Shown here: one piece after another, positions 1 to 64,000 of the stretch
How the letters are laid out: the number at the start of each line of letters is the position of its first letter
Position numbering within the stretch: the stretch's first letter is position 1
IMG/VR virus record: IMGVR_UViG_3300043438_000976
Span: 100,027 to 164,026 of that record
Length of the DNA: 64,000 bases
Strand: one strand, 5' to 3'
Source: a virus
Lineage: Duplodnaviria; Heunggongvirae; Uroviricota; Caudoviricetes
Translations under genes and position numbers: made by a program
Notes under the pieces: generated by a model
Told to the model about the DNA's origin: nothing
Databases searched by the model: none
The model's input: only the letters and a program-made list of their open reading frames with translations

Positions 1-40
1 CTTTTTACGTGCTACCACTACACCAACGTGAAGACCAACT
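1..40 (-). tRNA. partial tRNA-like 5' half (D-arm-like GTGGTGTAGTGGTAGCAC) truncated by window start
   Basis: revcomp of 11-35 reads TGGTGTAGTGGTAGC, a typical D-arm; T-arm would lie before coordinate 1. Confidence 0.2.
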
Positions 41-110
41 CACGCCCGGGATTCGAACCCAGCCCCTCTTTTTTACAGAAAGATTATTTTTAATTGCTGA
101 AAAGAACCTA
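39..110 (-). pseudogene. degenerate tRNA-like element (T-arm plus anticodon arm with GUA loop, no recognisable D-arm)
   Basis: T-loop ATTCGAA at 51-57; perfect stem tcttt/aaaga with loop revcomp CUGUAAA at 67-83; no D-arm or 5' acceptor partner. Confidence 0.25.
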
Positions 111-274
111 AAGGTCAAAACTTAACGAGTAAAAAGTCTTACTAGCCGCAGCCAGTAATACTTAATTCCTCTAAATGTCGGTAAATCAAATTGTATAAAT
201 GATACCGGCTCTTTGGGAATATTGCCATATGCTTTATCAAGTGTATCTTTTGTACTCATATAACATTCCTTTGT

Positions 275-349
275 TGGTGGACCGAGGGAGGATCGAACTC
301 CCACCCGAGGCTTGCAAAGCCACTGTGCTCCCATTATCACTATCAGCCC
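275..349 (-). tRNA. tRNA-Ala: tRNA-Ala (UGC)
   Basis: T-arm GGGAG-TTCGATC-CTCCC; anticodon loop UUUGCAA; G3:U70 pair; acceptor fully paired; encoded CCA. Confidence 0.6.
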
Positions 350-354
350 AAATA

Positions 355-428
355 TGGATGCGGGTGAAGGATTCGAACCTCCGATGCACCTGGCTTATGA
401 GACCGGTGTGGTGACCACCCTACCCGCG
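355..428 (-). tRNA. tRNA-fMet: tRNA-Met (CAU), initiator-like (C1:A72 mismatch, CUCAUAA loop)
   Basis: 5' CGCGGG start as in bacterial initiator; loop CUCAUAA; C1-A72 unpaired; T-loop TTCGAAT; encoded CCA; D-region fold irregular. Confidence 0.45.
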
Positions 429-597
429 TAATTCTTGTTGATGATTATTGTTGTGTCGGGAAACCATCAAACCCCGTGAGAGCAGCCCATCCTGTTTTCG
501 CTTCAGCGGAACCGGAGTATGGATACAGGTCCGGTCTAAATTCGTTTACATACTACTTATCTCATTGTACTCCGTATGTAAGGGAGAGTTTATTGGT

Positions 598-670
598 CGG
601 TGTGACACGATTCGAACATGCGACCACTGCGTCCCAAACGCAGAGCTCTACCAAGCTGAGCTACACACCG
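598..670 (-). tRNA. tRNA-Pro: tRNA-Pro (UGG)
   Basis: full cloverleaf: CGGTGTG acceptor perfectly paired, D-arm GCTC-AGCTTGGTA-GAGC, loop UUUGGGA, T-loop TTCGAAT. Confidence 0.75.
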
Positions 671-677
671 ATTATCT

Positions 678-753
678 TGGTACGTCCTGACGGGCTCGAA
701 CCGCCGACAGCTGCCGTGTAAAGGCAGAACTCTACCAACTGAGTTAAGGACGC
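678..753 (-). tRNA. tRNA-Val: tRNA-Val (UAC)
   Basis: anticodon stem ctgcc/ggcag perfect, loop UUUACAC; T-loop GCTCGAA rc; acceptor 7/7 with one GU; encoded CCA. Confidence 0.7.
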
Positions 754-761
754 AAAAAACT

Positions 762-835
762 TGGAGCGGGGTGCGAGAATCGAACTCGCGACTTGAACTT
801 GGAAGGATCTCGTTTTACCACTAAACTAACCCCGC
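762..835 (-). tRNA. tRNA-Gly: tRNA-Gly (UCC), weak anticodon stem
   Basis: T-arm GCGAG-TTCGATT-CTCGC perfect; acceptor GCGGGGT paired; loop CUUCCAA; anticodon stem only 3/5 pairs; encoded CCA. Confidence 0.5.
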
Positions 836-1346
836 ATTAAATCTATTTATTGAAACACACTAACACCGCTGGCAAAGTAGTTACACTACTTGATACGATA
901 CCTAATGCATTTCAATAAAGTGTCTAGCCACTCACACCACATGAGCCCCAAACTGAGCGGTTACTCTGTCCACTAATTTTTCCATCTGGACGGGTTTTGT
1001 TCCCGCCCCTAGGCAGTTTTCAGTATCTCCGAACAGAAGACTGTAAGGTCAGGTCCTAGTGTACCCCCTGTTCTATCGTTTCAGGGACGCTGTTTTAATA
1101 ACGTAAAACAGTAAACCGGGTTTTCAACAGGTTAATACTAGTTTAAAGTCCTAGCAGACAGCCATTTTTTATTGCTGTAATTAACCTAAATAGGTTTTTG
1201 AGAGACCAACTATCTTTCTTAAGGACTCGCTGGGTTGTCTCGAATGAGAGAGTTTATGCAGACCTTGTACAATTCTACTGGTGTGTCATGCTCAAGAATA
1301 GGGCACTAGAATACAAGGGACTCATCTCATCGTCTATCTCAAAACT

Positions 1347-1438
1347 TGGTACCCCCGGCGGGAGTCGAACCCACACTAACCAATTATCTGTTGCATACGG
1401 GATATAAATCCGCTGTTCTACCATTAAACTACAGGGGC
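1347..1438 (-). tRNA. class II-like tRNA, anticodon loop UUUAUAU (UAU, AUA-decoding?) with 22-nt extra arm
   Basis: acceptor GCCCCUG/CGGGGGU pairs, D-arm GUUU-AAUGGUA-GAAC, T-loop TTCGACT, A73, encoded CCA; anticodon stem 4/5; identity uncertain. Confidence 0.4.
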
Positions 1439-1445
1439 ATAAAAT

Positions 1446-1515
1446 AACAGGATCAACTTTTTATGTTTCAGTATAAATGAAATTTTTATTATGTTTGCTG
1501 AACTGATCCTAAAAA
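1446..1515 (-). repeat. inter-tRNA hairpin element copy A (AACAGGATC...TTTGCTGAAC.GATCCT + A/T run)
   Basis: inverted repeat aggatca/tgatcct and inner ttcag/ctgaa; conserved motif TTTGCTGAAC shared with copies at 5937 and 6716. Confidence 0.6.
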
Positions 1516-1517
1516 AC

Positions 1518-1607
1518 TTGGCGGTGCGACTGAGACTCGAACTCAGAAACCGGCTTTCACCGATCGACGGATTAGCAATCCGCTCTAATACCATTATAGG
1601 ACCGCAC
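1518..1607 (-). tRNA. tRNA-Ser: tRNA-Ser (GCU), class II
   Basis: T-arm ctgag-actcgaa-ctcag perfect; anticodon loop UUGCUAA; 20-nt variable arm; acceptor 7/7 (one GU); encoded CCA. Confidence 0.6.
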
Positions 1608-1615
1608 CATTTAAC

Positions 1616-1691
1616 TTGGCTCCACAGCGTGGGCTCGAACCACGGACCAAAAGATTAACAGTCTTCTACTCTACCGACTGAGCTACTGCGG
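1616..1691 (-). tRNA. tRNA-Asn: tRNA-Asn (GUU)
   Basis: T-arm cgtgg-gctcgaa-ccacg perfect; loop CUGUUAA; acceptor fully paired; encoded CCA. Confidence 0.65.
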
Positions 1692-1703
1692 AATATTTTT
1701 TAC

Positions 1704-1937
1704 TCAAACGCTAGTACTTGCAGTACCAGTGTCATTGGTCACGTAACTAGTGCCTTGTGGGCGAGGTGCGTTACGATCACGCTTTTCTGATTTTGGAACA
1801 ATGCTTGCTGCCACTTGTGCATCAATCATTGCATTTTTAAAACCATGACGGTCTTGATTATTTTTAAACTTCATCAATGCTAACATTGTTTTTGTTCGCT
1901 TACTCAACTTAAAAGTTGCAGATGTTCTTGCTCTCAT
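1704..1937 (-). CDS. small basic hypothetical protein (about 78 aa) between tRNAs
   Basis: ATG at 1937 preceded by AAGGA SD; K/R-rich product MRARTSATFKLSKRTK...; longer listed ORF 1704..2072 overlaps a tRNA. Confidence 0.3.
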   Translation of the reverse strand: MRARTSATFKLSKRTKTMLALMKFKNNQDRHGFKNAMIDAQVAASIVPKSEKRDRNAPRPQGTSYVTNDTGTASTSV

Positions 1938-1958
1938 TTTGATCCTTAATAAAAAACT

Positions 1959-2033
1959 TGGTCCGGCGTAGAGGAATCGAACCTCTATTCGCACTTTAGA
2001 AGAATGCTGTCCTATCCATTGAACGAACGCCAG
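1959..2033 (-). tRNA. tRNA-Arg: tRNA-Arg (UCU)
   Basis: T-arm agagg-aatcgaa-cctct perfect; loop CUUCUAA; acceptor paired with GU; encoded CCA. Confidence 0.6.
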
Positions 2034-2041
2034 GTAATTGT

Positions 2042-2125
2042 TTGGTACGAGAGGCGGGACTCGAACCCGCATGCCTTTCGACGGGAGATTTTAAGTCTCC
2101 TGAGTATACCATTTCTCCACTCTCG
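2042..2125 (-). tRNA. tRNA-Leu: tRNA-Leu (UAA), class II
   Basis: anticodon stem ggaga/tctcc perfect, loop CUUAAAA; 13-nt variable arm; T-arm gcggg-actcgaa-cccgc; A73; encoded CCA. Confidence 0.7.
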
Positions 2126-2241
2126 CATTCACCATATAGAAACACACTATGTATCTTAGTCGCGTGTAGTTTTGGAGGGCTACACTACAGACCCAAATAG
2201 TTAGACCGCGAATCTAACCCAACCTATAGTATGTTTGTATA

Positions 2242-2325
2242 TGGTGCCCCAGGTCGGACTCGAACCGACACGGATTTCTCCACTGGCTTCTAAGACCAGC
2301 GTGGCTACCATTACACCACCGGGGC
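2242..2325 (-). tRNA. tRNA-Leu: tRNA-Leu (UAG), class II
   Basis: loop CUUAGAA, stem CUGGU/GCCAG; variable arm UGGAGAAAUCCGU hairpin; T-arm gtcgg-actcgaa-ccgac; encoded CCA. Confidence 0.7.
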
Positions 2326-2381
2326 AAATACCAACTTAACTTTTTAAAGAACAGTGCTAACAGTTGCTAGCGTATGTGTTT

Positions 2382-2410
2382 ATTATACAGTCTATTTAAG
2401 ACTCTGTCAA
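2382..2410 (-). promoter_or_regulatory. consensus sigma70-type promoter (TTGACA-17-TATAAT) reading leftwards into the tRNA array
   Basis: minus-strand sequence CTTGACA gagtcttaaatagactg TATAAT; exact -35 and -10 hexamers with 17-bp spacer. Confidence 0.6.
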
Positions 2411-2430
2411 GTCTTTTTTATTTTTTTTTT
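2398..2430 (+). terminator. plus-strand intrinsic-terminator-like hairpin (aagact-ctgtca-agtctt) followed by 15-nt T run
   Basis: 6-bp stem plus T-rich tail ttttatttttttttt; overlaps the -35 of the opposite-strand promoter. Confidence 0.4.
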
Positions 2431-2504
2431 GGTACCCTAGCGTGGGAACGATCCACGGACACCCGCCTTATCAAGACGGTGCTCTACCACTGAGCTACTA
2501 GGGC
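2430..2504 (-). tRNA. tRNA-Ile: tRNA-Ile (GAU), unusual T-loop AUCGUUC
   Basis: D-arm GCTC-AGTGGTA-GAGC, anticodon stem CCGUC/GGCGG, loop UUGAUAA; T-stem cgtgg/ccacg; encoded CCA. Confidence 0.6.
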
Positions 2505-2516
2505 AATAAATACGTA

Positions 2517-3092
2517 ATGCAAAACCATTACAAATTAAATATTCCTGTCAAAATATTAAAAGATAATATAGACATGCAACATTATATTGATTTGGTTTAT
2601 TCTAAATCAGAGCACAATTGGGCTATGAAGTTAGTTGACCATAAAGAATTTCTTACAGATGAGTCTATTGAATTTTTTAAAAATTTCGGAATAGATATTC
2701 TTTCAGAATGTATTTTTTTTAGAGGTAATGCTAACAGCAATCTAGACATTCATATTGATACTATTAACGGAGTTACTCATTGTGTATGGGGTATCAATAT
2801 AGTATGGGGGTCTGCTAATTCAGAAATGTTTTGGTATTCCCCGTTGCCCGGTAAACAAAATAATATTAAAATGTCAAGCGGCGGCACACCATATATTCAT
2901 TTTGATCGAGCCGATGTTGTCTGCATTGAATCTGCTAGAATTGAAGGGCCTTGTTTAGTTAGAACTAATATACCTCATAATGTTGCTAATCGGGACATTG
3001 CAAATATTCGCTGGTGTCTAAGCATTCGGGCAACTGCAAAATTTTCTACTTGGGAAGAAATAGTTGAGCTTTTCAAACCTTTAATTATATAA
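2517..3092 (+). CDS. 2OG-Fe(II) oxygenase superfamily protein, paralogue 1 of 5
   Basis: HxD...H motif (HIDT ... PHNV) and RxS-like tail; paralogous to ORFs at 3522, 4457, 5202, 6108. Confidence 0.45.
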   Translation: MQNHYKLNIPVKILKDNIDMQHYIDLVYSKSEHNWAMKLVDHKEFLTDESIEFFKNFGIDILSECIFFRGNANSNLDIHIDTINGVTHCVWGINIVWGSANSEMFWYSPLPGKQNNIKMSSGGTPYIHFDRADVVCIESARIEGPCLVRTNIPHNVANRDIANIRWCLSIRATAKFSTWEEIVELFKPLII

Positions 3093-3093
3093 T

Positions 3094-3168
3094 TGGTAGT
3101 TCCTACTGGGATCGAACCAGTGACCTTCACAATGTCAATGTGATATTCTACCTCTGAAATAAGGAACT
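3094..3168 (-). tRNA. tRNA-Val: tRNA-Val (GAC)
   Basis: T-arm actgg-gatcgaa-ccagt perfect; anticodon stem UCACA/UGUGA perfect, loop UUGACAU; encoded CCA. Confidence 0.6.
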
Positions 3169-3173
3169 GTAAT

Positions 3174-3250
3174 TGGTACCCCGTGTCTGATTCGAACAGA
3201 CAGCCAACTCCTTTTGAGAGAATCCGCACTACCAATTAGCGTAACGGGGC
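3174..3250 (-). tRNA. class I-length tRNA with anticodon CAA (Leu codon UUG), A73
   Basis: T-arm gtctg-attcgaa-cagac perfect; stem AUUCU/GGAGU, loop CUCAAAA; 73 nt so no long variable arm; atypical D-arm CGC...GCG. Confidence 0.4.
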
Positions 3251-3388
3251 ATAAACAGATTTGTTATATTGTGGATTTTATCAGTTTATTGTTCCACAAC
3301 CTCACGACGCAATGGCAACTATATCGCCGCACTGCTCGATACCCTACCCATTATGCGAACACTTTGGGATCAAACGGGATAACAAAAA

Positions 3389-3465
3389 TGGTACCTTCGG
3401 GCGGATTCGAACCCCCAACCACCTGCTTCTAAGGCAAGCCGCACTCCCAATTAGCGTACGAAGGC
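3389..3465 (-). tRNA. class I-length tRNA with anticodon UAG (Leu codons CUA/CUG), A73
   Basis: loop CUUAGAA, stem CUUGC/GCAGG; D-arm almost identical to the tRNA at 3174-3250; 73 nt; encoded CCA. Confidence 0.4.
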
Positions 3466-3470
3466 ATACA

Positions 3471-3556
3471 TGGTTCCCGAGGAGAGATTCGAACTCTCAC
3501 ATCCTAGTGTTTTTCCTTACCTCAGTAAAGTGTGTCTACCATTCCACCACCCGGGC
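3471..3556 (-). tRNA. class II tRNA (82 nt), possibly Leu (GAG); fold uncertain
   Basis: T-arm gagag-attcgaa-ctctc perfect; candidate loop CUGAGGU; G1:A72 mismatch; encoded CCA; anticodon stem poorly paired. Confidence 0.35.
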
Positions 3557-4091
3557 ATTCAAATATTTTTTTGACTTCTTCGAAAGATAAACTGTTAGTG
3601 TGTAAACAGAATGCTACTCTATCAACTGCGGATGCAGCAATAACAGAATGCGGCTTCGTTACATCCAGTAACCAAACGTCTCCCGGCAATGCTTTAAAAT
3701 TTGCAGCAGGAACTAGATCTTTTAATTTAAAGACACTTCCGTTAGTTTGATTTTTTATCTTTGTTAAAACCGAATCTTCAGTAAGCTGATTATAAAATAC
3801 TGTCACAGCATCAGCAGTCTGTACATAAAAATTTAATACTGCGGTTACTCCGCTATCAGTGTGTGGTCTTGCATACGGTACATTAATTTTCATAATGCCC
3901 GATGTAAAATGTTTTCTATAATTTTCCGGAACGACTTCTAACATAGTATCAGTACAATACTGCGGTATTCTATTATATTGTATACCTTTAAATTCATTGC
4001 CGATTACAGATCCAAAATTTGCAAATTCTTCTTTTGCAATATTTGCATCTAGTGTTAGAAAAAATTGTTCTTTTAATTTAACAAAATACAT
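3522..4091 (-). CDS. 2OG-Fe(II) oxygenase superfamily protein, paralogue 2
   Basis: HTD...H (ARPHTDSG ... KPHSV) motif; 3' end overlaps the 5' end of the tRNA at 3471-3556. Confidence 0.45.
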   Translation of the reverse strand: MYFVKLKEQFFLTLDANIAKEEFANFGSVIGNEFKGIQYNRIPQYCTDTMLEVVPENYRKHFTSGIMKINVPYARPHTDSGVTAVLNFYVQTADAVTVFYNQLTEDSVLTKIKNQTNGSVFKLKDLVPAANFKALPGDVWLLDVTKPHSVIAASAVDRVAFCLHTNSLSFEEVKKIFECPGGGMVDTLY

Positions 4092-4111
4092 AACAATATT
4101 TACAACTAACT

Positions 4112-4185
4112 TGGTGCGGGGTAGGAGAATCGAACTCCTGCTTAAACGTTGGCAACGTCTGGTTCTACCATTAAACTAACCACGC
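4112..4185 (-). tRNA. tRNA-Gly: tRNA-Gly (GCC)
   Basis: T-arm aggag-aatcgaa-ctcct perfect; stem AGACG/CGUUU, loop UUGCCAA; one acceptor mismatch; encoded CCA. Confidence 0.6.
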
Positions 4186-4190
4186 ATAAA

Positions 4191-4268
4191 TGGAGTAGGG
4201 AGTGGGATTTGAACCCACGAATCAACTGGTTTGCAATCAGTGCCATTAAGCCTCTCTGGAACCCCTAC
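4191..4268 (-). tRNA. tRNA-Cys: tRNA-Cys (GCA)
   Basis: T-arm gtggg-atttgaa-cccac perfect; loop UUGCAAA; acceptor 7/7 with GU; U73; encoded CCA. Confidence 0.55.
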
Positions 4269-4271
4269 ATA

Positions 4272-4337
4272 ATAAAACAGGATACAGTTTCGATGGGCAT
4301 GAAGCCCATTGCTCTACCATTGAGCGAATCATCCAAA
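4272..4337 (-). pseudogene. T-armless tRNA-like remnant (D-arm GCTCAATGGTAGAGC plus anticodon-type hairpin with UCA triplet), merged with a repeat-element variant
   Basis: acceptor-like ggataca/atcatcc 5 bp; only 8 nt where a T-arm should be; begins with AAAACAGGATA like the inter-tRNA repeat. Confidence 0.25.
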
Positions 4338-4339
4338 GC

Positions 4340-4391
4340 GGATAATGTTGGAATCGAACCAACGTGTCGTTAGACATTGCTGTATGTATCC
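4340..4391 (-). pseudogene. truncated tRNA-like fragment (acceptor plus T-arm gttgg-aatcgaa-ccaac, then mini-hairpin)
   Basis: perfect T-arm but only 28 nt remain before the acceptor partner tatcc; too short for anticodon and D arms. Confidence 0.2.
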
Positions 4392-4397
4392 TTAAAC

Positions 4398-4471
4398 TGG
4401 CACTCCCCTAGGGACTCGAACCCCAACGAACGGTTTTGGAGACCGCTATGCTGCCATTACATCAGAGAAGT
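4398..4471 (-). tRNA. tRNA-Trp: tRNA-Trp (CCA)
   Basis: stem GCGGU/ACCGU, loop CUCCAAA; acceptor ACUUCUC/GGGGAGU fully paired with GU; encoded CCA. Confidence 0.65.
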
Positions 4472-4969
4472 ATATGTATGCTGTACTAACCAAGATTTTA
4501 GATCTGTGTAGGAAAAAATTCCCGGTAGTACATATGAAAGTAGATATCTATCTTTTTCGTCTAGATTTATTACAGTATGCACCTGTTTTGAATTAAATGC
4601 ATACCATGTATTAGGATCGTACTCAAGTTCAATTACTTTTTGTAAGAAAGGAGTTCCGTGATTCCCAACTGAAAACAATGTATGACAATGATATCGATCT
4701 AATGCCATATTTAATGAACACCCTATTGAATTTTTATCCTGGTGCCATCCATAGACAGATTTACATGGAATTTTATAAAGATTTAACTCTCCTAAAAATT
4801 CCTTATGAATTTTACTCAGTAATTGATCATCACCGATGTGCGTACTAGATAAATTTGTAGCAATAAACATAGACGGAACCCATTTCCAAATTGCATTCGG
4901 AATAAATTCTTTTACTTTAGGTAAAAAATTAATGTCAGTGTTAACAGGGATAAAATAATCTTCGTTCAT
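4457..4969 (-). CDS. 2OG-Fe(II) oxygenase superfamily protein, paralogue 3
   Basis: HQD...H (GWHQDKN ... QVHTV); start moved to MNEDYF at 4969 because upstream listed residues translate the tRNA-Ser gene. Confidence 0.45.
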   Translation of the reverse strand: MNEDYFIPVNTDINFLPKVKEFIPNAIWKWVPSMFIATNLSSTHIGDDQLLSKIHKEFLGELNLYKIPCKSVYGWHQDKNSIGCSLNMALDRYHCHTLFSVGNHGTPFLQKVIELEYDPNTWYAFNSKQVHTVINLDEKDRYLLSYVLPGIFSYTDLKSWLVQHTYTSLM

Positions 4970-4974
4970 ATTAT

Positions 4975-5066
4975 TGGTGGAAAGCAGAGGAGTCGAACCC
5001 CATCCCATTTCTGAGAACCCAGTTTTCAAGGCTGGTCGGGGAACCAACTCCCCTGCATTACTTTCC
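4975..5066 (-). tRNA. tRNA-Ser: tRNA-Ser (UGA), class II
   Basis: loop CUUGAAA; variable-arm hairpin UCUCA-GAAA-UGGGA; T-loop TTCGACT; acceptor GGAAAGU/GCUUUCC paired; encoded CCA. Confidence 0.55.
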
Positions 5067-5106
5067 GTATTTATTGGTGCCACAATGTGGCAAAAACTTA
5101 TTAGGG

Positions 5107-5176
5107 GTGACTAACGGGACTCGAACCCGTACTACCAGAGTCACAGTCTAGGTTGCTACCATTACAACATAGCCAC
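5107..5176 (-). tRNA. tRNA-His: tRNA-His (GUG), C73 discriminator
   Basis: T-arm acggg-actcgaa-cccgt perfect; loop CUGUGAC; acceptor 7/7; discriminator C typical of His; no encoded CCA. Confidence 0.6.
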
Positions 5177-5201
5177 ACCTAATAAGTCTTTCGGTAAATA
5201 A

Positions 5202-5819
5202 ATGATGACAACGTATCATCATAACTTAAATTTTAATGTTGACTTGTTAAAAAACAAACATAGTTTAACAAGTCTTCCTAACATAGTTAATGGCAAAAAA
5301 TCCTATCATTCTTCAATTAGTATCAAGGAACATATTAACTCGGACATGCTAGACTTGCTAGCAGATTTAGATATTTTTCCAGATCATTGCGAAGTGTTCT
5401 ACTCTACTCCTAATTTTTTTAGCGGTATACATGTTGATGTTAAACATGGAGACTTTACTAAAATAAATTGGATATTTGGAGGTGCTAACAGCATTATGAA
5501 TTGGTACAAACCAAAAGATAATATTGTTCGCACTGAGCAAAGTTTATCTGCGGTTAACTCACATTACATAGGATATAATCGAACTGAAGTTGATTTGTTG
5601 TTTTCAGCCCCTATAGGATTTCCTTCAGTTGTGCAAGTCGGAGTACCTCATAATATCATTAATCCTATCGAAGATAGATATTGTATCAGTCTAGTATTAT
5701 CATCTTTAAAAGATGGATGTGTATATAGACCCTCTATGCAACGATCTATCAATATGCTAACCAAGTACTTGGCACCCACGGAAGGATTCGAACCTCCGAC
5801 TCCTACGTTCGTAGCGTAG
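5202..5819 (+). CDS. 2OG-Fe(II) oxygenase superfamily protein, paralogue 4
   Basis: HVD...H (GIHVDVKHG ... VPHNI); shares GGANS.M.WY and VPHN blocks with paralogue 1; 3' end overlaps tRNA-Arg. Confidence 0.45.
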   Translation: MMTTYHHNLNFNVDLLKNKHSLTSLPNIVNGKKSYHSSISIKEHINSDMLDLLADLDIFPDHCEVFYSTPNFFSGIHVDVKHGDFTKINWIFGGANSIMNWYKPKDNIVRTEQSLSAVNSHYIGYNRTEVDLLFSAPIGFPSVVQVGVPHNIINPIEDRYCISLVLSSLKDGCVYRPSMQRSINMLTKYLAPTEGFEPPTPTFVA

Positions 5820-5846
5820 TACTCTAGTCCACTGAGTTACGCGGGT
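5770..5846 (-). tRNA. tRNA-Arg: tRNA-Arg (ACG)
   Basis: stem ctacg/cgtag perfect, loop CUACGAA; T-loop TTCGAAT; acceptor paired; encoded CCA. Confidence 0.7.
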
Positions 5847-5855
5847 ATGAATTGT

Positions 5856-5929
5856 TGGCAGGCCTACCAGGGCTCGAACCTGGAACGACAGAGTCAAAGT
5901 CTGTTGTGTTACCATTACACCATAGACCA
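5856..5929 (-). tRNA. tRNA-Gln: tRNA-Gln (UUG)
   Basis: T-arm ccagg-gctcgaa-cctgg perfect; stem acaga/tctgt perfect, loop CUUUGAC; U1:U72 mismatch; encoded CCA. Confidence 0.6.
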
Positions 5930-5936
5930 ACAAAAT

Positions 5937-6009
5937 AAAACAGGATGCTTTTTTACGTTTTCAATTAAAAGTTGAATGTATAAAGTTTGCTGAACGCATC
6001 CTAAAATTG
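5937..6009 (-). repeat. inter-tRNA hairpin element copy B
   Basis: AAAACAGGATGC...TTTGCTGAACGCATCCTAAAA; same conserved ends as copies A and C, variable loop. Confidence 0.6.
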
Positions 6010-6010
6010 G

Positions 6011-6086
6011 CACCGCCGACGAGAATCGAACTCGCCTTGATCTCCTAGACAGGGAGGTGTAATACCCAGATTACTACGACGGTATA
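6011..6086 (-). tRNA. tRNA-Asp: tRNA-Asp (GUC)
   Basis: D-arm GUAA-UCUGGGUA-UUAC perfect; loop CUGUCUA; acceptor ACCGUCG/CGGCGGU paired; encoded CCA. Confidence 0.6.
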
Positions 6087-6089
6087 ATA

Positions 6090-6097
6090 CTTGCTAT
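6090..6097 (+). promoter_or_regulatory. T4 late-promoter-like box TATAAATA 10 nt upstream of the 6108 ORF
   Basis: exact TATAAATA octamer; spacing to ATG is short, so function uncertain. Confidence 0.25.
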
Positions 6098-6107
6098 AAA
6101 TATCGGA

Positions 6108-6647
6108 ATGGATCCGGCACTTTATAGATCAATCAAGTTTGAAAACATTGACACCATTAGAAATAAAATGGTTGATGTTGTTCTCAAACATACAAAACTT
6201 AATGAGCCTTTATTTCAATATGTTAAAGCTTCGGAGTTTACTGATATTCCAGAACTCAAAGAACAACTTCAAACATACGGACTATATCAATATCTTCATT
6301 ATGCAGTTATTAACGTAAGTCTTAAAGGAACATATCCTATTCACAAAGATACAGGAGGGTTTGTTTATAGTCTAAACATTCCTATCCTTGGATTTGATAA
6401 TACTTTTCTAAATTTTTATTCTTCAACTACAGAGCCGAGAATACAAGGTACAGGGCAAGGCAATGTTACCTACATGCTATACAACCACAGTGACTGTGAG
6501 TTTGTTGGAAAAGTGGAAACAAATGAGCCTGCAATTGTTAATACACAAGTTCCACATGCTTTTCAAAATTGTAATATCCTTCCGCGGGTTGTAATCTTGT
6601 TTAGGATTAATCAGCGTTGGGATATTAATGAATGGCTCCGTGTGTGA
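6108..6647 (+). CDS. 2OG-Fe(II) oxygenase superfamily protein, paralogue 5
   Basis: HKD...H (PIHKDTGG ... VPHAF). Confidence 0.4.
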   Translation: MDPALYRSIKFENIDTIRNKMVDVVLKHTKLNEPLFQYVKASEFTDIPELKEQLQTYGLYQYLHYAVINVSLKGTYPIHKDTGGFVYSLNIPILGFDNTFLNFYSSTTEPRIQGTGQGNVTYMLYNHSDCEFVGKVETNEPAIVNTQVPHAFQNCNILPRVVILFRINQRWDINEWLRV

Positions 6648-13950: not shown

Positions 13951-14888
13951 AAAAAGTTTTAATTACAGGCGGCACAGGATTTATAGGCCACAATTTAGTT
14001 AAAGAGTTTTTAAAAGATCACAAGGTGGTGTGTCTTGTTCGTCCGGGATCTAAAAATTTAGATCGTTTGTTAGACGTATACAGTATGGTTGAATTTGTTA
14101 ACCATAACATTAGAGAACCATTACCAAATATACACGACATTGATATTATACTACACGCAGGTGCTAATCCTAGTGCAGCCGACAGTATCAACGACCCGGT
14201 GGGTGCTGTAACAGATAATGTTATTGGTACTGTAAACTTATTAGAGTTTGCTCGAAAATCAAAAGTAGAAAAGTTTGTTTACTACAGTTCCGGCGAAGTG
14301 TTTGGTCCTATTCCAATCGGGCAAGATAGTTATGAAAACGATGCATACAATTCTAACAGTCCTTACGCCGCAAGTAAAGCAGCAGGCGAAGAATTATGTG
14401 TTTCTTATAGTAAATCATTTGGGCTTCCGGTAAGTATTATTCATATCAATAACACATTCGGTCCAATGTGCCAGTCTAATAGATTTCCAGTTATTGCTAT
14501 GTCTAAAATTTTAAAGGGAGAACCTTTATCTATTCATGTAGGTCCTAGCAAAGCAATAGGCGGACGTAGATGGTTTCATGCAGAAGATGTTGCATTACAT
14601 ACTAGATTCATTTTAGATAATCAAAAAGACATTTGTGAAAAATGGAATAGTGCAGGTAGGAAGTTTGTTAATAACGCAGACCTTGCTCAGATTATTGCCA
14701 AGCTAATGAACAAAGAAATTAGTTTAGAATATGTGCCAGTCGATCGGCCTGGACACGATTTATGCTTTTCAGTAGATCCCTGGAAGTTATATGATAGAGG
14801 TTGGGTAGAACCTTCGAGTTTAGAGGATAGACTAAAACAAACAATTGATTGGTACTTGGCCAATCCAGAATGGTTATCAAGGAATTAA
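13947..14888 (+). CDS. NAD-dependent epimerase/dehydratase (extended SDR)
   Basis: N-terminal ITGGTGFIGHNL Rossmann motif and YAASKAAGE (YxxxK) catalytic motif. Confidence 0.65.
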   Translation: MKKVLITGGTGFIGHNLVKEFLKDHKVVCLVRPGSKNLDRLLDVYSMVEFVNHNIREPLPNIHDIDIILHAGANPSAADSINDPVGAVTDNVIGTVNLLEFARKSKVEKFVYYSSGEVFGPIPIGQDSYENDAYNSNSPYAASKAAGEELCVSYSKSFGLPVSIIHINNTFGPMCQSNRFPVIAMSKILKGEPLSIHVGPSKAIGGRRWFHAEDVALHTRFILDNQKDICEKWNSAGRKFVNNADLAQIIAKLMNKEISLEYVPVDRPGHDLCFSVDPWKLYDRGWVEPSSLEDRLKQTIDWYLANPEWLSRN

Positions 14889-14889
14889 A

Positions 14890-15828
14890 ATGATTAAAAC
14901 AGTATATGTAACAGGGTGTTTAGGTTTTATAGGTTATCATGTAACACTGGCCTGTTTAGAACGAGGATGGCACGTTCGTGGCATTGACAAAGGCACCTAT
15001 GCAGCCAATTGGAATTTGCTAGACGACTTAAAAAAATATAAAAGATTTATATTTGAAAACAAAGATATAAATGAAATAGACAAATTGTATGAGTGTGATT
15101 ATTTCATTAATACCGCTGCCGAGACTCATGTAGATAACAGTATTACCAGTAGCAAAGTATTTTTAGAAAGTAACATTAACGGAGTTCATCATATTTTAGA
15201 AAAAATAAAGGCTGCTAGAAAACAGCCTATATTCTTACATTTTTCTACAGATGAAGTTTATGGAGATATTGAAAAAGGATTCCATACAGAAGAAGATCTA
15301 TTAAAGCCTAGCAACCCGTATTCTGCTACAAAGGCATCGGCTGACATGTTAATTACAGCTTGGGCACGTACCTACGGTATATCTTATGTAATTGTTCGTC
15401 CTACTAACAATTACGGTATTGGACAATATACTGAGAAGTTTATTCCTCACACTATAAAATATTTGAGTTTAGGTAAAAAGGCAACATTGCACGATAACGG
15501 CACACCAAGACGTACATGGTTACATGCCAGTGATACAGCAGCCGCAGTTATTAAAATTATAGAAGTAGGCGTTGTAAACGAAGTATATAACATTAGTGGA
15601 AACTACGAAGAACAAAATATTGTAGTTGCCAGGAAGATTATTAAAGCAATGGGCCTAAAGGGAGATCCAGATCAGTATCTAGACACTACAGAAAAACGCC
15701 CAGGTCAAGATGTACGATATGCAATTGACGATGCTAAATTACAACACCTTGGCTGGAAACCAGTTGCTAAGTTTGATTCAGAGTTGAAAAGTATCGTTAA
15801 GTATTATACTAAAAACTTTATTTGGTAA
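14890..15828 (+). CDS. NDP-hexose 4,6-dehydratase-like extended SDR
   Basis: VTGCLGFIGYHV, TDEVYG and YSATKASAD motifs; start set at MIKTVYVTG (AGGAA SD) rather than the upstream overlapping ATG. Confidence 0.6.
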   Translation: MIKTVYVTGCLGFIGYHVTLACLERGWHVRGIDKGTYAANWNLLDDLKKYKRFIFENKDINEIDKLYECDYFINTAAETHVDNSITSSKVFLESNINGVHHILEKIKAARKQPIFLHFSTDEVYGDIEKGFHTEEDLLKPSNPYSATKASADMLITAWARTYGISYVIVRPTNNYGIGQYTEKFIPHTIKYLSLGKKATLHDNGTPRRTWLHASDTAAAVIKIIEVGVVNEVYNISGNYEEQNIVVARKIIKAMGLKGDPDQYLDTTEKRPGQDVRYAIDDAKLQHLGWKPVAKFDSELKSIVKYYTKNFIW

Positions 15829-16327
15829 AGCCGTTATTGTAGTTAACATTATCAAACTCTATTAAACTTGCACGAGGATTCTTAATCCAAAAGTCAACAG
15901 CATTTATAATCTGTTGATACGGAATTGAATCATACTGTGTCCAGTTTTCAAGGAATCCCATTTTCAGCAACAACATTGGAAATTGAGATTCCTTTTTTAA
16001 TTTCTTATGTTCAATTTCAATAAGTTTTTTTGCAGTAGCATAACGAATAATGTCTGGATTAGGGTAGTCAGCAGCCATAGATCCGCAAGTTATAATAGAA
16101 GTCTTATTATATAAACGTTTTAAAAATTCATATTGTATAGTGTGAAGGTGTAAATTGTTAATGAACAGATCAGCAGTCTCTGCTAAGTTGACAACTTCTT
16201 CAAACTTTTCAGGCAGTGTATAACCATTTGATCTAGACACACCCACAACCTCGTGACCTGATTGTGTTAAGTAATTGAAAAAGGCGAGCCCGAGCCCGCC
16301 TGTGTGTCCTGTGATTACAACTCGCAT
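15818..16327 (-). CDS. short NAD(P)-binding Rossmann-fold protein (reductase-like)
   Basis: MRVVITGHTGGLGLAF N-terminal dinucleotide-binding motif; 169 aa. Confidence 0.35.
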   Translation of the reverse strand: MRVVITGHTGGLGLAFFNYLTQSGHEVVGVSRSNGYTLPEKFEEVVNLAETADLFINNLHLHTIQYEFLKRLYNKTSIITCGSMAADYPNPDIIRYATAKKLIEIEHKKLKKESQFPMLLLKMGFLENWTQYDSIPYQQIINAVDFWIKNPRASLIEFDNVNYNNGFTK

Positions 16328-16833
16328 CAGCTATTTAAAACTTTTGCTACTGAGTTCATAACAGAAGCGATTCGGCCAATGTCACGAAGTTGTTCCACTG
16401 TATAGCCTTCAGTCTTTAATGTTTCGTAATGTGCTTTTACACAGAAGTGGCATTTTCCAACAATACTGGCTGCAAGACTAAACGCTTCAAAGTTTGATTT
16501 GGTAGTTCCGCCGTGTGACGCAATGGCGTTCATGCGTAACTGTGCTGGCAGGCCTTTTAGGGCAGGATCATCTGCCATCTCAACATATGGATACCATACA
16601 TTGTTCTGTGCCATGATACTGGCCGCAGTCATTGCTGACTCTGCATGTACTGGGGCATCTGCTAACAGGATGCTAAGTACTTTACCGTTGCCAGTTGCAG
16701 CCAATGCAGCCACAGCACACCCTAAGGCTACATCTGCATCCAGTGTGCTACGCAGTAGAACAGCATCAAGATTTAACTTGGTGTCCTTTGCATAGTCTGG
16801 CAACGCACCTTTTACTGATTCAATAAAACTCAT
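16327..16833 (-). CDS. AhpD-like / carboxymuconolactone decarboxylase family protein
   Basis: CHFCVKAH (CxxC..H) AhpD core motif; adjacent to peroxiredoxin. Confidence 0.5.
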   Translation of the reverse strand: MSFIESVKGALPDYAKDTKLNLDAVLLRSTLDADVALGCAVAALAATGNGKVLSILLADAPVHAESAMTAASIMAQNNVWYPYVEMADDPALKGLPAQLRMNAIASHGGTTKSNFEAFSLAASIVGKCHFCVKAHYETLKTEGYTVEQLRDIGRIASVMNSVAKVLNS

Positions 16834-17225
16834 TTTGTCATCTCCGCTAATTGTTTATATCCATTATATGTAGGATGTACCTTATCTTTCGATAACTCTG
16901 GGATTGTCAAAATAGTATCACCAAAACTGTTAGCAATGATTCTAACAATATCCTGCACCGCTGGTTTAATAGGCGGCATTACCCACATGACTTTTTTTGC
17001 ATAGATTTGTTGCCTCAGTAACAACAATTCTTTAAAAGAGTTTATAGTATCAGGATCATTAGTTCCGAGACTGATAATCACAGTATTGGCAGATAAATCT
17101 TTGACAATATTTCTATTGTTCCAGTTGTAGCTGTTAATACCGCTCTTAACATAAGCAACACATTCTTTACGAACTGTGCTAATGCCTTGAGCAATACTAT
17201 CGCCTAAGATAAGGCATTCTAACAT
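16830..17225 (-). CDS. SGNH/GDSL hydrolase
   Basis: block I LGDSIAQG, block III SLGTND, block V DKVHPT. Confidence 0.55.
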   Translation of the reverse strand: MLECLILGDSIAQGISTVRKECVAYVKSGINSYNWNNRNIVKDLSANTVIISLGTNDPDTINSFKELLLLRQQIYAKKVMWVMPPIKPAVQDIVRIIANSFGDTILTIPELSKDKVHPTYNGYKQLAEMTK

Positions 17226-17764
17226 TATAGAGTCTCGCCACCAACTGTACGGTTACAAGCACATAGCTCGCCTGTTTGTAACGCATCAAGAACACGAAGT
17301 GTTTCTTCTGGGTTGCGACCAACGTTCAAGTTGTTCACAGTTACGTGTTGGATCTCGTTGTTGGGGTCAACAATGAATGTTGCACGAAGTGCGGCACCTG
17401 CAGGTGCATAGAATACGCCCAACTGCTCAATCAAACTCAACTCACCACGCTGTGTGTCTGCGAATTGATTATGACGAATGTTCTTTAGATCAGCGTGAGC
17501 ATTTTGCCAGCTGACTTTACAGAACTCATTGTCTGTTGACCCTGTGAGCAATACTGCGTCACGGTCATCAAAATCTGCGGCTAGTTTGTCGTAGGCTACA
17601 ATTTCTGTAGGACAAACAAATGTAAAGTCTTTTGGATAGTAAACGATTACTTTCCACTTGCCTGGAAATGACTTCTCTGTAATTTCGAAGAATGCATCTT
17701 CTGGTTGTCCAAACTTTACGCCTGTTACTGCGAATGGGGCTAATTTGTCACCGACTGTTTTCAT
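17225..17764 (-). CDS. ahpC: peroxiredoxin (AhpC/Prx1 family)
   Basis: FTFVCPTEI peroxidatic Cys motif; AGGAG SD before ATG 17764. Confidence 0.85.
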   Translation of the reverse strand: MKTVGDKLAPFAVTGVKFGQPEDAFFEITEKSFPGKWKVIVYYPKDFTFVCPTEIVAYDKLAADFDDRDAVLLTGSTDNEFCKVSWQNAHADLKNIRHNQFADTQRGELSLIEQLGVFYAPAGAALRATFIVDPNNEIQHVTVNNLNVGRNPEETLRVLDALQTGELCACNRTVGGETL

Positions 17765-17797
17765 AATATCTCCTGTGTGTTAAATGAAAAAATTTCT

Positions 17798-17830
17798 GTA
17801 CATCTTATGTACTGTACAGTTATTGTACAT
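17798..17830. promoter_or_regulatory. operator-like cluster of four TGTACA palindromes upstream of ahpC, in a divergent intergenic region
   Basis: TGTACAtcttaTGTACTGTACAgttatTGTACA plus flanking ATTGTA...TACAAT inverted repeat. Confidence 0.4.
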
Positions 17831-17972
17831 ATATTTACAATAGAAATCAACTAAAATCTCATGGTTTTCCATTGATTGTTCCTATAACGCTAATAGGTTA
17901 TTAAGTACCAGGTTTTAAAAATTATATACCTAGTAAATACGATTACACCACAACTTAGGACTAGGAGCAAAA

Positions 17973-18254
17973 ATGGGCGATATTTTTAAAATTATCGGCG
18001 ACCTCGGTATGCCAGTTGCGGCAGCACTTGCAGGCGGGTACTTTGTGTACTTAACTATCAAGCTGTTGTTGCAGGGCGTTCTTGGGTCAATAAAAGGAAT
18101 GGCTGGTATTATCACAGCACTGGACAATCGTGTAAAAACTATGAATCACGATGTTATACGTATCGATACAATTGTATCCAATGCTCTAGGTCTGCGTCCT
18201 GATGCAGATCGTATTGCTCGTGCAGACGGCAAAAACGATGCAAGGAGAGATTAA
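17973..18254 (+). CDS. hypothetical small membrane protein
   Basis: hydrophobic N-terminal segment; GGAGCAAAA SD-like before ATG. Confidence 0.3.
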   Translation: MGDIFKIIGDLGMPVAAALAGGYFVYLTIKLLLQGVLGSIKGMAGIITALDNRVKTMNHDVIRIDTIVSNALGLRPDADRIARADGKNDARRD

Positions 18255-18445
18255 TGTTGCACATTGATTATCGTTGGGATCTACATCCAGACAAGATTGT
18301 TTTAGATGAAGAACTTAATACAGATAGATTAGGATGGCGAGCAGGCGACATGTTTAAGTTTATCAATGTCGACGGTAAGCAAATGCTAGTCAAAATAGAT
18401 CCTCTTGAAAAATTCATAAGGAGTAAACAGTATGAGCAAGTATGA
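18254..18445 (+). CDS. hypothetical protein (63 aa)
   Basis: ATGA overlap with upstream gene; no recognisable motif. Confidence 0.25.
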   Translation: MLHIDYRWDLHPDKIVLDEELNTDRLGWRAGDMFKFINVDGKQMLVKIDPLEKFIRSKQYEQV

Positions 18446-18520
18446 AGCATGGTGGGACAGTTTACCCCAATCAACCAAAATTTATTTAAAAAGCCAACCA
18501 ATTTGGCACGATAGCGACAT

Positions 18521-18913
18521 GTGGAGAGCCGGCATGTTCGGATTAGTAGTAGGATTCATTCTAGGAGTAATATTATAATGGATGTCGTTGAATTAGTTAA
18601 CAAGTACGGATTCCCTATTGTTATGGCAGTAGGCATGGGATTCATTATCAAGTATGTGTGGGAATGGGCTACTAAGGAAGTGAAACCAGTTATTAGCGAT
18701 GCTAACACAGTTTTGATTGCACTAATTGATCGTATACGTATGTTGGATAATGACCTTATCAGACTTAACCAAAAAGTTAATACAGTGTTACATCTACGTG
18801 GTAAGACAATTGAGTTTGAACGTGTAGAAGCAGAGAAAGCAATTAATAAAATAGACCGCTCTAAAAGCGAGGGTAACGAAGATACTAAGTCAGCTACATC
18901 AGGTGAAAGTTGA
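18521..18913 (+). CDS. hypothetical membrane / coiled-coil protein
   Basis: TM segment FPIVMAVGMGFII followed by charged helical region. Confidence 0.3.
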   Translation: MESRHVRISSRIHSRSNIIMDVVELVNKYGFPIVMAVGMGFIIKYVWEWATKEVKPVISDANTVLIALIDRIRMLDNDLIRLNQKVNTVLHLRGKTIEFERVEAEKAINKIDRSKSEGNEDTKSATSGES

Positions 18914-18949
18914 TTTGAGAAAGTTTTGCTAGATTGTGAAGCCATACGA

Positions 18950-18985
18950 CACCCTCTACGGAGGGTGATCTTATGATGTTTGCTG
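18950..18985 (+). terminator. hairpin (caccctc-tacg-gagggtg) with U-rich tail after the 18521 gene
   Basis: 7-bp GC-rich stem, 4-nt loop, followed by atcttatgatgtttg. Confidence 0.4.
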
Positions 18986-19325
18986 AGTTGCTCTGCACAC
19001 ACTTGACAGTAGGTATTTGATCTTCACTCTTCTGGGCTCTGTACCTTACCCAACCTACTACGACTTTTAAAGAAACTGCGGTGTCACTGTTCCTATGAGA
19101 GTATAGAAAATCTTTTCAACTATTATGACAATCCAAACGTTTCGTGCCAGTGGGCAGACGTTTAAGCATCCTCTCGGGTAGTGGATTGAAATCGCCCTCG
19201 CAATGAGGCTAGGTCATTGGGTCACACGTCAGAACCTTGACCAACAGAAAATTACCGGTGCTGTTTCACCTTAAGTTGCGAATAATGGGAGTGTGAATGT
19301 AAGTGTGTAACTTACATTATACAGG

Positions 19326-19370
19326 CTATCCAAAATGATTGCGACCGAAATGGCGATCTATTTTGGATAG
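19326..19370 (-). terminator. long hairpin (11-bp stem ctatccaaaat/attttggatag) just downstream of the cyclase gene
   Basis: perfect inverted repeat directly after stop codon at 19385 on the minus strand; no clean U-run. Confidence 0.35.
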
Positions 19371-19384
19371 TAGGCCTGCAGATA

Positions 19385-21439
19385 TTACTTGCTTGTGGCT
19401 ATGAATACGCCATTCCAGTCGGCTGGAAGTATTTGAGTCTTTTGAAACTCACAGCGTTCTATCCACATGCTGTAGTATTTTTTCATTTGCCCGTCGAACT
19501 CATCTTTCAGTTCTTCACACAGTGTAATGGCATCGTCCCATTTCTGCTGTCTATAACATGAGTGCATTTCATTATGAGTTTCTTGTGCTAACAAATATTC
19601 TGCGGCAACAGTTACGTCAGGGTCAAGTACTGTATAGATAGCAACTCCTACACTCTTACCTTTAACTGCTAGGTCGTCAATCTTAAGGAAGAAGAACTCG
19701 TCAGCACATCGTTGAACGGTTGCTCCACCTACTAATAACAGGCAACCGTATTCTTTACACTTGCTTTCGATACGTGCGGCTGTGCTAACGGCATCGCCTA
19801 GTACATCGTAACTGTGTCGAGCTGTACTGCCCATCTCACCGATGTAGCCCAATCCTGTATTAATGCCTGCACCCATACCAACTGGTGGTCTGCCTTGCGG
19901 AACAATCACGTCTCGGTTAAAAGTATCTACAGCTCTAAGCATCTTTAATCCTGTGCGAACTGCTGTTGACGGGTGATTAAGATCTTCAATGGGTGCATTG
20001 TGTATGTGCATACTGGCATCACCGATGTACTTGATAATCATTCCGTCTGCATCTAATACAGGTTGCGTAATAGCGTCCATGTAGCCGTTCATTATACGTG
20101 TAAGCCCCGCAACATCATCACCAAAGCTTTCACCTAGGGGTGTAAAGCCACGTAAGTCTGAAAACAGTATGCTGACTTCTTTCTTAACACCCTTCTTAAT
20201 AAGGTCTGGATTTTCTTGCAGTAATCTAACCACTGTAGGACTAGCGTAACCTGCAAACTGTTTCTTGATTGCCTGCTTCTGTAAAAACTCGCTTACGAAT
20301 TTAACTCCGTATGCATGTAATGCCACAAGCAATATGCCACTGACAAAAGCAGTAGCATCAAACAGATAAAGATACTGGCTATAAGCATACATGCTGACAG
20401 CAACACCACCCATAGAAAGAGCAACCACTGTTCCAAGTCCAACATATACCCACCTTGTTAAAAATAATAATAGTACGCCTGCTGCTAACAGTACAATAAT
20501 TTCCACACCATCTGCGTAATCCGGACGCTGGATAGTTACATTGTTCATCATTGTGCCTATTACTGCGGCCTGTACTTCGTGTGGAAATACTGCACCCTTA
20601 CTAGTGGGTAATGGATTAGCAATACCTGCGGCTGTTGGGCCTACGATAACAATAGCACCTGCTAGATCTTTTGGCAGGTTTACTGCACTAACGCTGTGAC
20701 TTGCCTGACTCCAATCAATCCATATGCGACCTAAGTTATCTGTTGCTACAGGACCAAACTTAGGTATACGCATCTTCTCAACTCCACCTTCAAATAGCTT
20801 GACTTGGAATGTTGAATCGCCTGCCGCTACGCGGAGTGTTTCCATAGCTAGACTAGGATATAACTTACCGTCAACTGTGACAATTAACGGCAATCTGCGA
20901 TTAACACCATCTACTTCTGGCAGTGTGTTTACGATACCAACACCTGCTGCTGCGTTCTCTAACACAGGTACGTTGGCAATCAAACCCGGATACTGTATAA
21001 TTTGATCCAAGTACTCAGGACCTAATACTGCCGAACCGGGATTGCGTGGTTCGTTCTTTGTTTTCTGTGCAGGAATGCTGCCTAATACAACTGGGTATTC
21101 TTTTAGAGCTTTACCCAGTTGACTGTCACCACCTGTACGATCTGTTTCTGGCATGAGTACGTTAAGTACCACAAGGCCCGCTCCCCTCTGATATAAATCT
21201 CGTATAAGTCGGGAATACTCAACACGAGGTAACGGCCATTGTCCATATTTGTCTAAGCTCCCTTCATCAATGTTTACTGTAACAATGTTGTTAACAGTAG
21301 TTTCTTTAGATGTAATCAGCGTATCAAAATAGCGTAGTCTTATACTTTCTACAAAGACAGGATCAGCAATTCTTATACTTAAAATAAGTGCCAATGTCAG
21401 CAATGCTGTCCATGGACTTGTTAGGATTTTTTTCAACAT
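19385..21439 (-). CDS. CHASE2-sensor class III adenylate/guanylate cyclase
   Basis: N-terminal signal/TM, periplasmic CHASE2-like region, TM cluster, then cyclase block SILFSDLRGFTPLGE...GDAS; 684 aa. Confidence 0.7.
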   Translation of the reverse strand: MLKKILTSPWTALLTLALILSIRIADPVFVESIRLRYFDTLITSKETTVNNIVTVNIDEGSLDKYGQWPLPRVEYSRLIRDLYQRGAGLVVLNVLMPETDRTGGDSQLGKALKEYPVVLGSIPAQKTKNEPRNPGSAVLGPEYLDQIIQYPGLIANVPVLENAAAGVGIVNTLPEVDGVNRRLPLIVTVDGKLYPSLAMETLRVAAGDSTFQVKLFEGGVEKMRIPKFGPVATDNLGRIWIDWSQASHSVSAVNLPKDLAGAIVIVGPTAAGIANPLPTSKGAVFPHEVQAAVIGTMMNNVTIQRPDYADGVEIIVLLAAGVLLLFLTRWVYVGLGTVVALSMGGVAVSMYAYSQYLYLFDATAFVSGILLVALHAYGVKFVSEFLQKQAIKKQFAGYASPTVVRLLQENPDLIKKGVKKEVSILFSDLRGFTPLGESFGDDVAGLTRIMNGYMDAITQPVLDADGMIIKYIGDASMHIHNAPIEDLNHPSTAVRTGLKMLRAVDTFNRDVIVPQGRPPVGMGAGINTGLGYIGEMGSTARHSYDVLGDAVSTAARIESKCKEYGCLLLVGGATVQRCADEFFFLKIDDLAVKGKSVGVAIYTVLDPDVTVAAEYLLAQETHNEMHSCYRQQKWDDAITLCEELKDEFDGQMKKYYSMWIERCEFQKTQILPADWNGVFIATSK

Positions 21440-22080
21440 CCAGTATTTAGTTGGTTAGCAAAGTCTAAAAGCAGACGGTGATGTTGTCCATTGTGATACT
21501 TGCCCGCCATCCATGAGTAGCTATCGTACCAATAGTTTTCACTTTCTGGATGGCAACCTATTACACCGATATTGTTTTGTATAATAGCCATAGCGTCTCC
21601 GTTTGCATATGTGGCAATGGTGTTAAACTTAGCAGAGTTACCTACTAAAGCACAACCATCATACCAAAACATATTCATTGGCTGGTTTTTCCAAGTTATA
21701 CTGATATTTTTAGCGTGTGGTCTGCGTGTATCTGTATTGGGTTGCGTTGAGTATTGAACAGCATCAACGCTGTCCAGTATATCAAAATAGTGTTGGCCGG
21801 CCCAATACGCACCCATGCATATACCTAAATACTTACCACCACCGCTTACAAATGTTTTAACTCTATCTTTAGTATATTTAAATGCACGGTCAAATGTACT
21901 AGCATCACCAAAGCCGCCAGGAATAACTATCATGTCTACATCATCAAAGAAGTTATCTTCTAAGGGATTGATGCTGAATATTTTAAAGTTATAATGTGAC
22001 TGTAATGATCGTATAACTCCATTGCCTGACTGTACGCTACATTTAGGATCATACAAAAACAGGGCAACGGTAGGTTTCAT
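21433..22080 (-). CDS. class I glutamine amidotransferase-like (DJ-1/GATase1 fold) protein
   Basis: IVIPGGFG and nucleophile elbow GICMGAY (G-x-C-x-G). Confidence 0.4.
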   Translation of the reverse strand: MKPTVALFLYDPKCSVQSGNGVIRSLQSHYNFKIFSINPLEDNFFDDVDMIVIPGGFGDASTFDRAFKYTKDRVKTFVSGGGKYLGICMGAYWAGQHYFDILDSVDAVQYSTQPNTDTRRPHAKNISITWKNQPMNMFWYDGCALVGNSAKFNTIATYANGDAMAIIQNNIGVIGCHPESENYWYDSYSWMAGKYHNGQHHRLLLDFANQLNTGC

Positions 22081-22083
22081 AAA

Positions 22084-22368
22084 TTAGCAATTCCATCGGC
22101 GTAGTGCTAATGCTTTTGGTGTAGGTTTTCCGTTAGGCTTTTTCATAGGACCTTTATTGCCACTCATACGGGCACAGAAACTCTTACGGCGTTTAGCATC
22201 CTTGCTACCTGCTTTTAATTTGCTAGGCTTAGTAGTTACTGCTGTCTTTAACTTACTACCCGGATTCTCTCTTCGGTAAGCATTTACTGCCTTTTGGCTT
22301 AGACCATCAGTCTTATCTTTTCTGTTGACTTTATTCCAGTCTTCGTTAATAAATTCGTGTGCTCTCAT
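22084..22368 (-). CDS. small highly basic protein with T4 capsid-targeting-sequence-like N-terminus (MRAHEFINED)
   Basis: K/R-rich 94 aa; N-terminal MRAxEF(I/L) shared with ORF 28532..30220; compare T4 internal-protein CTS MKTYQEFIAE. Confidence 0.3.
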   Translation of the reverse strand: MRAHEFINEDWNKVNRKDKTDGLSQKAVNAYRRENPGSKLKTAVTTKPSKLKAGSKDAKRRKSFCARMSGNKGPMKKPNGKPTPKALALRRWNC

Positions 22369-22375
22369 GATGTAT

Positions 22376-23245
22376 TTATTTTAGTTTATCCGATATGTAT
22401 AGTGCAGCACCCATGCTTGACCCTGCATCGCCTGGATTTTTTGGAACATAGCTGTGTTTAAATGTAGATGAAAGAAGCCTTTTTGCAGGCACATTATAGG
22501 CACATCCGCCTGTAAAAACACAAGAATTACTGTGAAAAGAGGCAAGTTTAAAGCAATTTTTTATCTGTTCCATGAACACACGTTGTACGCTGGCAGCTAC
22601 GTCTGCACGATCTTTTTCTGCTACTTCCCAATCCCAGATTCCTTTATGCAGATTCTTTGTTAGGTAGCCGCAGACTGTTAAGTAGTTTGGTTCCCAATCA
22701 CCAGATGTTGCTAGCATAGTAAGTTTGCTCTCTTCTTGGACAGGTTTAAATCCCAGTAACTCTGTAAATGCTGAGTAGAACAAACCAAGGCTATAAGGAT
22801 AACCTTTTGAAAATACTTTTTTAAATTTTTGATCTTTATAATGCCAGATACTCACAGTATCCCACTCTCCAATTGCATCGGCTACTACGACCGCAGTCTC
22901 AGCTAATCTACTTTCATATACTGCATTGGCTGCATGACTTAAATGATGCGGCACATAATAAATTGGAACAGAAGGTATGTTAAATTTTTTTAGATAGTAA
23001 TGAGGTAGCTGATCAATGCTGACTGCATCTCTGTATTGCCCTGCGTATAGCTGCCGTGACTTTTTCAGCCAAGGCCTTTCGTACCAAGCAATTGCATCTA
23101 CTGCTCCGTATGATAATGCACGATCAACTAGTTCAGGACAAAGGTCAACTCCACACAGGGATCGTTCATGGTGCAATATTTGACCATTGTCCACAACCGC
23201 AATACTAGCATCGTGGTTAAGAGCGTTTATTCCTACTACAGTCAT
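22376..23245 (-). CDS. carbamoyltransferase, NodU/CmcH family (Kae1-like N-terminal domain only)
   Basis: motifs VPHHLSHAANA, ADAIGEWDT, TGGCAYN, NPGDAGSSMGAAL. Confidence 0.55.
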   Translation of the reverse strand: MTVVGINALNHDASIAVVDNGQILHHERSLCGVDLCPELVDRALSYGAVDAIAWYERPWLKKSRQLYAGQYRDAVSIDQLPHYYLKKFNIPSVPIYYVPHHLSHAANAVYESRLAETAVVVADAIGEWDTVSIWHYKDQKFKKVFSKGYPYSLGLFYSAFTELLGFKPVQEESKLTMLATSGDWEPNYLTVCGYLTKNLHKGIWDWEVAEKDRADVAASVQRVFMEQIKNCFKLASFHSNSCVFTGGCAYNVPAKRLLSSTFKHSYVPKNPGDAGSSMGAALYISDKLK

Positions 23246-23354
23246 TTGTAAATGAAAGGGTCTCTTTTACGAAACTCTTTTAATTTTTTACGTATGCGTC
23301 TACGCTCTTGGAACTCACGGAATAGAGATATGATAAAGTTCATATCTCTATTTA

Positions 23355-25100
23355 TTACTGTCTAACTGTGGTGTTACATCCTGATAAAATTGCACAACTC
23401 TGTATTAGAGTAAAACTCTTGCCGCCGCTTTGTTCTAGATCTACAGTTGCGGCCCCGCCGGCATTGGTCACATCAATTCTTGCATTATTAGCCATGGAAC
23501 CAAATTGATTAACATTTACATTGTGCCCGTTGCCCGTCATCTTAACATCGAGATAATGTTGTCCCGTGCCTGTTTGGCTAGTGACTAGCGTATTGTTATT
23601 ACCGCTAACTGTGCTGAATAACAACTGACTGTTGCCCTGTGTGTGATTTGCAGTGTTGTTATTGCCGTTTATCACAGTTTCAGTATAATTAGTACCAATG
23701 GTATTTGTCTGGCTGGATGTCAAGTTATTTTGATAACCATTAACATCTGCTGTTACGTAGTTTGAACCAACTTGTGTGATGCCGATAGTATTAGTTCCAG
23801 CTCCGTCTAAAGTCAACTCAACTCGGTTCTTTGTTCCTGTTACGTTGATAGTTATGTTATTGTTGTCCCCACCTATCTGATCAACATGCACCGAATTACT
23901 ATAAGGTGAAGTACTGTTAACCCAAGTATTGATTCTAGTCTGTTGTGCAGCTCTACTAGAATTATTAACATAAGTACCGCCACTTTGTATAGTTTGATTT
24001 GATGGTGCATTTGTCTGTGTGATTGTTCCGCCTACTACAGTTGGACCGCAGTCAGCACAGACGCTGCCAGCAGTACCCGGATTGTTTGGAGTACTGCCCG
24101 AACCTGTTGCAGTGCTAGTGACTCCGTCATTTAAGTCGTAGTAAAAAGTGATTTCAGCGATCTGCATACTGTCGCAGTTAAGGCCGCATCCGTCTCCTGA
24201 TTTAGTAGTAGGGAATAAAATAAAGTAATAGACATAGGCAGTAGTGTTGCCTGTTTGTATCTCCGGACTGGTCCAAAATCTTTGATCGCTTAAAGACACG
24301 GTATCCTGTTTAATTAATACCCAATTTACGCCGTCATTGCTTCCGTAGAGTTTGTAACTAGTAGGATCGCGTCCTTCAAAGTCGTTAGCAGTAGTTAAGG
24401 TAAATTTTTGTACTACACGACCTTGACTTAATTTAACTGTAACTCCTGCATTCTTTTTATCAAAATTTAAGTATTTTGTACCAGTATTACCGTCGAACGC
24501 ATTGCCTGCACCTTCGCCTGCTGGACTGTTATTACTAGTTGGGTAAATGTTACTAATCACAACAGGCGTGCTGTTAGTCTTGATTGTTTTCCAATCAGTT
24601 GTAGGCGGAGGAGGGGCTGCTGTTTGTCCTGCTGATAACGGAGTTGAACTCGCATAGGTATAATTGTTTAAGTCTGTGCTAGTAACACTAGTATCCATGT
24701 TAGTGAAACTGGCACTAGCACCGTAGTTATAACCCTGAGCAGTAGTAATAACATTGCCAAAGAATCCCGAACCGATATAAAAAATGGCACCATTGCCTAG
24801 TGCTGTAATGTCACCGTGGTCGTGAACAATGCTGTGTTGTGTTCCATTGCTGTTCATTAACTTCAATCCGTGCTTACCTGGATTGGTTGTGCTGTCAAAG
24901 AATTGGAAGTACTGTCCTGAGGTTACGGTTACTGTTTGAAAGTTTTTATTATAAGGTGCAATAAAGTTGCTGGCGTTTAGTGTGTTACCACTCCAGTAAT
25001 ATTGAACATCGAATATTTGATTGATACCAAACTTACCGTCAGTGATAGCACCAAAGGCATTTGAACATAATAACATTAATGCTAATAATATTTTCTTCAT
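23355..25100 (-). CDS. secreted multidomain protein: F5/8 type C (discoidin) domain plus C-terminal curlin-like repeats
   Basis: signal peptide; NAFDGNTGTKYLNF...YKLYGSNDGVNWVLI discoidin signature; C-terminal S/N/Q/G/T repeats resembling CsgA repeats. Confidence 0.45.
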   Translation of the reverse strand: MKKILLALMLLCSNAFGAITDGKFGINQIFDVQYYWSGNTLNASNFIAPYNKNFQTVTVTSGQYFQFFDSTTNPGKHGLKLMNSNGTQHSIVHDHGDITALGNGAIFYIGSGFFGNVITTAQGYNYGASASFTNMDTSVTSTDLNNYTYASSTPLSAGQTAAPPPPTTDWKTIKTNSTPVVISNIYPTSNNSPAGEGAGNAFDGNTGTKYLNFDKKNAGVTVKLSQGRVVQKFTLTTANDFEGRDPTSYKLYGSNDGVNWVLIKQDTVSLSDQRFWTSPEIQTGNTTAYVYYFILFPTTKSGDGCGLNCDSMQIAEITFYYDLNDGVTSTATGSGSTPNNPGTAGSVCADCGPTVVGGTITQTNAPSNQTIQSGGTYVNNSSRAAQQTRINTWVNSTSPYSNSVHVDQIGGDNNNITINVTGTKNRVELTLDGAGTNTIGITQVGSNYVTADVNGYQNNLTSSQTNTIGTNYTETVINGNNNTANHTQGNSQLLFSTVSGNNNTLVTSQTGTGQHYLDVKMTGNGHNVNVNQFGSMANNARIDVTNAGGAATVDLEQSGGKSFTLIQSCAILSGCNTTVRQ

Positions 25101-26212
25101 CTTTGTACTATGGTAATAATAGTATTACCGCCCGAATTTACTCTGTTACTAAATTCAATACTACCTTGTATCTGCGTTATCAAACTGTTCTGTGTCAACG
25201 GTGTTGTTACGCATTGTATATCGCTACCGTTATCTCTACATAACCCAATTTGACCCTCGTCCTTAGTCACAATAATACCGCTTGCTCTTTTCCAGTCTGG
25301 CAATATGCTGTCCGTTTCGTCTTTTAGATAATCTTCATCTAAGCCGCTACCTATTACATCAAATATGTTAGCTAAAAAATTATTATCTAAAAAGTTACGA
25401 GTAAGTCTATCTTCAAAAAATTGTGCATTTTGTTGATCTAATTTGTTTTCAAGTCCTTGCTCTCTCAAGAAGTCAGCATCTAATGCATTATGATTTAGAC
25501 TTGTTTCTCTTTTACCGCCCTGCTTTAGTTCTTGTGGAGGACTTATGATTAACAAATTACTAATAGCATCTTCACTGAGAGTAAGGATAACAGGTTTAGT
25601 AGGCAGTGCAGCCCTGCTAGCTACTTTGGTTGCTTGGAATGCTTGATTAAGAATAACCTGACCAACATCTGTTTCAACTATGATAGTCCCTACAACACAA
25701 TTGGCTTCAATATCTCTATTTGTACGAGTAGGACGATCATTTGGGCAACTTGGTAACAAAATTACAGTACTGCCACCCATTTCATCTACGGTGGCGGTAA
25801 AATCAGTTCCACGAACTGAGATAGTAGCAGTGGGTGTGTTAACTGCAACGTTCTGCGGTGAGTTCTTGGCAATTTGTCCACTGGCGTATCTAACAGTGCC
25901 CAATGCAACTTTAACACCCAGCTTACCGGATTTTGATTTTGAATCGTATACAAAGTCGTCAATGACCAATCTAGAGTTTTCATTAACCTGTACTCGAGTC
26001 TGATCCTCGAACGTTATGCCCACTTTGCCCGCTGCTGTTTTCACAGAGTCGTTCATTTCTACTCCCGTGCCCTTGTTGCCTGTTAGAGTTGAATTCTTTC
26101 TCTGTATGCTGGGAGGTGCGTTCAGCAACTCCGTCACTGTTCCGATGCTGGCTTGACTGTTCAGCGAGGTACTGATCAATAAGCCTAATAAGATTAAGCG
26201 ACATACAGACAT
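25097..26212 (-). CDS. secreted FecR-domain-like protein in the curli-like operon
   Basis: signal peptide; TISVRGTDFTATV block typical of FecR domains. Confidence 0.35.
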   Translation of the reverse strand: MSVCRLILLGLLISTSLNSQASIGTVTELLNAPPSIQRKNSTLTGNKGTGVEMNDSVKTAAGKVGITFEDQTRVQVNENSRLVIDDFVYDSKSKSGKLGVKVALGTVRYASGQIAKNSPQNVAVNTPTATISVRGTDFTATVDEMGGSTVILLPSCPNDRPTRTNRDIEANCVVGTIIVETDVGQVILNQAFQATKVASRAALPTKPVILTLSEDAISNLLIISPPQELKQGGKRETSLNHNALDADFLREQGLENKLDQQNAQFFEDRLTRNFLDNNFLANIFDVIGSGLDEDYLKDETDSILPDWKRASGIIVTKDEGQIGLCRDNGSDIQCVTTPLTQNSLITQIQGSIEFSNRVNSGGNTIITIVQR

Positions 26213-26220
26213 CTCACACC

Positions 26221-27000
26221 TTAATTACCAGTAGTAATGCTGACTGTGTTTCCGCTTCCTGCCACAGCAAGATTAACATTGGTATTGATAGTACCACTTT
26301 GTACAACTGTGGTATTGTTATTAGATCCATTGATATTCAATGTTGCAATGTGTCCGTCGGCACCACCACCACTTTGAGTAATATTCGTTGCGTTACTAGC
26401 ACCTAATATGGTTAAATCTACTGTGCCTTTTGCACCAGTTAAATTTAGTGTAGTGTTATTTGCAGTTCCGCTACTCTTATTGATGTTTACAGTAACTTGA
26501 TCCGCATCAATTGTAGCAACAATTTGATTCAAGTTACCGTCTGTAACAGCATTGAATATGTTATTAGATCCTAGTAAATTAAGGTTAGCAATAGTATAAT
26601 CGCCTGTTTGATCAATAGAAACAGTATTACTATTTGCAGTACCCTGCTCGCTATTGTTCATATTGATAGTACCGATACCGCTATTACCTGTTACTCGATA
26701 TATAACACTAGTATCAACGCCGCCACTAGCTGTGGCAGTTACAACACCCAAGTTTAAAATGTTAGCACTACCAATTTGTTCAACAATCAAAGTTAAATTA
26801 TCACCTTTGATTTTTGACGGAGTAGTGTTGCCTGTGCCCGTGCCTTGTATGCCGCGGACGCGGTTGGTTGCACCATCTTGTAGCATAGTGATAACAGAGT
26901 TGTCACCTGTTTGATCAATATAGATACTATTGTCTGCTGCGAAAACTTGTAAAGCGACTAACATCACAATCGCTGTCATTACTTGATTTAGCTTCTTCAT
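26221..27000 (-). CDS. curlin-repeat (CsgA/CsgB-like) secreted protein
   Basis: signal peptide; repeats of S-x-I-x-IDQTGD-N-S / Q.G..N pattern resembling curlin pseudorepeats. Confidence 0.5.
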   Translation of the reverse strand: MKKLNQVMTAIVMLVALQVFAADNSIYIDQTGDNSVITMLQDGATNRVRGIQGTGTGNTTPSKIKGDNLTLIVEQIGSANILNLGVVTATASGGVDTSVIYRVTGNSGIGTINMNNSEQGTANSNTVSIDQTGDYTIANLNLLGSNNIFNAVTDGNLNQIVATIDADQVTVNINKSSGTANNTTLNLTGAKGTVDLTILGASNATNITQSGGGADGHIATLNINGSNNNTTVVQSGTINTNVNLAVAGSGNTVSITTGN

Positions 27001-27056
27001 GTTTTTATCAGTTCTTTTGAAACTGCTCCTTGGGGTGTTATGTATTGCTCCCCGAC

Positions 27057-27971
27057 TTACTTGGCCCTGACTTCTTTGCTTCCTTCAGCATCTTTTCTGA
27101 CACTGGACTGCGGCGTTGCGGAAGGGCCTTCTGGGGCTCTTTCGCTTTCGGTGTTCTTTTGAACCAACTCATTTTTTGCTCCCTTATAATTCCAAAGCCC
27201 CTTACGAGCTCCTTCTTTGATAAGTTCAACCACTCCGGCTTCGATTGCTGATTTTACAGCATATGTTCCTGGCTCGTTTATTGTTAATCCTGCTTCGCCT
27301 TCAAATGCCCTAGTGCCTAGGTCAAAGAATTTAAGAGCAGTTATTGCATCAGCCGAACTAAGAATTGTTTTTTGCACAGTTACAGATGCTAATACTTTTC
27401 CAGTATTAACACTCACTGCTCTTAGGCTTATGGTTACAATATCCTGACTCCACTGAGTCTGTTTTCCAATACCAAAGACTCTTGCACCAATGCCGCCACT
27501 CTTTGTTGAACTGTCATAACCTACTATACCACCTTCAATAATCATGCCAGCAAACTGCATTGGCATTAATGGCTTTGCAGCCGCTCCTTCATATGCTTCA
27601 CGCATCTGACGAATAATTAATCTTTCTTTGGTCAAGTTATCGATACCTACCCGCTCAACAACATCAAACCATTGTCCTCGACCTACATCTTGCAGTGCTT
27701 TGATCAAGAAGCTTTCTGCACCTTGTGTAACTGCGGAACTTAAACTGGCAATATTGGCCTGCGGCTTTCTCTGACCAGTCATATCTTTAAAACTATACAC
27801 CGCAACACTAACAGGTTTTCCGTGTGCAGGCTCCTGTATAGTATCAAATTCTTTCTGCATCATCACTGCGGTAACTTCGGGCTTGTCCGCCTCTACTAAA
27901 GGATTATTTTGATGTATTGCACACCCTGTTAGAAAACTTGTAAAGACTAGTACTAATAATATTTTTTTCAT
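27057..27971 (-). CDS. csgG: curli production assembly/transport lipoprotein CsgG
   Basis: lipobox LTGCA; near-colinear similarity to E. coli CsgG (VYSFKDMTGQRKP, IIEGGIVGYDSSTKSGGIGARVFGIG, KTILSS). Confidence 0.9.
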   Translation of the reverse strand: MKKILLVLVFTSFLTGCAIHQNNPLVEADKPEVTAVMMQKEFDTIQEPAHGKPVSVAVYSFKDMTGQRKPQANIASLSSAVTQGAESFLIKALQDVGRGQWFDVVERVGIDNLTKERLIIRQMREAYEGAAAKPLMPMQFAGMIIEGGIVGYDSSTKSGGIGARVFGIGKQTQWSQDIVTISLRAVSVNTGKVLASVTVQKTILSSADAITALKFFDLGTRAFEGEAGLTINEPGTYAVKSAIEAGVVELIKEGARKGLWNYKGAKNELVQKNTESERAPEGPSATPQSSVRKDAEGSKEVRAK

Positions 27972-27972
27972 A

Positions 27973-28455
27973 TTATATCCCCGGAACTACAAATTGACTT
28001 AACGGAATATCAATAGTGGTATTGATATCTGGACCTACTACAGTTAGACGAATAAAGTTGCCGTCTACTAATATAACTTTTTGCCAGCTGATTTTGCTGC
28101 CTTGGAAATCAACCTCACCTTTACAATCTGCTGTAGGAGTAGTACTGGTGCATCCGCTATTAGAAAACATAGCAGTTGCTACGTTTTGGCTAACTTGTGC
28201 ATAGATTCTAGACTCTAAGTTGTTTAAAAACTTAGCCAAGTTAGTGTTCTTTTTGTCAGCAGCCTCTTTGTCTAATGCTGCTTGAAGTCTATCTTGTAGA
28301 GCTTTTCTACGAGTCGCTTCTTGATTTTCGATAGTTAAGACGTGACTACTGTAACCTGCTCCGTTGAAGGCCGGACTTTTAAAAGTAAAGTCATTTATTG
28401 GTGCAGCCTGTACCGTCATTGCAGACAAGGCCAGGCCGAGAATTAAAAATCGCAT
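27973..28455 (-). CDS. csgF: curli assembly protein CsgF-like
   Basis: signal peptide then FTFKSPAFNGAGYSSHVL matching the CsgF N-terminus FQFRNPNFGGNPNNGAFLL; translationally coupled to csgG. Confidence 0.65.
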   Translation of the reverse strand: MRFLILGLALSAMTVQAAPINDFTFKSPAFNGAGYSSHVLTIENQEATRRKALQDRLQAALDKEAADKKNTNLAKFLNNLESRIYAQVSQNVATAMFSNSGCTSTTPTADCKGEVDFQGSKISWQKVILVDGNFIRLTVVGPDINTTIDIPLSQFVVPGI

Positions 28456-28531
28456 CCTAAGTCCCCAGTATAGTGTATTAGTATTTACAGGGTCAGAATG
28501 CGATATTTACATAGCAGTTTATTAATCTAGA

Positions 28532-30220
28532 TTAAATTCCTGGTTTGATACCAGTTTGGGGTGCAGGAGTTGAGCCCAGTGTGCCTTTGGGCTGTACCGG
28601 TGCTCCTATTTTGGGCTTGCTTACCGCTAGTGCAGGCTGTTTTGGCGTAGCTACTGGCGGTTTTGCAACTGGGGCTTTTGCAACAGGCATTGAAACAGGT
28701 GCAGGCTGCTGCATAGTATCTTCTGGATTCTTTTCGAGATAATTTTCGATATCTGCTATTTTCTTTAACAAAGGACCCATATTGATTCTATTTCTAATTG
28801 CATTAGTTCTGCTATCATATTGAGATCTTAGATCAATTAATCTTGTGGGCTCACCTTGTTTTTTAGGAATAAATTTACTAGCCAATTGAGTTTTTGGTAA
28901 TCCGTAAACAGAAAGAGCATATCCTGTTGCCTGTCTAAAATCCACTACTAATTGAAGCTGACGTAATGCATCTTCAAAATCTTTACCAAATTCTAATTCA
29001 GAGAATGCTTTTTTACTATCAGGATCTAAAATAACCATTTCGACTCCTGCTTCGTTTCTAGTTAAATGATTAAGTAGCCCTCTATAAACATTTTCAACAA
29101 ATCCGTCGGGATCTCTTTTTGCCTGTATAGATAACTGTTTAGCTATAAATTCGTATGATACTGCAAAACTATTTTCAAAGTTTTCTTTTTTCTTAACATT
29201 CCATTCTGCAGGTGCTTGTTTAGGAATTTCATGAAATTTCTTTCTAAAAGTTTCTGGTAAACCTAATCCTACAATTGAAGTAAAAAACTCATTTAAGTTG
29301 TTAAAATTATGTCCACCGGCCTGACCAAACTGTTCAACGTTTCCGGCCTTTACACTTAATAATCGTTTAGCAGTTTCTTTACCATCTATTAAGATTTTTA
29401 AGTCAACTTTGGTTGTATTTTGATTTTCTTTTTCAGCACCGTCACTGATAACGTCGATCTTATTTTTACCCGGATCATCTACTGCTTCACTAACTGCACT
29501 TAATATTTTTTTTGATTTGTTGGCGTACTCTATTGCACTCTTAAGTCTTTGATCGAACATTTTTATACTATCATCGGGAACTTTATAGTCTTTGAGAGTT
29601 TTGCCTCTGCTATCCTCGTTGAGCCAGGCGTAAAACGCCTTTTTGTCCATAAAAGGAATAGTAACTTTAAATTCTAAAACATCTTTGCCTGCTTGTAAAT
29701 TTAGTTGCCCTCTATTTTTTGCTAACTGTTTTGCTAAATTAACAACCTGAGCTTCGGTTATCATGCCGCCTTGATTGCTAAATTTAGCAGCAACGGCACA
29801 TCCTAGAATTGCTTCGGAAACATTACCCATGTTAGGTTTTAATACCCCGGTGACCTTTTCATCTTTGAAAATATTACCCGGCCTAACATTTTCCCAAATC
29901 TCGCCATTAGGTTCCAAAGTTTCGTCGTCGACTTCCTCTACATCGAAATACACATCACTAAAATCTTTATTCTTAATTGCACGTTTCATCTGTGCAACCA
30001 CATCTTGCGGATTTTGTACTATACCCATGAAGTTTGTTGGACTACTAGGATTCTTTTTACTAGTACTACCACCTACTCCGAAAGAATAAACTTGATTGTT
30101 TAAAATACCTTCAAAAAATAGAATATAGTATTTGTCTTTTAGCCAGTCATTATCTGACCCGCCCTGGCTCATTAGTTTTTCAACTAGAAAAGATTCTTTT
30201 AAAAATTCACGTGCTCGCAT
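28532..30220 (-). CDS. large hypothetical protein with CTS-like N-terminus (MRAREFLKES) and Pro/Ala-rich C-terminal tail
   Basis: 562 aa; N-terminal motif shared with 22084 ORF; C-terminal PVAKAPVAKPPVATPKQP repeats. Confidence 0.3.
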   Translation of the reverse strand: MRAREFLKESFLVEKLMSQGGSDNDWLKDKYYILFFEGILNNQVYSFGVGGSTSKKNPSSPTNFMGIVQNPQDVVAQMKRAIKNKDFSDVYFDVEEVDDETLEPNGEIWENVRPGNIFKDEKVTGVLKPNMGNVSEAILGCAVAAKFSNQGGMITEAQVVNLAKQLAKNRGQLNLQAGKDVLEFKVTIPFMDKKAFYAWLNEDSRGKTLKDYKVPDDSIKMFDQRLKSAIEYANKSKKILSAVSEAVDDPGKNKIDVISDGAEKENQNTTKVDLKILIDGKETAKRLLSVKAGNVEQFGQAGGHNFNNLNEFFTSIVGLGLPETFRKKFHEIPKQAPAEWNVKKKENFENSFAVSYEFIAKQLSIQAKRDPDGFVENVYRGLLNHLTRNEAGVEMVILDPDSKKAFSELEFGKDFEDALRQLQLVVDFRQATGYALSVYGLPKTQLASKFIPKKQGEPTRLIDLRSQYDSRTNAIRNRINMGPLLKKIADIENYLEKNPEDTMQQPAPVSMPVAKAPVAKPPVATPKQPALAVSKPKIGAPVQPKGTLGSTPAPQTGIKPGI

Positions 30221-30226
30221 AATAAG

Positions 30227-30895
30227 TTATTTACCAATTTCAGGGAACAGCACTTGCTCAACAAACTGTCGGATAGTTGCTTCCGGCACTCCCATAGCAA
30301 TCATGCTGCGATACACATGGGGATTTTGTTTCTGATTTTGACAGTAGTAATTTTGTTGGTCAGTAACATCGACCCCGTTAATGCGATCTCCTACATTGTG
30401 TAGATAGTAATCTAGGGTTTTAATTCCTAGATCTATAATATTATCTAACTCGTGCTGCTCGCTAATATTACCCGCTGCTACCATAGCAGGGCTAAAAATA
30501 TTACGAGCCCACCCGGGTAATTCTCGTTTCTTGTTCCAAGTTACGTCTTTTACAGTATCTGCAAACCAGTCGTGCAACCAATGGCTTTTGCTTACTAGAC
30601 TAAAATCATGAAACGCACCTGTGATCTTGTTCTTGCCGCAGACAGCATCAAAACCCCAGATAGGACTAGGATCGTCTGGGTGTGGGAATACTGTTGCATG
30701 TAGGATGTATATTCCGTGTGTTGTAGTCTTGTCTACTACTTCCACGTGTCCTCTACGAAACAGATTACTATGGTATACATGATTTTCCCAGTCGTATTGA
30801 TCTAAACTAGGATCTTCTGCTCTGTACCCTGCATGTTCCATCATGGCCTGCATAGTTTCAGCACACTGCTGCATCTGTGTCCATACTGTGCTCAT
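30227..30895 (-). CDS. ferredoxin-dependent bilin reductase (PebA/PebB/PcyX-like), paralogue 1
   Basis: HVEVVD...VFPHPDDPSPIWGFDAVCGKNKITGAFHDFS matches the FDBR core. Confidence 0.55.
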   Translation of the reverse strand: MSTVWTQMQQCAETMQAMMEHAGYRAEDPSLDQYDWENHVYHSNLFRRGHVEVVDKTTTHGIYILHATVFPHPDDPSPIWGFDAVCGKNKITGAFHDFSLVSKSHWLHDWFADTVKDVTWNKKRELPGWARNIFSPAMVAAGNISEQHELDNIIDLGIKTLDYYLHNVGDRINGVDVTDQQNYYCQNQKQNPHVYRSMIAMGVPEATIRQFVEQVLFPEIGK

Positions 30896-31608
30896 TGATG
30901 TGTTCCTATCTTAGGAAACAGGCAGTCCTGTATAAACACACGAACGTCTTCTGGATTCAAACCCAATGCAGTCATTACTTTAGGAGTATGGGGATTCTGT
31001 CTTTGATTTTCACAATAGTAATCCTGTGCAGGACCAGTGTCTAATGCAGTTCCGTTTGTCTCGCCTACTGTGTTAATGAAATGCTTTAAGTTATTAATAG
31101 CAGTAAAATACAGTTGTTGAAGCTCAGTTGGATCGTTAACGTTTCCCGCACTGATCATGCTAGGAGTAAAGATACGCTCTGCCCAGTCGGGCAAACGTCT
31201 AACTTTGTTCCACTCTAATTTTTGTGCTTCGTCTGCAAAATAATCTAGCATCGGATGCTCTGGATCACCAGCAGGACTAAAGTCGTGAAACGCACCTGTT
31301 ACTTTGTTTTTGCCAGCTACTACATCAAATCCAAAGATAGGTGCAGGATTATGAGTATGCGGAAACACACAGCAATGCATCATCCATAGGCCCTTGGTTT
31401 CTCTAGCATCTACTACATCGATGTGTGCTCTGCGATATAAGCTACTGGTCCAGACTTTGTTGTACCAACTGAATCTTTCTAAGCCCGGCTCTTGTACTTC
31501 TGTACCACTGAGATTGAATTGTCTTTCAAACTCAGTTTGTATATCAATTAGACTGTTCCAGACCAAGCTCATTGTTATATGACTCCATAATTTTGATAGC
31601 CCATTCAA
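30892..31608 (-). CDS. ferredoxin-dependent bilin reductase, paralogue 2
   Basis: HIDVVD...VFPHTHNPAPIFGFDVVAGKNKVTGAFHDFSP; tandem with paralogue 1. Confidence 0.55.
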   Translation of the reverse strand: MNGLSKLWSHITMSLVWNSLIDIQTEFERQFNLSGTEVQEPGLERFSWYNKVWTSSLYRRAHIDVVDARETKGLWMMHCCVFPHTHNPAPIFGFDVVAGKNKVTGAFHDFSPAGDPEHPMLDYFADEAQKLEWNKVRRLPDWAERIFTPSMISAGNVNDPTELQQLYFTAINNLKHFINTVGETNGTALDTGPAQDYYCENQRQNPHTPKVMTALGLNPEDVRVFIQDCLFPKIGTHQ

Positions 31609-32095
31609 AAGCTACATTGGCTTCGTCGCCCATGCTGTCATCTAACTTAGCACGAATGTTAGTTTTTAATGTGTTAGCATCTTCAAATTCTAAATTGCGA
31701 TGCGGACCCGGAACAATCTTCTTAATCATTTGTCCGCCGAACATATCTCCCATATGCCACACATATAAATGTGCCATAACCTTATTAGGATCTTGACTGA
31801 TGCTTAATATATAGTTGTAATAATCAATAACCAATGGGCGATATGAGTGACGAGGATTTTGCCCGTTCATCTCATTGTAGTCCATGTTTAGATAAAATTC
31901 TCTACGCAGATCGGGCAAGTCGCCTAGTAATCTGTTAGCACCGGCTGCACCTTCGATTGCACCGTAAAATAAGGACTTTTGTAAAGTCCAGTCTGTCCAT
32001 ATTTCTCTGGGTAATGTCTTTGCAAACACTGCCTTCATAAAAGGTGTGTGTTCTGCACGATCGTGATTTTCTGCTGTTAATTCTTTAAGACTCAT
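31544..32095 (-). CDS. heme oxygenase
   Basis: N-terminal LKELTAENHDRAEHTPFMK... proximal-helix region resembles HO-1; 183 aa; immediately upstream of the bilin reductases. Confidence 0.5.
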   Translation of the reverse strand: MSLKELTAENHDRAEHTPFMKAVFAKTLPREIWTDWTLQKSLFYGAIEGAAGANRLLGDLPDLRREFYLNMDYNEMNGQNPRHSYRPLVIDYYNYILSISQDPNKVMAHLYVWHMGDMFGGQMIKKIVPGPHRNLEFEDANTLKTNIRAKLDDSMGDEANVAFEWAIKIMESYNNELGLEQSN

Positions 32096-33322
32096 TTAAT
32101 CCTCGTAACGTTCTAATACTGCACAAGCAGCCCTGCCGCCGAATGCAAAATTGTTCTTTATTGCATACTTAGTTGCAATCACCGTGGCCTTGGTAGGAAT
32201 ATTGATTCCTACATCAATTGGGTTAGTTAAATTTACAGTAGGGGGTGATATTTGATCTCGTAGTGCTAACACAGTGTAGATAGTTTCAACAATTCCGCTT
32301 GCAGCCAACGTGTGTCCAATTTGTCCTTTATTTGCCGTCATTGTTGTGCCTGGCAACAACTCACGCATGGCATAAAATTCAATGTCATCTCCGACTTTAG
32401 TTCCGGTAGCGTGTGCATTAATATATCCGACATCGGCTAACTGTATGCCTGCTTGTTTTATTGCTCTGGTTACTGCTAACTTTGCAGCGTCACCGTTTTT
32501 ATCTGGGGCAGTATCATTATTACCAGCTGTGGCAATTCCCACAGACTTGATTATTCCGTAAATCTTTGCACCCCGTGCTTTGGCTTTATCTAACGGTTCG
32601 ATAATTAGTGTGCCAGCAGCTTCTCCTGCTACAAATCCTGATCTATCTTTGTCAAAAGGTCTACTGGCAATTTCTGCTGGTTGTAAACTTAATGCACCGA
32701 GATTTTGAAAGTAGTATACTTGGAAGCCTTCAATGGGTACGTCGGCACCTCCCACAATGACAGCATCGAGATCGTCATTAAATTCTAGTTGCTTAATAGC
32801 ATAATCAATACCAGTTAGTCCAGTTGAACATGCAGAGTGCATCGAAGTTGAACCACCGTTGCATTCGTATATCCTAGCAATCAATCCGCTAATGTAATCC
32901 GCAGTTGCTTGTATTACCTGCCTTGGTGAAACTCTTTCGCGGCCATCTTCTAGTTGTCGCATCATGTATGCTCTACTATGTAAACTTCCACCAGTGGTAC
33001 TAAACACTACTGAAACATTTTTGCTAGTAAGATTGCTGTCTCTGATAGCATCTCTAGCAGTGTGCATTGATATTTTAACACACGGATCCCAATACTGGTG
33101 ATGCCCTCCAAATTCTGCTTCTTCAAACGCAGGTAACGGACACGGTGCTCCAGAAGAGACAATTAAAGATTTATGTGTTCTTGGAAATTTTGTCGGATTA
33201 TCTTCAGGCCATTTGATCTGTTTAATTGCAGTTTCTCCTGCTAACAGATTTTTCCAGTTTTCTTGAACACTTGCACCTAGCCCATTAATGATTCCTATTC
33301 CAGTAACGGCGTATTGTTTCAT
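32096..33322 (-). CDS. fabF: beta-ketoacyl-ACP synthase II (FabF-like)
   Basis: active-site Cys region HSACSTG, His motifs NAHATGT and GHTLAASG; 408 aa. Confidence 0.85.
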   Translation of the reverse strand: MKQYAVTGIGIINGLGASVQENWKNLLAGETAIKQIKWPEDNPTKFPRTHKSLIVSSGAPCPLPAFEEAEFGGHHQYWDPCVKISMHTARDAIRDSNLTSKNVSVVFSTTGGSLHSRAYMMRQLEDGRERVSPRQVIQATADYISGLIARIYECNGGSTSMHSACSTGLTGIDYAIKQLEFNDDLDAVIVGGADVPIEGFQVYYFQNLGALSLQPAEIASRPFDKDRSGFVAGEAAGTLIIEPLDKAKARGAKIYGIIKSVGIATAGNNDTAPDKNGDAAKLAVTRAIKQAGIQLADVGYINAHATGTKVGDDIEFYAMRELLPGTTMTANKGQIGHTLAASGIVETIYTVLALRDQISPPTVNLTNPIDVGINIPTKATVIATKYAIKNNFAFGGRAACAVLERYED

Positions 33323-33627
33323 TCTTCTTCGATTCTAACAGCTAGTGGCCAACCATTTTGTCTAGCAAGCATTGTGCTTTCTACACCTTTTTGTTCTGCA
33401 ACTTCGTAAGTATAAACACCGGCAACACCTGCACCCTGTTCATGTACTCGCATTGTTATTTCTTTTGCACTAGATTCGTTGTGCTTAAACACATGCATCA
33501 ATAATGCAATGACAAAATCCATTGGGGTGTGATCATCATTTAGTACAATCACTTTGTACATGCCGGGTGTTACAATGTCAAAATCTTCTTCAATATCAAC
33601 AATATCTTTAGTTTTGGTATTTGCCAT
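33319..33627 (-). CDS. clpS: ATP-dependent Clp protease adaptor ClpS
   Basis: MYKVIVLNDDHTPMDFVIALLMHVF matches the ClpS core [20 protein letters not shown]. Confidence 0.85.
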   Translation of the reverse strand: MANTKTKDIVDIEEDFDIVTPGMYKVIVLNDDHTPMDFVIALLMHVFKHNESSAKEITMRVHEQGAGVAGVYTYEVAEQKGVESTMLARQNGWPLAVRIEEE

Positions 33628-33662
33628 ATAGACTTTCTAAAAAGGGGCCGGAGCCCCTGAAC

Positions 33663-34094
33663 TTACTTGATGGCAATCAAACGAGGCTTGAGTGCTTCAG
33701 GTACTACTCGTGTAAGTTTAACACGAAGAATGCCGTTTGTCAACTCAGCATCGCCCACTTCTACGTGATCTACAAGCGTAAACGCCCGTTCAAAATCACG
33801 AGCAGCCAGTCCGCGGTGAATGTACTTTTCCGAATCTTCATCTTTAGTACGGTTACCTTTGATGATTAATTGATCCTGGTCAACTGCAACTGTAATATCT
33901 TCTTTGTCAAAACCTGCTACTGCGATTTCGATTTCAAAGTTATTTTCGTCACGTTGAATGACATTATAAGGCGGATAGTTTGTTGTGGAATTTACGTGTC
34001 GGTTTTCGAAATCGTTTGAAATACGATTGAATCCGATAAGTGCTCTATTCAGATGTTGTAGAGCTGTTGTGTCAAAGCGTGAAAGTGCGTTCAT
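33663..34094 (-). CDS. Hsp20/alpha-crystallin small heat-shock protein
   Basis: YPPYNVIQRDENNFEIEIAVAGF...IKG similar to IbpA; start set at MNALSRF. Confidence 0.8.
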   Translation of the reverse strand: MNALSRFDTTALQHLNRALIGFNRISNDFENRHVNSTTNYPPYNVIQRDENNFEIEIAVAGFDKEDITVAVDQDQLIIKGNRTKDEDSEKYIHRGLAARDFERAFTLVDHVEVGDAELTNGILRVKLTRVVPEALKPRLIAIK

Positions 34095-34175
34095 TGTTTT
34101 TCTCCTTAATAAGCAAGAACATTGTGGGGAACTATTCCCCATTTGTAGAACCCTAACGGCGTCCTACAAATTTAT

Positions 34176-34958
34176 TTATCCCGAGATTTTCGAGATTTCT
34201 TCACAAGTGGGTGAATAATTTCCGCGATGTTGCACAGTAATACTAGCCGCCTTGTTTGCATATATTATAGCTTTTTCTATATCTTTTGTGTATAGATATT
34301 CAGCAGTTAGTGCGGCTAAAAATGTATCCCCACAACCGCACACATCCATGACTTCAACTGACTGAGTTGGATACAATTGATCTTTATATTGTGCTCCGCG
34401 ATCCCCTAATGTAACAATTAAATTTTTTGGAACACTGAATCTATTTTTGTATTCAGTTTCGTTAATTTTAACATAGCAATGATCTGCCCTAAATCTTGAC
34501 AAGTCTTGTTTCTTTGTATCTATAAACACTGGACATTTTACCGACCCTATAATTCTTTCAATGTGCTCATAGGTTAAGAATCCTTTATTGTAATCTGAGA
34601 TCACAATAGCATCATATGACTCTAGTGGCTCAGTAGTTCTGCCAGACCATTGAACAACATCATCTTCATCGTCAACTCTAAGCAGATGTTGACCTGACCT
34701 TTTATCTATGAATCTAGTTTTGGTAATAGAAGTTTCGTTGTGTATAAAATCTGGTTCAATATTTAGATGTACTAAATTACTATGGACATTTGCACTCATA
34801 CCAGGCAGTGAAAATGTTTCTACAATTTTAACAACAGGTACAGGAGCCTCCGGGCTCAATCTATCTACTGTACCTATATTATAGATATCAGTACAACTAT
34901 CACCGATCAGCAATACGTTGTATGATATTGGTTGTTGAGTATTCGCCGACTCTGTCAT
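34176..34958 (-). CDS. PfkB-family sugar kinase, HldE domain I-like (heptose-7-phosphate kinase)
   Basis: LIGDSCTDIY...SPEAPVPVVK like the HldE N-terminus; DTKKQDL, GCGDTF motifs. Confidence 0.5.
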   Translation of the reverse strand: MTESANTQQPISYNVLLIGDSCTDIYNIGTVDRLSPEAPVPVVKIVETFSLPGMSANVHSNLVHLNIEPDFIHNETSITKTRFIDKRSGQHLLRVDDEDDVVQWSGRTTEPLESYDAIVISDYNKGFLTYEHIERIIGSVKCPVFIDTKKQDLSRFRADHCYVKINETEYKNRFSVPKNLIVTLGDRGAQYKDQLYPTQSVEVMDVCGCGDTFLAALTAEYLYTKDIEKAIIYANKAASITVQHRGNYSPTCEEISKISG

Positions 34959-35298
34959 AATAAATTACTTCTTTTGAATATTGGTGTGCAGTTCCAGAGT
35001 TAGATTTCCAGTCACTGCCCTTTACATAAATGTCAGGCTCCCAACCCTTCATAATCTCAATTAGTTCTTCTTTGCTGTCAAATAACATTACCCCATCAAC
35101 AGCCTTTAGATTTTCTAAATGAAATTTACGATCTTCTTGATTGTTAATGGGACGAGCATCGCCTTTTAATTCTTTCACTCTTCGATCAGTATCAATAGCA
35201 ACTAGTAGAGTGTCTCCTTTGCTTCTGGCAAAGTTTAATAATTCGAGGTGGCCGCGATGCAGAATATCAAACGTACCATTTACCATGACTCGAGTCAT
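34900..35298 (-). CDS. cytidylyltransferase-fold nucleotidyltransferase, HldE domain II-like (heptose-1-P adenylyltransferase)
   Basis: VNGTFDILHRGHLELL (T/HxGH motif); start set at MTRVMVNG, abutting the cupin stop. Confidence 0.55.
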   Translation of the reverse strand: MTRVMVNGTFDILHRGHLELLNFARSKGDTLLVAIDTDRRVKELKGDARPINNQEDRKFHLENLKAVDGVMLFDSKEELIEIMKGWEPDIYVKGSDWKSNSGTAHQYSKEVIYYDRVGEYSTTNIIQRIADR

Positions 35299-35654
35299 TT
35301 TTGACTGTCGCCTTTGCCTACACGGTAGTTGTCTTCCACGCTGTCTGGTGTGGATACTTCGATAACAGTTCCGGCTTCGATACACTCTAGTTGATGTGGC
35401 ATACAGGGTGTATTGTGCCATACTGCACCATCACGCAATTCTTTTTCGTATAATTCAGCAGTCTTAGTATCAATCCATCGAACAAGAAACTTGCCACTTT
35501 GTATATACCAAGTTTCTTCTTTGTCTTTATGGAAGTGCATACTGAACTTTGCACCCGCGTTAAAGTTCATAAACTTGCCGCAATACTTGTCGTTTGTGGC
35601 CCAGATAAATTCCGAGCCCCAACCTTTTGGAACCAGTCCTTTAAGTTGTGTCAT
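35295..35654 (-). CDS. cupin-domain protein (possibly sugar ketoisomerase/epimerase-like)
   Basis: 119 aa; His-containing cupin motifs FSMHFHKDKEETWY and PCMPHQLE. Confidence 0.35.
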   Translation of the reverse strand: MTQLKGLVPKGWGSEFIWATNDKYCGKFMNFNAGAKFSMHFHKDKEETWYIQSGKFLVRWIDTKTAELYEKELRDGAVWHNTPCMPHQLECIEAGTVIEVSTPDSVEDNYRVGKGDSQK

Positions 35655-35655
35655 T

Positions 35656-36351
35656 TCATTTTCCTATTAACTTGATATTTAATCTTACACCGTCTCCGGG
35701 ATAGTTTTTTATTATACCTGCTAACTTATCACCGAACTCTGAATTTTGTAAGGGTGGAAAGTGATTCCTAGTATCGTTCTTTTTCCACAATGCTGAATAT
35801 TGTTGCAGATCGATTAACGGAGTTTCTATAGTAACTCCTCTGGCAAAAGTATGATTATTATAGTCTCCCCGAAAACAAAAGAAGTGTATAACTTTTTCTA
35901 TGTTATTGTCGACGGCAATTTTATCTATTTCATTAAACCATTGTTGGTATGCCCAAAGATGATATTTTTCGGATATAATATATTCGTAATACCCAAGGGC
36001 TGCTTTGATAAAATTTTCAGAAGGTTTCTCAACACCGGGAGGAGTTGTTATATTCTTAGTTTCGACACTTAATGTATTAATACCCAGTCCTCGATCGTTT
36101 GGAATTCTGTAAGGTTCTGTATGACAAACAACCAAAACTTTTACAGGTCTGTGTTTTAGTTCTACTAATAGTTTTTTCCTAGCCGACCACCAGCTTGCAC
36201 CCTTGAATCCTTCACCCCTAACTTGTAGAGTAGGATGAAATAGCTGACCTGTAAGGGAAGATGTAAATATATTTGGCCAGTCACTTTTCTCAGTGCGGTC
36301 TGCACAAAAACTATCCCCTACAATTAATATATCATTCCATTCATATGTCAT
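35656..36351 (-). CDS. hypothetical protein with GDS(F) hydrolase-like N-terminal motif
   Basis: ILIVGDSFCADR at the N-terminus; other SGNH blocks not evident. Confidence 0.3.
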   Translation of the reverse strand: MTYEWNDILIVGDSFCADRTEKSDWPNIFTSSLTGQLFHPTLQVRGEGFKGASWWSARKKLLVELKHRPVKVLVVCHTEPYRIPNDRGLGINTLSVETKNITTPPGVEKPSENFIKAALGYYEYIISEKYHLWAYQQWFNEIDKIAVDNNIEKVIHFFCFRGDYNNHTFARGVTIETPLIDLQQYSALWKKNDTRNHFPPLQNSEFGDKLAGIIKNYPGDGVRLNIKLIGK

Positions 36352-36617
36352 AGCTCTTTAAGCCGCCTAATATCTTTATGCTTTACAATGATAAAATTAT
36401 AAATTTTGTCTTGATATTTAAAGGGTAGATCTAAGTGTATAGTTACTTCTGGACCAGTAATATGATTAATCAAGCGGTCGTTACCCACAGTTCCTACAAA
36501 TGGAATCTTATGCCATTTACCTATGACACGATCACCGATGTCATAAGTGTGTTTATATCCAATTTTATTAAAGTAATCAGTTTGATTGCCCATTTGACTC
36601 TCCGGATATTTCGTCAT
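36348..36617 (-). CDS. hypothetical protein (89 aa)
   Basis: start overlaps upstream stop; no motif. Confidence 0.25.
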   Translation of the reverse strand: MTKYPESQMGNQTDYFNKIGYKHTYDIGDRVIGKWHKIPFVGTVGNDRLINHITGPEVTIHLDLPFKYQDKIYNFIIVKHKDIRRLKEL

Positions 36618-36881
36618 ACATTACCCAACATCCTGTTTCTGTATTCCAGTGGCGATTGTCATATAACTGAAAATGTACATTATATCCAAACAGGCCGACT
36701 TCTAAATCTAAGCCTGCGTGACTTTGCCTAATGGTCCAATTAAACATAAAAGACACTAGGGTGGAATCTCTAGTAACTTCTAGTTCAATAAATTTGTTCT
36801 TAAAGAGAGTGACAAAACTTGTACACCACAAATTCTTAAATGTGTTACTCCAGGGATTTCGAATGTTAAAATTTAAACTGA

Positions 36882-37184
36882 TCATTCGTCTTCCTCTTGC
36901 AGTTGGTCGCGGAATACTTCCAATTGTTTAATTAGATTATCAATGCCGCCTGCGTTCAAGGTAATTTCACTATAGCCCATTGCAAAACTAACTCTGTTGT
37001 TATTGGTCATTCCCAGCCGGTAATATGTAACAGCAGGCTTTTCTTCCTCAGGAGGTGCAAGCGGTACTGATTTTAGTTCCGGAAATGGAATAACCTTGCT
37101 CATGTCGTTGCCAATCTTTTCCATGTCAGTTCGACTATCAGTAGGATATTCACGACGACCAATATTTTTAAACCAATCAAACAT
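36882..37184 (-). CDS. hypothetical protein (100 aa)
   Basis: ORF only. Confidence 0.25.
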   Translation of the reverse strand: MFDWFKNIGRREYPTDSRTDMEKIGNDMSKVIPFPELKSVPLAPPEEEKPAVTYYRLGMTNNNRVSFAMGYSEITLNAGGIDNLIKQLEVFRDQLQEEDE

Positions 37185-37271
37185 TTTATAAATCTTTCAA
37201 GCAGTGTATGAAAATATATTGTAGCACAAAAGAAAAGGGCCGTCAAGGCCCTTATTCTTCTTTTTATCTAA

Positions 37272-38075
37272 TCAGCGACCGCTAATGTTACCTAGAGCAG
37301 TCATATTGCTTGGAACAACAATAGTCTGTACCTTGCCGTTTTTAATACCTTCGGAGATATTAAGTTCAGCCTGTGCCCGCATAAACGCAATGGAACTAGT
37401 TGAGTTATTAGCCAATGCTGCCATACGACGCGATTCAGCTTCGGCGGTCTTAACTTCAATTTCCTTCTGCTTCAATTCGTTCTTGGATTTGACTAATTCA
37501 TTAGCACTGGCAACAACACTGTCAGCAGGTACTACGTTACGAATCAGCACTTGACTAATGGTGATAGAACCATCCAACTTTTCTTCTGTCAAATTACGAA
37601 TAACTTCTTCTTTGATAAAGTTTTCCATTTCACCACGATTGTCTGCCATGTCCAATGCTTCGTACTTACGTGCTGCCTTGTAGATAGCATTACGAGCATT
37701 TTGAACAATATAGTTATACATCACATAAGTGTCGCCTTTGAAATCAGCATGGAAACTCTTGTTCTTCGTTGAGTACAACTCTGCTACCTGAGCAGGGTTG
37801 ATGTTATACACAACCACAGCATCAAAGTCTTTCATTGTTGAGTTGTCTTTGGCCACAGGGGTCATGTCATTGAGTGTGACATTGACGTCCTTGATAGGGA
37901 ACGTCAAGATAGTACCAATTAGACTTTGGTTAAAGCTACCTGGCAACAGTTCGCCTGCCTGTACCTGCTTGTCGAAACCAACTCGAACACCGACCTCACC
38001 AGTCTCAATTCGAGTACATGCAGAAGTCAATGCAACTGCGGCGATAACAAAACCCAATTTAATCAAACGATTCAT
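37272..38075 (-). CDS. SPFH/band-7 (prohibitin-like) domain membrane protein
   Basis: lipoprotein/TM N-terminus then GEVGVRVGF... band-7-like region and C-terminal coiled coil; start set at MNRLIKLG. Confidence 0.4.
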   Translation of the reverse strand: MNRLIKLGFVIAAVALTSACTRIETGEVGVRVGFDKQVQAGELLPGSFNQSLIGTILTFPIKDVNVTLNDMTPVAKDNSTMKDFDAVVVYNINPAQVAELYSTKNKSFHADFKGDTYVMYNYIVQNARNAIYKAARKYEALDMADNRGEMENFIKEEVIRNLTEEKLDGSITISQVLIRNVVPADSVVASANELVKSKNELKQKEIEVKTAEAESRRMAALANNSTSSIAFMRAQAELNISEGIKNGKVQTIVVPSNMTALGNISGR

Positions 38076-38350
38076 TTTAAATAACTCCAGTAGTAAAAAG
38101 AAAGAAACAAACACTAAACCCAAGAACAAAATAAAGTGGCCGAAGCAACACATCATTAATCATATAAGTCCTTAAAAAATAATTACAATTCCAAACATTA
38201 GCAACATTGCTATTGTTGCACTAATTATAGCATACATTCCTGCTTTCGTCAAGAACAATGCCTGACTCCCTGTCATCTTTTGGACTCCTCGAATGCCAAA
38301 AAATATCAGCACTGCGAGGACCAAAAAGAGTAAAATTACTCCAATCATTT

Positions 38351-39439
38351 TTAGTCCTTAGTTGGGAAGGGCCACTGTGCGGATTGAGCAGTGAAGGTAG
38401 TTCCTGGAGGAGGACTTACCTTACCGTCGGCAAACATCCAACCTGTCGGAGCAGTTGGTGCCTTGGCCTGATAACGCCAACGTTCTGGAGCACCGTCATC
38501 ACGATCTTCACAGCCCAAATTGTAGCCGTTGTCGTAGTTGTTGTAGTCCTTGCCAACACGACGATTGTGATAGTCCAAATTCATAAAACCATCGCTGTAA
38601 CCTTTCTTGAAGGCACTGTCGCCTACTCGCACGTCCGGAGCAGCCATTGCAGGAACACTTTCCGGAGTCAATGCTGAGATAGGTTGGCGTGTACCAGCAG
38701 TACCATTAGCACCGCTTTGAACTGATCGATCAAAAGCCTTGTCTGGATCAACGTTCAACTCGCCAATAACTTCATAGCGGCAAGCACGACCTTTGGCATC
38801 GTTGTAGTCACTTGGAATGCTGACAACATCGCGTGGGTTGATCTTAACAATCACAGTACGCTCGCCACCAAAGTGACTCAGGTAACTCATACCGCAGAAG
38901 TGCAGGCCAGTGGAACAGGTTTGATCCTTGTTGTCGTCAACTGCATTACGTTCCATTTCCACAACACAACCAGGTGCGTTCAACATGGTGTTGCTGTGTA
39001 CGTCCATGAATGTGTCGCGAACTTTCTTGTAAGCAAGGAAGTGGCCATCCGGAGTGATTGGCAAGTTGTTCTTTTCCAAGAAGCCATACAGTTCGGTCAC
39101 GGCTCGTTTGCTAGGGTTAGCATACAAGTTCTCCATAAAGTTAACCATTGGCTCAATTGGAAAGCCTTCCTGCAACATTTCAATCATGCGTCGAGCAAGA
39201 CCAGTGTTAAGCACTTCGCCCTTCCAGTACAGAGTCTCACCCTGGATAGTAACATTGCCAGCACCGTAGTTCAACACAACCTTTTTAGGTTCGATGATGT
39301 CTTTAACTGTGTCCCAGTCACTGGCCTTAATGGCATCTAGTACCTTTTGATAGGTAATATGGGTTTTGGAAACAGTATGTGACTTATTTCCAATTACAAC
39401 AACAATGTTTGATCCTTGGATCAGGAATGGATAACTCAT
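38351..39439 (-). CDS. rIIB: rIIB-like protein
   Basis: immediately downstream of rIIA, translationally coupled; 362 aa; order as in T4. Confidence 0.45.
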   Translation of the reverse strand: MSYPFLIQGSNIVVVIGNKSHTVSKTHITYQKVLDAIKASDWDTVKDIIEPKKVVLNYGAGNVTIQGETLYWKGEVLNTGLARRMIEMLQEGFPIEPMVNFMENLYANPSKRAVTELYGFLEKNNLPITPDGHFLAYKKVRDTFMDVHSNTMLNAPGCVVEMERNAVDDNKDQTCSTGLHFCGMSYLSHFGGERTVIVKINPRDVVSIPSDYNDAKGRACRYEVIGELNVDPDKAFDRSVQSGANGTAGTRQPISALTPESVPAMAAPDVRVGDSAFKKGYSDGFMNLDYHNRRVGKDYNNYDNGYNLGCEDRDDGAPERWRYQAKAPTAPTGWMFADGKVSPPPGTTFTAQSAQWPFPTKD

Positions 39440-39440
39440 T

Positions 39441-41618
39441 TTAAATGCCTTTCTTTTGGTCGATTAAATTAACATATTCGGCAATATCGCTTGCCTCTAC
39501 GCGGTAAGTGCTCAACTTACTTAACAACGGATAACGACTGTTCACTTCGTCAACTTCTTTCTGATACTTGATCACAAGTGATTCTGGGCTAAGGGTGGCA
39601 CTAGGAGCAAACTTACGGAACAGTCTATCTATATTGTAGCGGTTTCCTTGAAACTTGTCAACCTTTTCAAACACTGTGACCAGTTTTGCGTAAGGACTAT
39701 TGGCATCAATTTTTGCCAAAACATCCTTATTGTGGATACCGTTGATAACATCAGCCTTTTCCAACCCGCTCTTAACCAAACTCATCAACAGTTTGGAATT
39801 GTCATTGGCGTTCAGCTGGTCCACAACATAGTCTTCAAAGTTCTTCCAGTTTGCTTTCTTCTTGATCTCTTCGATGTCGCTCTTACGAACACCATAGATC
39901 TCACCGTGGTACAAACCGGACAGGCTCTTAACATCGTCGTGCAATTCCTTACCACTAGTGTAGCCTTTGGCACTCAGCATTGTGAAGCCGCTCAATGGCA
40001 CATAGTAGTAGGTCTCTGTACTAACAAACTTGCTAGTATCACCAGCGGCACGCCAAACCATATCCTGCTCATCACGACGATGGCCACCGCCTCCTCGACG
40101 TTCTAACTTGAGGATGGTAACGTTCCGTCCCATGTTCTCACGCTCACGTTGCTTCAAGGTACTTGCGGCAAAGCGGCGAGCAGTAGGAGGTTCTTGGATT
40201 GCGGCAAAGAATGCTTGAGTATTCATTGCCTTGGTCTTGTCTACCTTTTCCAAGATCCAGATAGCACGGCTGTACACATCGCAACCAGTTTCTTTGTAGT
40301 GGTAACGAGCACGTTCGCCTGCACCGGTCTTCAAGTCGTTGACAACAAAGTGGCAAGTGTCATCTACAGGGATCTGCCATTCTTGCCAAGTGATGTAATG
40401 CCCGTTGGCATTTTTAGCACGATTGTCTGCATACTCAGTAACACTCTTACCATTGCTCACAGTCTTGTTATGACGAACTTGTTGCAGTTGACGGATCTGA
40501 ATGTTCCAGTTTGTAGCAAGGTCTTCAACTTTAAAATTGAACTTCTTCAAACGGTTGTATTGCAGTTCATCGTAAGTAGGCAGTTTGGTATCCTGTGCAT
40601 ACTTGCTCACAGCCGCAGTCCACAAACGGTGCTCTTTCTTCTTGTACAGAAACACAGCACGGTCCCACAGGTTCTCAATAGCATCTGCTTCTTTGGCAAT
40701 CACAACTGCTAATGCCGCATTGACCTGTTCCAGTTTGGCCTTGATAGCCGCAACAGTTGATGGAATGTAACTCAATCCTTCACGGCTGGCTTGGAAGTCC
40801 AGTTCGCCAATACCAAAGTGCATTTCCAAACCGCAACCCAACAACTGCTTCAACTCGGGCGGAATAGAACTGTCAGCGTTAGGCACTTCGATAGGGTAAG
40901 CAATATTGCCCATAATGGCTGCACTGTGATTGCCGTTCTTGAAACTATGCACACCCGGAACAATGTCGCGGCTTTCGTATTCAGCATCAACAAACTGGAA
41001 ATCAGCACTGCCCGAAACAACCGGACGCAGAGCAAAGTGTTTGTAGACAACTCGAGCCTCTTGACGGAACTTGTCAAAGTCATAACGTTCATTAACAGAG
41101 AACTTAACTTCAACACCTGCTGGCTCGTCAGTAACTTCCATCATCATCAGGGCAATACTCGGAACCCCTTGTGCGTTGATAAAGGCCGAGTAAATGCCTT
41201 TGCGTCCGGCTTGGATAGCGGTGACTGTAAAATTGTCAGTGTAGCTAAACGGGCTTTTAGATCCCAATCCAAGAGCTCCGATAAACTCGTTGGAGTTTGT
41301 TTTGGTACTTTCGAAGTAAGTGGTGTAGATTTGTGTAACTTGTTCATGTGATAGTCCTGTTCCGTAGTCGCGAATAGCAAAGTGCGGTTCCAAGGCATTT
41401 GGAAGATGCACATCAAAGGGAGTATCTTTGCAACCTGCGGCTGCATGGCTGTCCACCGCATTACAACTCAATTCACGGATAATAGCACGGACCTTGTTAG
41501 CATACAAGCCCGAACTCAAAATAGAGAATGCTTTGGCACTGTTTCGAATACGGAACTCGCCAATTTCTGACACGTTAGAAACAATGGCTTCGTGTTGTGG
41601 AGCATTGTTAAGAATCAT
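39441..41618 (-). CDS. rIIA: rIIA-like protein with GHKL/HATPase_c N-terminal domain
   Basis: exactly 725 aa as T4 RIIA; N-terminus IGEFRIRNS...LYANKVRAIIRELSCNAVDSHA matches the rIIA N-terminal pattern. Confidence 0.65.
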   Translation of the reverse strand: MILNNAPQHEAIVSNVSEIGEFRIRNSAKAFSILSSGLYANKVRAIIRELSCNAVDSHAAAGCKDTPFDVHLPNALEPHFAIRDYGTGLSHEQVTQIYTTYFESTKTNSNEFIGALGLGSKSPFSYTDNFTVTAIQAGRKGIYSAFINAQGVPSIALMMMEVTDEPAGVEVKFSVNERYDFDKFRQEARVVYKHFALRPVVSGSADFQFVDAEYESRDIVPGVHSFKNGNHSAAIMGNIAYPIEVPNADSSIPPELKQLLGCGLEMHFGIGELDFQASREGLSYIPSTVAAIKAKLEQVNAALAVVIAKEADAIENLWDRAVFLYKKKEHRLWTAAVSKYAQDTKLPTYDELQYNRLKKFNFKVEDLATNWNIQIRQLQQVRHNKTVSNGKSVTEYADNRAKNANGHYITWQEWQIPVDDTCHFVVNDLKTGAGERARYHYKETGCDVYSRAIWILEKVDKTKAMNTQAFFAAIQEPPTARRFAASTLKQRERENMGRNVTILKLERRGGGGHRRDEQDMVWRAAGDTSKFVSTETYYYVPLSGFTMLSAKGYTSGKELHDDVKSLSGLYHGEIYGVRKSDIEEIKKKANWKNFEDYVVDQLNANDNSKLLMSLVKSGLEKADVINGIHNKDVLAKIDANSPYAKLVTVFEKVDKFQGNRYNIDRLFRKFAPSATLSPESLVIKYQKEVDEVNSRYPLLSKLSTYRVEASDIAEYVNLIDQKKGI

Positions 41619-41717
41619 TTGGAACCTTTCAGTAGTGTGTTGCTGTCTATGTATATATTATACAAGGAAAAACCAGTCCTGTCAAGAACTGGTTTGTCCA
41701 ATTTAGTCCAAAACTAT

Positions 41718-42809
41718 TTAGAATGCGTCCATATAGTTATAGCTACGGTCTTTGATCCTGCTCAAAACCAACTGTACGCCTTCCGAATTGGCAAAAACAA
41801 ACTTACCAGATTGGCTGTCAATTTTTGTAATATGGCTAGGATCAAATTTAATGCTTTTCCAATTCCAATCAAAGTCGCCGTCTTCGTCCTTTTCTTCCTC
41901 GTACTCTTTGACATGAATACTGACCTGTCCTTGAAGTGGATTACCTTTCCATTCAAAAGTTTCCATGTCCGATGTTTTGACTTCTTCTCCGTCCTTGATA
42001 ACTTTCATAGTGAAAGCGTTGCCCGAGTCAAATTCTGGCTTAACGTTCAACATACGCAGAGCATCTTGCGGTTCTTCGTCGTATCGATTCATTTCTTCAA
42101 CAGCCGCTTTTAACATGTCAAAGTTGAACTGATTAAACAAGCTGGCAATTTGACATAGCTTTTCAGCGTGATGCTGAAGCTCTGATTTCAAGTTGTCTGC
42201 ACAATACTCCATAATGAAGTTAGCATCAAGGCCTTTGTAGTCCAACATGTAGTACAGGCGGCCTGGGCGGTTTCGCATGTTTTGATCAATACGCCACTTG
42301 TCGTTACAAGTCAGAATGAACAGCTTCTTGCTTGGGAATACACCATCAAGCAAAGTCAGTGCCTTCTCTTGGTCATCTGAATCATAAACTTTTTCAAACT
42401 CGTCAAACAAGACTACGCAAGGCTGTTCAATCATCTGCATGAATGCATTAAACTTGTCCCCGACCCATGGTGCATTGATAACAATAGTAGGAATGCTCAA
42501 ACGCTTGGCTGCTTCGATGGCCAAATTCTTAGCCAACAGTGATTTGCCGGAACCTTTTTCGCCTGCCAGCATAACACCAGTAGATGCAGAGCGATCCATG
42601 AATGTATTTAGAATACGATTAGTGTTCTTGTCCAAGTCGCCATAACGCTTTCCTTTGATTTCAAATGATTCAATATGTTCAAGGTAAAGGGGACCATCCA
42701 TGGGCATCTCTTTAACCACGTAGTTACCTGCTGGTAATGTATCGTGAAGATCCATAGCTTCTTTTGAAGAAACCCGGAATGTATTACCTGACTTTAGAAA
42801 ATATGACAT
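41718..42809 (-). CDS. AAA-type ATPase (Walker A GEKGSGKS, Walker B VVLFDEFEK)
   Basis: P-loop, hhhhDE Walker B, sensor ILTCND. Confidence 0.5.
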   Translation of the reverse strand: MSYFLKSGNTFRVSSKEAMDLHDTLPAGNYVVKEMPMDGPLYLEHIESFEIKGKRYGDLDKNTNRILNTFMDRSASTGVMLAGEKGSGKSLLAKNLAIEAAKRLSIPTIVINAPWVGDKFNAFMQMIEQPCVVLFDEFEKVYDSDDQEKALTLLDGVFPSKKLFILTCNDKWRIDQNMRNRPGRLYYMLDYKGLDANFIMEYCADNLKSELQHHAEKLCQIASLFNQFNFDMLKAAVEEMNRYDEEPQDALRMLNVKPEFDSGNAFTMKVIKDGEEVKTSDMETFEWKGNPLQGQVSIHVKEYEEEKDEDGDFDWNWKSIKFDPSHITKIDSQSGKFVFANSEGVQLVLSRIKDRSYNYMDAF

Positions 42810-42887
42810 CGCATTCTTTCAGTGTGTTTGTTGCTATGTGTAAATTATACAATAAAAACAAGGGGTTGTAAAGCCCCTTGTTAATTT

Positions 42888-44327
42888 TTATTTGCGAGCG
42901 TTAGCTCGAACTTCCTCAAAGGTGTAATCTTTGTGCAGGTTGCCGTTCCAGTAAACTGGAACCAGTGCGTTGGTCCACCCGCCGATTCCCCGATCAGTCC
43001 AACCAGTAGGTTCAGTTACCCCTGATGCAAACTCGCCACCACTGTTAGTCCACAGTGTAACACGGCCTGCCTTAGACTTCTTGCCAGGATCAGTGACTGG
43101 GTCTTTGATCACATCAAACCATTCAGTTTTAAAACCAGATCCGAGATCACCATCTTCAACTCTAACAGTACGGCTCATTGCAGAGCACTTCATTGCAAAT
43201 TGTTGAGTATCACGATCTACAATCTGTAACAGAGCACCGCCCATACCAAAAGCAATGTTATCGGCACTCCAGCCCATGGCCATGAACGCACCGAGGATAC
43301 TGCGAACAGTAAGTTCGTTAATACCGTCACCTTGGATCAGTCTGACGTTGTTCAGGACTTTGAAGCCTTTGCTGTTAGTAGTGTATCCGAACTTGGATCC
43401 AAGGATCTCAACTAGCTTACGGTTGACTTCAACAGGATCGCCGCTATCAGGGCGAATGACAACAGTAGCACCACTATCGATAACTTGTTGGCGAAGTTCT
43501 TCGCCCCAGAGCTTAGAGGCTGCGTTGTAGATATCGTAACTATCACTAACAACAGCGAGGATAGTACCGGGACGAGCGAACTGAGTAAGCATATTTCTGT
43601 AAGCATCTACTTCACCGTCGCGACCCCAAGAAGTGATTGTGCTATGTTCGGCAGCAGGAATAGAAAACCCAGCAATGCCAGCTCCATAATACTCACGAGC
43701 GTAAAGAATACCAGTAATGGTATCCGTTCCCATAAAGTTAACGAGGTGAGCCGCAGAACCGATCCCAGCACTTTCGAGGCTAGATACACCGCGAGCACCA
43801 AAGTCGTGCAGTTTAAAATCAATAGTAGTAGGGTCACCTGTACGCTCCAAGTAGTCAAGAATGACTTGTTTAATTTTCCAGCTTTGTGTTGCCACAGTAG
43901 TACCGTACCACACTGCACGAAGCAGAGCAGTTTCCAACCAAGTGGTCAACCAATAACATTTTGGATCGGTATTCTCAATGGTAGCGAGTACGTTTTTGAC
44001 AGGGACAATAGTTCCTTCAGGGACTGCTCGGATAACAACGGGCAAGAATCCTTGGTGCTGGTCAAGAATATACTGCCATCCTTCTCTGTTAAAGGGTTCA
44101 CCGTGTAGGGTAAGAATTTCTTCAGCAATGTCAATATCTGCTTGTGTGATGGGTGCAAGTAGGTATTCCTTGATAAAAGCCTGTAGTCCGAAGAATACAG
44201 TTCTATCGTAACGCCCACCGCGTGATTCAATATATGAATATACACCTGTGGTTCCTGCTGGGTATTGTTTGAACATCGAGACTTTGTACGAGTCTGTGTT
44301 CAGGATAAGATTTTTTGCGAGTTTCAT
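42888..44327 (-). CDS. nadV: nicotinamide phosphoribosyltransferase NadV
   Basis: N-terminal ILNTDSYKVSMFKQYP hallmark of NAMPT; 479 aa. Confidence 0.85.
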   Translation of the reverse strand: MKLAKNLILNTDSYKVSMFKQYPAGTTGVYSYIESRGGRYDRTVFFGLQAFIKEYLLAPITQADIDIAEEILTLHGEPFNREGWQYILDQHQGFLPVVIRAVPEGTIVPVKNVLATIENTDPKCYWLTTWLETALLRAVWYGTTVATQSWKIKQVILDYLERTGDPTTIDFKLHDFGARGVSSLESAGIGSAAHLVNFMGTDTITGILYAREYYGAGIAGFSIPAAEHSTITSWGRDGEVDAYRNMLTQFARPGTILAVVSDSYDIYNAASKLWGEELRQQVIDSGATVVIRPDSGDPVEVNRKLVEILGSKFGYTTNSKGFKVLNNVRLIQGDGINELTVRSILGAFMAMGWSADNIAFGMGGALLQIVDRDTQQFAMKCSAMSRTVRVEDGDLGSGFKTEWFDVIKDPVTDPGKKSKAGRVTLWTNSGGEFASGVTEPTGWTDRGIGGWTNALVPVYWNGNLHKDYTFEEVRANARK

Positions 44328-44405
44328 TGTAAAGTTCCTTTACTTGTTATGCCAGGCGTCTATCGCTTGGACTTGTTTATAGTATAACACAGACCTATTT
44401 CTGCG

Positions 44406-44879
44406 TCAACTAATTCTTTGGCTAAATTCAACGAGTGTAACCTGACCACTTCGTTTAGCAATCTGGGCGGCAAACCGTTCGATCATATCCAAAATAGTTT
44501 CCTGGTCGCCACCGGCAAGTCCGCATCCAATGTAAGGCAATCCAATACGTTTGTTACCGTACATAAATGTTAATTTCTCAAGTATCAATTGAAATGCAGT
44601 GTACTCAAACACATCAGTACCTTGACTCATATTGTACTGAGTGTAGGCATTGATGATAATAAAAGTACCTTGGTCAAATTCTGTCCAGTTACCTAGTTTC
44701 ATATGATCGCCTTTGGCAGTTAGATTATCGATCTCTGCACACATTGGAAATCGTTCACGGATCTCTCGGGCAATGCCGCCGCCCATTGTGTTAAAGCAAT
44801 TACAGCCTTGTACCACAACATCGAACTCACCTGCTTCTGCTAGGTCGAGTAGATTACCTTTAGTATGTTTTAATGTCAT
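44406..44879 (-). CDS. macro-domain (ADP-ribose binding/processing) protein
   Basis: VVVQGCNCFNTMGGGIAREI resembles the macro-domain NAAN..GGGGV motif. Confidence 0.45.
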   Translation of the reverse strand: MTLKHTKGNLLDLAEAGEFDVVVQGCNCFNTMGGGIAREIRERFPMCAEIDNLTAKGDHMKLGNWTEFDQGTFIIINAYTQYNMSQGTDVFEYTAFQLILEKLTFMYGNKRIGLPYIGCGLAGGDQETILDMIERFAAQIAKRSGQVTLVEFSQRIS

Positions 44880-45133
44880 TCTTCAACTCCGAAATGTGAT
44901 TCTAATCTGCTGACAATGTCCGGAGCCACAACATCAGCATCCCATTCATTCTTAAAAATTATGGATGGATGGTCCTTACATTTTTTAATACATTCTCTCA
45001 CAATCAGTTCAGCGAACTTTTCCATCTTAAAAGCTAATACAACTGCATCAGGATCAAACATAAAGCCCACTCCAGCCTGTTCAGCAAGTTCTCTAATTCG
45101 TTCGTTCATAGTTTCTCTCCACAATGCGGACAC
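44876..45133 (-). CDS. small hypothetical protein, paralogue of 45339..45617 (both end HFGVEE)
   Basis: shared MNERIRELAEQ...VRECIKKC/VRECANVA...HFGVEE. Confidence 0.3.
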   Translation of the reverse strand: MSALWRETMNERIRELAEQAGVGFMFDPDAVVLAFKMEKFAELIVRECIKKCKDHPSIIFKNEWDADVVAPDIVSRLESHFGVEE

Positions 45134-45342
45134 TTCTTTGCTGAAGCATTACGCATTTCTTTCAGTGTCTTGTTGAGTTTACGAGCATCGGCCAGCTGAT
45201 GTTTAATCCACTTACGGTCTCTATCGTGTTTGGCCTTGCTCAATTCTTCTTTAAGGTGTAGCTTCATTTTGTTAAGCCTGCCCTCAAAGATTTCAATAAA
45301 GCCCGTTATGCCCGGGCTTTTGTCTGCCGGTGTACCATTCAT
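45106..45342 (-). CDS. hypothetical protein (78 aa) with C-terminal CPHCGEKL
   Basis: ORF, charged helical; overlapping start/stop with neighbours. Confidence 0.25.
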   Translation of the reverse strand: MNGTPADKSPGITGFIEIFEGRLNKMKLHLKEELSKAKHDRDRKWIKHQLADARKLNKTLKEMRNASAKKCPHCGEKL

Positions 45343-45617
45343 TCTTCAACTCCAAAATGTTCTCTAATCTCTTCGTAAATGTCCAAGGCATCATGATCAG
45401 CGGCAACATTAGCACATTCCCGAACAATCAACTCGGCGAACTTTTCCAAATCAATGTTATGTTCACTATACCGATGGTGGCACTGTTCGGCAAGTTCTTT
45501 AATTCGTTCGTTCATATTATGCTCCCAAGAAGTGTTGTATGATTTCGTAGTGGTCTTCGAAACATTCTTCACTGCGAACTTCGGCAATAGGAACCCAACG
45601 TGCTTTTTCAGCATCAT
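45339..45617 (-). CDS. small hypothetical protein, paralogue of 44876..45133
   Basis: see paralogue. Confidence 0.3.
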   Translation of the reverse strand: MMLKKHVGFLLPKFAVKNVSKTTTKSYNTSWEHNMNERIKELAEQCHHRYSEHNIDLEKFAELIVRECANVAADHDALDIYEEIREHFGVEE

Positions 45618-46539
45618 CGCCGCCTTTTACCTTTGGCAGCTCGCCGTCAGGCAGTTCAATGTGGAATGCGTGAGTGATAATACGACCTCGCGGACTACGG
45701 TCAACTGCATCAAAGACCTTACTACGTTTAATACTACCACGCAACACCGGAGCAGGAACTTTAATTAGTGTTTCTTCACGCAGTTCACGAATGGCTGCAT
45801 CCTCTACGCTTTTATCCGTATTGGCGTTAACATAGCCGCCTGGCAATGCCCACAATCCTTTACCGGGTTCAGCACGACGACGAATCATTAATACATGTCC
45901 TGAGCAGATAACCACAGCATCAGCAGTTGAGAAGATCGGAGGATACTTCAATCCAGCATATTGTTTATTGTGTTCTATGATGAACTCACGTTCGCGGATG
46001 ATCTGTTCGTATTGATCTGTGGTGCGGAACTGCTCCAAAAAGTCTAAAGTAGACTCTGGCACTACACCTTTAATGAACTTCATATTGACATCACGCTTGA
46101 AGTAGAGATCGCGAATGTTTACAGCACTGAGGAATTCTACTAATTCAACATCTTCATAGCCCCACTGTGGGAACATATCCAAGTAGAATGAGCTGTCATC
46201 TTTTTTATGACCGATAATGCCCACTCCGGCACCACCTAGTACACGGTATTTAGAAACAATACCTTGGACACGAACAGCCCATGCCTGATCGTTATAGATA
46301 GTGTCAATATTTGGCTCAACATAGATCTGCATAGCAAGTCCAGCAGTTGCTGACTTGATCATTCGAGCACGTTCATCGAATGTAAATGGGTTTTTATAAG
46401 TTCGGGGTTGTTTAGCACTACCGCAGATGATCACAAGTTGATCAGTTAGTGCTGTGGCTCGCTTGATAATCTCTAAGTGAGCTGAGTGAAGCGGTTGAAA
46501 ACGTCCGATGAGGACAAGGGTATCATATTTTTTTGACAT
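45517..46539 (-). CDS. natV: bifunctional NMN adenylyltransferase / Nudix hydrolase NatV (NadM-like)
   Basis: N-terminal LIGRFQPLHSAHLEII (H/TxGH NMNAT motif); C-terminal Nudix box ...RELREETL; 340 aa. Confidence 0.8.
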   Translation of the reverse strand: MSKKYDTLVLIGRFQPLHSAHLEIIKRATALTDQLVIICGSAKQPRTYKNPFTFDERARMIKSATAGLAMQIYVEPNIDTIYNDQAWAVRVQGIVSKYRVLGGAGVGIIGHKKDDSSFYLDMFPQWGYEDVELVEFLSAVNIRDLYFKRDVNMKFIKGVVPESTLDFLEQFRTTDQYEQIIREREFIIEHNKQYAGLKYPPIFSTADAVVICSGHVLMIRRRAEPGKGLWALPGGYVNANTDKSVEDAAIRELREETLIKVPAPVLRGSIKRSKVFDAVDRSPRGRIITHAFHIELPDGELPKVKGGDDAEKARWVPIAEVRSEECFEDHYEIIQHFLGA

Positions 46540-46641
46540 TCAAAAATCCTTTGAATAATGTACGCAACGAGTCTATCTCTTTGCTGTATGTATTTATTAT
46601 ACAGGTTTTCTTTCCTGTTGTAAAGTGATTATTTTACCAAT

Positions 46642-46857
46642 TTAGAAATCAAATAGACGTTTTTTTGGAACAATGAACTCTTTGGCTATTCTTGATCCTT
46701 CTAGTCTTACTGCTGGATCCGGACTATTAAGCATTTCGTTGATCAATGCAGTTTTTGCCATATCGCCCATTGTTCGATCTCTGCTGATGCTTTTTTCTAA
46801 ATCTAGATTTGAAGCACATCCTGTTAGCATCAATGCAAGAATTACTGCAAATTTCAT
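46642..46857 (-). CDS. small lipoprotein
   Basis: lipobox LMLTGCAS. Confidence 0.3.
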   Translation of the reverse strand: MKFAVILALMLTGCASNLDLEKSISRDRTMGDMAKTALINEMLNSPDPAVRLEGSRIAKEFIVPKKRLFDF

Positions 46858-47105
46858 ACTGGCTCCTCTGCAGGCTGATCACTAGGTTTTGTAGTTTGTG
46901 ACACCACTGGCTTTTTAATATTCTTGCTGGCAATCTGCTTTTTTGCAATGTTGCAGCCATTGTTAAAGCTGGCGTTTTTTGAATCGCAATTTTTGTTAGC
47001 GTGTTTCATGGACCATGCATATCCAGCACTGTGCCCACTACAATCTTTAGTGCAGGGGCTACCCTGAAAGTCTAGTTCAAAAAGCAATTCGGAAATCTGC
47101 ATCAA
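46854..47105 (-). CDS. hypothetical Cys-rich small protein
   Basis: 83 aa with 6 Cys; overlapping stop/start. Confidence 0.25.
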   Translation of the reverse strand: MMQISELLFELDFQGSPCTKDCSGHSAGYAWSMKHANKNCDSKNASFNNGCNIAKKQIASKNIKKPVVSQTTKPSDQPAEEPV

Positions 47106-47112
47106 GTATTTA

Positions 47113-47331
47113 TCATTTATTCTGTTGGTCTATTACTGGTGCAATCTTTGTAGTTTCTTCTTCCGTCATAAAACGAGTAGAAGGATGTTCTGCCCATTTA
47201 AAGAATTGCACTGGTTTCCAATACTTATGCAGTAGATTGTTGATTACCAATACTGCACCAATTACTACAATAAAACCTAACATTGTTAAAATACTGCCTG
47301 CTAACCAGGTCGCTGCTTGATCCATAGTCAT
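47113..47331 (-). CDS. hypothetical single-pass membrane protein
   Basis: TM segment ILTMLGFIVVIGAVLVINNLL. Confidence 0.25.
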   Translation of the reverse strand: MTMDQAATWLAGSILTMLGFIVVIGAVLVINNLLHKYWKPVQFFKWAEHPSTRFMTEEETTKIAPVIDQQNK

Positions 47332-47395
47332 GATAAAATTCTTTCTGTATGTTTATCTAATACTTTAACAAATTTTTTTAATTTTGTCAACTCCA

Positions 47396-47635
47396 TTATA
47401 ACCACCTTAATAAAAACATTGTTAAATGTTTAGCATCCTTGAAGGCAAATGTAGTATTACCAAACATACTATGCATGACCCAAATCTTACCATTCATGCC
47501 TTCCCAAGTTTCAGGAGTCTGATAGGACCAACCACCGGTTCCTACATGTTCGTGGCACCATTGTTCCATGTCTGGATGTTGCCAATACCGTTCTTTACCA
47601 AATGTAATCCAGCTTGCTGTATCACTCACGACCAC
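47396..47635 (-). CDS. MF(I/L)LRW-tail small protein, tandem paralogue 5 of 5 (79 aa)
   Basis: C-terminal FAFKDAKHLTMFLLRWL; W-rich; overlaps neighbour by about 10 nt. Confidence 0.35.
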   Translation of the reverse strand: MVVSDTASWITFGKERYWQHPDMEQWCHEHVGTGGWSYQTPETWEGMNGKIWVMHSMFGNTTFAFKDAKHLTMFLLRWL

Positions 47636-47907
47636 CTCAGAATAAACATAGTCATGTCCTTCTCACTTTTGAAATAGAATTTACGTTCTTTTTCAAACCA
47701 ACGAGCACCACTCTTACCAAACTGATCTCGACACCATTCAGTGGCTAACTCAGTTGTGTTTTCGTATTTGTTTTGATCAGTAACAGGAAGACTAACCCAA
47801 TGATACTCACCAATCCAACCTTTGGCCTTGCCAGTTTGCATTGGCTGGATTTCGGGCTCTGTTTCAGCACTGCCAATAATAGTATTAATACTGGCCATTA
47901 TGCCCAC
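47626..47907 (-). CDS. MF(I/L)LRW-tail small protein, tandem paralogue 4 (93 aa)
   Basis: C-terminal FYFKSEKDMTMFILRWS. Confidence 0.35.
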   Translation of the reverse strand: MGIMASINTIIGSAETEPEIQPMQTGKAKGWIGEYHWVSLPVTDQNKYENTTELATEWCRDQFGKSGARWFEKERKFYFKSEKDMTMFILRWS

Positions 47908-48221
47908 CTCAGAATAAACATTGTACGATCCTTTTCATTTCGGAACCAAAATTTAGCATTGTTAGCATACCAACGCATGTTAGGTGTCCAGACTCCGTCG
48001 TGTGCTGTGGGTCCAAATGTCTTTACTGTCCAATCCATCATTTCATTCCAGTGCCAGCCGTTGTTAGGATGTACAGTTAGATATCGAGAACCGTAAACAG
48101 TACCTTCGCTTAGTTCTAGTTTGTGCCACCCCATTGTGGTCATTAGTAACTCATCGTCAATAGCTTTAGCCATTTGGCGAGCTGCTTCGTTAATTACACT
48201 TTGTTCAATATTCATGACCAC
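47898..48221 (-). CDS. MF(I/L)LRW-tail small protein, tandem paralogue 3 (107 aa)
   Basis: C-terminal FWFRNEKDRTMFILRWA. Confidence 0.35.
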   Translation of the reverse strand: MVMNIEQSVINEAARQMAKAIDDELLMTTMGWHKLELSEGTVYGSRYLTVHPNNGWHWNEMMDWTVKTFGPTAHDGVWTPNMRWYANNAKFWFRNEKDRTMFILRWA

Positions 48222-48439
48222 CTCAACATAAACATCAGCTTGTCTTGCTCATGGGCAAAACAAAATCTATACTTGCCCGGGCTATCTCTTCCGCCCCAAA
48301 ACATTGACCAACGCCCGGATTGAAAACCTATTACTTCCCAACGCTGTCCGAACTGTTGGGCACACCATCGTCCTGCCTTATTGTGTAGTCCGGAGTCTAG
48401 AAATACTTCATAATCCAAGTGAGTACGATTCATGACCAC
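48212..48439 (-). CDS. MF(I/L)LRW-tail small protein, tandem paralogue 2 (75 aa)
   Basis: C-terminal FCFAHEQDKLMFMLRWS. Confidence 0.35.
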   Translation of the reverse strand: MVMNRTHLDYEVFLDSGLHNKAGRWCAQQFGQRWEVIGFQSGRWSMFWGGRDSPGKYRFCFAHEQDKLMFMLRWS

Positions 48440-48618
48440 CTCAACAAAAACATCATGTGATCTTTTGGATCTGCAAAATAAATTTTAGGATGCTTGTACA
48501 TCCAACGGTAACCGTCACCCGGACCGAATTTAAGTTGTAGCCACTCAAACATTTCTGCAGGTGGTATCTTAAATGTGTGTAACTCAACAACATGATACTC
48601 GTGATCAACTAATATCAT
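48430..48618 (-). CDS. MF(I/L)LRW-tail small protein, tandem paralogue 1 (62 aa)
   Basis: C-terminal YFADPKDHMMFLLRWS; start overlaps peptidase stop. Confidence 0.35.
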   Translation of the reverse strand: MILVDHEYHVVELHTFKIPPAEMFEWLQLKFGPGDGYRWMYKHPKIYFADPKDHMMFLLRWS

Positions 48619-49391
48619 CGCAAATCCGTATCTGTTATGTTATTGTACATGATTTCTTTGGCAATTTTAAGTCGCTCTAATTTATTTCTAGCACCTAAAA
48701 TTACTATGACATATTTTTGTCCACCCTGTTCTACAACCATACCTAAACACCAACCTGCAGGATTAGTTAGTCCTGTTTTAGTCACAACAATATTGTCAAA
48801 CTCAAATAATAATTCTTTGTTGGTATTTGGTAATTCGATCTTACGTATTTTCTTTTTAAATCGATGATCAAACAATGCCTGTTTCTTTACACTAATTTCT
48901 CGGATAATAGGATACTCTGAACTTGCCAACAGTAAGCGTTTAACTCCGAGCAATGTTGTAACATTCTTAGAATCGAGTCCACTCGGATCTCCAAAATTAG
49001 CGTTAGGCATATTGAGTAATATAGCCTTAGCGTTCATAGCTGCCAAAAAGGCACTGCGACCTCCGGGGTAATCTGCTGCTAATGTTTCGGCAGCATCGTT
49101 GTCACTGCGAATCAACATGGCGTGCATCACCTCTCCTCGTGTCCACGTACCTCGAGGCAGTATTCCTCCGACTTTGCCTGCAGATTTTAATGTGCGGGTA
49201 AGGTCTTTGTCATAATCTAACGTAACCATAGCAGTCATTAGTTTAGTAATACTGGCAATAGGACGAACAGTGTCTGCATTAGATTGAATTAGGTGGTGTC
49301 CGGTAGTATCGTTGTACAGCAACACACTTTGAGGTAACGGTTTAGCCCAAACAGATCCGCAAACTAGCATCAATAATAAAAAGCGAGTCAT
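48615..49391 (-). CDS. D-alanyl-D-alanine carboxypeptidase/endopeptidase (peptidase S11, PBP-like)
   Basis: signal peptide; SxxK motif IASITKLMTA; SDN-like RSDNDAAE; KTG motif VVTKTGLT. Confidence 0.55.
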   Translation of the reverse strand: MTRFLLLMLVCGSVWAKPLPQSVLLYNDTTGHHLIQSNADTVRPIASITKLMTAMVTLDYDKDLTRTLKSAGKVGGILPRGTWTRGEVMHAMLIRSDNDAAETLAADYPGGRSAFLAAMNAKAILLNMPNANFGDPSGLDSKNVTTLLGVKRLLLASSEYPIIREISVKKQALFDHRFKKKIRKIELPNTNKELLFEFDNIVVTKTGLTNPAGWCLGMVVEQGGQKYVIVILGARNKLERLKIAKEIMYNNITDTDLR

Positions 49392-49897
49392 TCACGTTCG
49401 TTTTCTTTAACCAATTTACACATTAGTTGGAAATGATCGTAGGCTTTGCGTACACTTTCGTGCTCCATTAGTTTGTCGGCTTCATCAATCATTGCTTTAA
49501 CTCCCGCTTCGGCAATTTCTCTTGCACTAGGGATTTCAATGTAGTAGCGATCATTGTCAAATGCTTTGGCCAGAGATTCCCAAGCCTTACGTTGCTTCTC
49601 AGTAATGGGTGTACGGTGGGGACGCATCTCGCTGGCTTTGACCACTGCTTTACTGATAGCATCTTCAGCAACACGGCCAGCCGCAATCATAGGTGCATAG
49701 TGTGGATCGATGTTGAATCTGCGGCTAGATCCACCAGGGTAACACATAACTAGGTGGTCACCTTTCGGGAAACTGTCTAGCAACATGTTATCATATTCGG
49801 CTACTGGAATATACCGGCGGCCAACTTTCTCATAGTATATCTTCTTTGTCATCTGGAGGCAATCCGTTACTGTGTCGATCGGAAGTCTTTTCCACAT
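49388..49897 (-). CDS. hypothetical protein (169 aa)
   Basis: ORF only. Confidence 0.25.
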   Translation of the reverse strand: MWKRLPIDTVTDCLQMTKKIYYEKVGRRYIPVAEYDNMLLDSFPKGDHLVMCYPGGSSRRFNIDPHYAPMIAAGRVAEDAISKAVVKASEMRPHRTPITEKQRKAWESLAKAFDNDRYYIEIPSAREIAEAGVKAMIDEADKLMEHESVRKAYDHFQLMCKLVKENERE

Positions 49898-50204
49898 CTT
49901 GGAATAGACGCTTTTCTTGTGTAGTTAATTTGTCTTTGTGCGTTTTGCGTGGATTACCGCACATAAAGCATTCTGGGTTACCACAGTCCATTGCATGCCG
50001 TTTATTGAAACGATGTGGTTGCTTAACTTCACCAGGATTGTATTCGCTTACTCTGTGCTGTTTAGCAATCTTGGTCTGTTTTTTAATAGCAGACTCGTCC
50101 TTATGTCGTCGGCGACTGTTTAGATATTTTGCCAGTTCATTTGCCACGTACAAAATCCTTTGCCCGTTGCTTCGTACCCTCCGGGTCACGATTGTAATCT
50201 TCAA
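49830..50204 (-). CDS. hypothetical basic protein (124 aa), overlaps neighbour
   Basis: ORF; overlaps 49388 gene by about 70 nt, start uncertain. Confidence 0.2.
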   Translation of the reverse strand: MKITIVTRRVRSNGQRILYVANELAKYLNSRRRHKDESAIKKQTKIAKQHRVSEYNPGEVKQPHRFNKRHAMDCGNPECFMCGNPRKTHKDKLTTQEKRLFQDVEKTSDRHSNGLPPDDKEDIL

Positions 50205-50697
50205 TGGCAGCTCGCAGAGCTTCTTCTACAAACTGGTTGAAAGTCATATCACGTTCGTGTGCCAGCTTCATATACTTTAACAACTCTTCGTCACTAAAGT
50301 CAACTGGCATCTGGACTCGTTGATCATACGGCTCTCCGTTATATATAGCAGTGGCTTTTTCAAACCAGTCGTCAACTACTTCGAGATCTACATATTGAAC
50401 ATCTTCCCAAGCCTCATCAGTTATGCCGCGATTTGAAACTTCTTGCGTAAACTGAGATTGATGAGTAGGATCAATCCAACGATAGGCACGATCATTTGAG
50501 AAGTCGTGAGCTTCTATCATAAAAACTGTTTGATCCTTTGTGTCAAAGGTAATATTAAAACTAGTGCCAGCTTGATCGCCATCCCATGATGATAGTGTAT
50601 AGGCATTATAACCAAAACACTGCCAACCGTAATCACTGCCTTCAGTGATTCGAAACTGAACCATTTCCATCCAACGTTGCATAATTTCACTGTTCAC
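50137..50697 (-). CDS. hypothetical acidic protein (186 aa)
   Basis: ORF only. Confidence 0.25.
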   Translation of the reverse strand: MNSEIMQRWMEMVQFRITEGSDYGWQCFGYNAYTLSSWDGDQAGTSFNITFDTKDQTVFMIEAHDFSNDRAYRWIDPTHQSQFTQEVSNRGITDEAWEDVQYVDLEVVDDWFEKATAIYNGEPYDQRVQMPVDFSDEELLKYMKLAHERDMTFNQFVEEALRAAIEDYNRDPEGTKQRAKDFVRGK

Positions 50698-50739
50698 GGA
50701 ATTCTCCTATGTTGATAAACAAGTATAGCATTAAGAATG

Positions 50740-51768
50740 CTATTTGTCAATAGGGTTTTGTATCCAAATGATCTCTTTTGGCTCGTATGGAAATAATTTA
50801 CCTTGTGTGTCATGGACAGGTTTGATAGCGATTAGGCAACGACCATTAAACTTTTCTAATAGTATTTCGTGTACTTCTTTAGCATATTCCAAATTACCCG
50901 GGTCTACCATTAAGCGGATTCGAATAAAATTCTCAGCCTTATTTCGAATAGCAGCATCTATACTTTTTACAAACTTTTCAATCCCTAAAGTTTTTAAGTA
51001 ATTCAAATGTAAACTAAAGCATAGATCGCTAACCTGTGCCAGCTCTGCATAATAGGCAGCATCTCTACTACCGTTTGTTGTAGTGATAGATCCATGACCG
51101 TCTTTTCTTAAGGTTTTAACAAATGGCAGATAGTCTTTATATACAGTCAGTTCTCCGCCTAGCATACTGAACTTAGTAGGTTCACCTTTGATCCATTGAG
51201 TTGATAATATATTGTAAGCAGACATCAAAGTGTCGTAATCTTTGTGTGCTTCAAAGTTATTGTGATCGCTTTCTGGACAATACCAGCAGTCAAAGTTACA
51301 TCTACGGCCTATGGCCCATGTTATGGTTTTATAATTGTAGTTGGTTGAATATACAACTTCTGCGTCTACTTTGGGCAATTTGTAGTTAAGATCGAATTCT
51401 CTAATTTTATTAGAATCAAAAAATCTCAGTATGCTTTCTTGATGCTTTACCTTAGGCACAGCCATATCTGCACCGCAAGAACATATCTGCTTTCCGCAAA
51501 CTGTCCATTTATTACCTATTGCAATGTCTAACGGAATGGATTTCTTGTATACGTTAGCAACTACCCCACCTTCCCTGCAGGTTCCTCGTACTACATTTCC
51601 TTCATAATCAATATAGAGCGATCGAAGGCCAATTGCACAATGCCAGCCCTTCCAAAATGACAGATCTTTACTTAATACAGATTCTACTGTATGCGTAGTG
51701 TAGTTTAAATCGTCGTCTAACAGCACTATGTCTTTACCGTCAAATTCAATTTCAGTTGTTTTAGCCAT
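50740..51768 (-). CDS. radical SAM domain protein
   Basis: CNFDCWYC (Cx3Cx2C) cluster motif; 342 aa. Confidence 0.45.
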   Translation of the reverse strand: MAKTTEIEFDGKDIVLLDDDLNYTTHTVESVLSKDLSFWKGWHCAIGLRSLYIDYEGNVVRGTCREGGVVANVYKKSIPLDIAIGNKWTVCGKQICSCGADMAVPKVKHQESILRFFDSNKIREFDLNYKLPKVDAEVVYSTNYNYKTITWAIGRRCNFDCWYCPESDHNNFEAHKDYDTLMSAYNILSTQWIKGEPTKFSMLGGELTVYKDYLPFVKTLRKDGHGSITTTNGSRDAAYYAELAQVSDLCFSLHLNYLKTLGIEKFVKSIDAAIRNKAENFIRIRLMVDPGNLEYAKEVHEILLEKFNGRCLIAIKPVHDTQGKLFPYEPKEIIWIQNPIDK

Positions 51769-51809
51769 TGCTTACCTTTTGAATATTTATATGGTTAAAT
51801 ACTAACATT

Positions 51810-53003
51810 ATGATAAAGCCAAAAACACAAGACGCTATAGGACAGAGTTTGGAAAAACTCAAGACTGAAGGAAATTATCGAGTATTCACTGATATCCTTC
51901 GTGAACGAGGAGAATTTCCGAAAGCGGTTTACTATGGCAAATACAATATCAAACACATAACCAACTGGTGCTCAAATGACTACTTGGGCATGGGCCAGCA
52001 CAAAGTAGTATTGGACGCAATGCACACAGCATTAGATACAGCAGGTGCAGGTTCGGGAGGCACACGAAACATTTCAGGAACTACACATTATCATGTAGCA
52101 CTTGAATGGGAGTTAGCCAAGCTGCATGACAAGACCAGTGCGTTATTGTTCACTAGCGGATATGTGGCCAATCAAGCTGCATTGAGTGTTATGGGTCGCA
52201 TGATACCCGGAGCACATTACATTAGTGATAGTAATAATCATAACAGTATGATTGTAGGAATGAAAAGCAGTCAAGCACCTGTTACAGTTTGGCGACACAA
52301 TGATCTTGCACACTTAAAAGAAATACTACAGACTATGTCTATTGACGCACAACCTATCATTACAATGGAAGGTGTATATTCTATGGACGGAGATAAAGGA
52401 CTGATTAGTGATGTTTGTGATATTGCTCGATTATACGGTGCAATGGTTTATGTTGACGAAGTACATGCTGTAGGACTATATGGCAGTCGCGGTGCCGGAG
52501 TTGCCGAAGAGCAGAGATGCGTAGAAGGTGTTGACGTGTTTCAAGGAACACTGGCCAAAGCCTACGGAGTTCAAGGAGGCTATATTGCCGCCGGGCGTGA
52601 CTTAATTGATATGGTACGCAGTTATGCACAAGGCTTTATCTTTAGCACATCCATGAGCCCGGTACTATGTGCCGGGGCATTGGCCAGTGTTAAGTACGTT
52701 GCAGATCATCCTGAACTTAGAACACGAATTTTTAATGTAGCACAACAAACTAAAGAACATTTATTGTCAAACGATATCGACGTGATGCCAGGTGATACGC
52801 ACATTGTTCCTATTATGATTCGCGATGCTAGAAAATGCAAACATATCAGTGACTGGCTATTAGAAGAACGTGCTATATATCTTCAGCCCATCAACTATCC
52901 AACGGTACCTTGGGGTGCAGAACGACTTCGTGCAACTCCAACTCCTAATCACACAGAAGCAGACATTGATTATCTAACACGAAGTTTAAAGGAAATATTA
53001 TGA
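51810..53003 (+). CDS. hemA: 5-aminolevulinate synthase (ALAS, alpha-oxoamine synthase family)
   Basis: WCSNDYLGM, GAGSGGTRNISG, YVDEVHAVGLYGSRGAGV and FQGTLAKAYGVQGGYIAA (PLP Lys) closely match ALAS signatures. Confidence 0.8.
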   Translation: MIKPKTQDAIGQSLEKLKTEGNYRVFTDILRERGEFPKAVYYGKYNIKHITNWCSNDYLGMGQHKVVLDAMHTALDTAGAGSGGTRNISGTTHYHVALEWELAKLHDKTSALLFTSGYVANQAALSVMGRMIPGAHYISDSNNHNSMIVGMKSSQAPVTVWRHNDLAHLKEILQTMSIDAQPIITMEGVYSMDGDKGLISDVCDIARLYGAMVYVDEVHAVGLYGSRGAGVAEEQRCVEGVDVFQGTLAKAYGVQGGYIAAGRDLIDMVRSYAQGFIFSTSMSPVLCAGALASVKYVADHPELRTRIFNVAQQTKEHLLSNDIDVMPGDTHIVPIMIRDARKCKHISDWLLEERAIYLQPINYPTVPWGAERLRATPTPNHTEADIDYLTRSLKEIL

Positions 53004-53419
53004 ATAAAATTAAAAAAGCATTTTGGGTAACACTGGGATTTATATTCCTAGGCATTGCCTACATCGGAATCGTAACTCCGGGTATCCCGTGGTCGACTCC
53101 CACAGTGATTGCCGCATTCTGTTTTGCTAGAGGAAGCGAACGTATGCACAACTGGATTATGAATCACAAGTTATTTGGACCGTTCTTGAGCAACTGGGGC
53201 GAGAAGCGTGTGTTCCCCACTAAGGCCAAATGGGCCATGTTCATTACTATGGATTGTAGCTTACTAATTATTTGGTTTACTACCTATAATTGGAAAGCGG
53301 TAGCAGGCACAGGATTGTTTATGATGCTGTGTGCTGTGTGGGCTTGGCGTTATCCAGGCAGCGTTGAAGAATGGCAACACCGTATATCAAACGGTCTCAA
53401 AGTCGGCTGGTTCAAGTAA
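53000..53419 (+). CDS. DUF454 (YbaN-like) inner-membrane protein
   Basis: LGFIFLGIAYIGIVTPGIPWSTP...FCFARGSERMHNW pattern of YbaN family; ATGA-coupled to ALAS. Confidence 0.4.
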   Translation: MNKIKKAFWVTLGFIFLGIAYIGIVTPGIPWSTPTVIAAFCFARGSERMHNWIMNHKLFGPFLSNWGEKRVFPTKAKWAMFITMDCSLLIIWFTTYNWKAVAGTGLFMMLCAVWAWRYPGSVEEWQHRISNGLKVGWFK

Positions 53420-53617
53420 CTCTGCGTTCCACCTAAGAGACATAAGGAGTGCATCTTTACGGCTCTTAAAAATGAATTCCATGTAATTGACGTTTGCCCG
53501 GGTTTCAAATCGATCTCCGGGCAAACCAAAGTACTCAATTGCCCATATACATACTTCGTTCCACATCTTCTCGTTTTCAAATTCACGAGACCAATGAATT
53601 TTAACAATTACTGACAC
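53387..53617 (-). CDS. sixth member of the W-rich ...LRW small-protein family (76 aa)
   Basis: YFGLPGDRF...FIFKSRKDALLMSLRWNAELLEP resembles the tandem array at 47396-48618. Confidence 0.3.
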   Translation of the reverse strand: MSVIVKIHWSREFENEKMWNEVCIWAIEYFGLPGDRFETRANVNYMEFIFKSRKDALLMSLRWNAELLEPADFETV

Positions 53618-54374
53618 TGTTTAATTCTTTAAGAATTTCTGCCTCGTTAAAAGACCACGGAGTTGGCAATGGAACTTTGATGTGAATACTGTTAGGCAGC
53701 TTGGTTAAATTTTTGTATTCTTTATAACAAGTAGCTTCGCGTTTGGCATTGCCGTTAATACGCTCACAGACCACCATGCTTTGATCACCTACTTTTGCAT
53801 AGCCAGTTACTCCGTAACCTTCTTTAGTCCACTTGATAGTAGCTGGATCAATAGGAGCATATTCGTGCCAGTAAAGGCTGACAATGTAATCGCCTTCAAT
53901 TGAATACCCGTGTACACCTACAATCTCATAACTCTTATCAGTATCAAACTTTTCAAAACTTTCTTTAATGTTAGTTTGAAAAGCTTCGAGAGTTGCAGTT
54001 CCAATTTTAACTGCTGCCGCTGTAGCATCTTTAAACGGCAATGCTTGTCGACGCTGTACAATTTCCAATCCTGCCCAAAACTTTTTATGTTTTTTGTTTT
54101 GTTTAGGACCAAGAAACATAGCAGGGTCTGTTTGAAAGTCTCGTCCTTGTTTACGCTTTAACAAGTGAGGATTCATCATGCGAGTTTTGATACTAGCCTG
54201 CATCTTGTCTTTAACGCCGTCAGCATAAAAGTTACCGTCGCCTACGTGTTCTAATCCAAAGCTCTCACAAATTGCTACTTCAAGGAATCGAGGAGGCAAT
54301 GTGTCACCGTCACTGAGCAGACTTTTTAAGCCATGGAAGATACGTGCCCGCAGGCGATCAATATTGCAGTTCAT
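53601..54374 (-). CDS. hypothetical protein (257 aa)
   Basis: ORF only. Confidence 0.25.
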   Translation of the reverse strand: MNCNIDRLRARIFHGLKSLLSDGDTLPPRFLEVAICESFGLEHVGDGNFYADGVKDKMQASIKTRMMNPHLLKRKQGRDFQTDPAMFLGPKQNKKHKKFWAGLEIVQRRQALPFKDATAAAVKIGTATLEAFQTNIKESFEKFDTDKSYEIVGVHGYSIEGDYIVSLYWHEYAPIDPATIKWTKEGYGVTGYAKVGDQSMVVCERINGNAKREATCYKEYKNLTKLPNSIHIKVPLPTPWSFNEAEILKELNSVSNC

Positions 54375-54901
54375 TTTGGACGAATTTTTAGTTTAGCATA
54401 GCAGTTTTGCACACCCACTGATTGACGAATAGCATCTTGCAATGCATCGTGCTTGCTGCCTTTAGGCATGTCCGGGTCTACACCTAGATCAAACAGTGTA
54501 CGAGTATCACGTAATTGCCAAAAGTTCCAAGGCAACGGTTTGTTCAATGAACGATACAAGTTTTCAATAATAACCAAGTCAAAGGTTGCACCGTGTGACC
54601 AAAATGCATCGCAGCCCCAAGCAAATTTATGAAACTGGTCCATTGCATCTACTAGACTAATTCGATTATCTGGACTAAACGCTTCTTCCATAATAACTGG
54701 ATCTTGTTTAGACCACCAATCTAAGGTGTTAGGATCAATTTCTCTGCCCAATGCATCTTGATCATCTAAGTTAATCTTAAAGTAAAGTTTATCACCGTAA
54801 CCATTGCCGTGTGGATTAAAGTGTACAGCACCTAGACTTAAGACAACTGCATTAGGTGAGACCGCCATGGTCTCCATATCGACCATTAGGTGTTTTGGCA
54901 T
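54371..54901 (-). CDS. dexA: DEDDh 3'-5' exonuclease, T4 DexA-like
   Basis: Exo I LMVDMETMA (D.E), C-terminal KHDALQDA (H-x4-D) Exo III; N-terminus resembles T4 DexA. Confidence 0.55.
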   Translation of the reverse strand: MPKHLMVDMETMAVSPNAVVLSLGAVHFNPHGNGYGDKLYFKINLDDQDALGREIDPNTLDWWSKQDPVIMEEAFSPDNRISLVDAMDQFHKFAWGCDAFWSHGATFDLVIIENLYRSLNKPLPWNFWQLRDTRTLFDLGVDPDMPKGSKHDALQDAIRQSVGVQNCYAKLKIRPK

Positions 54902-55270
54902 TTATTGTAACTTTCTTGGTTCTGACGGAACATCGTTGATCTGACGCAGAAGTGCTTCTGCAAATTCTGGATCCTCGTCAATCAGTTCATCAATATCTAA
55001 AGGTTTCGATTGTTCGAAAAGCTCTCCGGTTTCTGCCATTTTTTGGATTTCGGCCATCAGCTCGTCGAGCTCATCTTGGGATCCTGAGAAGTTATCAAAA
55101 CATCCAGGGGCAAATTTGATTTCAAGTTTTTTGCTCATGTATATATTGTAGCAGATAATAACGAAGGTGTCAATACATTTTTTTAGGAAGACTTTCATCT
55201 CTGAGCTTTTTAAGCCAGCGAGCTCGAGCGGCTCCTTTTTTACGTTTCTTCTCAGTGGTGGGTTTTTCAA
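54902..55270 (-). CDS. hypothetical acidic protein (122 aa)
   Basis: ORF only. Confidence 0.25.
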   Translation of the reverse strand: MKNPPLRRNVKKEPLELAGLKSSEMKVFLKKCIDTFVIICYNIYMSKKLEIKFAPGCFDNFSGSQDELDELMAEIQKMAETGELFEQSKPLDIDELIDEDPEFAEALLRQINDVPSEPRKLQ

Positions 55271-55415
55271 AGTGTTGACGTTTAACTACATCAATTAGTT
55301 TTCCAGAGTCTTCTACTTTCTTTTTGAATTTTCTAAGGGCAACGTTAACATTGTCATCCTTAACTTCAACACTAAGACCTTTATTATTGTTTCTTTTCAT
55401 TTTCTTTTTTGTCAA
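55170..55415 (-). CDS. hypothetical basic protein (81 aa), overlaps neighbour
   Basis: K/R-rich; overlaps 54902 ORF in another frame. Confidence 0.2.
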   Translation of the reverse strand: MTKKKMKRNNNKGLSVEVKDDNVNVALRKFKKKVEDSGKLIDVVKRQHFEKPTTEKKRKKGAARARWLKKLRDESLPKKMY

Positions 55416-56622
55416 AAATTAGCACAGCCGGCTTTCCTTCGACTGTTTCTTTACTTATCACAATTTTGGTTAAACCACGGGCTACAAGATCCATGGCTTC
55501 GAATTGATAACGTAAAAGTATTTTTTCCAAAATATTCTTGAGACCACGTGCGTTAGTCTCCATTAACTTTGCCTGTTCGGCGATTGCACCTAATGCACTA
55601 TCTTCAATTTGAAGTTCAACTCCGTCTAGTTCAAAGATATACTGATATTGTTGTAATAGACTGTTTTTTGGCTCTTTAAGGATTTGCACTAATTGTTCAG
55701 TTGTTAGCTCATCAACTGATGTAGCTGTACCAAAACGACCTACAAATTCTGGGATTAATCCAAAGCTGATTAGGTCTTTAGTAGTAACTTCTTTGAAAAG
55801 ATCTTTCTTTTCATCTTTGCCTTTTAGTTTGCTGCCAAAACCTACTGAGCTAGTAGTGGTTCTACGTGCTACAATTTTATCCAGTCCCACAAATGCACCG
55901 CCGCAAATGAACAGAATATTTTGAGTATCAATTTCGTTCATCTCACCGCGTGGATGTTTGCGTTTTTCACCTGCTGGCAGTCTAACCACACTGCCTTCAA
56001 TCATTTTCAACAGCCCTTGTTGGACGCCTTCGCCTGATACGTCACGAGTGATACTGGCACTTTCACCTTTGCGGCTAATCTTGTCAATTTCATCAATATA
56101 TATAATGCCGTGCTCTGCTTTCTTGATATCACCATCAGCATTGCCAACTAGACGTACAAGAACACTTTCGACATCGTCTCCAACGTATCCTGCTTCAGTA
56201 AGTCCAGTAGCATCACAGATTGCAAATGGTACATCTAAGTACTCGGCTAGTTTTTTAACCAGCATGGTTTTGCCGCAGCCAGTTGGACCCATCATCAGCA
56301 CATTAGTCTTGTCAATTTCAATGTTACGATTATTTTTAGCAATACGTTTGAAGTGCTGACATACTGCTACCGCCAGTGCCATTTTAGCATCAGCTTGTCC
56401 GATCACGTATTCATCGAGATATTCTTTAACTCGAACTGGATTAAGCAACTGAGCAGAATCTGTAGGGAATTTTTTAACCTTGTCGTCTTTGAGAATGTCA
56501 AGACACAGGTCAACGCATTCATTACAAATTGCAATGTTGTCACCGCCAACAATTAGTTTTTCAACTTCTTCTTTACTCTTACCGCAGAAACTGCAACTGG
56601 GAGTGTGATCTTTATTTGCCAA
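55384..56622 (-). CDS. clpX: ATP-dependent Clp protease ATP-binding subunit ClpX
   Basis: N-terminal C4 zinc finger CSFCGKS...CNECVDLC, Walker [11 protein letters not shown], Walker [10 protein letters not shown], sensor/arginine fingers; 412 aa. Confidence 0.9.
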
Positions 56623-56992
56623 AATTAACCTCTAGAAATTTAGTAATATTGTTAACGAGTTGTTGGTTAATATAACTCATCAACGCTTTGAAATTCTCAT
56701 CAGCAGCCGAATAAAAAACATGCGGCTTGCCGAGTACGTAACTAGTTATCCATTTAGTAACATCGCTGTCATTGTTACAGTTGATGTACACTGCTTTGGA
56801 TTTTGAAATTGCATGAAACAACCAACCTATATCAGTCTCGCCTTGATAGTAATATAGGTTGATAGGTTTCTCTAACAAGTGATCCGAGAACCATTTGCTT
56901 GCATCTTCTTGCTCTTGGTCTGATATATTCATAAAGAGAATACTGTCGTTCTCGTTTTCAAATATATCAGGCGGCGTTATCAGTGTTATCAT
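56612..56992 (-). CDS. hypothetical protein (126 aa)
   Basis: ORF only. Confidence 0.25.
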   Translation of the reverse strand: MITLITPPDIFENENDSILFMNISDQEQEDASKWFSDHLLEKPINLYYYQGETDIGWLFHAISKSKAVYINCNNDSDVTKWITSYVLGKPHVFYSAADENFKALMSYINQQLVNNITKFLEVNFGK

Positions 56993-58355
56993 TCTGCTTA
57001 CGTATTTTGTCTATGTATTCTTCTTCACTGATCTTCGAATTAATAGCTCTCCACAATCCACTTTTAGATTGTTCTTCGTTCTGCACATATTCACTAGATC
57101 CTGTTAGCTTAGTTTCTAATTGATGTATTTTGCTATACAAACTTTGTATTTCAGTTTTCTGTGCATTAGATAGTTTAGCTTCAAAGTCTGCCTTTTGCAA
57201 GTCTTCTAACTGATTTTTTAAGTCGTCGTTTTCTTGTTGCAGTCGATTAACTGTGCCTTCTAGTGCATCAATTAATGCAGCCTCTACAACATATTCTTTT
57301 GGCTTTTCAACCACTGGCTCGGGTGTATACACCATAGGCTCTAAGCCTTCAAAATGTGTAAAGCCATTATTAAGATAAGGATGTTGTTCTAGTATAGATG
57401 TTGTGACAGTGGATTCTGGGGAGACTATGTCAACAACCGGTCCTGGTGGGCTGTCACCCTCCGTAATTTCTTCAAATGTCGGAAACAGGTCGTCCTTGAT
57501 TTTTTCTTTAGTAGGCGGTTCACTGACATCTGCAACAAACGCAGGAACTGTATTGTGTAATAAGAAATCACCTTCTTCATATTCACGGAATTTTTGAAAG
57601 CTAATTTGGCTGGATAATAATAAAATAACAGCCAGCGGATCAAACACTATGATTAAAATAACAATTACCCAGGTAACTGCTTTTTCTAAAATTGTTTCAT
57701 CTGTTTCGCCATAGACAAATGCCGCAATGTATTTGATTGGCCCTACTTCGGCTTCAACCTTTCGTACCTCTGCCGCGATTGGAGCACGTTCTTGGCTAAT
57801 AGCGGCAACAGTTTTCTGTTCGGCTTGGATCTCAGACTGAAGGCGGGCACGTTCTTTTTGTTGTGAGCGTCTAATCCCAACAGCTTTGTCGGCACCCGTT
57901 TCTGAACTGCTTCTTGCCATGACTTGGTCCACAGCCTCATCCATCTGTTTAAGAGCCTTACGGTTCGCATCTATATTGTCCTTGGCTGTTTTAATCTTTT
58001 CGTCATAGATAGCAATCTTGCTTTGTACATCACCCGATACTAGGCTTTGATCTGAGTGTGCTTTAGATAAGAATCCAAAAATACCCATTGATGTGATCAG
58101 CATCAATACTGCGATTGCAGCCAGCAAGTAAGTTCGAATACTCCAGGGTGCAATGTTCCAATTTTGTTTTAGCCATAATGTAGCAGTGACTTTTCCTATG
58201 CCTAAAGCAATACCCATTATAACAACAGGGATAACTGCGGCTGAGAAAATTGCAGTCAGGCCGAGAATACTGTAGTACTCTGCTACAATCGAAAGAGTTA
58301 TACCGCTTAGTAATGCTAGGTAGGCGAGAAATTTTTCATTTAATGTTGGTTTCAT
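56967..58355 (-). CDS. multi-pass membrane protein with extended coiled-coil regions
   Basis: several N-terminal TM helices, long heptad-like charged region, second TM block. Confidence 0.3.
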   Translation of the reverse strand: MKPTLNEKFLAYLALLSGITLSIVAEYYSILGLTAIFSAAVIPVVIMGIALGIGKVTATLWLKQNWNIAPWSIRTYLLAAIAVLMLITSMGIFGFLSKAHSDQSLVSGDVQSKIAIYDEKIKTAKDNIDANRKALKQMDEAVDQVMARSSSETGADKAVGIRRSQQKERARLQSEIQAEQKTVAAISQERAPIAAEVRKVEAEVGPIKYIAAFVYGETDETILEKAVTWVIVILIIVFDPLAVILLLSSQISFQKFREYEEGDFLLHNTVPAFVADVSEPPTKEKIKDDLFPTFEEITEGDSPPGPVVDIVSPESTVTTSILEQHPYLNNGFTHFEGLEPMVYTPEPVVEKPKEYVVEAALIDALEGTVNRLQQENDDLKNQLEDLQKADFEAKLSNAQKTEIQSLYSKIHQLETKLTGSSEYVQNEEQSKSGLWRAINSKISEEEYIDKIRKQNDNTDNAA

Positions 58356-58367
58356 AAGAGATATTTA

Positions 58368-58961
58368 TTAACAGCGTCCTGCATTACAATCAGGATACTT
58401 ACCTATATTAGCTTTAAAATAGTCTAACAAAGCCTTTTCTAATTCTTTGTGAATTTGAGATTTGATAATTTTTTCTTCATTACAGATCTTAATAGGAAAA
58501 TCAATCTCAGGACATTTCATAGCATATATTTCAATAGCATGAATGTGAAATTTATTTTGTGTTTCTATCCTTAGGATATCTCGAATATCCTCATCGGTGC
58601 CGCCGCCTTTCCTATATCGACCGAGACGGCACTGTGTGCCTAGCTTAGGTTGTCCATCTGACATTTTTATTCCTAACGGATTACCTGTTTCTCCTATCTT
58701 GACAATACGACCATGTTGAGTAATAACGTATACCCAACTTCTATGTGAGTCATACATTACTGATTCATCAATATGAGTATATTCCCAGTAATTGCCCACT
58801 CGAGTACTTCTAACTGAGCATACTTTTTTAAAACCTAGATCTGAGTAATGATCAACGTTTTCTGCCGCGGGATTAATCCTTGCTTGTTCTTTCTGTAGTA
58901 GATATTCTTCACGTAATTCTTCGCTAGATCTAGGCATGCCGTATTTTTCAAAAAATGTCAT
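58368..58961 (-). CDS. hypothetical protein (197 aa), possible GIY-YIG-like nuclease fold
   Basis: SWVYVITQHGRIVKIGETG loosely resembles GIY-x-YIG blocks; low support. Confidence 0.2.
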   Translation of the reverse strand: MTFFEKYGMPRSSEELREEYLLQKEQARINPAAENVDHYSDLGFKKVCSVRSTRVGNYWEYTHIDESVMYDSHRSWVYVITQHGRIVKIGETGNPLGIKMSDGQPKLGTQCRLGRYRKGGGTDEDIRDILRIETQNKFHIHAIEIYAMKCPEIDFPIKICNEEKIIKSQIHKELEKALLDYFKANIGKYPDCNAGRC

Positions 58962-58962
58962 A

Positions 58963-59355
58963 TTATCTCCTCATGTTAGAAATTGCAACTGCTTCCTCAT
59001 CTGAGAAAACCGGAACAGCATTAGACTTGTGCATTGTTGCAATGCCCTTGACTTTTGTGCCTGTATATACTTTAGGAGGTGCAAGAGTTGCACTGCCCAT
59101 TCCGTCACCCCGACTAGGGGCTCGTGATGTGTTTTCTCTGCCCGGTGGTGCAGATAATTTGTAGGACAACGGTTCAGCTGACAGTGCCCGCTTACGTTTT
59201 TTGTCCTCGGCTTCTACTGCCCATTTCTTTTGAAGTTCTTTCCAAGACTCGTCGAGGTCACGTGCTTTACGAGCCTCGTCTGCATTACGAAATTTAACTT
59301 TGCCCTTCTTCTTGCCATTGAGACTAAGGCTAGGGTGATGTAGATGCATTGACAT
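58963..59355 (-). CDS. hypothetical basic protein (130 aa)
   Basis: ORF only. Confidence 0.25.
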   Translation of the reverse strand: MSMHLHHPSLSLNGKKKGKVKFRNADEARKARDLDESWKELQKKWAVEAEDKKRKRALSAEPLSYKLSAPPGRENTSRAPSRGDGMGSATLAPPKVYTGTKVKGIATMHKSNAVPVFSDEEAVAISNMRR

Positions 59356-59750
59356 TATGCTAACTCAGTTTGGGGAAAGTCAATAGGATTAGCAGTGTTC
59401 GATGCGTGTGGTTCAAATGACTTTTGGACCTTGCTAGGAATGCCAGTAAATCTCAGTACTTGACCGTTAGGTGCAATTTTGAGAGATCCTGCTACTACCC
59501 AAATTTGTTTGCCAGCAGGATCAATGCCTGCTAACTTTCGTACTACACCATTAATCAATCCAGTAGCAGTGTCTTTGCCCCTAGTCCATTGATATGTAGT
59601 ATCTTTATTAAACCAAATCTGTTCATCTTTAGATTGGTTAATGCACCATAGTTTCAATTGTGTAAGTGTGTATTCAGCGTTCATTATGAACCTCCTATAG
59701 ACATAGTATACACTCGGTATAACCAATAGTGCAACCATTGATTTTACCAA
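59355..59750 (-). CDS. hypothetical membrane-anchored protein (131 aa)
   Basis: N-terminal hydrophobic segment. Confidence 0.25.
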   Translation of the reverse strand: MVKSMVALLVIPSVYYVYRRFIMNAEYTLTQLKLWCINQSKDEQIWFNKDTTYQWTRGKDTATGLINGVVRKLAGIDPAGKQIWVVAGSLKIAPNGQVLRFTGIPSKVQKSFEPHASNTANPIDFPQTELA

Positions 59751-59765
59751 ACAGTAAATATTATT

Positions 59766-60488
59766 ATGGAACTAGTATATGGTAACTTTCGAGCTTTTCA
59801 ATGTTCTCTTTTGGACTGCGAAAGTATTTTATCTATCTATCGATCCAAATCACATATACAAGGTTCTCTTAAAAATATCAAATCTGACGAGGATTTCGAA
59901 AGGATACTTATAGACATGTTGTTAGATAAAAATTCAGAATACCGTGTCTTGGCTGTTGAAGATTTATCTACTAATGTTTTAATTTCATTTTCTATCTATT
60001 CGTTTCCGAACTCTAGTCAGTTTGGATTTCTAATGCTAGCCGGAACGCTGCCAACTGATAATTCTATACCCGAAAGTAGGAACACTGGTGCAGTTGCATT
60101 ATTAACATTGGGTGTGATGATTGGAGAAAGTTTAAATGTATTTGATATTTTTATGAGTGTTAAGATAACTGCTTATCTTCCTTTATGCCGCCTCATTAAT
60201 TCACACGAAACTAACTCCGGTGAAGAAAACAGAACTTATTGGCTACTACATAAAATAGTACATCCCACTGACTGTCTAGTAGCATCTATAGAAAAATATC
60301 TATTAGGACATCCACTGGTTGACAGATTATATCCGGTTGCAATAGTGCATCTCAGCGTTAAACAAAAATTTAGGATAGCACATTACAAACATAATTTTAG
60401 TGTTTCCGAAGAAACACTAACAAAATATACTGTACCTAATTATGCTTGTTCTACTTCAACAACAACATCGCCGGGCACTAGCTCTTGA
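59766..60488 (+). CDS. hypothetical protein (240 aa), sole plus-strand ORF amid minus-strand genes
   Basis: only long ORF in 59751-60440; no SD; possible -35/-10 upstream; start uncertain. Confidence 0.25.
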   Translation: MELVYGNFRAFQCSLLDCESILSIYRSKSHIQGSLKNIKSDEDFERILIDMLLDKNSEYRVLAVEDLSTNVLISFSIYSFPNSSQFGFLMLAGTLPTDNSIPESRNTGAVALLTLGVMIGESLNVFDIFMSVKITAYLPLCRLINSHETNSGEENRTYWLLHKIVHPTDCLVASIEKYLLGHPLVDRLYPVAIVHLSVKQKFRIAHYKHNFSVSEETLTKYTVPNYACSTSTTTSPGTSS

Positions 60489-60593
60489 ATGACCTGTTCT
60501 ATTGTTGCAGGCAAGTCAGCAAATGTATTGCCGTCGCCACCTCGATCTCTAACCAATTGACTTAGTTTAATAACAAAAATAGTTTCTTGAATT

Positions 60594-60839
60594 TTAGCCA
60601 TTTGTTTTTCCTTCGGCTGCATATTTTTCTTGTGCAGCTTTTAATTGTTCTTCATTCAGTCCATGCCACCCAATGCACTTACCTGTTGGACTACGACCAC
60701 AACCGCATTGCCCAATTTTACTTTCATCTTCTTTAACTCTTACCTGCATATCTTTCTTCCTAAAAATTGCATCATAGTTTGTGCTAAATGCTTTTAAATC
60801 TGTAGGGCGTTGTCTATCGCCCTTACCACCGTGACCCAT
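60594..60839 (-). CDS. small Cys-cluster protein (CGCGRSPTGKCIGWHG)
   Basis: 81 aa, four Cys in a short cluster. Confidence 0.25.
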   Translation of the reverse strand: MGHGGKGDRQRPTDLKAFSTNYDAIFRKKDMQVRVKEDESKIGQCGCGRSPTGKCIGWHGLNEEQLKAAQEKYAAEGKTNG

Positions 60840-60840
60840 A

Positions 60841-61146
60841 TTATTCCTTTGTTCCGAATGCTACTGCTACCACTAGATCGTCTTCATGGCTAAGTGTCAT
60901 TGTGTAGTTATACTTTAAGGTGTTATCAACATCCACAATCTTGGGTGCAGAATTTTTTGGAAACAGCACTCTGATTTGCTCACTGTTAACATTGCCGCCT
61001 TCTGCTTTGTAAACTGCTTCAAGACAAGCCCAGGTCTTTGCGGCCGCTAGAGCAGTAGTACCGTCCACATTGAATCGTTTGATAAACTGTTCTAAGTTTG
61101 ACATTTTTTCAAACCTAGATATTCTTGTAATATCTATACCAATCAT
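60841..61146 (-). CDS. acpS: holo-ACP synthase (4'-phosphopantetheinyl transferase AcpS-like)
   Basis: MIGIDITRI (GxD Mg-binding), LEAVYKAEGG (KEA..KA), LSHEDDLVVAVAF blocks align with AcpS. Confidence 0.55.
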   Translation of the reverse strand: MIGIDITRISRFEKMSNLEQFIKRFNVDGTTALAAAKTWACLEAVYKAEGGNVNSEQIRVLFPKNSAPKIVDVDNTLKYNYTMTLSHEDDLVVAVAFGTKE

Positions 61147-61205
61147 AAAATATTATAACATAAAAAAAGGCTACCAGAGTAGCCTTTTGGTTACTAAAGT
61201 TAAGA

Positions 61206-61655
61206 TCAGAACTTAACTTTTAGTCCGGCGGTAACTGTGTTACCGTCAAATGCGTTAACACGGTCTTGACCGTATTGGCGACGAGCATCAACTGTGAGGT
61301 CAACAGTTTTGTTTAACGGAACACTTGCACCAACACCGAGTGTTAGAGCATAGCCGTCAACTGCGGCAGAGTTTCTGAGATGAGCAACCCCGACTTTTGG
61401 AGTAACTGTTACAGGACCAAATTTTGCAACATCGTAACCAGCTGTTAGGCTCAATCGATCTTGGTCGTTGACTTCCTTAGTGAAACGCTCAAATCCAGCA
61501 GTGACACCAACTTTGCCAAACTTCTGACCTAGTGTAATACCCATACCGTCTGTGTTTGTACCTGTGTACTCACGTGCGGCTGTTACACCAACTTCTAATG
61601 CGGATGCAGACATTGCTGCCATTGCGATTAGAGATGCGATTGCGATTTTCTTCAT
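61206..61655 (-). CDS. small outer-membrane beta-barrel protein (OmpX/OmpW/OmpA-N-like)
   Basis: signal peptide, alternating amphipathic strands, C-terminal ...AGLKVKF aromatic terminus typical of OMPs. Confidence 0.45.
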   Translation of the reverse strand: MKKIAIASLIAMAAMSASALEVGVTAAREYTGTNTDGMGITLGQKFGKVGVTAGFERFTKEVNDQDRLSLTAGYDVAKFGPVTVTPKVGVAHLRNSAAVDGYALTLGVGASVPLNKTVDLTVDARRQYGQDRVNAFDGNTVTAGLKVKF

Positions 61656-61825
61656 TTTTAATTTCCTTTAAAATAGATGATTAATTCATCATCTACTATT
61701 ATATATCAGTATTAGCACCGATGTCAACTAAATCTGAGTCTAATGTTGCCAAAAGAAAACCCGCCAAAGCGGGTTTACTGCTGACTACTTATCACATTGT
61801 ACGCCGTCAGCAGGCGAGTATCTTA

Positions 61826-62548
61826 TTAGTTCCAGTACTTTGACGAATCTAACCGGTCCCAATATTCTTGATTATTACGATTGATAAAGTTTTTAATGAG
61901 ATACCATCCCATTCCAAAATATCCCATCTTCTTAAACCTTCGACTATCTTGTCCAAAATAATGATTTAATATTTTGAATTTTTTAGGGCTATACTGCCTA
62001 GATAAAAAATAGTCCTCAGATGTTACTGTTTTTTCAGGAAACCCACCTAGTTCTTCAAAACGATCTCTACGAGTTAGCATAAATGCACCAATAGCAAACG
62101 GTGAGAAATATTTTAGAATATTGTTTATAACGTTAAAAAGTGTAAATCCGATCTTTGCTCGAATGTCTTGATCATAGCATTTGAGGTTTAGTCCGATAAG
62201 ATCTAAGTTCTTTGACTCTATTTCAGCAACAGCATCCCGGATAACCGTATCCTTAAAGAAACGTACATCAGCATCAATGAATAAAATATATGGAGTAGTA
62301 ACTAGCCGTGCTCCGTTGTTCTTGGCAGTAGAAACAGGGCCGCCTTCAATAACTTCAACATTGAGATTTCCCTTGGATACTTGAATAACTTCACGAGTGT
62401 TGTCCGTTGAACAATCTGCAATAATGATTCTGGTACTACCTATCATTTGATTACGTAAGTGCGTTAATAGATACGGAATGTAATTTTCCTCATTCTTACA
62501 AGGAATTACAATAGTAATTTTATCACTGAATTTCATTGTTTCTTGCAT
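61826..62548 (-). CDS. glycosyltransferase family 2
   Basis: ITIVIPCKNEE...DADV (DxD) GT-A motifs. Confidence 0.6.
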   Translation of the reverse strand: MQETMKFSDKITIVIPCKNEENYIPYLLTHLRNQMIGSTRIIIADCSTDNTREVIQVSKGNLNVEVIEGGPVSTAKNNGARLVTTPYILFIDADVRFFKDTVIRDAVAEIESKNLDLIGLNLKCYDQDIRAKIGFTLFNVINNILKYFSPFAIGAFMLTRRDRFEELGGFPEKTVTSEDYFLSRQYSPKKFKILNHYFGQDSRRFKKMGYFGMGWYLIKNFINRNNQEYWDRLDSSKYWN

Positions 62549-62569
62549 TCGCCTACTACCTTAAAATTT

Positions 62570-63454
62570 TCAAACTTTAGTTGATACGACATTGTCTTCA
62601 GGATCGATTCGCACGATGTCTGATCCGGAAACATTAATGTTATTCTTCCCGGGATGTCGTTTGGATTTTTTGAATGTATCGCTAACAATAACATTATCCA
62701 CATCATCTTTCTCCTTGGTCCAAGTAACTATTTCCCAACGTCCGTCCCAATGTTCTACAAGTGCTGTGCATGACTCGACCCAATCACCGTCATTCATGTA
62801 TGTGACACCGTTGATTTCTTTTATCTCTGCGTGATGTATGTGTCCGCAGATAACTCCGTCGAAGCCACGCTTCTTGCAATAGTTGGCCAAGTTCTCTTCA
62901 AATTTGAACACGAAGTCTACTGCTTTTTTAACCTTGTACTTAAGATACTGGCTAAGGCTAAAGTACCCAAAACCCATACGGCGACGAATCCAATTAAACT
63001 TATTGTTGAGTGTAAGAACAACGTCATAGGCTTTGTCTCCCAGGAATGCTATCCATGGTGCAAGACGGGTAATGCCGTCAAACAGATCTCCATGAGTGAC
63101 TAGATAGTGTTTGCCGTCTGCACCTATATGTTCTATTTGATTGTGTATTTCTACTAGACCAAAGTTGAAACCATAGGGTATCATTGGTCTTAAGAATTCA
63201 TCGTGATTGCCTGCTATGAATACAACACGGGTGCCACGCTTGGCGTGTCCTAGTACTCTGCGTACCACATTAGTGTGGCTCTGTTTCCAACGCCATTTGT
63301 TTTGTTGTATTTTCCAAGCGTCGATGATATCGCCTACAAGATATAGTGTATCACAACTATTATGCTTGAGAAAATTATTGAGCTGTTCCGCCTTACAGTC
63401 TTTTGTACCTAAATGGACATCACTCACAAAAATACTACGATAAGTTTTTTGCAT
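62570..63454 (-). CDS. LpxH-family calcineurin-like metallophosphoesterase (UDP-2,3-diacylglucosamine hydrolase-like)
   Basis: SDVHLG, LVGDIIDAW, GNHDEF, THGD, GHIHH metallophosphatase motifs colinear with LpxH. Confidence 0.6.
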   Translation of the reverse strand: MQKTYRSIFVSDVHLGTKDCKAEQLNNFLKHNSCDTLYLVGDIIDAWKIQQNKWRWKQSHTNVVRRVLGHAKRGTRVVFIAGNHDEFLRPMIPYGFNFGLVEIHNQIEHIGADGKHYLVTHGDLFDGITRLAPWIAFLGDKAYDVVLTLNNKFNWIRRRMGFGYFSLSQYLKYKVKKAVDFVFKFEENLANYCKKRGFDGVICGHIHHAEIKEINGVTYMNDGDWVESCTALVEHWDGRWEIVTWTKEKDDVDNVIVSDTFKKSKRHPGKNNINVSGSDIVRIDPEDNVVSTKV

Positions 63455-63518
63455 AGCAATATTTATCGTAGTATTATGTTTAAAAGATTACAGTTGTATT
63501 ACAATCTTAAATCCTTAC

Positions 63519-63665
63519 CAAAGTCCATTTGTGTGTAAACGGTTTGCCTTCGGCCTTGTGTTTCAAGATTTTGGCGAACTCTTTTAAACGAAGTTCGTAT
63601 TGTTTCTCGGCATCGTGGTCGACGCAAGCCCTGTACAGTTTAGCTACTAGCTTTCTCTGTTTCAT
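63519..63665 (-). CDS. small hypothetical protein (48 aa)
   Basis: strong AGGAGG SD before ATG at 63665; MKQRKLVAKLYRACVDHDAEKQYELRLKEF... Confidence 0.3.
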
Positions 63666-63702
63666 GGTTGTGTCCTCCTGACAAATATTTAGTCAAAAGA
63701 AA

Positions 63703-63735
63703 AGCACCCGAAGGTGCTTTCTGTTATTTTCTGTT
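63703..63735 (-). terminator. intrinsic terminator hairpin (aagcacc-cgaa-ggtgctt) with flanking U/A-rich runs
   Basis: 7-bp GC-rich stem, tetraloop; minus strand gives hairpin followed by UUUUCUUUUG, directly upstream of the SD of the 63665 gene. Confidence 0.5.
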
Positions 63736-63927
63736 ACGAGGTATAACTACCCTAAGCTGAGTTTAGGCAGCTAATGCGAACTGTGAGTCGTTTGCGGTTA
63801 CTTTGTTTTGCTTCTGCGACCGGGTCACCCCAATCCTAACGGCTTCTACATTGCCGGACTGTCCATTTCAATACTTGTGACCCAATCGATCCTGTGTCAG
63901 GCCCATTATAAAACACACTACTGAAAT

Positions 63928-64000
63928 TGAGTATGAAGGAATCGAACCTTCTTCCACGTTCCACGTACTCGATGCCCGTTTCAGTCAGGCTAATGTGTTT
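63928..64000 (-). tRNA. tRNA-like element (T-arm gaagg-aatcgaa-ccttc) truncated or degenerate at window end
   Basis: perfect T-arm; anticodon region is a direct repeat ccacgtt/ccacgta, not a hairpin. Confidence 0.2.

What the first reader, a model, noticed from the sequence alone, without database searches (positions are those of the whole stretch)
47396..48618. Tandem array of five overlapping small genes of a novel W-rich family ending MF(I/L)LRW(S/A/L), with a sixth copy at 53387-53617
Five consecutive ORFs of 62-107 aa each overlap the next by about 10 nt (translational coupling). They share a C-terminal signature (F/Y)xF(K/R)xEKDxxMFxLRW and are Trp-rich with a conserved (Q/E)(F/W)G motif. 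A more distant paralogue lies 5 kb away next to dexA. I know of no characterised domain with this signature. Tandemly diversified small proteins in phages are often anti-defence or host-takeover effectors.
Basis: seen in the sequence. Interest (0 to 1): 0.7.

Follow-up and report, generated by a model that had tools for sequence, protein, structure and literature searches.

The report
Undescribed small-protein gene array in phage
Five back-to-back small genes, plus a sixth nearby, in a giant uncultured phage belong to a large, phage-only protein family that no database describes; the codons of its conserved tail also form the ribosome-binding site of the next gene, and what the proteins do is still unknown.

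Summary
Six minus-strand genes (g1-g5 at 47396-48618, g6 at 53387-53617) are the only window members of one family. They are real genes: dN/dS is 0-0.23 against near-identical strains.

The family is large and only found in viral or unbinned metagenome sequence:
- 1,415 clusters at 50% identity in 1.84 billion proteins
- 2 hits in 185,579 cellular species genomes, both short MAG contigs
- no Pfam, NCBIfam, PADLOC or PDB-sequence match

- Likely starts give overlaps of 4, 4, 1 and 4 nt, not about 10.
- The paralogues are ancient subfamilies shared by divergent phages, not recent local diversification. Arrays elsewhere reach 18 copies.
- The ..LRW(S) tail is dual-coding. CTG-AGG-TGG-TCA-TGA contains a GAGGTGG Shine-Dalgarno and the next ATG. 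AGG is used for that Arg in 65/89 cases against 6% elsewhere (p=3e-43).
- The same junction is the breakpoint of a one-gene copy-number difference between strains.

Function is unknown. My best guess is diversified protein-binding accessory factors. The anti-defence reading is untested.

The parts
48430..48618 (-). g1, 62 aa, minimal family member. Its ATG overlaps the stop of the S11 peptidase gene (ATGA).
   Evidence: HMM E=1.6e-13. It is 100% identical to P0019, which is seen on 56 contigs.
48212..48433 (-). g2, 73 aa, family member with a long insert between helix 1 and strand 2 (FGQRWEVIGFQSGRWSMFWGG).
   Evidence: E=8.4e-16. Orthologue-like genes occur in 8 other loci.
47898..48215 (-). 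g3, 105 aa, family member with an N-terminal helix extension (AARQMAKAIDDELL) and a GTVYG..Y.TV hairpin.
   Evidence: E=4.4e-17. Orthologue-like genes occur in 16 loci. dS is 0.38-0.42 against about 0.1 in the flanks.
47626..47898 (-). g4, 90 aa, family member with an N-terminal beta-hairpin (QPMQTGKAKGWIGEYHWV).
   Evidence: E=3.3e-27. AlphaFold model pLDDT 87, topology beta-beta-alpha-beta-beta-alpha.
47396..47629 (-). g5, 77 aa, GTG start, the most Trp-rich member (9.1%).
   Evidence: (E=4.8e-12). dS is 1.09 against strains L003/L004.
53387..53617 (-). g6, 76 aa, GTG start. This is the most widespread subfamily. LRW is internal and is followed by a C-terminal strand and tail.
   Evidence: E=2.7e-37. 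AlphaFold model pLDDT 82.7, beta-alpha-beta-beta-alpha-beta. In relatives L006-L010 this type directly heads the tandem array.
48436..48442 (-). GAGGTGG Shine-Dalgarno inside the L-R-W codons of g1. It serves the g2 ATG at 48433.
   Evidence: (anti-SD duplex -8.5 kcal/mol)
48218..48224 (-). GAGGTGG inside the L-R-W codons of g2. It serves the g3 ATG at 48215.
   Evidence: (-8.5 kcal/mol)
47904..47910 (-). GAGGTGG inside the L-R-W codons of g3. It serves the g4 ATG at 47898 (TAATG junction). It is also the breakpoint of the one-gene (197-bp) indel relative to strains L003/L004.
   Evidence: (-8.2 kcal/mol)
47632..47638 (-). GAGGTGG inside the L-R-W codons of g4. It serves the g5 GTG at 47629.
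   Evidence: (-8.4 kcal/mol)
47402..47408 (-). AAGGTGG inside the L-R-W codons of g5, followed by TAATG and a 22-codon ORF.
47328..47396 (-). Possible 22-codon bridging ORF (MELTKLKKFVKVLDKHTERILS). It runs from the TAATG junction with g5 to the ATGA junction with the 72-aa membrane-protein gene, and it overlaps a promoter-like site.
   Evidence: Read directly from the sequence. Promoter-like TTGACA-17-TAAAGT at 47390-47362. Not called by the source gene callers.
48615..49391 (-). Upstream gene of the same co-directional block: S11 D-Ala-D-Ala carboxypeptidase-like, 258 aa. It is not a family member.
   Evidence: PF00768
50722..50750 (-). Best sigma-70-like promoter match upstream of the co-directional block that ends with g1-g5 (TTGACA-17-TATACT, 11/12, extended -10 TG). 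This is a consensus match only.

Best explanation
SHOWN. g1-g6 are genuine protein-coding genes of a large, old, phage-restricted family of small, soluble, mostly acidic single-domain proteins.
- The domain has a conserved aromatic core: W in helix 1, an FG-x-G-x-R(W/F/Y) turn, an F-x-F strand, and a D-capped last helix ending LRW.
- The predicted fold is a two-layer alpha/beta sandwich. The fourth strand is supplied either C-terminally (g6) or by an N-terminal hairpin (g4).
- g1-g5 are the 3' end of a co-directional gene block and are built for translational coupling. The last three sense codons (L-R-W) spell (C/T)TGAGGTGG, a strong Shine-Dalgarno. The final codon ends in A, so with TGA or TAA it creates the next start (TCATGA or xxATAATG).
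- The protein's C-terminal helix is therefore also the initiation module for the next gene. In one strain comparison the same junction is the breakpoint of a one-gene copy-number difference.

INFERRED. The domain is a stable scaffold, and its variable parts give each subfamily its own partner. Those parts are the N-terminal extension, the helix1-strand2 insert and the surface residues. The array would supply a co-expressed set of small binding or modulating proteins acting on host or phage proteins during infection, as accessory 'takeover' functions. These could include anti-defence but are not shown to. The SD-containing junction makes members portable cassettes that can be gained, lost or swapped without losing expression.
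For: Real genes:
- dN/dS is 0-0.23 against strains 85-97% identical in DNA.
- The HMM finds six and only six members in the window.
- 951 database relatives have E<=0.01, and 1,415 clusters at 50% identity have E<=0.001.

Phage-restricted:
- 30 IMG/VR loci carry the family.
- Only 2 short MAG contigs were hit among 185,579 species genomes.
- The top BFVD matches are uncharacterised proteins of uncultured Caudovirales.

Fold:
- AlphaFold models have pLDDT 82.7 and 87.0.

Coupling:
- Junction sequences were read directly.
- The four starts that follow a family member have the strongest anti-SD pairing, equalled only by the 71-aa gene at -8.3 kcal/mol, of the 24 genes at the locus: -8.2 to -8.5 kcal/mol.
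- The terminal Arg codon is AGG in 65/89 cases against 31/521 for other Arg codons of the same genes (p=3e-43).
- Of 114 unique members ending [RK]W plus at most 2 aa, 82 have a 4-nt or 1-nt stop/start overlap. That includes 61/65 of those using AGG.
- In the window, AGG occurs only at the LRW arginine.
- The last residue is Ser in 36/69 of the diverse members that end one residue after [RK]W, which fits TCA+TGA.

Cassette dynamics:
- Strains L003 and L004 carry an extra 66-aa member.
- The indel breakpoints lie in the shared TGAGGTGG. The left flank matches 60/60 and the right flank 56/60.
- g3 and g5 show dS of 0.38-1.09 against about 0.1 in the flanks, which indicates allele replacement.

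Old, distinct subfamilies: each has orthologue-like genes in 3-25 divergent loci, and arrays hold 3-18 copies per locus.

Protein binding rather than nucleic-acid binding: median pI is 5.7, and 86/150 representatives have pI<6. There are no hydrophobic segments.

Non-late region: only two TATAAATA motifs occur in 64 kb, and there are sigma-70-like promoter matches.
Against: - No partner, phenotype or expression data exist. The functional part rests on analogy with small accessory proteins of T4-type phages (established knowledge, not tested here).
- There is no positive selection at whole-gene level, which is weaker support than expected for arms-race effectors.
- g6 also uses AGG at its internal LRW, where no gene starts, so the SD role does not explain every AGG.
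- Many genes in this phage have weak or no SD, so coupling by reinitiation might not strictly need it.
- The promoter and late-motif scans are consensus matches only.
- The cassette gain/loss mechanism rests on a single indel.
Confidence: 0.4

Rival explanations
1. The paralogues are subunits of one hetero-oligomeric assembly. Translational coupling exists to deliver them in fixed stoichiometry, and the exposed face of each small sheet is a subunit interface.
For: - The genes are tightly coupled and co-directional.
- Most members lack a fourth strand or borrow it from an extension, which leaves a sheet face free.
- Several subfamilies co-occur repeatedly in divergent phages.
Against: - Copy number and subfamily composition vary widely between phages (3-18 per locus), and even between near-identical strains. 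That is unusual for an obligate complex.
- g6 is separated from the array by about 4.8 kb here.
Confidence: 0.15
2. They are small RNA- or DNA-binding regulators, using the open beta-sheet face as RRM, SUI1 or ACT-like domains do, and acting for example on translation or mRNA stability.
For: - Aromatic residues are abundant on the strands.
- Two members are basic: g2 has pI 9.2 and the 66-aa type has pI 10.
Against: - Most members are acidic: median pI is 5.7, and only 28/150 have pI>8.
- No RRM, KH or SUI1 Pfam match reaches threshold. There is one SUI1 hit at E=0.008 among 132 members.
- The conserved aromatic residues look like core residues rather than an RNP-type surface motif (inference).
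Confidence: 0.1
3. The family acts on the capsid pathway or on capsid sensing. Members bind or mimic parts of the gp23-type major capsid protein, as assembly helpers, as prohead-targeted cargo, or as decoys for host factors that recognise the conserved Gol-like segment.
For: - Four divergent members (P0255, P0268, P0294, P0349) carry at their N-terminus a ~30-aa copy of the most conserved gp23 segment. P0255 aligns to T4 gp23 residues 98-124.
- P0255 and P0349 are 73-90% identical to real capsid-protein fragments of the same phage group over that segment.
Against: - Only 3 of about 310 family sequences tested carry the segment, plus P0349.
- None of the window genes does. g4 scores E=9.8 against an HMM of the segment, and g3 against T4 gp23 gives BLASTP E=1.9.
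- The fusions sit among replication and recombination genes, not by capsid genes.
- That this segment equals the mapped Gol peptide is from my memory plus the review's general statement, not from coordinates I could verify.
Confidence: 0.1
4. The genes are largely selfish or neutral passengers. They are cassettes that spread and persist because their conserved 3' end guarantees expression and recombination, with little benefit to the phage.
For: - Copy number varies between strains, with the breakpoint inside the junction.
- Alleles are replaced at g3 and g5.
- Arrays reach 18 copies.
- dN/dS is somewhat higher than in neighbouring metabolic genes: 0.1-0.23 against 0.00-0.06.
Against: - Purifying selection acts on every member.
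- Subfamilies are conserved at 28-71% identity across very divergent phages.
- There is no associated nuclease or integrase, and nothing shows autonomous mobility.
Confidence: 0.1
5. The ORFs are chance reading frames, or the repeated junction is a non-coding RNA or DNA element.
For: The junctions form a 5-copy direct DNA repeat.
Against: - HMM E-values go down to 1e-37.
- There are hundreds of homologues.
- Substitution patterns are purifying.
- AlphaFold models are confident.
- There is no Rfam match at E<=0.1.
Confidence: 0.01

Closest known systems
Hyperplastic-region gene cassettes of T4-type phages flanked by PeSL motifs (Arbiol et al. 2010, PMC2839356; Comeau et al. 2014, PMC4122927)
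   Same: - Small genes of unknown function are clustered in plastic regions of T4-related genomes.
- They are gained, lost and swapped between close relatives by recombination at short conserved motifs that also carry expression signals.
   Different: - Here the conserved motif is not an intergenic promoter plus stem-loop. It is the last ~8 codons of the coding sequence itself, an SD plus start for the next gene.
- The genes overlap, and no intergenic stem-loops were found.
- The cassettes are all homologous to one another.
Translationally coupled overlapping genes (ATGA / TAATG junctions with the SD inside the upstream gene), common in phage and bacterial operons
   Same: The stop/start overlap and an upstream in-frame SD are the same at four consecutive junctions.
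   Different: The SD is fixed in a family-defining protein motif (LRW). It recurs in most of 114 unique members from many phages and leaves a codon-usage footprint. So it is a property of the family rather than of one operon.
Generic two-layer alpha/beta sandwich domains: ferredoxin-like (ACT, RRM, MzrA, de novo designed ferredoxins) and the DCoH/pterin-4a-carbinolamine dehydratase beta-beta-alpha-beta-beta-alpha fold
   Same: The predicted secondary-structure order and packing are the same. g6 is beta-alpha-beta-beta-alpha-beta, and g4 is beta-beta-alpha-beta-beta-alpha.
   Different: - There is no Pfam match.
- None of those families' functional motifs was detected.
- The resemblance is at fold level only.
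Small early/accessory proteins of T4-type phages and anti-defence loci (for example Arn, IPI*, Dmd, anti-CRISPR operons); established knowledge, not tested here
   Same: - The proteins are small, soluble and non-structural.
- They are encoded in variable regions, vary in presence between strains, and are co-transcribed in runs.
   Different: - There is no sequence or specific structural similarity to any of them in the libraries available.
- There is no positive-selection signal.
- No defence-related neighbour was seen.
Gol segment of T4 gp23, the cofactor of the Lit protease (review PMC3014915)
   Same: Four distant family members start with a near-exact copy of the homologous capsid-protein segment.
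   Different: The window genes lack it. No Lit-like partner or EF-Tu link was examined.

Membership tests
Any curated protein family (Pfam-A 2025, NCBIfam 20, PHROGs v4, PADLOC 2.0, PDB sequences) | A profile match above the family threshold | tested here: not met
   - The six window proteins have no hit above cut-off. The best are DUF459 at E=0.035 and PHROG hits at E>0.1.
- A profile of 67 members against PDB sequences gives a best E of 0.047.
- Among 132 diverse members scanned against Pfam, the only match passing a gathering cut-off is the gp23 piece, which scores E<0.01 in four members and passes its cut-off in two.
Ferredoxin-like fold (beta-alpha-beta-beta-alpha-beta) | The order of secondary-structure elements, with two helices packed on one face of a 4-stranded antiparallel sheet | tested here: met
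   - The g6 model (pLDDT 82.7) has E3-8, H16-30, E37-41, E45-50, H53-62, E66-68.
- This is fold-level only and rests on a prediction.
DCoH / pterin-4a-carbinolamine dehydratase-like fold | Beta-beta-alpha-beta-beta-alpha topology plus the family's sequence profile or catalytic histidines | tested here: inconclusive
   - The g4 model has the topology.
- There is no Pfam PCD match.
- Catalytic residues were not examined.
RRM / ACT / SUI1 domains | A family profile match (RNP1/RNP2 motifs, the ACT ligand loop, or the SUI1 profile) | tested here: not met
   - No such Pfam match was found for the window proteins.
- One sub-threshold SUI1 hit (E=0.008) appears among 132 members.
- The family is mostly acidic.
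PeSL-type mobile regulatory cassettes of T4-type phages | An intergenic early promoter plus stem-loop/terminator motif flanking each cassette | tested here: not met
   - The genes overlap by 1-4 nt, so there are no intergenic spacers.
- Two terminator-like matches lie inside the array (48264-48239 on the coding strand, 47822-47834 on the opposite strand), but both are in coding sequence and none sits between genes, which overlap; the region holds 6 matches against 7.0 expected.
- Recombination at a conserved flanking motif is nonetheless seen.
Translationally coupled gene array | Stop/start overlap and an SD for the downstream gene inside the upstream coding sequence | tested here: met
   - The junctions are ATGA, ATGA, TAATG and GTGA, each preceded by GAGGTGG.
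- Anti-SD pairing is -8.2 to -8.5 kcal/mol.
- There is family-wide codon and overlap statistics.
- Actual coupling in vivo is not testable with these tools.
gp23 (Gol-region) fragment fusions | An N-terminal IRRVMP..A..L.GVQPM segment matching PF07068 positions ~2-37 | tested here: not met
   - P0255 and P0268 pass the Pfam cut-off.
- For the window genes, an HMM of the segment gives g4 E=9.8 and nothing for the others.
Known anti-defence proteins (anti-CRISPR, anti-RM, anti-CBASS and others) | Homology to a characterised inhibitor, or demonstrated inhibition of a defence system | not testable with these tools
   - No anti-defence library was available. PADLOC holds defence proteins, not counter-defence ones.
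- PDB sequence and fold searches returned no anti-defence protein among the top hits.

The most novel reading that the evidence does not exclude
The family is a phage 'plug-and-play' effector cassette system. Its conserved C-terminal helix has been fixed jointly as a fold element, as the ribosome-binding site and start of the next gene, and as a recombination site, so new binders can be inserted into or removed from a polycistronic array without any regulatory sequence. Some members display an exact copy of the capsid protein's most conserved (Gol-like) peptide and act as decoys or blockers of capsid-sensing host immunity.
Probability: 0.1. Interest if true: 0.8.

Novelty: new variant of a known kind. 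Interest (0 to 1): 0.5.

Why it matters
- A domain family with more than 1,400 sequence clusters, confined to phages and present at up to 18 copies per locus, has no entry in Pfam, NCBIfam or PADLOC. The six window genes match no PHROG. Defining it would annotate thousands of 'hypothetical' genes in aquatic viromes.
- The dual use of a conserved protein tail as the translation-initiation signal of the next gene is a clean, testable example of overlapping protein and nucleotide constraints. It also warns that C-terminal 'motifs' in phage proteins can be partly RBS footprints.
- If the proteins prove to be target-specific binders, the array is a ready catalogue of small modulators of host functions.
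- The rare capsid-peptide fusions offer a concrete entry point for experiments.

Tried and rejected
- **Known domain:** scans of Pfam, PHROGs, NCBIfam, PADLOC and PDB sequences were all negative for the window proteins.
- **Cultured-phage relatives:**
  - megablast of the region found nothing.
  - tblastn with g4, P0165, P0188, the HMM consensus and P0268 against 50,697 phage records found no family member.
  - The first 50 kb of Synechococcus phage B23, the closest NadM relative, has none.
  - Two guesses at which members hit PHROGs failed.
- **Positive selection or recent diversification:** rejected. dN/dS is at most 0.23, and the subfamilies are old.
- **Derivation of the domain or of the g3/g4 extensions from gp23:**
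  - BLASTP of g3 against T4 gp23 gives E=1.9.
  - The HMM of the capsid segment against g4 gives E=9.8.
  - Local hhalign gave a meaningless 5-column alignment, and the tool's own profile comparison failed. This is not supported.
- **RNA element:** no Rfam match.
- **Further members among neighbouring small ORFs:** none.
- **Scan of cellular genomes with the broad alignment A3:** failed because it has no conserved stretch. It was repeated with A2.
Full report
**1. What is there**

The minus strand of 47396-48618 carries five consecutive ORFs, and 53387-53617 carries a sixth.

- Their alignment shows invariant W26, G32, G36, F48, L59, R60 and W61 (g1 numbering) at 27-44% pairwise identity.
- An HMM built from them and their database relatives finds exactly these six in all six frames of the window, with E from 2.7e-37 to 4.8e-12. 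The next best ORF has E=0.32.
- Trp makes up 4.8-9.1% of residues. The proteins are hydrophilic and have no hydrophobic segment.

**2. Gene boundaries and junctions**

The mechanical ORF list starts four of the genes at a GTG that lies inside the sequence AGGTGG.

The sequence reads ..ATG TTT ATT CTG AGG TGG TCA TGA.. at the junctions. The L-R-W codons spell GAGGTGG, and the last sense codon plus the stop spell TCATGA, which contains the next ATG.

Independent gene calls on an identical contig (L001, 100% over 12,189 nt) and on related contigs give products of 62, 73, 105, 90 and 77 aa. The overlaps are thus 4, 4, 1 and 4 nt (ATGA, ATGA, TAATG, GTGA). g1 itself begins in an ATGA overlap with the upstream S11 peptidase gene.

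Among the 24 genes called at this locus, the four starts preceded by a family member pair most strongly with the anti-SD, matched only by the 71-aa gene at -8.3 kcal/mol. They score -8.2 to -8.5 kcal/mol against +1.2 to -6.5 for 19 of the other 20.

**3. The C-terminal signature is dual-coding**

I analysed 114 unique family members from the window and 34 fetched loci that end [RK]W plus at most two residues.

- 70 have an ATGA/GTGA overlap with the next start, and 12 have a TAATG-type overlap.
- The terminal Arg is encoded by AGG in 65 of 89 cases. AGG makes up only 31 of 521 other Arg codons in the same genes (Fisher p=3e-43).
- 61 of the 65 AGG users have an overlapping downstream start, against 21 of 49 users of other codons.
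- In the window, AGG is used once per gene, always at LRW.
- Of the 69 diverse representatives that end one residue after [RK]W, 36 end in Ser, as expected for TCA+TGA.

The motif is still also a protein feature. K (AAA) replaces R in many members. In the g6 subfamily LRW is internal and is followed by another strand.

One loose end remains. g6 also uses AGG although no gene starts there. Across loci, internal-RW members use AGG less often, in 4 of 10 Arg codons.

**4. Size, spread and novelty of the family**

- A profile search of 5.8 billion proteins returned 951 relatives at E<=0.01. The 120 listed are 62-98 aa; all are 'hypothetical' or unnamed and none has a Pfam domain.
- An exhaustive HMMER search of 1.84 billion cluster representatives found 1,415 clusters at E<=0.001. 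The best 150 are 46-138 aa, and the domain is almost always at the extreme C-terminus.
- Pfam, NCBIfam, PADLOC and PDB-sequence searches are negative.
- The window proteins hit no PHROG. A minority of distant members hit assorted PHROGs of unknown function, which I could not resolve.
- Five tblastn queries found no member in 50,697 deposited phage genomes.
- A scan of one genome per 185,579 bacterial and archaeal species found two hits. Both are short MAG contigs (Polynucleobacter and Crocinitomicaceae bins) that themselves carry arrays, so they are probably mis-binned phage DNA.

**5. Structure**

- AlphaFold2 with family alignments gives g6 a beta-alpha-beta-beta-alpha-beta fold (pLDDT 82.7).
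- g4 gets an N-terminal hairpin followed by alpha-beta-beta-alpha (pLDDT 87.0). The fourth strand of the sheet therefore comes from different ends of the chain in different subfamilies.
- Foldseek against BFVD finds uncharacterised proteins of uncultured Caudovirales (E down to 6.7e-7) and weak hits in jumbo phages such as Atu_ph07.

The conserved residues are aromatic or hydrophobic, Gly in turns, and one Asp at a helix cap. By inference this is a structural core rather than an active site.

**6. Genomic behaviour**

- In 30 IMG/VR loci the family forms co-directional tandem arrays of 3-18 copies within at most 16 kb. For example, L034 has 18 and L031 (a 264-kb contig) has 10.
- Each window paralogue has orthologue-like counterparts in 3-25 divergent loci at 28-71% identity. 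That is closer than the window paralogues are to each other, so the subfamilies are ancient. The g6 count is inflated because loci were ascertained with a g6-like pattern.
- In relatives L006-L010 the g6 type directly heads the array, downstream of the same ClpX and DexA-like genes, with DUF454 and ALA-synthase genes present in some. In the window lineage about 4.8 kb now separates g6 from g1. That stretch holds the radical-SAM gene, three unknown genes and the S11 peptidase gene.
- A DexA-like exonuclease is near the arrays in many loci.

**7. Selection and exchange**

Compared with strains L003 and L004 (85-97% DNA identity), all six genes show purifying selection, with dN/dS of 0-0.23. Neighbouring metabolic genes show 0.00-0.06.

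g3 and g5 have dS of 0.38-1.09 where the flanks have about 0.1. This indicates replacement by diverged alleles rather than local adaptive change.

L003 and L004 carry an additional 66-aa member between g3 and g4. The window sequence matches L003 60/60 to the left of the g3 GAGGTGG and 56/60 to the right of the 66-aa gene's GAGGTGG. The 197-bp unit was therefore gained or lost by recombination within the junction motif. The five junctions are detectable as a 40-nt direct repeat family.

**8. Context and timing**

The window comes from a large phage. The identical protein occurs on a contig of 380,947 bp.

- It carries 34 tRNA genes and many bacterial-type accessory genes.
- Its NadM-NAMPT pair is closest to T4-like cyanophages of the Kyanoviridae, at 52% identity.
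- The T4 late-promoter motif TATAAATA occurs only twice in 64 kb, once upstream of the radical-SAM gene.
- The best sigma-70-like match lies at 50750-50722, upstream of the co-directional block that ends in g1-g5. These are consensus matches only.
- No Rfam family matches the region.

**9. A side lead**

Four distant members (P0255, P0268, P0294, P0349) begin with a ~30-aa copy of the most conserved segment of gp23-type capsid proteins.

- P0255 aligns to T4 gp23 residues 98-124.
- Over that segment, P0255 and P0349 are 73-90% identical to genuine capsid fragments of the same phage group.
- P0255 and P0268 pass the Pfam Gp23 cut-off on that piece alone.
- They lie among replication and recombination genes.
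- A review describes the Gol region of gp23 as its most conserved part and as an EF-Tu ligand (PMC3014915). That the two segments coincide is my recollection, not a verified coordinate.

The window genes do not carry this piece. Resemblances of the g3 and g4 extensions to gp23 are not significant.

**10. Interpretation**

Firmly established:
- a real, old, phage-only, undescribed domain family;
- a generic alpha/beta sandwich fold (predicted);
- a gene architecture built for translational coupling, in which the family's C-terminal motif encodes the next gene's SD and start;
- one documented gain or loss at that junction.

The function is inferred. The evidence is acidic, soluble, core-conserved but surface- and loop-variable small proteins, kept as distinct subfamilies and co-expressed from a non-structural region. 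This fits best with a set of target-specific binding or modulating accessory proteins.

The evidence does not single out anti-defence. Alternatives are listed with their tests: a hetero-oligomeric complex, nucleic-acid binding, a capsid-related role, and largely selfish cassettes.

The closest described phenomenon is PeSL-mediated cassette shuffling in T4-type hyperplastic regions (PMC2839356, PMC4122927). This array differs in that the shared motif is coding, the genes overlap, and all cassettes are homologous.

Noticed in passing
window 275-8351 (minus strand): A dense block of 34 tRNA genes covers most amino acids. It includes a long Ile-tRNA with anticodon TAT and one tRNA with an unassigned anticodon.
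   Followed up: no
window 10913-12232(+), 19385-21439(-), 23355-25100(-), 25097-26212(-), 27057-27971(-), 32096-33322(-), 37272-38156(-), 55384-56622(-), 61826-62548(-): The phage carries an unusual load of bacterial-type accessory genes: a DegT aminotransferase, a CHASE2 sensor fused to an adenylate/guanylate cyclase, an F5/8 type C domain protein, FecR-like, a CsgG-like secretion channel, beta-ketoacyl synthase, an SPFH/Band 7 protein, ClpX and a GT2 glycosyltransferase.
   Followed up: partly
window 42888-46539(-) and 50740-53003: There is an NAD salvage pair, NAMPT (42888-44327) and NadM-Nudix (45517-46539), in the same order as in T4-like cyanophage B23. There is also a 5-aminolevulinate-synthase-like aminotransferase (51810-53003, +), a DUF454 membrane protein and a radical-SAM gene.
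   Followed up: partly
window 44876-45133(-) and 45339-45617(-): A second pair of small paralogues shares MNERI(R/K)ELAEQ..EKFAELIVREC.. and the same C-terminal HFGVEE. The codons of that tail contain GGAG just upstream of the next gene's start. This may be a second case of a C-terminal motif doubling as an SD.
   Followed up: partly
window 47328-47396(-): A 22-codon ORF would link g5 (TAATG) to the 72-aa membrane-protein gene (ATGA). It overlaps a promoter-like TTGACA-17-TAAAGT site, so it could be a coupling ORF, a promoter, or both.
   Followed up: no
P0255 (L040 6805-7131), P0349 (L039 8001-8387), P0268, P0294: Distant family members carry an N-terminal, nearly exact ~30-aa copy of the most conserved segment of gp23-type major capsid proteins. 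P0255 aligns to T4 gp23 residues 98-124, probably the Gol region. P0255 and P0349 sit next to recombination and replication genes rather than capsid genes.
   Followed up: partly
L003 6727-6927, L004 6724-6924: Strains about 95% identical to the window carry a seventh family member (66 aa, RRLKKQLWPH.. type) between g3 and g4. The same subfamily recurs in 14 divergent loci.
   Followed up: yes
L034 150-9474; L031 5677-8356: Other uncultured phages hold much larger arrays of the same family: 18 hits in about 9.5 kb in L034, and 10 in 2.7 kb in L031 (on a 264-kb contig). Almost all are overlapping and co-directional.
   Followed up: partly
window 46642-46857(-), 47113-47331(-): Just downstream of the array are a predicted lipoprotein (MKFAVILALMLTGC.., lipobox) and a 72-aa single-pass membrane protein. 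Neither is a family member.
   Followed up: no
L037 (Polynucleobacter MAG contig), L038 (Crocinitomicaceae MAG contig): The only 'cellular' hits are short MAG contigs that carry tandem family members (two clear hits in L037, five in L038). They are probably phage contigs binned with freshwater bacteria and give only a weak hint at habitat or host.
   Followed up: partly
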